Assembly (NCBI GenBank): GCA_942493335.1
Contig: OW818693.1
Location: forward strand, 3,936,166 to 3,968,165
DNA from: an uncultured Clostridia bacterium
GTDB taxonomy: Bacteria > Bacillota > Clostridia > DSM-8532
DNA length: 32,000 nt
Reading direction: 5' to 3'
In this document: positions 1 to 32,000 of the stretch, piece after piece
How the letters are laid out: each line of letters starts with the position of its first letter
How positions within the stretch are numbered: the stretch's first letter is position 1
Notes under the pieces: model-generated
What the model was told of the DNA's origin: nothing
Database searches by the model: none
Seen by the model: only the letters and a program-made list of their open reading frames with translations
Position numbers and translations under genes: made by a program

Positions 1-941
1 ATCAGGCCGTGACGGATATCGTAACCCGCCCGGAGCGAAGCTTCGACATCCGAACCGTATGCAGGGTAGATGTCCACGGCGAACTGCAGTTTCTTCTTCT
101 CCGCCAGGCGGATCAGGCGCGACGTGACCTCGTAATCGTACGGTCCGTGCGAATCCTTCGCACAGATGGATACGGTGTGTTCATCCGTTTCCAGATCATC
201 CCCGACTGCGCCCATGTCGACGGAAATCATTTCGACCAGATCCTCAGGCAAGCCGGCCGAGCCGCCGTGCCCCACTTCCTCGTAGGTGGTGAAAAGCAGC
301 CAGGTTTTCCGGGCAGGGACCACGCTCTTCTCCTTCATCCACTCCGCCAGCGCGACCAGGATGCCGGCCGAAGCCTTGTCGTCCAGATGACGGCTCTTGA
401 TGAAACCGGAAGAGGTGACAACTGTGCGGGGATCGAAGGCGATGAAGTCTCCGGCACAGATGCCAAGCTTCACCGTGTCCTCGCGGGTGGAAACCTTCTC
501 GTCCAGGACGACCTCCATGGTCGTATCGTCCCGCTTGGCGTTCTTCACGTCCTCGCTGACATGCGCCGATGGCTGATTCAGCTGGAGCGTGCCGGAATAA
601 GTTCTGCCATCGCGTGTGAAAACCGTGCAATTCTCCCCTTCCAGGGTGTTTTCCGCGAAGCCGCCGATTTTCGTCATGCGCAGACGGCCGTTGGGTTTGA
701 CGGAGCGGACCATGCCGCCGAGGGTATCCACATGGGCGGCAAATGCGACAGGGGAACCGGTACCGCCCAAATCGACGAGGACGGATCCTTTCCGGGTCCG
801 GACCGGCGTGTAGCCCAAGGCGGTGAACGTCTCGAAAAGATGGGAGGTGACGGCTGCAGTATATCCGGAAGGACTGGGAATGCCACACAGTCCGACAATG
901 TGCTCGATTGCACGGTTGATGGGCGTTTTTCCTATTTTCAT
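1..941 (-). CDS. M42 family metallopeptidase (glutamyl aminopeptidase / FrvX-like); C-terminus runs off the window edge
   Basis: Not in the ORF track because it is open at the window edge. Hand translation of the reverse strand from ATG at 941-939 gives MKIGKTPINRAIEHIVGLCGIPSPSGYTAAVTSHLFETFTALGYTPVRTRKGSVLVDLGG... and ends ...AVDIYPAYGSDVEASLRAGYDIRHGLI, typical of M42 peptidases. GGAGGAGG RBS lies just upstream (plus-strand cctcctcc at about 947-954). Track ORFs 9..1019(+) and 244..990(-) are wrong-frame shadows. Confidence 0.85.
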   Translation of the reverse strand, partial: MKIGKTPINRAIEHIVGLCGIPSPSGYTAAVTSHLFETFTALGYTPVRTRKGSVLVDLGGTGSPVAFAAHVDTLGGMVRSVKPNGRLRMTKIGGFAENTLEGENCTVFTRDGRTYSGTLQLNQPSAHVSEDVKNAKRDDTTMEVVLDEKVSTREDTVKLGICAGDFIAFDPRTVVTSSGFIKSRHLDDKASAGILVALAEWMKEKSVVPARKTWLLFTTYEEVGHGGSAGLPEDLVEMISVDMGAVGDDLETDEHTVSICAKDSHGPYDYEVTSRLIRLAEKKKLQFAVDIYPAYGSDVEASLRAGYDIRHGL

Positions 942-1057
942 GTCTTCCTCCTCCGATGGATGCAATGGAAAATTCCAACCCATTATACACCCGTTTCCTG
1001 TGTGGGCATCAAACTTTGAGGGTAAATTCACTATTGTCGGAATACTGCGAATGTCAA

Positions 1058-1086
1058 TGCGAAGATAATGGCATGTGTGGTATTTT
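1058..1086 (+). promoter_or_regulatory. Possible sigma-A promoter for the agr-like cassette (TGCGAA-N17-TATTTT with TG at -15/-14)
   Basis: TGCGAA at 1058-1063, a 17-nt spacer ending in tgTGg, and TATTTT at 1081-1086, about 95 nt upstream of the small ORF. A direct TGCGAA repeat 12 bp upstream (1046-1051) overlaps it. Motif match by eye only. Confidence 0.3.
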
Positions 1087-1180
1087 GGATGGGTACCGGC
1101 AATGGTGGCGAGTTTGGAGGCGTTCCTGGTTTTGTTGAAAATGTCTATGCCGAAGACAGATCGGTAGGAAAGGAATCCGC

Positions 1181-1315
1181 ATGAAGAATAGCTGGATGCA
1201 GAAGATATTGAAATGGGTGGGCGCGTCAGCCCTGACAGTTGCAGCACTCGCCCCATTGCTCACCACATGGTTGTTCACACAGGAAGCGGAATGCCCGAAG
1301 CATCTGCAGGCCTGA
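1181..1315 (+). CDS. agrD: AgrD-like autoinducing-peptide precursor (44 aa), absent from the ORF track
   Basis: Hand translation gives MKNSWMQKILKWVGASALTVAALAPLLTTWLFTQEAECPKHLQA*. RBS AGGAAAGGA lies 6 nt upstream. It has an amphipathic/hydrophobic N-terminal leader, a short hydrophobic core and a charged tail with a P-K-x-L motif like clostridial AgrD tails. It sits directly upstream of the AgrC/AgrB genes. Confidence 0.6.
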   Translation: MKNSWMQKILKWVGASALTVAALAPLLTTWLFTQEAECPKHLQA

Positions 1316-1385
1316 TCTTGTATTGGAATCCCTGTTGCAACCGGAAATCATCCGATACTCATCACCCGATGGGAGCGTTTTCCAG

Positions 1386-2720
1386 ATGAACAGATTACCC
1401 CTTGATATTGTCGGTACCCTTTTTGAGGCCTTCATCATTTATCTGTTTCACGGAATCCTGTCCGGAAAAAAGAGTGATCTGACAGTGCGACCCTTGCGCG
1501 TTGCGCTGTTTTTCATCCTGTTTGTCGGTGTGAACAACTTGTTGAGCTTCTACATGCCGATCGGTCTGGGCACTCTCTTTGTGACGGTGTCCGCCATCCT
1601 GATGGTGTATGGGTTTCTGCATGCAAACCTTCTGAGTTCCGTCCTCGTCGTGGTCGCATCCCTGCTGATGATCTCGGTCGTGGAGCTGCCATTGGCCTTG
1701 TTGATGGTTGCGGTGACCGGTATGTCGATAGACCAGATCATTGCCGATGATCGGACGTATCTGGTTCTTTTCGCGGTAGGAAAACTGTTCGAAGTATTCC
1801 TTGCCTTGCTTGTCTTCAGAAGCCGGCTCTCTTTTGAGCGGTTCCGCCTGTTGCAGCGGGAAGCCTCCTTGATAGCCGACCTCATCATCCAGCTTTTCCT
1901 GATGCTGATGATCGTCCTTCTTTCCGTGTTCGGTACGGTGAATCAGGAAAACTCGCTGATGTATACGATTTTTGCGCTGACCATCCTGCTCGCGCTCTTC
2001 GGCCTCGGGGTCATGGATCTGCGGGAACGGGAGCGAACCACCACCATTGTCGGGAAATTCAAGGTGCGTGAACAGCAGATTCGCAACATGAAACAGGTCA
2101 TTTCGGTCATAAGGCGCGAAAAGCATGATTTCATGAATCATATTTCGACCATTCAAGGGATGGTGTCCTTGAACCGGCCAAACGCCCTTGATGCGATCGG
2201 AAGCTATCTCTCGCGCATCAACGATTCGCTTCAGGTATCCTTCAGGACCTTCCAGACCGGAAACGATTATCTGGACGGTTTGCTTGCGATCAAGAACAAT
2301 GTCGCCGTACAGCAGAACATCACTTTTCTGGTGGAGGTGGATGCGCCCTTCGACCGCATTGCCATCCCTGAAACCGACTTGATCAGCATCGTGAGCAATT
2401 TGCTTGACAACGCGTTTGATGCCTTTCACGACATGGCGGTTGAAAAACCATACATTCATCTTTCCACCCGCTTTCAGGAGAATGGGGTGGAGTTGGTCAT
2501 TTCGGACAATGGGCGTCCGATCCCCATGGAAATCAGCGAACGGGTCTTCGAGGAGGGATTTTCAACCAAGTCGGAGCTGGAAGGTGAACGCGGGTTTGGA
2601 TTGGCCATCACACGACAGTTCGTCCAGCGGGCGAAGGGCAGTATCTACCTTGTGAGTCATGCCGATGAAACAGCCTTCCATATCCACATGCCTTCCGTAG
2701 CCGTGGTGAAGCCTGCATGA
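1386..2720 (+). CDS. agrC: AgrC-like membrane sensor histidine kinase (about 6-7 TM segments, SpoOB-type H-box, GHKL ATPase)
   Basis: Part of track ORF 1239..2720. The likely start is ATG 1386 (MNRLPLDIVGTLFEAF...), because the upstream extension is non-protein-like and overlaps agrD. The multi-TM N-terminal half is followed by H-box REKHDFMNHISTIQGMV, N-box NLLDNAFDA, G1 ISDNGRPI and G2 GFGLAI. No receiver domain is present. Confidence 0.8.
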   Translation: MNRLPLDIVGTLFEAFIIYLFHGILSGKKSDLTVRPLRVALFFILFVGVNNLLSFYMPIGLGTLFVTVSAILMVYGFLHANLLSSVLVVVASLLMISVVELPLALLMVAVTGMSIDQIIADDRTYLVLFAVGKLFEVFLALLVFRSRLSFERFRLLQREASLIADLIIQLFLMLMIVLLSVFGTVNQENSLMYTIFALTILLALFGLGVMDLRERERTTTIVGKFKVREQQIRNMKQVISVIRREKHDFMNHISTIQGMVSLNRPNALDAIGSYLSRINDSLQVSFRTFQTGNDYLDGLLAIKNNVAVQQNITFLVEVDAPFDRIAIPETDLISIVSNLLDNAFDAFHDMAVEKPYIHLSTRFQENGVELVISDNGRPIPMEISERVFEEGFSTKSELEGERGFGLAITRQFVQRAKGSIYLVSHADETAFHIHMPSVAVVKPA

Positions 2721-3304
2721 GCGGGTTCGTCCGCAGGGTTGCCAATGCGGTTGGCAGGGCGAATCCGCAGTATTCGCCCGAAACGCTTGAATCTGTTGCC
2801 TACGGCCTTCAGGTGATCTTCAATGATGCCACGAAATTGGCGATCCTTTTCCTTCTTTTTGGATTTCTCTTTTCACCGGTTGAATACTTGGTCCTGCTTG
2901 TTTGCTGGACCCTTCCGCATCTGTTCATGGGCGGCTTCCACAATCGGACCTGGCTCGGTTGCCTGGCGTCCGCCTTGGTCTGCCAAGGGTCGATCCTGTT
3001 GCTTTCCCGGTACACCGATCCTGCCGCTGTCATCCGCATTGCCGCGCTTGTGGCAGGTCTCGGGCTGGTTCTCCTCTTGGCGCCGGCTGACCACCGGAAC
3101 AAGCCCATCCGTAGTCTCCGAAAGCGGAAGCAGTTCAAATGGCTATCCTGCATCACCTATTTCGGGGTATCGGGAGCATCATTTCTGTTGCCCGGCTCTT
3201 GGGGACATATCGCCTTCTGGACGCCGGTCTTCCTGGTTCTCCTGATGGTTGCGGGAAAATGGGCCCGACGGGTACAGGCGCGTGCCACACCGGAAGTCGG
3301 ATGA
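2717..3304 (+). CDS. agrB: AgrB family accessory gene regulator protein B (AgrD-processing membrane cysteine peptidase)
   Basis: Polytopic membrane protein with catalytic His...Cys spaced as in S. aureus AgrB H77/C84 (GGFHNRTWLGC, H to C = i+7). It also has the conserved APADHRNKPI segment (compare APAATKKKPIP). Its ATG overlaps the agrC stop (ATGA at 2717-2720), indicating translational coupling. Confidence 0.85.
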   Translation: MSGFVRRVANAVGRANPQYSPETLESVAYGLQVIFNDATKLAILFLLFGFLFSPVEYLVLLVCWTLPHLFMGGFHNRTWLGCLASALVCQGSILLLSRYTDPAAVIRIAALVAGLGLVLLLAPADHRNKPIRSLRKRKQFKWLSCITYFGVSGASFLLPGSWGHIAFWTPVFLVLLMVAGKWARRVQARATPEVG

Positions 3305-3329
3305 TGATCCGTGTCCCGGTCAGGCAAGG

Positions 3330-4766
3330 TCATTTCAGGGATCCGGCCGAAAGCCCCGAATCCCATACCGACAGTCCATCCCGGTCCGCCAGTGCACCGG
3401 CATAGACGCCATCCTTCATGTCACGGACAAACGCGCCATTCCGATCGAAAAGCCTGTAGCGCGCATAACCGTTGGCAAGGGCCATTTCAGCCATCACGTA
3501 CGGCAGTGTCGCCAATCGGTTGTAGGCTTCCATGGAGGCCTGCCAGGGTGTCGGCAGATCCGCCTTGGTTGTTTCCACGGTCAGACAGGGCTTCTGGGTT
3601 TCGTTCGCGACAAAATCACCGAAATAGCCGCTGTAATTATCCGACAGGTCGGTCGGCGTCACACTGTAATGCGTGATGCCGCCTGCCTTGATGGCATATC
3701 GCTTTGATTCGGCATTGTAGGAGGCTGAAAGGTAGGGACGGTCCCAATAGATTACATTGCCCATGCTGTGAAGACTCAGAACAATTCTGTAATTCTCACG
3801 CTTCACGAGGGATGCAAGCGCCTTGGTTTCAGGTTCGCTGGCGGGCTTTGCCCCTGAATAGAACATGGCGGCGGGAATCCTTGAATACAGGCCACGCGAG
3901 AGGGTGGCGCCATTCTGTCGTTTTCCCCATAAGTCGATCCAATGCCCTGCTTTGCCGTCATAGTAAATGGCGGGAAAATTCCTGTTCAGATCAACGCCGG
4001 ACGCATTTGCCTTGAAAATGGGGAAACGCGAAGGGTTGATGCTGTTCAGAAAAGCGAGGATGCCTGGAACGGTAAAGGGTGCTTTTCCATACTTTACGAG
4101 ATCATAACCATCCGGATTGCTGAGAACGACAAAGTCGAACGAGCATTCCGACATGAGGGCGGACATGTCCAGCAGGGGGAGATGCCCTTCGGCAACCGTA
4201 TCTTTTGCATAATTTGCCAGAATCCGATAGGCGATGTACGGATTGGCCGTTTCTCGTGCATGTGTTCCGGCTTCGACCAGAATGGCCGGCTTGCCGCGCT
4301 GCAGCCATGCTTGCTCGAAAGCGGCCTGGGTCGTGATGTTGGCCGGGGTGGTCGGAGTGATCGGGTCTGTCAGAGGTGCTGACAGGTCCATGTCAGAGGA
4401 TGTTCCTGACGAAACAGGAAGAGATGCGAGGGGGCCTGGATCGGGTGACAAGGGACTTGATGTCGGTTCGGAGGCTGACGGAACAAACGGTGAAGCCAAC
4501 CGCATGCGCAGGATGTCCCGGCCGTTGGCGGTCCGGCCGATGACGATGTGGCTGATCAAATCCGGATAGGCGGCCTCGAGCCGAAGCAATTCGTCATTGA
4601 TCTGGCGGGAAGTGAGTTTGGCAAAACGTTCCGGGTTCATGACGACAAAAGGAATTGAGGCGGATGACGCATTCGCGTGGGTGACGGGGAAAACCAGGAA
4701 CAGGACCGTCACAAGCAGGATGAACGCCAAACCGGCAGGATGTCTTTCCCTGTTGCTTCTGGGCAT
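3330..4766 (-). CDS. Secreted M14 family zinc carboxypeptidase (gamma-D-glutamyl-meso-DAP peptidase-like) with a Ser/Pro/Thr-rich insertion
   Basis: Signal peptide MPRSNRERHPAGLAFILLVTVLFLVFPVTHA|N. M14 motifs are GTHARET (HxxE zinc site), VVLSNPDGYD, VDLNRNFP and SLHSMGNVIYW. GGAAGGAGG lies upstream. Confidence 0.85.
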   Translation of the reverse strand: MPRSNRERHPAGLAFILLVTVLFLVFPVTHANASSASIPFVVMNPERFAKLTSRQINDELLRLEAAYPDLISHIVIGRTANGRDILRMRLASPFVPSASEPTSSPLSPDPGPLASLPVSSGTSSDMDLSAPLTDPITPTTPANITTQAAFEQAWLQRGKPAILVEAGTHARETANPYIAYRILANYAKDTVAEGHLPLLDMSALMSECSFDFVVLSNPDGYDLVKYGKAPFTVPGILAFLNSINPSRFPIFKANASGVDLNRNFPAIYYDGKAGHWIDLWGKRQNGATLSRGLYSRIPAAMFYSGAKPASEPETKALASLVKRENYRIVLSLHSMGNVIYWDRPYLSASYNAESKRYAIKAGGITHYSVTPTDLSDNYSGYFGDFVANETQKPCLTVETTKADLPTPWQASMEAYNRLATLPYVMAEMALANGYARYRLFDRNGAFVRDMKDGVYAGALADRDGLSVWDSGLSAGSLK

Positions 4767-4901
4767 ATGCGGTCAACCTCCTTCCAGGATATGTGCGGAT
4801 TTGCCAAGGGTGTCGCTGTCGCGCATGGGTATATTACCACGAAACAGCGGGGTTCTCCCGGTTTGCTGCCGGACGCGGTTGTCTGCAGCACAACGCGGCC
4901 C

Positions 4902-4931
4902 TGCAAATTCCCTGAATGTTCATGATATAAT
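4902..4931 (+). promoter_or_regulatory. Putative extended -10 promoter for the aminopeptidase P gene
   Basis: TGCAAA (4902-4907), an 18-nt spacer, then TGaTATAAT (TG 4923-4924, TATAAT 4926-4931), about 70 nt upstream of ATG 5000. Confidence 0.45.
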
Positions 4932-4999
4932 GGAATGCAAAAAGAGTGCAACACGCCCGGAGAGGCGCTGCCGGTCTCACAGGCGGGAAGGGGATTGAA

Positions 5000-6796
5000 A
5001 TGACTGAACGCATGGAAGCATTGCGAAAGGAAATGACGAAGGAGGGGTTGGACGCATGGCTTGTTCCCAGCGGCGATCCGCACCTCAGCGAATATGTGGC
5101 GGATCACTGGAAGACGAGGGCCTGGCTGTCGGGCTTCACCGGGTCCGCAGGCACACTTCTGGTTACTTTGGATAAGGCTCTGCTGTGGACCGACGGACGC
5201 TACTTCGTCCAGGCGGAGGGTGAACTGGCCGGGAGCGGCATCGAGCTGGTGAAAATGGCCACCCCCGGCTTTCCCACCGTTCTTGAGTGGCTGGAGAAGA
5301 ATCTTCCCGACGGAGCGCGGCTTGGTCTGGATGCTACGCTGTATGCCGCCGCCACGTTGAAGGAATATGAAAAGAAGCTGAGCTTGAAGCAGGGCGTCAT
5401 CGTCGGTGATTTTGACCTGCCCGGGCGGATATGGCCGGGTCGTCCGGCAGTGCCCGCTACGCCTGTCTTTGTACATGATGCGGAATATGCCGGGTTCACC
5501 CCATCGGAGAAGATCACCCGGATCCGTGAAAGAATGACTGCGGAAAAGGCGGACCATTACCTGCTTTCCGCTTTGGATGGCATTGCCTGGCTGTTGAATG
5601 TCCGCGGCGCGGATGTGAAGAACAATCCGGTCACCATTGCCTATGTGCGCATTGGCCAGCAGGATGCGGAACTTTTCATTGATGCGGACAAACTTGATGA
5701 AACCGTTCGCGCGCATCTGTCCGCGAACGGCGTAACGGTTTCCCCGTATGAAACCGTCCTGACTTCGATCGCCAAGCTTCCTGCAGGGTCCCGTGTGGCC
5801 TATGACGCCAAATTGACGAATGCGGGCCTGGCAAAAGCCGTTCCGCATTCCTGCACACCGGTCGAGACCGACGATTTCGTCGTCAAAGCCAAGGCCGTGA
5901 AGAGCGCGGTGGAGATCGAGAACCTGAAACGCTGCCAGGCTCGGGATGGCGCCGCCATGGTGCGCTTTCTCATATGGCTGGAACGGGAGATGGAAAGGCT
6001 TGAGGAAAGCGGAACAGACGGACCGGATGTGACCGAGCTGGATGTTGCTGCAAAGCTGGCGGAGTTGCGTGGCGCCCTTCCCCTGAATCGTGGAGAGAGC
6101 TTCGACACGATTGCCGCGTATGGGTCCAATGCCGCGATGATGCACTACAGCGCGACACCGGAGAGCCATGCCGTGCTGGAACCCCACGGGCTGCTGCTTG
6201 TGGACAGCGGCGGCCAATATCTGGACGGAACAACGGACATCACCCGCACCATTGCGCTGGGGCCTGTTACGGATGAAGAGCGAATGGCATGCACGTTGAC
6301 CCTCCAGTCCCATATCGGGCTGGCCAGGGCTCATTTTCTGGAGGGCAGCACCGGCTCGAACCTGGACGTGCTTGCGCGTCTGCCCATGTGGCGGAACGGA
6401 ATGGACTACAAATGCGGAACAGGGCACGGCGTGGGGTATTTCCTCAGCGTGCACGAAGGCCCGCAGGGTTTCCGGCAGACCCATTCGCCCGTGAAACTCG
6501 AACCGGGGATGATCATCACCAACGAACCGGGTGTCTACCGGGCCGGGAAACTTGGTGTCCGTACCGAGAACACCGTGCTGGTGGTGCCGTCCTGCCAGAC
6601 GGACGATGGAACCTTCTTCAAACTGGAGACGATCTCCTGCTGTCCGATCGATGTGGGAACACTGGATCTTGCCCGTCTTTCCGCCGATGAACGGGAGTGG
6701 CTGAATGAATACCACGCCTTCGTGTTTGCAAGGGTGTCCCCGCATCTGGATGCATCCGAAGCAGCCTGGTTGAAGACGGCGACAGCCCCGGTTTGA
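5000..6796 (+). CDS. Xaa-Pro aminopeptidase / aminopeptidase P family protein (M24B)
   Basis: Track ORF 4946..6796. The preferred start is ATG 5000 (MTERMEALRKEMTKEGLDAWLVPSGDPHLSEY) after GGGAAGGGGA. It has a creatinase-like N-terminal region and M24 metal ligands: DSGGQYLDGTTDITRT, HGVGYFLSVHEGP, NEPGVY, RTENTV. Confidence 0.9.
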   Translation: MTERMEALRKEMTKEGLDAWLVPSGDPHLSEYVADHWKTRAWLSGFTGSAGTLLVTLDKALLWTDGRYFVQAEGELAGSGIELVKMATPGFPTVLEWLEKNLPDGARLGLDATLYAAATLKEYEKKLSLKQGVIVGDFDLPGRIWPGRPAVPATPVFVHDAEYAGFTPSEKITRIRERMTAEKADHYLLSALDGIAWLLNVRGADVKNNPVTIAYVRIGQQDAELFIDADKLDETVRAHLSANGVTVSPYETVLTSIAKLPAGSRVAYDAKLTNAGLAKAVPHSCTPVETDDFVVKAKAVKSAVEIENLKRCQARDGAAMVRFLIWLEREMERLEESGTDGPDVTELDVAAKLAELRGALPLNRGESFDTIAAYGSNAAMMHYSATPESHAVLEPHGLLLVDSGGQYLDGTTDITRTIALGPVTDEERMACTLTLQSHIGLARAHFLEGSTGSNLDVLARLPMWRNGMDYKCGTGHGVGYFLSVHEGPQGFRQTHSPVKLEPGMIITNEPGVYRAGKLGVRTENTVLVVPSCQTDDGTFFKLETISCCPIDVGTLDLARLSADEREWLNEYHAFVFARVSPHLDASEAAWLKTATAPV

Positions 6797-6898
6797 GACG
6801 AATCGATGCCGCCTGGTTGAAGACGGCGACAGCTCAGGTTTGAGTTGAATCGAAGCCGAGTGGCTGAAGAGATCGACGGTTCCGGTATGAGGCGAATC
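6758..6898 (+). repeat. Three tandem 47-bp repeats duplicating the last 12 codons plus stop of the aminopeptidase P gene
   Basis: Units are 6758-6804, 6805-6851 and 6852-6898. By hand alignment unit 1 versus unit 2 is about 41/47 identical and unit 1 versus unit 3 about 35/47. Each unit reads as a C-terminal tail ending in TGA: EAAWLKTATAPV*, DAAWLKTATAQV*, EAEWLKRSTVPV*. Confidence 0.85.
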
Positions 6899-6906
6899 AA
6901 AGACGC

Positions 6907-6944
6907 ATGACTGAAGGACGGCTGCATAGCCGTCCTTCAGTCAT
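6907..6944. terminator. Bidirectional terminator-like hairpin between convergent genes
   Basis: Perfect 17-bp stem ATGACTGAAGGACGGCT / AGCCGTCCTTCAGTCAT with a 4-nt loop (gcat). It lies between the aminopeptidase P gene (+) and the ABC permease gene (-). The flanking T-tracts are weak. Confidence 0.6.
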
Positions 6945-7024
6945 TTACATATCTCTTTCGAGGTTTTTTTCGGTTCTACTTGAGTCCTTGACCGATTCCA
7001 TTCGAGAATCTTTCATTTCACGGT

Positions 7025-7849
7025 TCATTCCAGATTCAGTTTCTTGGCGAGGATGGCATTCGTGATGGCGAAATAACCGGCTGAAACAAGCAAGGAAAAT
7101 AGAATCAGGATCCACATCGCATGGTGGAGAACCGGTGAAATGCCGTTCATGTTCGGATTGATGAGGAGCGCGTTCTCTGGATTTCTGGCATTGAAAAGGG
7201 TCGACAGTCCGAGGCCCGGTATGGGGGTGGAAGCCATCGCCACAAAAAGAATTTGCACGACGGTGCTCAATCCGATGTATGCGCCGATGGATGCCAGAAT
7301 CCTGTGGTCGTTCACCAGATGCCCGATGGCGATGGCGGCGTAGATCATCAGGGGGCCGGAGAACAGGGCGATGAAAAAGGTGAGTATGACCTGAAACACG
7401 AGGAGCGGGGCGCCTTTTGTGTCGGTGATGCCTTGAATGATTTCCGACAGGACATGTCCAGCTTCGCGCAGGAATCCCCCATCGGCTGCGATGATGAGAA
7501 CCGACAATATGGCGACAATGCCGCTTAGCAGCGTCCAGAGCGATGAAATCAGCAGCTTTCCGGTGATATGGACCCAGGGATTCACCGGAAGGGTATGCAT
7601 CAGGTACCCTTCTTCGGACAGCAGATTCTTGTAGAACCGTTGAATCAGCACGATGAAAGTCATGACGAACATGCCGATCAGAATGATGACATACAGGGTC
7701 ATGCTGATGACGGCAGGCGCCTGCCAACTGTCGGGAGACAAAAGCATGATGACCCGGTTGATCAGGGCGGACAGCAAGGCGGCCGCAAAGAGGGGCAGGA
7801 AGATGCGGGTCGTAGCTTTCAACTCGTATTTCATGATTTTGTTCAGCAT
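7025..7849 (-). CDS. ABC-2 type transporter permease (membrane subunit of the YtrA-type ABC system)
   Basis: 274-aa polytopic membrane protein (MLNKIMKYELKATTRIFLPLFAAALLSALINRV...). Its start overlaps the ATPase stop by 7 nt, and it is the last gene of the GntR-ATPase-permease operon. Confidence 0.8.
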   Translation of the reverse strand: MLNKIMKYELKATTRIFLPLFAAALLSALINRVIMLLSPDSWQAPAVISMTLYVIILIGMFVMTFIVLIQRFYKNLLSEEGYLMHTLPVNPWVHITGKLLISSLWTLLSGIVAILSVLIIAADGGFLREAGHVLSEIIQGITDTKGAPLLVFQVILTFFIALFSGPLMIYAAIAIGHLVNDHRILASIGAYIGLSTVVQILFVAMASTPIPGLGLSTLFNARNPENALLINPNMNGISPVLHHAMWILILFSLLVSAGYFAITNAILAKKLNLE

Positions 7850-8541
7850 TTGAAAACCTCCCTGAACAGGGTATCAACCGATTTTCCCCGTTCGCTCCGG
7901 ATGGTGTCGACCGGCGCGGAAAGCACGACCTGACCGTGCTGGAGAAACACCACATGATCCAGGATGTTCTCGATGTCGGCGATGAGGTGCGTGGATAGGA
8001 TGACAGTTGCGTTTTCGTTGTAATTCCGGATGATGGTTTCAAGGATGTAGTCCCTGGCAGCCGGATCCACGCCGCCGATGGGTTCGTCCAACAGATACAG
8101 GTCTGCATTTCGGCTCATGACGAGGATCAGTTGCACTTTTTCCTTCGTTCCCTTCGACAGCGTCTTGATCTTGTCGTTCGGATCGATGCCAAGCCGGGCA
8201 AGCATGTCGTTGGCCTTCATCCTGTCGAAATCGGAATAGAAGTCCTTGAAGAATTCAAGGATCTGACTGACCCGCATCCAATCGTTCAGGTAGGTTTTCT
8301 CCGGCAGATAGGAGACGATCCGCTTTGTCGCGATGCCGGGTTTTTCGCCGGCAATGCGCAATTCTCCTGATGTTGGAGACAACAGTGCGTTTGCCAGCTT
8401 GATGAAGGTGGTCTTGCCGCTGCCGTTTGGTCCGAGCAGGCCGACGATCTGGCCGCGTTCGAGGGAAAGGTTCATGCCCGCAAGGGCATGTTTGCCGCCA
8501 AACGACTTTTTCAAGTCGTGACATTCCAGAATTGCACTCAT
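7843..8541 (-). CDS. ABC transporter ATP-binding protein
   Basis: Walker A GPNGSGKTT, signature-like LSKGTKEK, Walker B LYLLDEP and H-loop STH. The start overlaps the GntR stop (ATGA-type overlap at 8538-8541). Confidence 0.92.
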   Translation of the reverse strand: MSAILECHDLKKSFGGKHALAGMNLSLERGQIVGLLGPNGSGKTTFIKLANALLSPTSGELRIAGEKPGIATKRIVSYLPEKTYLNDWMRVSQILEFFKDFYSDFDRMKANDMLARLGIDPNDKIKTLSKGTKEKVQLILVMSRNADLYLLDEPIGGVDPAARDYILETIIRNYNENATVILSTHLIADIENILDHVVFLQHGQVVLSAPVDTIRSERGKSVDTLFREVFKC

Positions 8542-8909
8542 TTGTTCAACTCCTCCAGCATCCGGCTGATCCGTGCCAGCGTCTCCGCCTTCCCAAATCC
8601 CAGCCTGCGCATGTTGTCGAGAAATGCCTCGATTTGTTCCTGGGCGATGGTTTCTTTTGCCAGTTCGACCATTTTCGCATCCTCCGTTACAGAGCGTCCG
8701 CTGGTCCGGTGTGTTGTCAGCAGCCCCGCCTCTTCAAGCTGGGCAAGGGCCTTCTGCATCGTATTCGGGTTCACCGAGGCTTCCTGCGCAAGGTCCCGGA
8801 CGGAAGGCAATTTGCTTCCCAAAGGATAGATGCCGGAAATGATCCGGATTTCCACCTGTTCGATCAGCTGGGCATACAAAGGTCTGTCTGTTTTCAAGTC
8901 CCAGGGCAT
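8538..8909 (-). CDS. GntR family transcriptional regulator, YtrA subfamily (short, 123 aa)
   Basis: Winged-HTH sequence PLYAQLIEQVEIRIISGIYPLGSKLPSVRDLAQEASVNPNTMQKALAQLEEAGLLTTHRTSGRSV with a short C-terminal extension. GAGGAGGG RBS lies 5 nt upstream of ATG 8909. Confidence 0.9.
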   Translation of the reverse strand: MPWDLKTDRPLYAQLIEQVEIRIISGIYPLGSKLPSVRDLAQEASVNPNTMQKALAQLEEAGLLTTHRTSGRSVTEDAKMVELAKETIAQEQIEAFLDNMRRLGFGKAETLARISRMLEELNK

Positions 8910-8922
8910 GTCATCCCTCCTC

Positions 8923-8958
8923 TGTATTATTGTATTAAGTGCTTAATACAATAATACA
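8923..8958 (-). promoter_or_regulatory. 36-bp near-perfect palindrome, likely the YtrA/GntR autoregulatory operator
   Basis: TGTATTATTGTATTAAG-tg-CTTAATACAATAATACA has 17-bp perfectly complementary arms around a 2-bp centre. It lies between the -10 box and the RBS of the GntR gene and overlaps the -10. Confidence 0.7.
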
Positions 8959-8979
8959 TACGATGCATGGCCCTGTCAA
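8951..8979 (-). promoter_or_regulatory. Sigma-A type promoter of the GntR-ABC operon
   Basis: On the minus strand: TTGACA (plus 8974-8979), a 17-nt spacer, then TATTAT (plus 8951-8956). Confidence 0.7.
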
Positions 8980-9040
8980 TACGGATTCCGGTGAATTCCA
9001 TGAGCATGGGATGAGAATTCAAGTTGACTTTTCAGGACAA

Positions 9041-9082
9041 ATGAAAACCCGGCCGCCCCATCCATACGGAAGGGCTGCCGGG
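9041..9082 (-). terminator. Rho-independent terminator downstream of thpR
   Basis: The minus strand reads CCCGGCAGCCC-ttccgtatggatg-GGGCGGCCGGG followed by TTTTCATTTG. The stem is 6+4 bp with one mismatch. It lies about 65 nt after the thpR stop. Confidence 0.65.
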
Positions 9083-9147
9083 CATGTCTTGCTTGCATTG
9101 CGTGCGGAGCTTCAATGAGAGGCATTGGGGAGCAGGGCGCAATCGTT

Positions 9148-9699
9148 TCAAGGTGCGGCGGATTCCGGATCGGGAAGAATGACATGGGCGATTTCCGTGT
9201 ATTTCAGTTCCCCGTCTTCACGGGCGGAACGCATGAGGCTGATGCGGCCCACCTGCATCTCCAGCGGAGCAGGTTCTGCGTGCTTCACCTGAAAATTCCG
9301 AGGCATGACGATTTCCCGGCCGAGCGTCAGATGCGGGACATAGGGTTGTACCTCGAAGGTGAAGCCCAGTTCGGTCGCTGCGGCTGACAAGATTTCATGC
9401 ACCTTCTGCAAATCCGCACTAGGCGTCGTCCCGAGCCACCAGATGTCACGGTAGCGCTTCCGAAAATGGCCCAGGCCGTTGAAGACAAGCGGAAAGGCCG
9501 GCAGCTTGACGGACTGCAGGGCTGTGGCAAGGCTGTCGATCCGATCAGGGGCCACCTCCCCGATGAAGAGGAGGGTCAGATGAAGGTTTTCCTGCTTTGT
9601 GAAGTTGCCTTTCTCCGCGGTTTCGCGAAGCAACTGGGTTGTCAGGGAAAGAGCGGACTTGATGGGATCCGGCAATGTGATGGCAAAAAAGACACGCAT
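9148..9699 (-). CDS. thpR: RNA 2',3'-cyclic phosphodiesterase (2H phosphoesterase, ThpR/LigT family)
   Basis: Two H-x-T-x motifs (NLHLTLLF and VPHLTLGR). The preferred start is ATG 9699 (MRVFFAITLP) with GGAAAGGAAGG upstream. The track ORF extends to 9801 with a non-protein-like leader. Confidence 0.85.
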   Translation of the reverse strand: MRVFFAITLPDPIKSALSLTTQLLRETAEKGNFTKQENLHLTLLFIGEVAPDRIDSLATALQSVKLPAFPLVFNGLGHFRKRYRDIWWLGTTPSADLQKVHEILSAAATELGFTFEVQPYVPHLTLGREIVMPRNFQVKHAEPAPLEMQVGRISLMRSAREDGELKYTEIAHVILPDPESAAP

Positions 9700-9818
9700 G
9701 AAGGACCTTCCTTTCCGGTTCCCGGGAACCGGCAAATGACAATTCGCGAAGTTCGGCACGGATGCAATCCGCTTTACTTCCATCATACCATTCCGGTGCA
9801 ATGGGCGGTGAAAAAGGG

Positions 9819-9849
9819 TTGACAGGGAGACAGAAACGGATCATACAAT
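9819..9849 (+). promoter_or_regulatory. Putative promoter for the C39-like protein gene
   Basis: TTGACA (9819-9824) and TACAAT (9844-9849). The 19-nt spacer is longer than optimal. Confidence 0.4.
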
Positions 9850-9888
9850 GAAGCATGGACTGCAGCGTTGGCAGACGGGAGGAAGAGA

Positions 9889-10560
9889 ATGACGGAAAAC
9901 AATACGGGAAACCGGGGAAACGTTTGGAACAGCGCGCTTGCGCATCCTGAGAACCTGCATGTCCGAACTGCCGATGGCGAATGCTTTTACGGCTGCGAAC
10001 AGGCGTGGTTCGGAACCGAATGGCAGCAGCGTGCCGGCTGTGGGCCGAGTGTTGCCTCGAATATCATGCTGTACCTGCATCAGGGAGGAAAGCTCCATCT
10101 TCCGTATGACCTGCCGAATCAGGGTGGTTGCCTGCAACTGATGGAAGCCATGTGGGCGCATGTCACACCGACCCGCATGGGGGTGAACACGGTTCAGCTT
10201 TTCTCTGACGGCCTTCATGCGTTCGCGGGACAACATGGTTACAAACTCGACTGCGATGCACTGTTGTATCCGAAACGGTTGGAAAGTCGCCCCACGTTCG
10301 CGGAAGTATTGGCTTTTCTAGCGGAAGGGCTTTCCCTCGACTGCCCCATCGCTTTTTTGAATCTGAGCAACGGGGAGGTCGGAAACCTGGATGCATGGCA
10401 CTGGGTCACCATTGTGCGGCTTGATGTGGAAGATGGAGGAGCACGCGCCTTTGTCGAAATCTATGACGGAAACGCCTCCGCCCGCGTGGATTTGCGCATG
10501 TGGTGCGATACCACGACAGAGGACGGAGGGTTCGTGCATTTCCGCCGGATTGAAGAATGA
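9889..10560 (+). CDS. Hypothetical cytoplasmic protein with a C39-like (Peptidase_C39_2-type) papain-fold cysteine peptidase signature
   Basis: Start at ATG 9889 after GGGAGGAAG (the track starts at TTG 9868). The residues occur in the order Gln-Cys-His-Asp/Asn: QQRAGCGPSVASNIMLYL, then AWHWVTIV, then EIYDGN. There is no signal peptide. The call is by motif recall only. Confidence 0.5.
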   Translation: MTENNTGNRGNVWNSALAHPENLHVRTADGECFYGCEQAWFGTEWQQRAGCGPSVASNIMLYLHQGGKLHLPYDLPNQGGCLQLMEAMWAHVTPTRMGVNTVQLFSDGLHAFAGQHGYKLDCDALLYPKRLESRPTFAEVLAFLAEGLSLDCPIAFLNLSNGEVGNLDAWHWVTIVRLDVEDGGARAFVEIYDGNASARVDLRMWCDTTTEDGGFVHFRRIEE

Positions 10561-10650
10561 ATTGGCTTCATCCGTAACGGCTTTCAGCTAAATGGATTCA
10601 TCCGAAGTGGCCTCGTCAGATATGGCTTCATCCGTAACGACTTCTTCCGT
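10561..10650. repeat. Three tandem 30-bp repeats (plus a degenerate fourth to 10680) spanning the RNase D stop codon
   Basis: Units are 10561-10590, 10591-10620 and 10621-10650. TGGCTTCATCCGTAACG is identical in units 1 and 3, and unit 2 has TGGATTCATCCGAAGTG. The repeats encode the acidic RNase D tail (VVTDEAISDEATSDESI*). Confidence 0.75.
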
Positions 10651-11862
10651 AATGACTTCACCGTTCCGGATACGGAGGCTGAGCCTGCCCTCCATCAAAC
10701 GCTGCAGATCATCTCCGATCAGACCTTTGCGCCATCCGCGGAGCAGCGGACTTCCCTCTTCATCGCCGGAAGCCAGCTGTTCCAAATCCCCCTGGGAAGC
10801 CAGCAGGGGAGCGGCAACGCGGTGCTCGGTGGAGCGCACGCGGACTAGCGCGCCCATCAGCTTCACAACTCCCTCGATATCCATGGCGGCGTGGTGGCGG
10901 CGTTCGATACGGGGCAGTTCGGCATCGGAAAGGGCCATTCCCGCAGCGACTGCTGCCAGCAGACCGACACCACGATCTCCCAGCGCACGTGGATCGATGC
11001 CGCGGATCTCAGCCAGATCGGTGGCATTGGCCGGTTTTCTGCGGGCGATTTCCAACAGCGACTCATCCTTGATGATCCACTGCCGGGGCAGATCCCGGCG
11101 CATCGCATCGCGCTCCCGCCAGGCCGTGACGGTTTGCAGGACGCCGAGTTGGCGCCGGTTCAGGGTGGAAGCCCGTTTGACACGTCGGAACTGTTCGTCC
11201 GGAACCGATTCGAAGGTGGCCGGATCGGAAAGCTGTGCGAAATCATCTGCCAGCCATTCCATACGGCCATCCCGTTCGAGGCGCCTGCGCAGCTTCTCGT
11301 ACATCGGCTTCAGATGGATGACGTCATTCAGCGCATACTCCACCTGCTTGGCGGTCAGCGGACGGCGTGACCAGTCGGTGTAGGATTCGGACTTGTCGAT
11401 CTTGACGTCGAGGAGCTCCTCCAGCAGGCGGGAGTAGCCGATTTGAGACTGGAATCCCGCCAGCGTCGCGGCCACCTGCGTATCAAAAACAGGAACGGGC
11501 GGGCGTCCGCACAGACGCGTCATCAGTTCGATGTCCTGATAGGCGGCGTGGAGGACTTTCAGGATGCTGTTGTCGAGCAACAGCTCCACGAGCGGGGACA
11601 GATCCTCCAGCTCAAGCGGATCGATAATGGCGGAAATGTCACCGGCGGATGCCTGTACCAGGCAGAGCTTGGTATAATAGGTCTTGCCGGACATGAATTC
11701 CGTGTCGAGGGCGAGTATGCCCGTTTTTCTGGCGGCGTCGGCAAGAGCCGTGAAACCGGAGTTGTCGCGAATGAACAAGATGGGCCGTCCTTCCTGCCGC
11801 GGTCGTGCCGTCGGCAATGAACCTGTACCCATCGATTTTACACGACTGGCAGGAAAAAGCAT
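10588..11862 (-). CDS. rnd: Ribonuclease D (DEDD 3'-5' exonuclease plus HRDC domain)
   Basis: Matches E. coli RNase D motifs: LALDTEF..., HAAYQDIE, SESYTDWSRRPLTAKQVEYALNDVIHL, followed by an HRDC-like region. The start is uncertain. ATG 11862 and ATG 11832 lack an RBS. In-frame TTG 11778 follows AGGAAGGA and gives E. coli-like spacing to the ALDTEF motif. Confidence 0.85.
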   Translation of the reverse strand: MLFPASRVKSMGTGSLPTARPRQEGRPILFIRDNSGFTALADAARKTGILALDTEFMSGKTYYTKLCLVQASAGDISAIIDPLELEDLSPLVELLLDNSILKVLHAAYQDIELMTRLCGRPPVPVFDTQVAATLAGFQSQIGYSRLLEELLDVKIDKSESYTDWSRRPLTAKQVEYALNDVIHLKPMYEKLRRRLERDGRMEWLADDFAQLSDPATFESVPDEQFRRVKRASTLNRRQLGVLQTVTAWRERDAMRRDLPRQWIIKDESLLEIARRKPANATDLAEIRGIDPRALGDRGVGLLAAVAAGMALSDAELPRIERRHHAAMDIEGVVKLMGALVRVRSTEHRVAAPLLASQGDLEQLASGDEEGSPLLRGWRKGLIGDDLQRLMEGRLSLRIRNGEVITEEVVTDEAISDEATSDESI

Positions 11863-11976
11863 ACAGAAAGGATCCGTCAGACCCTTTTTATGTCATGAAT
11901 CGATTCTACGAAGGCAAAGGAGAACAATGAGGATGAAACAGACAATGGGGTTGAACCGGGCCGGGGCAGGTGCGCG

Positions 11977-13191
11977 ATGAGTCGTGTCGGGAACCCGTTT
12001 GCCGCACTGAAACACAGGGATTTCCGCATCTATTGGTTCGGCATGTGCGTATCCCTGATCGGGACATGGATGCAGAACATCGCCCAGCCCTGGCTGGCTT
12101 ATTCGTTGACGGATTCTCCCTTCCTGCTCAGCCTCGTCGGCGCGCTCCAGTTTACCCCCATGCTTCTTTTCTCCCTGTTTGCCGGTACGTGGATTGATCG
12201 GATTCCGAAAAAAACGATTCTTCTGTTCACACAATCCGCCTCGTTGGTCATTACGCTCGCGTTTGCCCTGCTGAATACGCTGGGGGTGATCCGATACTGG
12301 CATATCCTGGTCCTGGCGACGCTGCTGGGTGTGGTGAACACGCTGGACATGCCGACGCGCCAATCCTTCGTGATTGAGCTGGTGGGCCGCGGGGACCTGA
12401 TGAATGCGATTGCGCTGAACTCCACGATTTTCAACCTGGCACGGATCATCGGCCCGGCGATTGCGGGCATTGTCATGACCGCTTGGGGTGTTACCGCATG
12501 TTTTTATGTCAATTCATTCAGTTTTGCCGCCGTCCTCATCAGCCTGTTTTTGATTCATCCGGCACATATCCTGGCGCCAACCGCGAAAGATGGGAATGGC
12601 GTGATTCATCAGATTTCCGAGGGTCTTCGTTATGTCTGGAAAACACCGGTGCTGCTTGAAACCATCCTGATGACCGCGGTGGTCGGCACATTTGCCATGA
12701 ACGCGGGCGTCCTTGTGCCGGTATTTGTGAAGGAAGTGCTGCAACAGAAGGAAGCCGGATTCAGTCTTCTCATGTCGTTGATGGGGATCGGCTCCTTTCT
12801 GGGGGCGCTGACAATGGCTTCCTTGAGCAAGTCGGGTCCTAAAAAGTCCCTGCTGATGACACTCCCGATTGTCATTGCGTTGAGTCTTGCGCTGACGGGA
12901 ACAACAGGGCTTCTTCCCTTAACGGGGATCTGTCTCGCCATCCTGGGTTTCGGAATTGTCTGGTTCAGTTCCACGGCAAATTCCATGGTCCAGATCCATA
13001 CGGAAGACAGATATCGGGGAAGGGTGATGAGTCTCTACACGCTTGTCTTTGGCGGACTGATCCCCATCGGCAATTTGTATGCGGGCACCATCACGAACCA
13101 TTTTGGCGCGCGAATCGGCTTTTTCGCTTGCAGCGGTATCATTGTGGTCTTGTACGTGGTTGTGGTCATCGCGCGGAAAAAGGGCCGCTGA
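11977..13191 (+). CDS. MFS transporter (MFS_3 / enterobactin-exporter-like subfamily)
   Basis: About 12 TM segments. The N-terminus FAALKHRDFRIYWFGMCVSLIGTWMQNIAQPWLAY is typical of this subfamily. Confidence 0.88.
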   Translation: MSRVGNPFAALKHRDFRIYWFGMCVSLIGTWMQNIAQPWLAYSLTDSPFLLSLVGALQFTPMLLFSLFAGTWIDRIPKKTILLFTQSASLVITLAFALLNTLGVIRYWHILVLATLLGVVNTLDMPTRQSFVIELVGRGDLMNAIALNSTIFNLARIIGPAIAGIVMTAWGVTACFYVNSFSFAAVLISLFLIHPAHILAPTAKDGNGVIHQISEGLRYVWKTPVLLETILMTAVVGTFAMNAGVLVPVFVKEVLQQKEAGFSLLMSLMGIGSFLGALTMASLSKSGPKKSLLMTLPIVIALSLALTGTTGLLPLTGICLAILGFGIVWFSSTANSMVQIHTEDRYRGRVMSLYTLVFGGLIPIGNLYAGTITNHFGARIGFFACSGIIVVLYVVVVIARKKGR

Positions 13192-13199
13192 CGCGGCCC
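13182..13199 (+). terminator. GC-rich hairpin overlapping the MFS stop codon
   Basis: GGGCCGC-tgac-GCGGCCC, a 7-bp perfect stem preceded by AAAAA and followed by a T-poor tail. It lies between convergent genes. Confidence 0.4.
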
Positions 13200-13288
13200 T
13201 TGCGGTTCGGTGCTTATGGGGGGACGCTCGGACGGACAACACCGAGTGATCCGGAAAGACCTCGCGGTTCGGTGCATGAAAAGAACTG

Positions 13289-14161
13289 TCAGTGCCCGGA
13301 AACGGCCAAATCCAGTTTTTTATAGGTTTCCGCGACAATCCTGACGACTTCCTCGACGGATTTGTTGCCGGGGTTTGTGCTCCACGGGCGCATTGGTTCG
13401 CACATCACAGGCCCTGTGTAGCCATTCTCCTTGAAGAGCCGATACGGAAGTGCCGCATCGATGACGCCGGTTTCCAGTGGAAGTGCGCGCTCAAGATCCT
13501 GCTGTTCTTCCCGTGTACGACCTGGAATACCGTCGTTCACATGAAAATTGACCATTCTGTCCACATGCCGGGAGGCGAGATAGGCGTCCGCAACATTCGC
13601 ATCGCTGCCGGTGTACCAGTGATAGGTGTCGAACACGAATCCGCAGCTCGGATCCACGGAATCCGCCAGCGCGAGGGCGCCGGAAAGCGTGTTGAAGAAG
13701 GGATGCCGGAAACTGTTGCGGAGTGGGCAGGGCCCGAGAAATTCCATTCCGTACCGGATGCCTGACTCGTTCAAGACACGCCAGACGCGGCGGATCCGCA
13801 CCGTGAGCCATTCGTAATTTGCCGCATGATCCCGGCTGTTGCTGCCGTTCCAGATGTGGTTGTAGGCGTATCGGACACCCATTTTCTCCCCGATCGCCGC
13901 CCAGCTTTTGAGCGTTTCGATGGCTTTGTCGAATGCTGCTTCGCTGACATCCTCGGAGTAGAAATCGGCGGGGGTCGGGAGCAGGCTCCATTTCAGTCCA
14001 TTGTCCGCCATGAGCTTTGAGGCTTCACGGGCGGCAGCTTCGTTTCCCATCAGATCCACGGGAACATGGATTCCGCCGATGCCGTGCTTTCGGACCAGAG
14101 GTACAAGTTCCTGAAGGGATGCCTTCACACCGAAATGGTTCATGTCGAAAATCGTATACAT
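13289..14161 (-). CDS. Sugar phosphate isomerase/epimerase (xylose isomerase-like TIM barrel)
   Basis: 290 aa with family-like segments GIGGIHVPVD, MEFLGPCPL, FDTYHWY and NFHVNDG. Confidence 0.8.
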   Translation of the reverse strand: MYTIFDMNHFGVKASLQELVPLVRKHGIGGIHVPVDLMGNEAAAREASKLMADNGLKWSLLPTPADFYSEDVSEAAFDKAIETLKSWAAIGEKMGVRYAYNHIWNGSNSRDHAANYEWLTVRIRRVWRVLNESGIRYGMEFLGPCPLRNSFRHPFFNTLSGALALADSVDPSCGFVFDTYHWYTGSDANVADAYLASRHVDRMVNFHVNDGIPGRTREEQQDLERALPLETGVIDAALPYRLFKENGYTGPVMCEPMRPWSTNPGNKSVEEVVRIVAETYKKLDLAVSGH

Positions 14162-14243
14162 GTCGAATCCTCCTTTTATCCTGTCCGGCTTTTCATTTTT
14201 TCCTGTCTGGGTTTTCTTATTCTTCTATCCTGCTTATTTCCTT

Positions 14244-15092
14244 TTATAGGCCAGCGTGAACCATTTTTTCCTGCATCACGCGAATCGCCGGATCGAATTC
14301 CCCGGGATTGTGAATTCCGTGAAGAATAAGACCCCTTTCGTATCCCAACTCCTTCAGGAGGCTGAAGTAGAAGTCATAATCCACAATGCCGTTGCCGGGA
14401 TAAGTGAACCGGATGGAATCGGATGCGAGAATGTCCTTCCCGTGGGCGAGAACGACATCCCGGCCCAGCAGTTCGAATGCCCTTTGGATCGTGGGCCGCA
14501 TGTTCGCCGCGTTTGCGGTGCCGGCGGGAAAGAGATTGGCGCAATCCATGATCACCTTGAGGCATGGGCTGCCGATTTCATCCAGATATCGACGTGTCCG
14601 GTCCATGGTGCAGACCACATTCGAAGCCTCCGTTTCCACACCGAGCACCACGCCGTGCTGTTCCGCGTACGGCAGGATCCGGCGCGTCGTTTCCAGCAGA
14701 TCGGCCCAGGCCTCGTCGGAGGCGGTATCCGGATGCCAGGCCCACATGGATTCGGTACTGCGGGAACCGGTGCAGAGCGTGACAATCCCGCAGTCAAGCA
14801 CGCCGCAGGCATCGACAATGCGCTCGAAACGCCGGATGAATGTCTGCCGTACTGCCGGGTCCGGATCGATCATGTTGAAGGTACCGTTGATGGCAATGAT
14901 CTTGATCCCGTAGAGCTTGCCAGCCGCGGCAATTCGTTCGAGCTCGCCCGGATGGAATTCCTCCGGCATTTCCTCACCGTGGGAGGTCGCGAAATCGTAC
15001 TGCATTTGGGTGAATCCCATGCGGGCGGCTTCCGCGAAAACGGCCTCGACCGTCGGGTGCCGGATTTCCGGAGAAAAAGCGCCGATTCTCAT
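14244..15092 (-). CDS. Sugar phosphate isomerase/epimerase (xylose isomerase-like TIM barrel), paralogous fold to the downstream gene
   Basis: 282 aa with segments VTLCTGS, LGVETEASNV, IMDCANLF and LAHGKD. It lies upstream of 13289..14161 in the same orientation, so they probably form an operon. Confidence 0.8.
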   Translation of the reverse strand: MRIGAFSPEIRHPTVEAVFAEAARMGFTQMQYDFATSHGEEMPEEFHPGELERIAAAGKLYGIKIIAINGTFNMIDPDPAVRQTFIRRFERIVDACGVLDCGIVTLCTGSRSTESMWAWHPDTASDEAWADLLETTRRILPYAEQHGVVLGVETEASNVVCTMDRTRRYLDEIGSPCLKVIMDCANLFPAGTANAANMRPTIQRAFELLGRDVVLAHGKDILASDSIRFTYPGNGIVDYDFYFSLLKELGYERGLILHGIHNPGEFDPAIRVMQEKMVHAGL

Positions 15093-15245
15093 TCTTCTTG
15101 CCTCCCTGATGTGTGTTTGGCAGCCTGGGCAGGATGCAGATCATCTGCTTGAATCCGGTTCAAATTTTGAAGTCGATTTCTTATTGTCTTCGTGATATTC
15201 TATCATACAAATCCCAATCGATCGGGAAAGAAAGGTTGGCATGAC

Positions 15246-15812
15246 ATGAAGATTTGCATTTTGTCCGGGAATCCGAAGAAGGAGGGTCTTTGCCAATCAG
15301 TGATTGAAGCAGCAAAGGCTGGCGCACTTGAGGCTGGCGCGGAAATCGATGAAATCCGCCTTTGCGGGCTTGATGTGATGCGCTGCCAGGTCTGCGGGGA
15401 TGGCTGGGGCCCCTGTCGCAATGATCACTTCTGTACATTCGGCCAACAGGATGATTTCGATGCAATCCGGGAAAGGGTGAGGGCCTGCGATGCGCTTGTG
15501 CTCGCGACCCCGGTTTATTGGGGCGAAGCCTCGGAGGCCACAAAAGCATTTCTGGACCGGTTTCGCCGCTGTGAGTTTCAGAACCGGGCGGAAGCGGAAA
15601 AAAAGCAGGTTCTGCTGATTGCTTCCGCCGGTGGTTCGGGAAACGGATTGCTGACCTGTCTTGAGCAGCTGGACCGCTTTTGCCGGCATGTAGGATTCAC
15701 GATCTTTGACATGGTCGGCATCAATCGCTGGAACAGCGACTACAAGCGCGATGCTGTAAAGAATGCGGTGCGCGCGCTTGCCGGTGGCCGACGGAATGGA
15801 GAGACACTCTGA
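15246..15812 (+). CDS. Flavodoxin-like fold FMN reductase family protein with a Cys-rich insert (iron-sulfur flavoprotein-like)
   Basis: The preferred start is ATG 15246 (MKICILSGNPKKEG). It contains TPVYWGEASEATKAFLDRF, typical of NADPH-dependent FMN reductase/flavodoxin_2 proteins. The cysteine cluster is C-x6-C-x2-C-x6-C-x5-C. Confidence 0.75.
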   Translation: MKICILSGNPKKEGLCQSVIEAAKAGALEAGAEIDEIRLCGLDVMRCQVCGDGWGPCRNDHFCTFGQQDDFDAIRERVRACDALVLATPVYWGEASEATKAFLDRFRRCEFQNRAEAEKKQVLLIASAGGSGNGLLTCLEQLDRFCRHVGFTIFDMVGINRWNSDYKRDAVKNAVRALAGGRRNGETL

Positions 15813-15866
15813 ACCGGGATGCCTTCTGCGTCAGGGGCGCGTTGAACCTGAAGAATTCCGGCGAAT

Positions 15867-15924
15867 GAGAGGACCTGTCCCACACCTGTCCTTGGAGAGG
15901 AACTGTCGTTGGACAGGTCCTCTC
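15867..15924. terminator. Long hairpin (14-bp perfect stem) between convergent genes
   Basis: GAGAGGACCTGTCC (15867-15880) pairs with GGACAGGTCCTCTC (15911-15924) around a 30-nt loop. The right arm abuts the TAG stop of the epimerase gene. Confidence 0.55.
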
Positions 15925-17204
15925 TATGAGCAGAACTCTTTTTGATCAGGTCCTGTCATCCGCCGATCGACAGATTTCCCGGACTCCAGTTGTTCCTTCT
16001 CAATGGCCTCCATGCGTTCATGGATCTCAAAGCACATGCGCGCATTGTGGTAGGGACATTTCCAGCCACTGACCTTGAAAGAGTGCTTTGCGACGGGCTT
16101 GCCGTGGTGATCAAGTGTGCCGAACCACTCGCCTCCTTCGCGATCCGACATGAAACGACGGATATACATGGCCTGCGCGTAGGCGGCTTTCAGGAATCGG
16201 TTGTCCCCGTTTGACTGCCAGGCGTTCAACATGCCGACGACGTTTTCAGCTTGAATCCACCAGACACGGCGGTCATCGAGAAATTTGCCGTCAGGGGAGC
16301 CTTCGTCCAGCATGCTGCCGTCCGGCATGATGGATTTCATACAGGCCTCGGCGATCTGACCGGCAATTTCCTCCGATTTGGCAATGCATTCCGCATCCCC
16401 GAGCACCTGGGCGCATTCGTTCATGAGCCAGCTGCCCTCGATATCATGACCGTAGCTTTCCACCAGATCCGTATGGCTCCAGTCATCGTTCAGATACATG
16501 AAATAGTGGCCGGACTCCCGGTTCAGCACCTTTTCCGTCATGATTCGGAAGTGCCGGAGCGTGTCTTCCCGCATCTTTGGCGTATCGTATACGCGGAGCA
16601 GCGAACTGTACGCTTCAATGAGATGCAGGTGGGTGTTCATCGATTTCGTGGAACCATTCGCCATGGAATGGAGTTTGTCGGTGCGGACGGACCAGTCGAC
16701 GGAAAAGCACTCCCAGTAACCGCCGTGCTCCTTGTCCAGCGCAACTTCCTCCAGTTTTTCATATAAGGTCACGGCATCCTTCAAGGCAGGTTCGTATCTG
16801 GTCGCCCGATAGAACTCGCTCAGGGCATAGAGGGTGAAGGCCTGGCCGTACACCAGTTTGTAGTCCTTTTCCGGTGTTCCGTCCGGCAGGACGCTGTAAT
16901 AGGCTCCCTTGTTCTTTTCATCCCAGAAGACCTTCATGAAGTAGCGGTAAGCGTACCAGGCATCTTCGAGATAGGATTCCTCCCCGAAGATGCGGTAGGC
17001 TGCGCTGAAAGTCCAGACCAGCCGGGCATTCAGGATGAGGATGCGCGCCGCGTCTGCATCCGGTGTGCCATCCGCCTTGAATGCACCGTAGAATCCGCCG
17101 GTGGAAAGATCCTTCACTTTTGTGGACCAGAACGGGAGAATGTTGTTTGTCAATTCGTCGAGGGCGAAGGCGTGGAGTCCATGAAGCATTTGCCTGTTAT
17201 CCAT
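15924..17204 (-). CDS. N-acylglucosamine 2-epimerase (AGE) family protein / cellobiose-2-epimerase-like
   Basis: The preferred start is ATG 17204 (MDNRQMLHGLHAFALDELTNNILPFW) after AGGAGG. (alpha/alpha)6-barrel AGE hallmarks are present: LNARLVWTFS, YGQAFTLYALSEFY, KSMNTHLHLIEAY, GHDIEGSWL, WWIQAE and KCPYHNARMC. Confidence 0.88.
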   Translation of the reverse strand: MDNRQMLHGLHAFALDELTNNILPFWSTKVKDLSTGGFYGAFKADGTPDADAARILILNARLVWTFSAAYRIFGEESYLEDAWYAYRYFMKVFWDEKNKGAYYSVLPDGTPEKDYKLVYGQAFTLYALSEFYRATRYEPALKDAVTLYEKLEEVALDKEHGGYWECFSVDWSVRTDKLHSMANGSTKSMNTHLHLIEAYSSLLRVYDTPKMREDTLRHFRIMTEKVLNRESGHYFMYLNDDWSHTDLVESYGHDIEGSWLMNECAQVLGDAECIAKSEEIAGQIAEACMKSIMPDGSMLDEGSPDGKFLDDRRVWWIQAENVVGMLNAWQSNGDNRFLKAAYAQAMYIRRFMSDREGGEWFGTLDHHGKPVAKHSFKVSGWKCPYHNARMCFEIHERMEAIEKEQLESGKSVDRRMTGPDQKEFCS

Positions 17205-17287
17205 GTGAAACCTCCTGTGCGAAACCGTTGTCACGTGTTCATCATATCTTTTTCGACAGGCTGATGCAAGAATGGAACCCACGAAGG

Positions 17288-17316
17288 TTGACATCCTTGC
17301 TGGTACGCCATACGAT
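17288..17316 (+). promoter_or_regulatory. Sigma-A type promoter for the TauE gene
   Basis: TTGACA (17288-17293), a 17-nt spacer, then TACGAT (17311-17316). Confidence 0.55.
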
Positions 17317-17336
17317 CAATGAAGGATATCGTGCAT

Positions 17337-17360
17337 AAAAACTCGTTATAACGAGTTTTT
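17337..17360. promoter_or_regulatory. Perfect 24-bp palindrome in the TauE leader (operator or small attenuator hairpin)
   Basis: AAAAACTCGTT-at-AACGAGTTTTT lies about 20 nt downstream of the -10 box and about 25-40 nt upstream of the start codon. Confidence 0.45.
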
Positions 17361-17401
17361 ACACGAGAATCAAAGGAAGAAAGTTGGCGGAAGGAGCTTG
17401 C

Positions 17402-18160
17402 TTGGAACTGAAGTGGATCCTGTTCCTTTGCGTGGCCGGTTTTGTAGCCGCGACCATCGATTCGATAGCCGGCGGCGGAGGCATCATCAGCCTGCCCGCG
17501 CTCATTACCGCCGGAGTCTCTCCGCAGATGGCACTGGGCACAAACAAATTTGCCAGTACCTGCGCCTCCTTCACAAGCACGACGAAGTTCGCGCGCTCGG
17601 GGAAGATTCATTTCAAACTCGTCCGCTGGCAGATTCCGTGTACCGCACTGGGCGCCGCGTTGGGTGTCCAGACCGTCCTGCACCTGAATGAGGCGTTTCT
17701 GAACGCTTTCATCGTGGTGATGATTTTCGCGGTGACTCTGTATACTGTACTGAAGAAAGATTTCGGCGTGGCCGATGCGTTCAGCGGATTGACCGGCGGA
17801 AAGATTGCGGCCGGTATGGCCTTTGCCTTCGCACTGGGCTTCTACGACGGATTCTTTGGGCCGGGCACCGGATCTTTCCTGATTTTCCTTTTCATCCGCG
17901 TCTTTGGGTTTGATTTCACTGTGGCGGCAGGGAATGGGAAAATCCTGAATTTCACGAGCAACATCGTTTCCCTGGTCCTGTTTGCAATCGGCGGGAAGAT
18001 TGTGTATCTGGCAGGCATTCCAATGGCGGTGTTCATGGTGGCCGGGGCCTGGCTGGGGACGCATATCGCCGTGAAAAATGGAGCAAAAGTCATCCGGCCC
18101 ATTTTCCTGACCATTGCCATGGCCCTGATCGTCAAACTGGTCTGGCAAGCCTTTTTCTGA
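17402..18160 (+). CDS. Sulfite exporter TauE/SafE family membrane protein
   Basis: IDSIAGGGGIISLPALI and GTNKF motifs, with a repeated 4-TM architecture. The track start is TTG 17384. In-frame TTG 17402 has a strong GGAAGGAG RBS 5 nt upstream and is preferred. Confidence 0.85.
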   Translation: MELKWILFLCVAGFVAATIDSIAGGGGIISLPALITAGVSPQMALGTNKFASTCASFTSTTKFARSGKIHFKLVRWQIPCTALGAALGVQTVLHLNEAFLNAFIVVMIFAVTLYTVLKKDFGVADAFSGLTGGKIAAGMAFAFALGFYDGFFGPGTGSFLIFLFIRVFGFDFTVAAGNGKILNFTSNIVSLVLFAIGGKIVYLAGIPMAVFMVAGAWLGTHIAVKNGAKVIRPIFLTIAMALIVKLVWQAFF

Positions 18161-18232
18161 ACGGGCTCTTCGACACGCAGCACAATAAGCAACGAACACG
18201 ACGAATACGGGAAAACCCGGGAGGACAATCCG

Positions 18233-18880
18233 ATGAAAGAAATGATGAGTCTGACGATGAAGGAATACGGCGACATGCTGGCGATGGACGCGCCTGCTCC
18301 GGACGGCGGAAGCACGGCAGCCCTGACAGGATCCTACGGGGCTGCATTAGGCCTGAAGGCCGCCGCCCGCACTTATGGGAAGGACGAATGGGAGGCTGTC
18401 ATTCCGCACTTGCAGGCAGGATTCAAACAGGCACATGAGGAACTATCGATTCTGCGGGCTTCGCTGGATCGGCAGGTGGACGCCGATACGGCGGCGCGGG
18501 ATGCGTTCCGGACTGCGAAAAGGATGCCGAGGGAAACGGCGGAACAGGAAACTGCCCGGAAGACCGCCATGAACATCGCCTCGGTCCGGATCCTGACCGT
18601 CCCGCTCAATACAGCGGAACAATGCCTCTCTGTCCTGCATCATCTGCAGGAGCTGGCCTCCTGCGCCAACCGGGATTCTTTGGCAGAAGTGGGGACCGGA
18701 GCGGCCCTTGCGCTTGCCGGTCTGGAAGGCGCCCTTCTGAGCGTACGCGTCAATCTGCCTGGCATTCCAAGCGCAAAACAACGCAACGAACTGGCCGAAC
18801 AGGCGGAACGCATGTGGGAACAGGGCTGCGAAGTGAAAGAGGAGACTGTGACGGCTTTGTTTATCAGGATGACGGCGTGA
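18233..18880 (+). CDS. Cyclodeaminase/cyclohydrolase family protein (FTCD C-terminal-like)
   Basis: All-helical 215-aa protein with the FTCD_C-like N-terminal signature PAPDGGSTAALTGSYGAALGLKAA. GGGAGGA RBS is present. Confidence 0.75.
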   Translation: MKEMMSLTMKEYGDMLAMDAPAPDGGSTAALTGSYGAALGLKAAARTYGKDEWEAVIPHLQAGFKQAHEELSILRASLDRQVDADTAARDAFRTAKRMPRETAEQETARKTAMNIASVRILTVPLNTAEQCLSVLHHLQELASCANRDSLAEVGTGAALALAGLEGALLSVRVNLPGIPSAKQRNELAEQAERMWEQGCEVKEETVTALFIRMTA

Positions 18881-19037
18881 ACGCCGAGGGTGGGCAAGTG
18901 ATTCCTTTCTCCACAAGTTGGTAAATGACAGGGTGGACAAGCGTTTTGCAGCAGAGTGGACACGTGATATGCAGTCGTCTTTCACATTCGCAGATTTCTG
19001 CATTCCGTATGACGACAAGGAAACATGGGGGGATCCT

Positions 19038-20207
19038 ATGAAAACGATGATCGACTATGTCGTGGACACGAAGGACCTTGCCTGGGATGTCAAGCCGTTT
19101 TGCGCAGTGGACAGCATGGTGCTTTGCCAGCTTGTCTATGAAGATTTCGGGGATGTCGTGCCCGGCCCCGAAAAGGCCAGATCCTCCCTTTCGTTGGAGA
19201 AAGCCATCCAGCTCAGGGGAATCCGGCAGTTGATCCATGGCACCCTGATCCCGCCGAAGAATGAAAGTCTGTTGTTCGCCATTCTTGAGAGCAATCGATT
19301 CAGGAACCTGCTTCTGCATGCCTATGTGAACGATGTGGATGCGGAAATCCAAAAACAGTTTTCCGCCATTACCTTCTCTCTTCCGACCGGAACCCGTTTC
19401 GTTGCATTCAGTGGAACAGACGCTACACTGACCGGTTGGAAGGAAGACTTCAACATGACCTTCCTGAGCCCGGTTCCATCCCAGGCTTCCGCAGTCGCTT
19501 ATCTGGAAACGGTCGCAAAAGCCCTTCCGGGTCCACTGATCGTCGGAGGGCATTCCAAGGGAGGGAACCTTGCCGTCTATGCATCCATGCATTGCCAGCA
19601 GGATACCAGAAAGAGGCTCCGGTCCATTTTCAATCATGATGGTCCGGGATTCAAGGAAGAGGTTTTTTCCGAACCGGAATTCGAGGCCATAGCCGGCATG
19701 CTTCAGACCACCTTGCCGAAAGCATCGATTGTCGGCATGCTCCTGCAGCATGACAATCGGTACCGCGTGGTGGAAAGCACCAGTATCGGCATCCTTCAGC
19801 ACAATCTGTTCTCCTGGGTCGTGGAGGGTGGTGATTTACGTTATGCCAGCCAGCTGTCCCCTCAGGCCGTCCTGTTCGGAAAGACACTGAATGCCTGGTT
19901 GGTCAATCTGGATGAGGCGCAGCGGGAGCGATTTGTAGAGTACCTCTTCCAAGTCGTCGGGGCCGCGAACCTTACGAATCTCCATGATATCCGGTGGGGT
20001 TGGCGGAGAGCGGCCAAGGAGGCCGCCAGCGTGCTGAAGGATATCGATGCGGAAACCAAGGGGTTTCTTATGGAAATCTTCAGCCTGCTGGCGGAGTCCG
20101 TGAAGGAAAGCCTCAAGGAGGATTTCCAGCAAAAAATCGCGGGAATTGTTCCAGCCATCGCGAAAGCCAAGGAGCCCGGAACCGTCGCTTCACGGCCAGG
20201 GAATTGA
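19038..20207 (+). CDS. DUF2974 (Mbeg1-like) alpha/beta hydrolase
   Basis: The preferred start is ATG 19038 (MKTMIDYVVDTKDL). It has the FSGTDATLTGWKEDF motif and the nucleophile elbow GGHSKGGNLA. Confidence 0.75.
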   Translation: MKTMIDYVVDTKDLAWDVKPFCAVDSMVLCQLVYEDFGDVVPGPEKARSSLSLEKAIQLRGIRQLIHGTLIPPKNESLLFAILESNRFRNLLLHAYVNDVDAEIQKQFSAITFSLPTGTRFVAFSGTDATLTGWKEDFNMTFLSPVPSQASAVAYLETVAKALPGPLIVGGHSKGGNLAVYASMHCQQDTRKRLRSIFNHDGPGFKEEVFSEPEFEAIAGMLQTTLPKASIVGMLLQHDNRYRVVESTSIGILQHNLFSWVVEGGDLRYASQLSPQAVLFGKTLNAWLVNLDEAQRERFVEYLFQVVGAANLTNLHDIRWGWRRAAKEAASVLKDIDAETKGFLMEIFSLLAESVKESLKEDFQQKIAGIVPAIAKAKEPGTVASRPGN

Positions 20208-20243
20208 CGGAATGCACAGTGTTGCGTCGAACCCCGTTCCCAT

Positions 20244-20298
20244 CCCTGACCGGTGTCGTTCGCTCTTTTCCCGGAGACTGCCGACTCCGGCGTCAGGG
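20244..20298. terminator. Nested hairpins between convergent DUF2974 and DUF362 genes
   Basis: The outer stem is CCCTGAC / GTCAGGG. The inner perfect stem is CCGGAG-actgccga-CTCCGG. The U-tract is weak. Confidence 0.35.
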
Positions 20299-20303
20299 AT
20301 TCT

Positions 20304-21380
20304 TTACTTCACCACGACGGTTTCATATTCCCTTGAGCCCAATCCAAGCGCAGCCAGCTTGTCGAGTTGCAGATACGGGTCCTTCCCGTGCACCCTTTCG
20401 AGCAAGTGGCCGTTTGCGCCCATTTCATAACCGATCGGAACGGACTGGGGAATGAAATTCTCGTTTTTGATCTGATCCAGACAGGCCTGCTCCACGGCGA
20501 CGATGTCGTAGGAGGAGGCAATGCCGATGTCGGGAACGAGCGAAGGGGTGGTGAAGCCCCAGCAGTCGCAGAGAGCGGTCATCTGGAGCATGACGTTCAC
20601 ATAGAAGACACGATCCGCAGAAAAGTCTTCCAGCGCGGCTTTTGTGCAGAGCGCAAGGCCTTGCTGGAAATCCTCGTAGTTCGATTCCGTCGGGGTGATG
20701 GCGCCGGTCGGGCAGACTTTGATGCAGTGCTGGCACAAGGTGCAATGGTGGTAGTTGACCTCATATTTCCCGTCCGAGAATTCATTCGCATTGTGATTGC
20801 AATTCTTGATGCATTCATCGCAATGGATGCATTTCGATTCATCCCAGTTCAGGCCGGTTTCGAGGCCATGGATGGATCCGCGCGTATGATCGTCGACGCA
20901 GCCCATGGCGATGTTCTTGCAGGCCCCGCCGTATCCGCAGGCGCCATGCCCCTTGATGTGGGAGAGAACGATGACGGCGTCGGCGTCATGGAAGTTGCCG
21001 GCGATGTTCGCATGCTCAAAGGTCTTGAACCCGATTTCCTTGCGATAGAGGTACTTTTCCGTCACACCGCAGGAGGTGACGATGGGGCAGCCGAAGTAGG
21101 CTTCGGTGTAGCCGCGCGCCGATGCGTTGTCCACGGACTGGTCGATCAGATAGGGTATGGCCTCGAGCTTTTTCAGGTGATCCACCAGGATCTTCACGAA
21201 CATGGGCGGTACGGTGGAATATCCGATGCCACGGCCCACATGCATCTTGATGGCGACCCTTGCGCCTTTGAAACCAGTTTCCAGCCCTGCAGCGTCAAGC
21301 ATGCGGCCGAATTTGGCGGGGAGGGTGCAGTCGGCGGAGTATTTTTCATACGACATGTCCGAGAACCATACTTTTGACAT
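20304..21380 (-). CDS. DUF362 domain protein with an inserted 2x[4Fe-4S] ferredoxin-type domain
   Basis: Contains CIHCDECIKNC and CTLCQHCIKVCP (CxxCxxCxxxCP-type clusters) within a DUF362-like frame. The second ATG (21380, MSKVWFSD) is preferred. AAGGAG is 8 nt upstream of it but only 2 nt from the first ATG (21386). Confidence 0.8.
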   Translation of the reverse strand: MSKVWFSDMSYEKYSADCTLPAKFGRMLDAAGLETGFKGARVAIKMHVGRGIGYSTVPPMFVKILVDHLKKLEAIPYLIDQSVDNASARGYTEAYFGCPIVTSCGVTEKYLYRKEIGFKTFEHANIAGNFHDADAVIVLSHIKGHGACGYGGACKNIAMGCVDDHTRGSIHGLETGLNWDESKCIHCDECIKNCNHNANEFSDGKYEVNYHHCTLCQHCIKVCPTGAITPTESNYEDFQQGLALCTKAALEDFSADRVFYVNVMLQMTALCDCWGFTTPSLVPDIGIASSYDIVAVEQACLDQIKNENFIPQSVPIGYEMGANGHLLERVHGKDPYLQLDKLAALGLGSREYETVVVK

Positions 21381-21653
21381 TTCCATTTCTCCTTTTCACC
21401 GGGATCCAGTGTCTTGTAGAATCGACAGGAAACGTGGCGTCCGGTGTCGGACTCCGACCATGGATGCAGTCGTCGTTCGACAGTCGAAAACGATACCCTT
21501 CTTTTGCCGGGTCTTGACCTGCACAAAAGCAGCTACAGGTATTGTGGAATACTTTCGGAAATGAATCAAGTACATTTTCATACGGGTTCGTTCCATTGCA
21601 AGCCGTAAATGCGCCTGACGATTGGCGGAAGCCGGGCTGACGCAGCCGTCAAC

Positions 21654-21683
21654 TTGACAGGGTCAACCGCACTCGGATAAGAT
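21654..21683 (+). promoter_or_regulatory. Sigma-A type promoter heading a roughly 230-nt leader upstream of the CNNM/CorC gene
   Basis: TTGACA (21654-21659), an 18-nt spacer, then TAAGAT (21678-21683). The -35 lies inside an inverted repeat GGTTGAC-cct-GTCAA. Confidence 0.55.
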
Positions 21684-21917
21684 GGTGGGAACAAGTTCGG
21701 AATTCCCGATGGAGGCCAATCGTTCATGGATGACAACCCAGACGAACCAGGAGACAGTCCCCTGCTTCGTCCGCGCCGCCCTGAATCCGAGATTTCCTTG
21801 TCAAACTTCTTTTATGTACGCTTTGGCACCAATGGGCCATGACCTCCGAGACGGGGGATTCGTGAGCCTTTTTTCTGTTGGTTCGGCACCCTGTGATGCC
21901 GTGTGGAGGATGAAACC

Positions 21918-23237
21918 GTGTTGACCAATCTGCTTGTCCTGATGATACTGATCCTGTTCAATGCCTTCTTTGCCGCTTCCGAGATCGCCCTGATCTCGCT
22001 GAATGACAACAAGCTCCGTTTGATGGCGGAAGACGGGCACAAGAAGGCGAAGCTGCTGATGAACCTGCTTGGGGATCCGAGCCGGTTTCTGGCCACGATT
22101 CAAATCGGCATCACGCTGGCAGGCTTTCTGGCCAGTGCGTTCGCTTCGGAAAGTTTCGCGGAACCGATTGTCAAAGTGCTGATCGCCGCCGGCGTTCCGA
22201 TTCCCGAAGCCATTCTGCACGTGGTTGCGGTCGTCGTGATCACCTTGATCCTCTCCTATTTCACCCTTGTTCTCGGAGAACTGGTTCCGAAGCGTTTGGC
22301 AATGCAGAAAGCGGATTCGATCGCCATGTTCGCGGCCGGTCCGCTCTCCTGGCTTTCGCTTGTCGCATCCCCCTTCGTACGGTTTCTGACGGCCTCCACC
22401 AACTTCTTCGTCCGGCTGTGCGGGGTTGATCCCAATGCGCAGCAGGAACAGGTGACGGAAGAGGAAATCCGGATGATGGTGGATGTGGGCGAAGAAAAGG
22501 GAGCCATCCACGAAACGGAAAAGGAAATGATCAACAACATCTTCGAGTTCAACAATACGCTGGCAGGGGAAATCATGACCCACCGGACAGAGATTGCCGG
22601 AATCAGGTATGATGCGGATTTTCAAGAGATAGCACGAATGGTCAACCGGGAGAAGTTCACGCGTTACCCCATCTATCAGGACGACATCGACCACATCGTG
22701 GGCGTGCTTCATGTCAAGGATCTGCTGGCGATGCTGGATTGCGGCACCGTCGAGGGCTTCTCCCTTTCGTCCATCCTCCGGAAGCCGTATTATGTTCCGG
22801 AATCCAAGCGCATTGACGAGATGTTCCGGGACATGAAGAAGAACAAGACCCATCTGGCGGTCGTCATCGACGAATATGGCGGAACGGCGGGCATCATTAC
22901 GATCGAGGATCTGCTCGAGGAGATCGTGGGCAGCATCACCGACGAATACGACGAAGAGGAAAAGGATGTGGAGCGGCTGGAAGACGGCACATTTGTGCTG
23001 GACGGCGGCACATCCCTGGAGCGTGTGGCCGAACTGCTTGAGACGGAGCTGCCTGTGGATGATTTCGACACCGTGAGCGGATTCGTCATCGGTCAACTCG
23101 GACGATTCCCGGAACAAGGCGAGAACCCTGTTGTGGAGCATGGAACAGTTGTGTTCACGGTGGAATCCATGGAAGAGAAGCGCATCACGAGGGTGCATGC
23201 CCGACGCAAGACGGAAGAGTGGACAGGGTCTGTTTGA
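21918..23237 (+). CDS. Hemolysin family / CNNM-type divalent cation transport protein (DUF21 TM domain, CBS pair, CorC_HlyC)
   Basis: LFNAFFAASEIALISL (DUF21), a CBS-pair region (IMTHRTEI...VNREKFTRYPIYQDDIDHIVGVLHVKDLL...HLAVVIDEYGGTAGIITIEDLLEEIVG) and a C-terminal CorC_HlyC region. GTG 21918 is preferred because GGAGGA lies 7 nt upstream. The track starts at GTG 21903. Confidence 0.9.
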   Translation: MLTNLLVLMILILFNAFFAASEIALISLNDNKLRLMAEDGHKKAKLLMNLLGDPSRFLATIQIGITLAGFLASAFASESFAEPIVKVLIAAGVPIPEAILHVVAVVVITLILSYFTLVLGELVPKRLAMQKADSIAMFAAGPLSWLSLVASPFVRFLTASTNFFVRLCGVDPNAQQEQVTEEEIRMMVDVGEEKGAIHETEKEMINNIFEFNNTLAGEIMTHRTEIAGIRYDADFQEIARMVNREKFTRYPIYQDDIDHIVGVLHVKDLLAMLDCGTVEGFSLSSILRKPYYVPESKRIDEMFRDMKKNKTHLAVVIDEYGGTAGIITIEDLLEEIVGSITDEYDEEEKDVERLEDGTFVLDGGTSLERVAELLETELPVDDFDTVSGFVIGQLGRFPEQGENPVVEHGTVVFTVESMEEKRITRVHARRKTEEWTGSV

Positions 23238-23275
23238 TGATCCCGGCGCAAGTTCATCGCAGGATGGCGACGTGG

Positions 23276-23305
23276 TGCGAAAAGATGCGAAAAGATGCGA
23301 AAAGC
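23276..23305. repeat. 3 x 10-bp tandem repeat (TGCGAAAAGA)
   Basis: TGCGAAAAGA TGCGAAAAGA TGCGAAAAGC lies in the loop of a 9-bp stem (GGATGGCGA 23262-23270 / TCGCCGTCC 23308-23316, one G-U pair), just after the CNNM stop. Confidence 0.8.
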
Positions 23306-23327
23306 CATCGCCGTCCGGGACATCAAG

Positions 23328-23336
23328 TGTTACAAT
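23328..23336 (+). promoter_or_regulatory. Extended -10 element (TGtTACAAT) upstream of the first acyl-CoA ligase gene
   Basis: TG at 23328-23329 and TACAAT at 23331-23336, about 100 nt upstream of ATG 23439. There is no good -35. Confidence 0.4.
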
Positions 23337-23438
23337 CTCATTGGGCCTGATTTTCCATGGCAAGCGCGAAAGTGCCGCCATCGATGCATCAAGCCGGCAG
23401 CACGGTAGAAGGGTCCGAACTTGAAAGGATGCTGTAGC

Positions 23439-25073
23439 ATGGCGATTACGGATTTTCTCGAAAAAAATGCAAAGCTCTATCCAACCGAGGTCAGCCTCGT
23501 TGAAATCAATCCCGCCAACCAGCCGGATCATGCGGTCACCTGGCGGGAGTACAACCTGATCGAAAGCAGTTCGACGGAGAAGTACCGCCGGGAAATGACC
23601 TGGAAGGAATTCGACATCAAGGCGAACCGTTTTGCCAATCTCCTGCTTACACGGGGCATCCAGAAGGGCGACAAGGTGGCCGTCCTGCTGATGAACTGTC
23701 TGGAGTGGCTGCCCATCTATTTCGGCATTCTGAAAACGGGTGCGCTTGCCGTGCCGATGAATTATCGGTATACGGCGGATGAAATCCGCTATTGCATGGA
23801 ACTTTCGGAAGCTAACACGCTGATTTTCGGGCCAGAGTTCATCGGCCGCGTGGAACAGGTGTTTGATCATCTGCATCATGTAAAGACGGTCTTTTTTGTC
23901 GGGGATTGCAAGCCCAGTTTCGCCGACAGTTATGATCTGTTGGTTTCCTATTGTTCCTCCACGGCCCCTGCGGTCGAGTTGCTTGAAAATGACGATGCCG
24001 CCATCTATTTTTCTTCCGGCACGACAGGCTTTCCCAAGGCAATCCTGCATTCCCACGCAGCGCTGGTTTCCGCCTGCCTGACCGAGCAGAACCATCATGC
24101 GCAGACGCGTGAGGACGTCTTCCTCTGCATTCCTCCGTTGTATCATACCGGTGCGAAAATGCACTGGTTCGGCAGCCTCTTGTCCGGCAGCAAGGCCGTC
24201 ATTCTGCGGGGCGTCAGACCGGACTGGATTCTTCAGGCGGTCTCAGAGGAAAAGGCGACGCTGGTCTGGTTGCTTGTGCCCTGGGTCCAGGATATTCTTG
24301 ACGCCATCGAACGAGGGGATTTGAAGCTGGAGATGTATCGACTCGACCAATGGCGGCTCATGCACATCGGCGCCCAGCCGGTTCCGCCCAGCCTCATCCA
24401 TCGGTGGATGCAGGTATTCCCAAGCCATCAGTACGATACGAATTATGGTCTCAGCGAGTCCATCGGACCCGGCTGCGTCCACCTGGGCGTGGAGAATCTC
24501 CACAAGGTCGGCGCCATTGGGAAAGCCGGGTATCTTTGGGAGACCTCCATCGTGGATGAAGAGGGACGGCCGGTCGCTGTCGGAGAAGCCGGCGAGTTGA
24601 TTGTCAAGGGACCCGGCGTCATGAAGTGCTACTACAACAACCCGAAGGCAACCTCGGAAATTCTCAGGGACGGCTGGCTCTTCACCGGTGATGTCGCGCG
24701 TACGGATGAAGACGGATTCATCTATCTGGTGGACCGGAAGAAGGATGTCATCATCTCCGGCGGCGAAAATCTGTATCCCGTGCAGATCGAGGATTTTTTG
24801 CGCGCGCACCGGGCGATCAAGGATGTGGCCGTGATCGGCCTGCCGGATGAACGTCTCGGGGAAATTGCCGCAGCCATCATCGAATTGAAGGAGGATGCGC
24901 GCTGCAGCGAAGAGGAAATTCTTGAATTCTGTGTGGATCTGCCGCGCTACAAACGGCCGCGTAAGATCATACTGGCACCGGTTCCGAGAAATCCGACCGG
25001 GAAAATCGAAAAGCCGCGTCTTCGTGAAATCTACTGCGGACGCAGGCTGGTGGAGGCGCAGACAACAAACTGA
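23439..25073 (+). CDS. Class I adenylate-forming enzyme (acyl-CoA synthetase / AMP-binding protein)
   Basis: The preferred start is ATG 23439 (MAITDFLEKNAKLYP). AMP-binding motifs are YFSSGTTGFPKAI, NYGLSES, TGDVARTDEDGFIYLVDRKKDVIISGGENLYP and the terminal PRNPTGKIEK. Confidence 0.9.
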   Translation: MAITDFLEKNAKLYPTEVSLVEINPANQPDHAVTWREYNLIESSSTEKYRREMTWKEFDIKANRFANLLLTRGIQKGDKVAVLLMNCLEWLPIYFGILKTGALAVPMNYRYTADEIRYCMELSEANTLIFGPEFIGRVEQVFDHLHHVKTVFFVGDCKPSFADSYDLLVSYCSSTAPAVELLENDDAAIYFSSGTTGFPKAILHSHAALVSACLTEQNHHAQTREDVFLCIPPLYHTGAKMHWFGSLLSGSKAVILRGVRPDWILQAVSEEKATLVWLLVPWVQDILDAIERGDLKLEMYRLDQWRLMHIGAQPVPPSLIHRWMQVFPSHQYDTNYGLSESIGPGCVHLGVENLHKVGAIGKAGYLWETSIVDEEGRPVAVGEAGELIVKGPGVMKCYYNNPKATSEILRDGWLFTGDVARTDEDGFIYLVDRKKDVIISGGENLYPVQIEDFLRAHRAIKDVAVIGLPDERLGEIAAAIIELKEDARCSEEEILEFCVDLPRYKRPRKIILAPVPRNPTGKIEKPRLREIYCGRRLVEAQTTN

Positions 25074-25310
25074 GCACAAGCCTTGCTTTGGATGTATAAT
25101 ATACATAGGGGCGTCCTTGCACAAAAAGGATTGCTTCCGGTTTGATATCGCAATCTGGCCCGATCGTGGTCATGATCGTGATTCCCTTTGTGAGGACGAG
25201 TGGTTCCAAAGCATGCGGGAAACGAAATGACGGTGGGACCCTTGGAGATATCGGAAAGCGTTTGAGAGGGTGAGTAAGTAGTGGCAGGCCGCAAGGAAAT
25301 CTACGGGAAC

Positions 25311-26984
25311 ATGCAGACCATTGAGGACATTGGCCAATATACCCTTCCATGCATACTACGAAATTCATTCGAAAAGTTTCCAGGTAGGCCTGCCTTGTCT
25401 TTCGTAGGGAAGACGCCCATCACCTATTCGGAATTGCAGAACGAAGTCAGAAAGTACACAGCCCTGTTGCTTGAAGCAGGCGTCACCCGGGGAGACAAGG
25501 TCGCCATTCTGGCGCCAAGCATGCCCAAGTGGGGTGTCGCCTATTTTGCCATTGTCTGCCTGGGGGCCATTGCCGTCCCGCTGCTGCCTGATTTCAGCAA
25601 GGCGGAAGTGGAAGGAATCCTCAGCCATTCCGACGCCTGTTTCGTATTCGTCTCGAAAAACAATCTGGACAAAGTCTCGGATTGCAGCGATGCCGTGAAG
25701 AGCACGTATTGCATGGAGACCGACACCTTCATCCGAAGCAGCGCCTCTGGAAAGAAAGTGGATGCCGAGGCGATTGATCTGTTCGCGATCGCCATTGGGG
25801 AACAGGATACGGCTTCCATCATCTATACCTCCGGTACGACGGGGACGCCGAAAGGCGTGGAACTGTCCCATAAGAACATCGCCTTCATGGCACACCAGGT
25901 GCGTCTGATTCAGGACATTCATCCAGATGATGTTTTTCTGTCGATTCTCCCGATGTCCCATGTCTATGAATTCTCCATCGGCTTCATCTTCCCTGTCATG
26001 CAGGGAAGCCATATCGTTTATCTGGGCAGAAGCGTTGCGGTTTCGTCCCTGCTTCCCGCGCTGAAAACGGTTCGACCGACCATCATGCTCAGCGTGCCGG
26101 CGGTCATGGAGAAAATCTACAAAAACAAGATCGTTCCGACCTTTGAGAAGAATCAGCTGATTGCCACACTGTACAAGTTGGCCCCCATCCGGAAGCTGCT
26201 TCACCGGATCGCGGGACGGCAGCTCATGGAGACGTTCGGCGGAAGAATCCGCTTCTTCGGTCTGGGCGGTGCAAAAACCCAGCCGGAAGTGGAACGTTTT
26301 CTCAAGGAAGCTCATTTCCCCTATGCGATCGGCTATGGGTTGACGGAAACCTCCCCGCTGATTGCAGGTGCCAATCCGCGTGCTTCCCGTCCGGGAACGA
26401 CCGGACCCAAAATGGAAGGCGTCGAGATGAAACTCATTGATGTCGATCCCGTATCGGGCATTGGCGAAGTCGTGACAAAGGGTCCGCACGTCATGAAGGG
26501 CTATTACAAGAACGAGGAACTCACCCGGTCGGTCTTCACGGAGGACGGGTTCTTCAAGACGGGGGACTGCGCTTCCCTTGATGCGAAAGGATTTCTCGCC
26601 ATCAAGGGCCGCAACAAGAATGTCATCATCGGCGCTTCGGGTGAGAATATTTATCCCGAGGACATTGAGTTTGTTTTGAACAAACACCCGCTCGTGCTGG
26701 AATCCCTTGTCGTGGAACGGGACAATCGACTGGTTGCACTCGTCAAGCTCAATGAAGAGTCGATTTCAGGCGACCAACCGATTCCGGAGAGTACGGAGGG
26801 GGACCCGACCGGGCCGTATGCCAAGATTCTTGCGGACATCCGTTCCTATGTCAATTCACAGGTGAACAAATTCTCCCAGTTGAAAGCGATCGAACAGATT
26901 TCCGATCTGGAAAAGACCGCATCGCAGAAGATCAAGCGGTTCCTTTACAGCAAGGGCACACAAGGGAAGATTGCCAAGAATTGA
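25311..26984 (+). CDS. Long-chain-fatty-acid--CoA ligase-like adenylate-forming enzyme
   Basis: IIYTSGTTGTPKGV, GYGLTETSP and TGDCASLDAKGFLAIKGRNKNVIIGASGENIYP. The start is either ATG 25311 (MQTIEDIG) or GTG 25281 as in the track. A TATAAT box lies at 25095-25100 upstream. Confidence 0.88.
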   Translation: MQTIEDIGQYTLPCILRNSFEKFPGRPALSFVGKTPITYSELQNEVRKYTALLLEAGVTRGDKVAILAPSMPKWGVAYFAIVCLGAIAVPLLPDFSKAEVEGILSHSDACFVFVSKNNLDKVSDCSDAVKSTYCMETDTFIRSSASGKKVDAEAIDLFAIAIGEQDTASIIYTSGTTGTPKGVELSHKNIAFMAHQVRLIQDIHPDDVFLSILPMSHVYEFSIGFIFPVMQGSHIVYLGRSVAVSSLLPALKTVRPTIMLSVPAVMEKIYKNKIVPTFEKNQLIATLYKLAPIRKLLHRIAGRQLMETFGGRIRFFGLGGAKTQPEVERFLKEAHFPYAIGYGLTETSPLIAGANPRASRPGTTGPKMEGVEMKLIDVDPVSGIGEVVTKGPHVMKGYYKNEELTRSVFTEDGFFKTGDCASLDAKGFLAIKGRNKNVIIGASGENIYPEDIEFVLNKHPLVLESLVVERDNRLVALVKLNEESISGDQPIPESTEGDPTGPYAKILADIRSYVNSQVNKFSQLKAIEQISDLEKTASQKIKRFLYSKGTQGKIAKN

Positions 26985-27107
26985 GTGGAACCTTGATGCA
27001 TCGAGCGGAAATGCAGATCCGCAACAGGACGCTGCAGATTATCCATATAACCTCCGGCTGGCGTTGTCTATACTATAGCCACACAGACTTGCCGCAGGAG
27101 GAATAGC

Positions 27108-28028
27108 ATGAAGAGAATCACCTCGACGTTAAGCGCATTATGCCTGATAGTGATCGTTGTTTCAGGTTGCACCCGGATGCCATCGAAGGTGGGTTCGGCG
27201 GATTCTTCCATGAAAGAAGCGGTTGCGGGAGACTCCGCCGGTTCAGCCACGGTTGTCGCGACAGACGCGGGATCCGTGGAGACGCCTGCAGCAACACCGG
27301 CAGCTACGCCGGAGCCGAAGCCGGAACCGACACCCACAGTACCTCCGATAGCGGACTATAATGCAAATGACACCGGTAAAACAGTCATAAGGGCTATTTC
27401 GGAGAACTCGTCCTATCCCAATAACAGTTACGTGATCGTGACCCAAAAGGGAACTGTTGTCGCTTTGGATCCGTCGTACGCTGTAGAAGGGCTGGAACCG
27501 GATCTGATCCTGAGCACGCATTCCCACCCGGATCATGTGGATCGGGCCCTGATGAAGAAGGACTGTACAATCCTGGAACGAAAAGTGGATAGCGGCACCG
27601 TGGACGACGTAAAATTCACGGGCATCGCATCCACGCATAGCGGGGACACCATTCATGAAGCGTCTCCGAGCAATGTGCTGTATCTTCTGGAAGTGGATGG
27701 ATTGCGGATTGTCCACATGGGAGACATCGGCCAGACCAAACTGACGGACGCGCAGCTCAAAGCCTTGGGCAAGGTGGACATTGCCTTCATGCAGTTCGTC
27801 AATTCCTATTCGTTGTATGCGGTAGATGGGGCCACGGGGATCTCCGTCATCGAACAGTTGAAACCTTCCGTCATCATACCGACCCATTCCATACCGAAGG
27901 TGAACACGGCGATTGGTGAAGCGGTTGGCACCTTGGAGAATGTTACAGATGAATGGGTCATCAGTGCGGATGATTTGAAGGGTGCAGCCCGGAAGGTGAT
28001 TGTCATCGGAAATTCACTCGTGAAATGA
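27108..28028 (+). CDS. Lipoprotein with an MBL-fold metallo-hydrolase domain
   Basis: Lipobox VVSGC after MKRITSTLSALCLIVI, then a Pro/Thr/Ala-rich linker (TPAATPAATPEPKPEPTPTVPP), then the MBL motif STHSHPDHVD. Confidence 0.85.
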   Translation: MKRITSTLSALCLIVIVVSGCTRMPSKVGSADSSMKEAVAGDSAGSATVVATDAGSVETPAATPAATPEPKPEPTPTVPPIADYNANDTGKTVIRAISENSSYPNNSYVIVTQKGTVVALDPSYAVEGLEPDLILSTHSHPDHVDRALMKKDCTILERKVDSGTVDDVKFTGIASTHSGDTIHEASPSNVLYLLEVDGLRIVHMGDIGQTKLTDAQLKALGKVDIAFMQFVNSYSLYAVDGATGISVIEQLKPSVIIPTHSIPKVNTAIGEAVGTLENVTDEWVISADDLKGAARKVIVIGNSLVK

Positions 28029-28081
28029 CGAACCGCTCAGGATGACGCTGGCATATTTCGAAGCTGTACCCTATAATGCTG

Positions 28082-28114
28082 ATATGGGTTTGCGCAAGCA
28101 AATCCATATTTTTT
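28082..28114 (+). terminator. Rho-independent terminator after the MBL lipoprotein gene
   Basis: ATATGGGTTTGC-gcaa-GCAAATCCATAT (one mismatch) followed by TTTTT. Confidence 0.6.
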
Positions 28115-28134
28115 GCATGCAGGCGGTATGAAGT

Positions 28135-29061
28135 ATGGATTTCGTGACGCGAGGACAGGAATACCACGCACATTACGCATTGAAGCTCCAAGTGGTGATG
28201 GAGAAGTCATTGCCTGTGGAAAGTGGATTTCAGGAGCGTTACCGTCTTTATTTCCTTCTGGAGGGTTCCGGAACCCTGACCTTGGCCGGAAGGAGACGGA
28301 TCATCACAGCGCCTGTTGTGCTATGCCTGAATGAGGTGGATGAATGCACATTTGAACCGGATCACGCGAATAGGGTCTGGCATTGCATTTTCTTCCATCC
28401 GGATGTTGTGAATAAGGAATTTACGCTCTCCAATATCCGTGTGAACCCCGAATCTCTTTATCACAAGGGATTTGACGACATATACTGGTTAAGGCCCTTT
28501 ACGCTTCGTGATACTGCCGACGCAGGCATTCTCGAGATAGGTCCGTCTTCCTGCGTGCGGGTGCAGGCACTTCTCGGGCAGATGGATCGTGAACTGGAAA
28601 CGCAGCGGGATGGTGACTGGCCCTGCAGAAGTCGTTCTTTTCTTTTCGAACTGCTGTTTCTTTTGCAGCATCTCGATTCTTTTCGGGAAGATGGGGCGGT
28701 CGGCGAGATGGCGCCTTCTGATGCGGAGAAACCCGATATCCGTGAAATCCTTTTATGCCTGCATGCCAACATGGCGGAGCGTCACAGCCTTGAAAGCCTG
28801 ACGAAACAATACGGAACCAACAGAACCACACTCGGGAAGCGATTCCAGAACACGGTTGGCATGCCGGTCATGGCCTACCTGCTCCGGATCCGGACGGATA
28901 TGGCGAAGCATCTCCTGCAGGAAACCCTGCTACCCGTTTCGGAAATTCACGAAAGAGTCGGCTTTCCGGAACGGACGCATTTTGCACGAACCTTCAAACA
29001 ACAGACCGGATATGCACCGGTCGAATACCGAAAACAGTTCAACTGGATGCTGAAACGTTGA
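28135..29061 (+). CDS. AraC family transcriptional regulator
   Basis: The C-terminal double HTH reads HSLESLTKQYGTNRTTLGKRFQNTVGMPVMAYLLRIRTDMAKHLLQETLLPVSEIHERVGFPERTHFARTFKQQTGYAPVEYRKQ. The N-terminal region is cupin-like. Confidence 0.9.
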   Translation: MDFVTRGQEYHAHYALKLQVVMEKSLPVESGFQERYRLYFLLEGSGTLTLAGRRRIITAPVVLCLNEVDECTFEPDHANRVWHCIFFHPDVVNKEFTLSNIRVNPESLYHKGFDDIYWLRPFTLRDTADAGILEIGPSSCVRVQALLGQMDRELETQRDGDWPCRSRSFLFELLFLLQHLDSFREDGAVGEMAPSDAEKPDIREILLCLHANMAERHSLESLTKQYGTNRTTLGKRFQNTVGMPVMAYLLRIRTDMAKHLLQETLLPVSEIHERVGFPERTHFARTFKQQTGYAPVEYRKQFNWMLKR

Positions 29062-29185
29062 AACTTTGTGGGACTTGCCGGTTGTCATGAGCAAGGGTTG
29101 AAATGGTATAATGCCCTTTGTATTCTGTTCCGGAAATCCCGCCGAAATGGGGCCGCCAAATGGCGGAGATGATCAGGAGAGAAAG

Positions 29186-30022
29186 ATGGATGTAAAAAGG
29201 ATCTTCGATTGGGTGTTTCGTTTCGTCAAGGGCATGTTCATCGGTTCCGGCGCCATTCTTCCGGGTGTCAGCGGAGGTGCGCTGGCTGCCGTGTTCGGGA
29301 TTTATGAAAGGATCATCGCCTTCCTGTCCAATCTGCGCAAGGACTTTTTCAAGAACGTTCTCTTTTTCATTCCGGTCGGTCTGGGCGGTGTTTTCGGTAT
29401 CTTCGTGCTTGCCTATCCGCTGGATTATTTTCTGAAAACGGCTGAATTTCAAGTGCTGTGGTGTTTCATCGGCTGCATTCTCGGAACACTGCCCGCGCTC
29501 TACAAGGAGGCCGGCAAGGAGGGGCGGAAGCCGCGTCATCTCATGATGACTGCCGTCACTGCGGTTCTAGCCTTTATTGGCCTCTGGGCCGCACGTGAAT
29601 TCCTGGTTGTGGCCATGCCGTTGAATCCGGCGACCTGGGTCATGGCGGGAGCCATCTTCGCACTGGGCATGATCGTTCCGGGACTGAGCCCGTCGAATTT
29701 CCTGATGTATTTCGGGATGTATGAACCGATGACGGCCGGCATCAAGAACCTGGACCTCAGCATCATCATTCCGGTAGGTCTTGGCGGAGTTCTATGCGTT
29801 CTTGCATTTGCCAAACTGATGAGTCTTGTCCTGAAAAAGGCGTATGCCGGTGTTTTCCATTTCATTCTCGGGATCGTCATTGCTTCTACAGCCATCATTG
29901 CGCCCATGGATTATTCCGACATCGGTCCGGTTGTCATTCTGCAAAGCATCGGTGTGTTTCTGGCAGGCCTGGCAGTAGGATATTTCATGGGAAAACTTGA
30001 CGACAAATATAGAGCGGATTGA
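29186..30022 (+). CDS. DUF368 family membrane protein (family recently linked to polyprenyl-phosphate recycling)
   Basis: The preferred start is ATG 29186 (MDVKRIFDWVFRFVKGMFIGSGAILPGVSGGALAAVFGIYERI) after AGGAGA. The GxxxxxPGVSGG motif is repeated in the second half (IVPGLSPSNF). Confidence 0.85.
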   Translation: MDVKRIFDWVFRFVKGMFIGSGAILPGVSGGALAAVFGIYERIIAFLSNLRKDFFKNVLFFIPVGLGGVFGIFVLAYPLDYFLKTAEFQVLWCFIGCILGTLPALYKEAGKEGRKPRHLMMTAVTAVLAFIGLWAAREFLVVAMPLNPATWVMAGAIFALGMIVPGLSPSNFLMYFGMYEPMTAGIKNLDLSIIIPVGLGGVLCVLAFAKLMSLVLKKAYAGVFHFILGIVIASTAIIAPMDYSDIGPVVILQSIGVFLAGLAVGYFMGKLDDKYRAD

Positions 30023-30060
30023 TGGAGCCATGCAGGCTCCGTCATTTTGAGGAGGATACC

Positions 30061-31494
30061 ATGCGGAGAAAAATACTGATGCCGATCCTTGTTCTTGTTC
30101 TGATGTTTTCAGGGCTGCAGCCATCCTTTGCCTCGGACGCCGGGAATCCCGTGATCCGGCTGAATGGTGTGCAGCTGGGCGTGAAAGCGGTCGTGCGTGG
30201 CGAAGAACTGTATCTGCCTGTTCGCGCCATCTGTGAAGCCCTGGATTATCAGGTTGCATGGTCTCAAGCGGAAAAGACCGTCGGAATTCGGTCCGAGGAG
30301 AAGGAAATCACGCTATACACAAAGGACGCGATGGTTCAAACGAACGGTCACCGTTACAATTTGATGAATGTCCACGAATCAGTCAATGGCAGGACATATC
30401 TGAGTGAGGTGTTCTTTTCCGACGATCTTGCCTTGAAATGCCAATGGGACAAGGCAAATCGCATTGTAGCGCTTTCAAGCGTGAAGGAAAACGCCATCTC
30501 CGTGAAAGCCGCAAGGATCGATTCGGAAACGAAAGCCCTCAAGACAACCGTCCAGTACCCTGTGATCGGGGGTCTGGGAGAGGCATCCGTCCAGAATAGC
30601 CTGAACGCCTTGTTCAAGGACCTGGCCACACAGGCGGTGAAGACAGGGGAAGAGAGTGCGGCGGAACTTGCGCCCTATCTGCGCAAGAACCCGGACATGC
30701 CGGGACAATGCGAGACCTGTTTCGATTATCGGATTCGATACAACCAGAACGGCTATCTCAGCGTGGTGTTTTCGGATTACCAGTATGCCGGCGGAGCGCA
30801 TGGCTCCACCTGGCAGACTGCGTTTACAGTTCTGCTGGAGACAGGAAAGCCATTGCGGCTGAGCGAGCTGTTCAATGCCGATGCGGCGTACCGGGGCATC
30901 TTCGACAAATCCGTCCGGCAGCAACTGGATCAAAGGGAACTGACGCAGGCACTCGCCGCCCCCTTTGCCGGGATCGCCGAAAACCAGGCGTTTTTCCTAG
31001 CGGACACCGGTGTGGCGGTGTTTTACCAGCAAAGCGAAATCCTGCCGTACGTCGCAGGGATTCAGGAATTCACGGTGCCTTTCCCGCTTTTTGCCGGCAT
31101 GCTGAGGGATCAGGGATTGCAGAAGGAAAACATGGACGGCGAAAAGATGGCAAATGTCATGCTGAATGCACTGGATGACCGGACCGTTTTGAACAAGTCG
31201 GTCGAATGGCCTGTCATGAACGTCGGGGAGTCTTTCGACATCCGTCTGAAAGGAAACAGCACGACGGGTTACTCATGGAATGTCATTTCGGAGGAGAACG
31301 CGGCAGTCCGCCTGGTTTCTGAAGAAAGTCTGCCCGATTCTGAAATGATCGGTTCGGGAAGTACCTTCACATGGAACTTCAAGGCCATGAAGGCCGGGAA
31401 GGCGACGATTACGTTCAAATACTACAGACCCTGGGACGGGGAAGCCTCAACGCTGCCTGAGGACGTCATCACCTTCAACATGACAGTCAGGTAG
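30061..31494 (+). CDS. Secreted multidomain protein: copper-amine-oxidase-N-like stalk domain, DUF4163/DUF3298 (RsiV/PdaC-type) module and C-terminal chagasin/I42 cysteine-protease-inhibitor domain
   Basis: Start at ATG 30061 after GAGGAGG, with signal peptide MRRKILMPILVLVLMFSGLQPSFA|S. The stalk domain reads IRLNGVQLGVKAVVRGEELYLPVRAICEALDYQVAW. The DUF3298 hallmark is YQYAGGAHGS. The I42 motifs are GNSTTGYSW (NPTTG-like), GSGSTFTWNF and YYRPWDGE (RPW). Confidence 0.8.
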   Translation: MRRKILMPILVLVLMFSGLQPSFASDAGNPVIRLNGVQLGVKAVVRGEELYLPVRAICEALDYQVAWSQAEKTVGIRSEEKEITLYTKDAMVQTNGHRYNLMNVHESVNGRTYLSEVFFSDDLALKCQWDKANRIVALSSVKENAISVKAARIDSETKALKTTVQYPVIGGLGEASVQNSLNALFKDLATQAVKTGEESAAELAPYLRKNPDMPGQCETCFDYRIRYNQNGYLSVVFSDYQYAGGAHGSTWQTAFTVLLETGKPLRLSELFNADAAYRGIFDKSVRQQLDQRELTQALAAPFAGIAENQAFFLADTGVAVFYQQSEILPYVAGIQEFTVPFPLFAGMLRDQGLQKENMDGEKMANVMLNALDDRTVLNKSVEWPVMNVGESFDIRLKGNSTTGYSWNVISEENAAVRLVSEESLPDSEMIGSGSTFTWNFKAMKAGKATITFKYYRPWDGEASTLPEDVITFNMTVR

Positions 31495-31560
31495 ACCTTT
31501 GTTTTGACAATTTCCGCTTTTTTCTCACATGAACCCGACGAAAAGTGTTAAAATGAACGT

Positions 31561-31612
31561 AGCGTGTAGTTCTGACGAACGTAAGTCCGGCTGTCAGAGT
31601 TACACGCTTTTC
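31561..31612 (+). terminator. Rho-independent terminator downstream of the multidomain secreted protein gene
   Basis: AGCGTGTAgtTCTGAC ... GTCAGAgtTACACGCT forms 8+6 bp with a 2-nt internal mismatch and a 16-nt loop, followed by TTTTCATT. Confidence 0.6.
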
Positions 31613-31764
31613 ATTCATCGAAATCCAAAGATTGGGAACTTGAAAAACAAGGGGAAAGGCAGACTGCGCAGATTCCTTGAATCGGGACAAGCTGTGTTGC
31701 GCGAAACCCTCGGACCGGCACCCGTCGGTGGATGGAAATCCACATCCCCTCGGAGGTAAATGGC

Positions 31765-32000
31765 ATGTACAAGACCGGAGATGTGATTCTTTACGGGAGT
31801 ACCGGCGTATGCAGGGTTACGGACATCGTGACGCACGCCTTGCCCGGAGAAGACAAGAAACAGCTCCATTACGTTCTGAAGCCCTTGTATCAGGATTGCA
31901 CCATCACCACGCCTGTCGATGCCATGAAGGTGTTCATGCGGCCGATTCTGACAAAGGACGAAGCGGAGCGTCTTGTTGAAAGGATTCCAACATTCAAGGC
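31765..32000 (+). CDS. CarD family transcriptional regulator (CarD_CdnL_TRCF domain); 3' end beyond the window
   Basis: Not in the track because it is open at the window edge. Hand translation from ATG 31765 (GGAGG 8 nt upstream) gives MYKTGDVILYGSTGVCRVTDIVTHALPGEDKKQLHYVLKPLYQDCTITTPVDAMKVFMRPILTKDEAERLVERIPTFK. This matches the usual CarD N-terminal pattern (GD.V.Y...G.....I...........YYVL). Confidence 0.75.
   Translation, partial: MYKTGDVILYGSTGVCRVTDIVTHALPGEDKKQLHYVLKPLYQDCTITTPVDAMKVFMRPILTKDEAERLVERIPTFK

Follow-up and report, generated by a model that had tools for sequence, protein, structure and literature searches.

A 44-codon open reading frame (ORF) near the start of the window (the whole stretch of 32,000 nucleotides of clostridial DNA that was analysed) probably encodes, as judged by comparison with related loci, an AgrD-type precursor of an autoinducing peptide (AIP). 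This peptide would be made and sensed by the products of the next two genes, and Thr29 would close its ring as a macrolactone. The ORF is a real gene under purifying selection, and its Thr form is no isolated case: it is the majority state (21 of 35 loci) in a clade of syntenic relatives.

The small ORF is a conserved gene

Translation of 1181-1315 on the forward strand gives MKNSWMQKILKWVGASALTVAALAPLLTTWLFTQEAECPKHLQA followed by a stop, and the Shine-Dalgarno-like AGGAAAGGA lies 6 nt upstream of the ATG, both exactly as in the original prediction (Table 1). With 103 ORFs of 30 aa or more in the first 9 kb of the window, a 44-codon ORF is by itself not above chance. It is lifted above chance by its conservation, its substitution pattern and its match to a family profile built without its own subclade. 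Conservation in related loci had been named as a check on the prediction, and the ORF was found at the same operon position in four relatives (L001, L067, L002, and L009). In three close relatives, nearly all the differences from the window ORF are silent; distant loci whose AgrB is 36-43% identical also keep a small ORF in the same place. In addition, the exact peptide and two close variants occur in public assemblies (P0001, P0004, P0005), and the neighbourhood at the loci of the exact peptide and its variants, L001 and L067, is the same as in the window.

Against L001, 14 codons of the ORF differ silently (pS 0.49) and 4 by a replacement (pN 0.054), the latter all within the first 16 codons. 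Codons 25-44, which cover the core and the tail, carry 6 silent and no replacement differences against both L001 and L067, so that three genomes encode the same core and tail in spite of the 6 silent changes. The resulting pN/pS of about 0.11 is similar to that of the adjoining kinase gene (0.12) and lower than that of agrB (0.23). These results indicate that the ORF is a gene under purifying selection.

Table 1. Coordinates of the features of the agr-like locus in the window.
Feature	Position	Strand	Description and basis
agrD-like gene	1181..1315	+	44 codons plus stop, MKNSWMQKILKWVGASALTVAALAPLLTTWLFTQEAECPKHLQA; conserved in L001, L067, L002, L009; pN/pS about 0.11; family HMM E=9e-9
Shine-Dalgarno-like AGGAAAGGA	1166..1174	+	6 nt 5' of the ATG; read from the sequence; kept in L001
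Leader M1-T28	1181..1264	+	basic/amphipathic start, then a hydrophobic stretch; holds all replacements among close relatives
Predicted core T29-W-L-F-T33	1265..1279	+	gap-free alignments; nucleophile column Thr 21, Ser 12, Cys 2 over 35 loci
Follower QEAECPKHLQA	1280..1312	+	column counts; E35, P39, L42 presumably equivalent to S. aureus AgrD E34, P38, L41
AgrC-like sensor histidine kinase, 444 aa	1386..2720	+	Pfam SPOB_a, HATPase_c, HATPase_c_5; hydropathy
AgrB peptidase/cyclase, 195 aa	2717..3304	+	PF04647; catalytic His75 (2939-2941) and Cys82 (2960-2962)
Spacer from the divergent M42 aminopeptidase gene to the agrD-like ORF	942..1165	.	alignment with L001

The operon and its surroundings

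The small ORF opens a three-gene operon, followed on the same strand by genes for an AgrC-like histidine kinase and AgrB; agrB lies 1.4 kb further 3', and no gene but that of the kinase intervenes. The order agrD-agrC-agrB (D-C-B), with the kinase gene in the middle, was found in 37 of the 38 loci that have both large genes. The kinase has about 7 transmembrane helices in residues 1-210, as judged by hydropathy, and an H-box (EKHDFMNH) near residue 246. It is thus a polytopic sensor that lacks a large external domain and carries a histidine-kinase core, as in the AgrC type. The NCBIfam model of staphylococcal AgrC matches it over residues 43-416 (E=5e-14), with a score far below the equivalog cut-off.

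The start of agrB overlaps the stop of the kinase gene. Its product scores 89 bits with PF04647, whose gathering cut-off is 23 bits (E=3.3e-25), so the agrB gene is present at the position where the original prediction had placed it. The Gly-Gly pair and the His and Cys seven residues apart that characterize AgrB are all found. G72, G73, H75, C82, and P123 are invariant in 25 homologues, and the first four are also invariant in 33 clade members. The motif residues match G75, H77, and C84 of S. aureus AgrB (PMC10196373). The position equivalent to Arg70 of S. aureus is occupied by His68 (2918-2920) in the window. His is found there in the window and L001, and Arg in the other 31 of 33 clade AgrBs; an R70G variant of S. 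aureus AgrB is described as inactive (PMC10196373). A mutual-information scan for AgrB residues tracking the type of nucleophile gave only variable columns confounded by phylogeny. Searches of PDB sequences with AgrB and its profile for a solved AgrB returned spurious armadillo-repeat matches or none.

An M42 aminopeptidase gene lies 5' of the operon on the opposite strand, and the region between the two presumably contains the operon's promoter and whatever regulatory sites it has. A block at about 1000-1105 in this region is highly conserved with L001, and short direct repeats are present at 1084/1113 and 1050/1140. On the forward strand, a promoter and terminator scan gave nothing above the shuffled expectation, with no sigma-70-like site above chance. 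Two ORFs in this spacer, 1068-1184 and 1075-1167, were rejected as coding sequences, as single-base indels relative to L001 break their frames. At the 3' end, a convergent M14 carboxypeptidase gene begins 25 nt after agrB, which leaves no room for a second agrD there. In about 28 relatives, a conserved gene of about 77 codons that belongs to no Pfam family lies directly 3' of agrB; it is absent from the window.

The canonical agrBDCA arrangement includes an adjacent gene for a LytTR response regulator (AgrA), and none adjoins this operon. Searches with phmmer (CheY, Spo0F, AgrA) found no REC domain in the 32-kb window or within 4 kb of any D-C-B locus, and Pfam found no response regulator among 20 window ORFs. 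By these searches, all the D-C-B loci have an orphan kinase.

Membership of the AgrD family

Relatives of the locus were scarce in word-indexed homologue searches, which returned 1 protein for the peptide alone, 3 for a 6-sequence profile, and only the query and one 85% identical relative for AgrB. The AgrB is isolated: beyond the 85% relative, matches in an exhaustive HMMER search were at 38% identity and lower. A genome-contig scan with the single AgrB query found nothing, and the genome-contig loci were obtained with an 8-sequence AgrB alignment. The loci retrieved were the contigs of the nearest relatives, 37 loci from GTDB genomes and 21 metagenome loci; the metagenome scan added no new member of the window subclade and just two more distant Thr-type loci. 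The family analysed here consists of 35 peptides from syntenic loci, the window included, and at each of these 35 loci the small ORF lies 5' of an AgrC-like kinase and AgrB gene.

The peptides share one architecture: a basic and hydrophobic leader, a variable five-residue hydrophobic core, and a tail of the form [HQY]Q[PV][EK]CP[KEQ][EH]LLK. The window, L001, L067, L002, and L009 form a divergent subclade with the tail QE..CP.HL... The Cys-Pro of the tail, which is Cys38-Pro39 (1292-1297) in the window, is invariant in 35/35 peptides, though it lies in the part that would be discarded. The claim that the window core contains neither Cys nor Ser and that the only Cys of the peptide, C38, sits in the tail was borne out, and its invariance in the clade indicates that this Cys is not incidental.

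The window peptide has the parts expected of an AgrD. Its leader, MKNSWMQKILKWVGASALTVAALAPLL, reads as an amphipathic and hydrophobic N-terminus. Counted from the predicted cleavage site, the follower has an acidic residue at +2, Pro at +6 and Leu at +9; these residues of QEAECPKHL are E35, P39, and L42, and the corresponding clade columns are Pro in 33/33 and Leu in 32/33. We take P39 and L42 to be the counterparts of P38 and L41 of S. aureus AgrD (Thoendel & Horswill 2009). For the acidic position, D33/E34 of S. aureus AgrD are described as required (PMC10196373).

The curated AgrD models that had been proposed as a check gave a divided answer. At E<=10, the window peptide had no match to PF05931 (Pfam) or TIGR04223 (NCBIfam), and its four closest relatives (L009 among them) likewise had none to TIGR04223. 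In contrast, all 30 family peptides outside the window subclade, including 16 of the Thr type, match TIGR04223 at E<=0.01. Seven of these 30 were checked singly and all scored above its 19-bit cut-off; two Cys-type peptides also touch PF05931. TIGR04223, named 'AgrD family cyclic lactone autoinducer peptide', therefore covers 30/35 family peptides and not the window subclade.

The window peptide is connected to these 30 relatives by a profile of 29 relatives from which the window subclade was left out. Run against the window, this profile scores the ORF at 31 bits (E=9e-9) in a gap-free alignment that covers it from end to end; among the 769 six-frame segments, the runner-up has E=1.2. The relatives had been gathered with a tail regular expression that the window ORF also satisfies, but the alignment still spans the leader and core. 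With the family profile, no other AgrD-like ORF was found in the 769 six-frame segments of the window. Membership of the AgrD family is thus established at the level of sequence by synteny and transitive profile similarity, and not by the curated models. The proposed AgrD-like identity is upheld by the operon, the purifying selection and a 35-peptide syntenic family with 30 TIGR04223 matches. A canonical AgrD elsewhere next to this AgrB or its relatives, which would have spoken against the proposal, was not found; instead, in some relatives the nucleophile column of this ORF holds Ser or Cys.

Threonine at the nucleophile column

Four residues before the AgrB cleavage site, where AgrDs carry the ring-forming Cys or Ser, the aligned residue of the window peptide is Thr29 (codon ACA, 1265-1267). 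The original prediction had put Thr there from a single pairwise alignment, and the gap-free profile and family alignments agree in placing Thr29 on the Cys/Ser column. When the invariant tail Cys is numbered 0, the nucleophile column is -9. Over the 35 loci, this column is Thr in 21, Ser in 12 and Cys in 2, and nothing else, with ACA/ACT/ACC, TCN/AGY, and TGT as codons. Mapped on a neighbour-joining tree built from the cognate AgrBs, its state changes at least 7 times. The column is never Ala, although a single base change converts Thr or Ser to Ala and the preceding column is Ala in 21/33. Canonical AgrDs with the ring Cys at -9 were also found, namely L041 (ACGLFHYEPEVPEQL), L042 (ACLWGIYQPEEPESL), and L062/L065, which are more distant, have the B-D gene order and align to the same tail, as well as L030 and L043. 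Thus, the column tolerates exactly the three side chains that are able to attack an acyl-enzyme, suggesting that it is the nucleophile position.

These results support Thr29 as the AgrB ring nucleophile, which would give a Thr-lactone or a rearranged product. Part of the Thr/Ser/Cys signal could be compositional, since upstream columns are rich in Ser and Thr (column -12 is Ser, Thr or Cys in 25/33). Several further observations were counted against a Thr nucleophile, among them that AgrB is not known to use Thr in any described system. Thr28 directly precedes Thr29, and both are conserved in the window subclade, which reads A-P-L-[LV]-T before Thr29 and lacks the small-x-Ala site, similar to that of signal peptidase, found directly before the nucleophile in most relatives. 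The His of the window AgrB at the Arg70-equivalent, the lack of a match to either curated model, and the lack of a cognate response regulator in the searches above were counted on the same side.

Proposed processing and its alternatives

From the alignments and the systems already described, we would predict the following chemistry, ring size, N-terminal cut and signalling output. The leader would insert the 44-residue peptide in the membrane, and AgrB would recognise the follower via E35, P39, and L42. Cys82 of AgrB would then attack the Thr33-Gln34 bond, releasing the follower and leaving an acyl-enzyme thioester with Thr33 as the predicted acyl donor; a cut after Gln34 would also be possible. 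The side-chain hydroxyl of Thr29 would resolve this thioester into a five-residue macrolactone, cyclo-O-(TWLFT), and the leader would be trimmed by a protease. The exported peptide would be sensed by the seven-helix AgrC-like kinase, which may act on a regulator encoded elsewhere. A 6-residue ring ending at Q34, or the use of Thr28 as the nucleophile, is also conceivable. The calculated [M+H]+ values for the cyclic and linear forms are 649.334 and 667.345 for TWLFT, 750.382 and 768.393 for TTWLFT, 863.466 and 881.477 for LTTWLFT, and 777.393 and 795.404 for TWLFTQ. Thermodynamics favours the passage of an acyl group from a thioester to an alcohol, but the reaction is slower with a secondary alcohol, which is the poorer nucleophile.

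If Thr cannot resolve the thioester, AgrB might act only as a peptidase on the Thr-type precursors, with hydrolysis of the acyl-enzyme and release of a linear signal ending ...TWLFT. We regard this as unlikely. The weaker nucleophilicity of Thr, the lack of any Thr-lactone AIP in the literature searched and the unusual His at the Arg70-equivalent of the window AgrB all fit a product with no ring, but there would then be no reason why column -9 has gone through at least 7 changes, all among Thr, Ser and Cys, without once becoming Ala. Moreover, the linear forms of the signals of Clostridium thermocellum and Ruminiclostridium cellulolyticum served as controls, and that of C. thermocellum is described as being without effect (PMC5322536).

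A Thr ester could also be a transient handle. Were Thr29 left as a free N-terminus by a cut exactly before it, the ester would be expected to turn into a head-to-tail cyclopeptide by an O-to-N acyl shift, and the real signal would be a homodetic cyclopentapeptide. Such trimming is suggested for most relatives by their small-x-Ala directly before the nucleophile. Isolates with this site and a Thr-type peptide include Geosporobacter subterraneus DSM 17957 (predicted ring TLFYT), Lutispora thermophila DSM 19022 (TLILS), Lutispora saccharofermentans m25 (TMVLS), Anaerosolibacter carboniphilus DSM 103526 (TLMLS), and Anaerophilus nitritogenes MJB2 (TLWYS). Clostridial AIPs free of an N-terminal extension are reported to rearrange from thiolactone to lactam (PMC8251862), and the free interchange of Cys, Ser and Thr suits a traceless handle. 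Two points make this an improbable outcome for the window peptide. The window subclade has A-P-L-L-T before Thr29 instead of small-x-Ala, so that the mature peptide could plausibly keep an exocyclic N-terminal extension, which would prevent the shift, and the Ser peptide of C. thermocellum is reported as a lactone (PMC5322536).

The invariance of the tail could be read in another way, with the tail Cys as the true nucleophile. AgrB would then cut after Leu42 to give a thiolactone C38-P-K-H-L42; two residues would be left as the follower, and the ring would carry a long exocyclic tail of variable sequence. The motif Cys-Pro-x-x-Leu is invariant or nearly so in 35/35 peptides, both Cys codons are used in it, and Cys to Leu is exactly five residues. 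However, this tail aligns without gaps to canonical followers that have Val or Glu at the place of the Cys and their ring Cys upstream (L041, L042, L062, L065; also the PF05931-L030 alignment), and this segment is described as removed in S. aureus (PMC10196373) and C. perfringens (PMC7300355). L030 and L043 carry both cysteines. A tail ring would also be nearly the same (CPKEL or CPEEL) in many species, with a loss of signal specificity, and would leave the upstream Cys/Ser/Thr restriction unexplained. We therefore judge a ring on the tail Cys to be quite improbable.

That the locus is decaying or non-functional, or that this AgrB acts on something other than the ORF product, is very improbable: the lack of curated AgrD matches, the changed Arg70-equivalent and the lack of a nearby response regulator are outweighed by strong purifying selection on all three genes (pN/pS about 0.11, 0.12, and 0.23), the identical core and tail in three genomes, and the lack of another AgrD-like ORF in the window, where just 25 nt separate agrB from the convergent gene.

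Comparison with known systems

One close described counterpart of a Thr29 macrolactone is the AgrD of Clostridium (Hungateiclostridium/Acetivibrio) thermocellum, Clo1313_2818, for which a Ser-lactone cyclic pentapeptide was reported by LC-MS/MS of culture supernatant (PMC5322536). Judging from the positions published there, it resembles the window peptide in its hydroxyl nucleophile, its five-residue ring and its S25-to-P35 spacing of 10 residues, the same as that from Thr29 to the tail Pro. It also resembles most window relatives in a leader cut predicted directly before the nucleophile. It differs in using Ser instead of Thr and, according to its authors, in not being co-localised with agrB or agrC. 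The AIP of Staphylococcus pseudintermedius and GBAP (FsrD) of Enterococcus faecalis are likewise described as Ser-lactones, made by AgrB or FsrB with O in place of S (PMC12312760). Ser offers these enzymes a primary alcohol, whereas Thr is a secondary one, and their genes have the order agrBDCA or fsrBDCA with a LytTR response regulator. GBAP further differs in its 9-residue ring.

The tail of C. perfringens AgrD, HQPEEPKSL, is very similar to QEAECPKHL of the window. Its hydrophobic core, CLWFT(H), closes as a thiolactone and is likewise very similar to TWLFT; the core stated in the original prediction agrees with the sequence given in PMC7300355. This system differs in its Cys nucleophile, its agrB-agrD order and its sensing through VirS/VirR. 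Rc-AIP1 of R. cellulolyticum and other clostridial cyclic AIPs are described as AgrB/AgrD products that lack an N-terminal extension, in which the (thio)ester primes a rearrangement to the lactam (PMC8251862). Rc-AIP1 uses a Cys nucleophile, closes a ring of 6 residues (CWFWSY) and rearranges by an S-to-N shift (PMC8251862), in contrast to the secondary hydroxyl and five residues predicted for the window.

Novelty and implications

The proposal that a Thr-derived lactone AIP had not been described before held in the literature searched, which lay outside most subscription journals, so that this absence is not proof; no printed instance of the clade tail motif was found within the same scope. 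Only Cys (thiolactone), Ser (lactone) and homodetic rearrangement products are named in the primers, reviews and mining studies consulted, which run up to 2025 (including PMC12312760 and PMC11953309). A Cys or Ser nucleophile is assumed in predicting AIP structures, in mining genomes and in programmes on synthetic AIPs (e.g. PMC11953309). The Thr-type relatives would themselves be annotated as AgrD-family, because TIGR04223 scores them above its cut-off. What would be new is the recognition of Thr in the nucleophile column as the majority state in a clade, the Thr-ester chemistry that this may imply, and a subclade invisible to the curated models.

Taken more broadly, the chances seem evenly balanced that a sizeable clostridial D-C-B clade that lacks agrA uses Thr as its usual ring nucleophile, giving Thr-O-ester macrolactones or O-to-N homodetic rings, that the follower Cys-Pro points to an unrecognised AgrB step, and that the window subclade escapes the curated models. 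If Thr works in this role, the nucleophile rule would widen to Cys/Ser/Thr, and a set of clostridial signals would become predictable, as 21/35 family peptides are of the Thr type, with several of them found in type strains in culture. AgrB would then acylate a secondary alcohol, with consequences for how its mechanism is understood and for its application in making peptide macrocycles. Handles on non-canonical agr circuits are also offered by the Cys-Pro kept in every follower and by the kinase that lacks a partner regulator. Divergent AgrDs that are missed by PF05931 and TIGR04223, as in the window subclade, are recoverable by synteny and a clade-specific profile.

Follower Peptide and AgrB

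The Cys-Pro dipeptide in the follower, the tail of the AgrD peptide, was invariant in all 35 AgrDs of the syntenic clade, and the Cys was encoded by both TGC and TGT codons across the clade. In contrast, canonical AgrDs from loci of agrB-agrD order carry Val or Glu at this column. The dipeptide falls within the segment that is cut off by AgrB in characterized systems.

In an alignment numbered relative to the tail Cys, Ser-x-Ala directly precedes the nucleophile in most relatives (positions -12 to -10), while the divergent subclade to which the window belongs has Ala-Pro-Leu-Leu/Val-Thr instead. The Ser-x-Ala motif resembles a signal-peptidase site, and the peptides of these relatives are predicted to have no exocyclic tail.

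The AgrBs of the window and of the related locus L001 have His at the position equivalent to R70 of Staphylococcus aureus AgrB, and the 31 remaining AgrBs of the clade have Arg. The R70G substitution abolished the peptidase activity of S. aureus AgrB (PMC10196373).

Operon Composition and Flanking Regions

Among L001-L047, none of the loci with the order agrD-agrC-agrB had a response regulator (REC domain) in its flanks of about 4 kb, nor was one found anywhere in the window (1-32000), and the AgrC-like kinase is an orphan. Regulators were present only at two distant Butyrivibrio loci, L044 and L045. About 28 relatives encode, directly 3' of agrB or overlapping its end, a conserved ~77-aa protein that matches no Pfam family (..FFVALV.ICD.L.VD.P.WT..ED..L.KK..) and is a possible fourth component of their agr operons. 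This protein is missing from the window and from L001, L002, and L009 of its subclade.

Upstream, the spacer block at 1000-1105 is as conserved relative to L001 as coding sequence. The direct repeats in the spacer are candidate regulator binding sites, although two-copy repeats this short often arise by chance.

Features of the agr locus, its surroundings, and related loci
Feature	Position	Strand	Remarks
M42 aminopeptidase gene	window 3-941	-	also upstream in L001 and L067
Direct repeat AATGTCAATGC/AATGTCTATGC	window 1050-1060/1140-1150		short
Direct repeat TTTGGATGGGTACC/TTTGGAGGCGTTCC	window 1084-1097/1113-1126		short
AgrD follower Cys38-Pro39	window 1292-1297	+	same column in L001-L047 peptides
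AgrB His68	window 2918-2920	+	equivalent of S. aureus R70
M14 zinc carboxypeptidase gene	window 3330-4766	-	product with hydrophobic N-terminus
M24 Xaa-Pro aminopeptidase gene	window 4946-6796	+	
Small operon	window 7025-8909	-	GntR-family regulator, ABC ATPase, membrane protein without Pfam family
~77-aa protein	L020:4566-4802; L015:4567-4815; L010:4567-4800; about 25 further loci		after or overlapping agrB
L034 (Thermohalobacter berrensis)	L034:3789-3932		agrD immediately 5' of agrB, no intervening kinase gene

Peptidase genes surround the agr locus of the window, and it is conceivable that their products help to trim or turn over peptides. The small operon further downstream appears unrelated to the agr finding. 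Other arrangements occur at L034 and at L027 (Geosporobacter ferrireducens), where no agrD was detectable and the agrB homologue adjoins a MATE-like transporter ORF.

What the first reader, a model, noticed from the sequence alone, without database searches (positions are those of the whole stretch)
1181..3304. Non-canonical agr cassette: order D-C-B, C/B translational coupling, and no response regulator within 32 kb
Canonical agr loci are agrB-agrD-agrC-agrA, and many clostridia have agrBD with agrCA nearby. Here the putative precursor comes first, followed by the AgrC-like kinase, then AgrB. The AgrB ATG overlaps the kinase stop (ATGA at 2717-2720).

The cassette is bounded by an M42 peptidase gene (divergent) and an M14 peptidase gene (convergent). 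No CDS in the window carries a receiver or LytTR domain; the only regulators are GntR, AraC and CarD. Coupling the signal-processing enzyme to the receptor rather than to the precursor is unusual. An orphan AgrC also implies a remote or non-LytTR partner.
Basis: partly seen in the sequence, partly recalled or inferred. Interest (0 to 1): 0.65.

Follow-up and report, generated by a model that had tools for sequence, protein, structure and literature searches.

The report
Three-gene agr peptide-signalling cassette, known layout
This is a real peptide quorum-sensing cassette (signal precursor, receptor kinase, processing enzyme, in that order, with no regulator alongside). The same layout is standard for a kinase family spread through the Clostridia and was published in 2022, so this is a divergent new member, not a new kind of system.

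Summary
Three co-directional genes lie at 1181-3304:
- a 44-aa AgrD-like precursor;
- a 444-aa membrane histidine kinase;
- a 195-aa AgrB (PF04647, 89 bits).

The kinase stop and the agrB start overlap (ATGA, 2717-2720). No receiver domain occurs in any window ORF.

The layout is not a peculiarity of this locus. Of 80 genome loci found with the kinase family, 59 have agrB directly after the kinase. An AgrD-like ORF lies directly upstream of the kinase in 64 loci (BLAST clustering, which also took in L001 and L002). Piatek et al. 2022 described exactly agrD1-agrC1-agrB1 without agrA in Clostridium autoethanogenum and related acetogens.

The "AgrC" is not a canonical AgrC. Its core is CitA/DcuS-like (SPOB_a plus HATPase_c). 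Its 7-helix sensor matches no model.

Three things go beyond the finding:
- The predicted ring nucleophile is threonine (ring TWLFT). I found no paper describing this.
- Spo0E-like genes (25 loci) and Spo0A-like regulators (3 loci) sit next to related cassettes. This points to Spo0A as a candidate partner.
- Environmental metatranscriptomes hold an abundant short RNA covering about 1047-1419 (agrD), with almost nothing from agrC-agrB.

Verdict: new member of a known kind, modest interest.

The parts
1047..1419 (+). Abundant short transcript carrying agrD: about 133 nt of leader, the ORF, then about 100 nt that end about 30 nt inside the kinase gene, just before a T-run at 1420-1424.
   Evidence: RNA contigs from five metatranscriptomes of four studies cover only this stretch:
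- X4: 1061-1419, depth 1191.
- X3: 1048-1417, depth 80.5, with adapters on both sides.
- X8: 1060-1413, depth 53.7.
- X2: 1090-1412, depth 29.2.
- X13: 1047-1217 and 1253-1413.
In X2, X3, X4 and X16 the rest of window 1-20000 has contig depth of 3.7 or less.
The strand is inferred from adapter orientation. There is no Rfam match and no unusual fold (z 0.26).
1181..1315 (+). agrD-like precursor, 44 aa: MKNSWMQKILKWVGASALTVAALAPLLTTWLFTQEAECPKHLQA.
   Evidence: A family profile matches it at E 1.4e-8. Orthologous ORFs lie in the same position in L001, L002, L095, L096 and L097. It aligns without gaps to 29 other family members.
1265..1279 (+). Predicted core (ring) peptide T29-W-L-F-T33. Thr29 is the cyclisation nucleophile.
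   Evidence: The position 16 residues from the C-terminus is only S (41), T (17) or C (8) in 66 distinct family peptides. It is followed by four variable residues. The register matches S. aureus AgrD, where Pro is the 6th residue of the follower (from memory).
1280..1312 (+). Follower (AgrB-recognition) peptide QEAECPKHLQA, with the family-invariant Cys38-Pro39.
   Evidence: C38 is invariant, and P39 and L42 are at least 90% conserved, in alignment A3. The family consensus is [HYQ]Q[PV][KE]CP[DEK]ELLK.
1386..2720 (+). Orphan sensor histidine kinase (AgrC analogue):
- about 7 hydrophobic helices in residues 1-210;
- SpoOB/CitA-type dimerisation domain with His247 (nt 2124-2126);
- HATPase_c at residues 329-436.
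   Evidence: Domains and family scores are. E245, K246, H247, D248, N251, H252, N338, N342, G403 and G405 are invariant, and N375 and G376 nearly invariant, in 31 homologues. Full-length homologues number 67 representatives at E 1e-30 or better out of 1.84 billion proteins.
2717..2720 (+). ATGA overlap of the kinase stop codon and the agrB start codon.
   Evidence: Read. The same 4-nt overlap occurs in L001, L095, L096 and L097 and in nine of the 61 loci with a measurable kinase-agrB junction.
2717..3304 (+). agrB: membrane cysteine endopeptidase/cyclase. His75 is at nt 2939-2941 and Cys82 at nt 2960-2962.
   Evidence: PF04647 scores 89 bits. G72, G73, H75, C82, P123 and N128 are invariant in 61 AgrB sequences. 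Four to five hydrophobic segments are present.

Best explanation
This is a working agr-type autoinducing-peptide module of the clostridial agrD-agrC-agrB type. It sits in an unnamed, 55% G+C Bacillota lineage from freshwater and sediment.

Proposed steps:
1. agrD is made from an abundant short transcript.
2. The 44-aa precursor inserts in the membrane through its amphipathic and hydrophobic N-terminal part.
3. AgrB (His75/Cys82) removes the 11-residue follower QEAECPKHLQA. It joins the new C-terminus (Thr33) to the side chain of Thr29, giving a five-residue lactone, TWLFT.
4. An unidentified peptidase removes the leader.
5. The exported peptide is sensed by the 7-helix domain of the adjacent kinase, which autophosphorylates on His247.
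6. The phosphoryl group goes to a regulator encoded elsewhere. The best lead from related loci is a Spo0A-type regulator, not a LytTR AgrA.
7. Low read-through from agrD, plus the overlapping stop and start codons, gives little kinase and AgrB in a fixed ratio and much precursor.

Shown: gene identities, order, overlap, conserved catalytic residues, family-wide synteny and RNA abundance.
Inferred: the ring chemistry, ligand-receptor pairing, the partner regulator and the attenuation mechanism.
For: AgrB membership and catalytic dyad.

AgrD:
- family profile hit;
- 27 of 30 members scanned match TIGR04223;
- strict S/T/C column, variable core and conserved follower.

Kinase catalytic boxes are invariant.

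Synteny:
- agrB directly follows the kinase in 59 of 80 genome loci;
- an AgrD-like ORF lies directly upstream in 64 loci;
- all six members of the window's own clade show D-C-B in four different genomic neighbourhoods.

Literature: the same operon, without agrA, in C. autoethanogenum. A double agrD deletion there changed metabolism and the proteome (PMC8748961).

Expression: agrD RNA depth is 29-1191 against 3.7 or less elsewhere. One RNA contig (2560-2802) spans the agrC/agrB junction.

Spo0A lead:
- Spo0E-like genes (PF09388) lie within 3 kb in 25 loci;
- Spo0A-type regulators lie next to the module in L039 and L042;
- a Spo0A-N-like receiver lies in L069;
- the kinase's dimerisation domain is of the SpoOB type.
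Against: - The window's AgrD does not reach any curated AgrD model directly.
- A Thr nucleophile has no precedent that I could find. The papers read mention only Cys and, rarely, Ser (search).
- The kinase fails the AgrC equivalog, and its sensor matches nothing. Ligand pairing therefore rests on synteny alone.
- No Spo0E or Spo0A gene lies near the cassette in the window or in its five closest relatives. The Spo0A lead comes from relatives only about 33% identical.
- The source genome could not be reached. The left flank and the genome's set of regulators are unknown.
- RNA depths come from assembled contigs, not reads. Strand is inferred from adapters only.
Confidence: 0.8

Rival explanations
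1. The cassette is canonical in function. Its partner is an ordinary LytTR AgrA that simply lies elsewhere, for example just left of the window, which shows only 1.2 kb on that side.
For: Remote partners are known for agr signals: VirS/VirR in C. perfringens and RgaS/RgaR in C. difficile (titles and abstracts). The left flank cannot be seen. Piatek et al. also leave open an AgrA encoded elsewhere.
Against: The kinase core is CitA/DcuS/SpoOB-type, not the HPK10 type that pairs with LytTR regulators. No regulator lies within 8-10 kb upstream in L001 or L002 except an unrelated His_kinase/AraC pair. Across 80 loci, the only regulators directly next to the module are Spo0A-like. My LytTR seed search found nothing in 1.5 Mb, but it had no positive control.
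Confidence: 0.3
2. The kinase is not the receptor of the peptide. It is an unrelated CitA/DcuS-like sensor that happens to lie between agrD and agrB.
For: The best profile matches are DcuS/MalK/DpiB models. The sensor domain has no similarity to AgrC.
Against: The kinase is flanked by agrD and agrB in about 60 loci across many genera and neighbourhoods. It also keeps agrD beside it in loci that lack agrB (the 'system 2' type: L014, L015, L019, L020, L026, L037). It lacks the periplasmic Cache/PAS sensor of CitA/DcuS. Overlapping C/B genes are the rule.
Confidence: 0.06
3. The abundant 370-nt RNA is more than an mRNA. It would be a dual-function regulatory RNA, like RNAIII, that also encodes the peptide.
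For: Its abundance is extreme compared with neighbouring genes, in several environments. It has discrete ends and long untranslated parts of 133 nt and about 100 nt.
Against: The predicted folding is no more stable than that of shuffled sequence (z 0.26). There is no Rfam match. Outside the ORF, the sequence is poorly conserved in L001 and L002, and the agrD-agrC spacer length varies between them. High agrD mRNA levels are already reported for C. autoethanogenum.
Confidence: 0.08
4. The cassette is a decaying remnant with no function.
For: There is no regulator nearby. The AgrD is divergent and fails the curated models.
Against: All three ORFs are intact. Catalytic residues are conserved. The peptide is conserved at protein level in six relatives, with variation confined to three ring residues. 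The RNA is abundant in nature.
Confidence: 0.04

Closest known systems
Clostridium autoethanogenum Agr system 1 (agrD1-agrC1-agrB1; Piatek et al. 2022, PMC8748961)
   Same: - Same gene order and no agrA.
- Same kinase architecture: SPOB_a, HATPase_c and a polytopic N-terminus. The C. ljungdahlii homologue L012 was scanned.
- AgrD has a five-residue core and an 11-residue follower.
- The C. ljungdahlii, C. ragsdalei and C. drakei loci were retrieved with the window's kinase family at 32-35% identity.
   Different: - The kinase is only about 33% identical.
- The follower is QEAECPKHLQA instead of HQPKCPDELLK, so the first Pro of the Pro-X-X-Pro motif is missing.
- The nucleophile is Thr, not Ser or Cys.
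- There is no spo0E-like gene beside it.
- The host is a 55% G+C uncultured lineage, not Clostridium sensu stricto.
Staphylococcus aureus agrBDCA
   Same: - AgrB with a His/Cys dyad spaced H-x6-C.
- Precursor with leader, five-residue ring and a follower whose Pro is the 6th residue.
- A polytopic receptor histidine kinase.
   Different: - Order B-D-C-A against D-C-B.
- AgrA and RNAIII are present there.
- AgrC is HPK10 (HATPase_c_5 only, from memory), while this core is CitA/DcuS-like.
- Thiolactone there, predicted Thr-lactone here.
C. difficile agr3 (phage phiCDHM1; strains NAP07 and NAP08) and agr2 (agrACDB)
   Same: agr3 has agrC, agrB and agrD with no response regulator (PMC3901668). agr2 shows that D-before-B orders exist (PMC3754575 abstract).
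   Different: agr3 was not among the homologues retrieved here, and its kinase family was not compared. agr2 carries a LytTR AgrA.
CitA/DcuS/MalK (HPK5) sensor kinases
   Same: These are the best-scoring profile matches for residues 229-436. They share the SPOB_a dimerisation domain. They also share the G-F-S-T-K motif typical of that group (motif assignment from memory).
   Different: There is no periplasmic Cache/PAS sensor and no adjacent CitB/DcuR regulator. The N-terminus has seven membrane helices instead.

Membership tests
AgrB (PF04647) | Profile score above Pfam's gathering cut-off | tested here: met
   89 bits against a cut-off of 23, residues 8-177.
AgrB (PF04647) | Catalytic His and Cys seven residues apart (H77/C84 in S. 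aureus, from memory) | tested here: met
   H75 and C82 are invariant in 61 AgrB sequences.
AgrD (TIGR04223 / PF05931) | Direct match to a curated AgrD model | tested here: not met
   There were no hits at E up to 1. Of 30 related peptides, 27 do match TIGR04223, and their profile hits the window ORF at E 1.4e-8.
AgrD (TIGR04223 / PF05931) | Cys (or rarely Ser) at the cyclisation position, five residues before the cleavage site | tested here: not met
   The residue is Thr29. That column is S 41, T 17, C 8 in the family. Thr is chemically able to form a lactone, but I found no description of it.
AgrD (TIGR04223 / PF05931) | Charged follower peptide with a conserved Pro, encoded next to agrB | tested here: met
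   The follower is QEAECPKHLQA. Pro39 is at least 90% conserved. It lies in the same operon-like unit as agrB.
AgrC (HPK10; NCBIfam NF046015) | Score above the equivalog cut-off | tested here: not met
   52 bits against a cut-off of 500. The sensor domain alone gives no hit.
AgrC (HPK10; NCBIfam NF046015) | Polytopic sensor of 6-7 helices followed by a histidine kinase core | tested here: met
   About seven hydrophobic segments lie in residues 1-210. The H, N and G boxes are conserved.
AgrC (HPK10; NCBIfam NF046015) | Adjacent cognate LytTR regulator AgrA | tested here: not met
   There is no receiver or LytTR domain in the window. The left flank beyond 1.2 kb was not seen.
AgrC (HPK10; NCBIfam NF046015) | Binds the cognate autoinducing peptide | not testable with these tools
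   Only synteny bears on this.
CitA/DcuS (HPK5) | SpoOB-type dimerisation domain plus HATPase_c | tested here: met
   SPOB_a 34.1 bits (cut-off 28.1) and HATPase_c 64.9 bits. DcuS/MalK model 104.7 bits over residues 229-436, below its full-length cut-off of 520.
CitA/DcuS (HPK5) | Periplasmic Cache/PAS ligand domain between two membrane helices | tested here: not met
   No such domain was found. True CitA-type hits carry PF17203, and this family does not.
Clostridial agrD-agrC-agrB operon (Piatek 2022, system 1) | Order D-C-B on one strand, no agrA | tested here: met
   The same holds in 59 of 80 related genome loci.
Clostridial agrD-agrC-agrB operon (Piatek 2022, system 1) | Kinase homologous over its full length to those of the acetogen operons | tested here: met
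   C. ljungdahlii, C. ragsdalei and C. drakei loci give E-values from 1e-64 to 1e-80 and cover most of the kinase (between residues 1 and 433 of 444).
Clostridial agrD-agrC-agrB operon (Piatek 2022, system 1) | spo0E-like gene beside the operon (present in some members only) | tested here: not met
   The Spo0E profile finds nothing in the window.

The most novel reading that the evidence does not exclude
The signal is a threonine-linked cyclic pentapeptide (TWLFT). That would be a ring chemistry not yet reported for autoinducing peptides. Its receptor, a CitA/SpoOB-type orphan kinase, would pass phosphate directly to a Spo0A-type master regulator. Quorum sensing would then feed straight into the stationary-phase and sporulation switch without any AgrA.
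Probability: 0.2. Interest if true: 0.65.

Novelty: new member of a known kind. Interest (0 to 1): 0.3.

Why it matters
As a gene layout it adds little. D-C-B without agrA is published, and this survey shows it is the norm for a family of roughly a hundred lineages (67 representatives at E 1e-30 or better).

The value lies in what the survey makes testable:
- **The receptor.** The so-called AgrC of these operons is a different kinase family (CitA/SpoOB-type core) recruited to agr signalling.
- **The missing regulator.** Its repeated neighbours, Spo0E phosphatases and Spo0A-like regulators, give a concrete candidate. The question was left open for C. autoethanogenum, and how AgrD1 promotes early sporulation is likewise unresolved in C. 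difficile.
- **The ring chemistry.** A quarter of the precursors, including all six of the window's clade, have Thr where Cys or Ser is expected.
- **Activity in nature.** The agrD transcript of this uncultured organism is abundant enough to be seen in freshwater, sediment and wetland metatranscriptomes. The system is therefore active in nature.

Tried and rejected
- **Source genome.** I tried three times to reach it for the left flank and for its regulators. No record was available.
- **Metagenome scan.** A scan with the window-clade kinase alignment found only relatives about 30% identical, so no new close ones.
- **LytTR search.** A search seeded with S. aureus AgrA written from memory found nothing in 83 loci. 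It had no positive control, so I treat it as inconclusive.
- **Solved structures.** The search gave only generic kinase cores, with the AgrC module no better than HK853.
- **Rfam.** Neither the whole window nor 900-1600 gave any match.
- **Promoter and terminator scan.** There was no plus-strand sigma-70 site upstream of agrD and no terminator at the RNA's 3' end. Counts were no higher than in shuffles.
- **RNA folding.** Folding of the 384-nt RNA and of the agrD-agrC spacer was no better than for shuffled sequence.
- **Direct repeats.** A search for repeats that could be regulator sites upstream of agrD found only weak two-copy matches.
- **Upstream alignment.** The upstream regions of the window, L001 and L002 show little conservation outside the ORFs.
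- **Literature.** Searches for 'agrDCB' and for threonine-lactone peptides found nothing relevant.
- **Flanking peptidases.** I considered that the M42, M14 and M24 peptidases process the peptide, and rejected it. The flanks differ in every relative.
Full report
**Observation.**
- A 44-aa ORF lies at 1181-1315.
- The kinase has a mechanical ORF starting at 1239. Its conserved start (MNRLPLD, shared with relatives) is the ATG at 1386, giving 444 aa ending at 2720.
- A 195-aa ORF lies at 2717-3304. Its ATG overlaps the kinase TGA as ATGA.
- The third ORF is an AgrB by Pfam's own threshold (PF04647, 89 bits against 23).
- The flanking genes are an M42 peptidase (divergent) and an M14 peptidase (convergent).
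- Pfam scans of 25 window ORFs show GntR and AraC regulators but no receiver or LytTR domain. The open reading frame at the right end of the window looks CarD-like by eye but was not scanned.
- A receiver profile run over every window ORF of 30 aa or more gives nothing better than E 1.7.
- The window shows only 1.2 kb to the left of the cassette. The source genome could not be reached.

**The precursor.**
- The small ORF has no direct hit to curated AgrD models.
- Nearly every related locus has an ORF of 43-50 aa directly upstream of the kinase. BLAST clustering finds it in 64 loci.
- A profile built from those ORFs matches the window ORF at E 1.4e-8. Of 30 family members scanned, 27 match TIGR04223 quorum_AgrD.
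- The peptides align without gaps.
- Counting from the C-terminus, position -16 holds only Ser (41), Thr (17) or Cys (8) in 66 distinct sequences. The next four residues vary. The last eleven form a conserved follower, [HYQ]Q[PV][KE]CP[DEK]ELLK.
- This register matches S. aureus AgrD, where Pro is the sixth follower residue (from memory).
- In the window the ring is T29-W-L-F-T33 and the follower is QEAECPKHLQA.
- The five closest relatives (L001, L002, L095, L096, L097) all keep TTW. They vary only the last three ring residues. That is the pattern expected of a specificity-determining signal.
- The papers I could read mention only Cys and, rarely, Ser at this position. A search for threonine found nothing.

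**The processing enzyme.** G72, G73, H75, C82, P123 and N128 are invariant across 61 AgrB sequences. The His-x6-Cys spacing is that of the catalytic dyad known from S. aureus (dyad from memory).

**The kinase.**
- It has about seven hydrophobic helices in residues 1-210, followed by a SpoOB-type dimerisation domain and HATPase_c. The catalytic boxes are conserved in 31 homologues.
- By profile it is not a canonical AgrC. The cytoplasmic core scores 104.7 bits with the DcuS/MalK model. It scores only 52 bits with the staphylococcal AgrC equivalog, whose cut-off is 500.
- The sensor domain alone matches nothing.
- It also lacks the periplasmic Cache/PAS sensor of true CitA/DcuS kinases.
- It is best described as a separate family that plays AgrC's role.
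- The family is small and confined to Clostridia-like Bacillota. It has 67 representatives at E 1e-30 or better among 1.84 billion proteins.
- The window's clade is one sparsely sampled branch: five relatives at 46-52% identity, then a drop to about 35%.

**Synteny.**
- A scan of one genome per species with the kinase alignment gave 80 loci. They include Clostridium ljungdahlii, C. ragsdalei, C. drakei, C. tyrobutyricum, Geosporobacter and Petroclostridium.
- agrB lies directly after the kinase on the same strand in 59 of them.
- In 59 of the 61 loci with a measurable kinase-agrB junction (58 genome loci plus the window, L001 and L002), the junction lies between a 74-nt overlap and a 15-nt gap. 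Nine have the same 4-nt overlap.
- Loci with agrD and kinase but no agrB also occur.
- All six members of the window's clade have D-C-B, in four different neighbourhoods. The three genes therefore travel as a unit, and the flanking peptidases are incidental.

**Literature.**
- Piatek et al. 2022 describe C. autoethanogenum system 1 as agrD1-agrC1-agrB1 without agrA, and system 2 as agrD2-agrC2. They report the same operons in C. ljungdahlii, C. coskatii, C. ragsdalei, C. drakei and C. scatologenes.
- They note a spo0E-like gene downstream and leave the regulator open (PMC8748961).
- Three-gene agr loci without a regulator were also reported in C. difficile and its phage phiCDHM1 (PMC3901668).
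- The architecture is therefore known. The window holds a divergent member.

**The missing regulator.**
- Across the loci, Spo0E-like genes (PF09388 confirmed) lie within 3 kb of the module in 25 loci, mostly on the same strand.
- The only regulators directly next to a module are Spo0A-type proteins in L039 and L042. They carry Response_reg and Spo0A_C, with the SRVERAIRHAIEVAW helix. L069 has a Spo0A-N-like receiver.
- Clostridia phosphorylate Spo0A directly from orphan kinases (reviewed in PMC11210211). agr signals affect sporulation in several species.
- I therefore rank a Spo0A-type partner as the leading candidate for the family. This is an inference.
- It is weaker for the window itself. 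Neither the window nor its close relatives have such neighbours.

**Transcripts.**
- Public metatranscriptomes from freshwater, sediment and wetland samples hold near-identical RNA contigs that cover only about 1047-1419. Depths are 29 to 1191 (four studies, five runs).
- In the four RNA runs laid on window 1-20000, the rest of that stretch shows contig depth of 3.7 or less. Only one run has a contig (2560-2802) across the agrC/agrB junction.
- DNA metagenomes cover the whole region thinly. The pattern is therefore one of expression, not presence.
- In two libraries from different studies the adapters place read 2 on the plus strand. In the usual stranded protocols that means the RNA is sense to agrD (inference).
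- The RNA has no Rfam match and no unusual predicted structure.
- The simplest reading is a very abundant short agrD mRNA. Little read-through would then reach a translationally coupled agrC-agrB pair, which gives a rationale for the D-first order.
- The three ORFs are thus probably co-transcribed only in small part.

**Verdict.** The cassette is a new, divergent member of a known clostridial agr type. The Thr nucleophile, the Spo0A/Spo0E association and the abundant transcript are the points worth following.

Noticed in passing
window 1047-1419: A discrete RNA of about 360-370 nt carrying agrD is abundant in metatranscriptomes from several environments (depth up to 1191). Neighbouring genes are near the detection limit. 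Its 3' end falls about 30 nt inside the kinase gene, before a T-run.
   Followed up: partly
window 1265-1267 (Thr29); L001, L002, L095, L096, L097 and 11 other loci: Threonine occupies the cyclisation position in 17 of 66 AgrD-like peptides, including all six of the window's clade. I found no report of a Thr-linked autoinducing peptide.
   Followed up: partly
window 1292-1294 (Cys38): A cysteine directly before the conserved follower proline is invariant in the 30 aligned family precursors. Canonical AgrD followers have no such residue, and its role is unknown.
   Followed up: no
L039 8573-9391; L042 7000-7812; L069 12011-12409: Spo0A-type response regulators, not next to a spoIVB-like gene and so probably paralogues, lie directly beside the kinase or agrB in psychrophilic Clostridium species. 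The one in L069 is receiver-only.
   Followed up: partly
25 loci, e.g. L054 11778-11924, L005 9505-9627: Spo0E-like phosphatase genes (PF09388) lie within 3 kb of the module. That is far more often than a handful of such genes per genome would predict.
   Followed up: partly
25 loci, e.g. L061 11785-12027: A conserved ORF of about 75-80 aa with no Pfam match lies directly downstream of agrB in the Geosporobacter/Petroclostridium-like branch. It is absent from the window.
   Followed up: no
L028 12157-13605; L048 12131-13588; L062 8214-10948: Some loci carry a second paralogous kinase after agrB, or two kinases in tandem.
   Followed up: no
window 30019-31494: A 491-aa protein combines a copper amine oxidase N-terminal domain, PdaC, DUF3298 and a chagasin-family peptidase inhibitor (I42) domain.
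   Followed up: no
window 3-941, 3330-4766, 4946-6796: Three metallopeptidase genes (M42, M14, M24) surround the cassette. The flanks differ in all relatives, so this looks incidental.
   Followed up: partly
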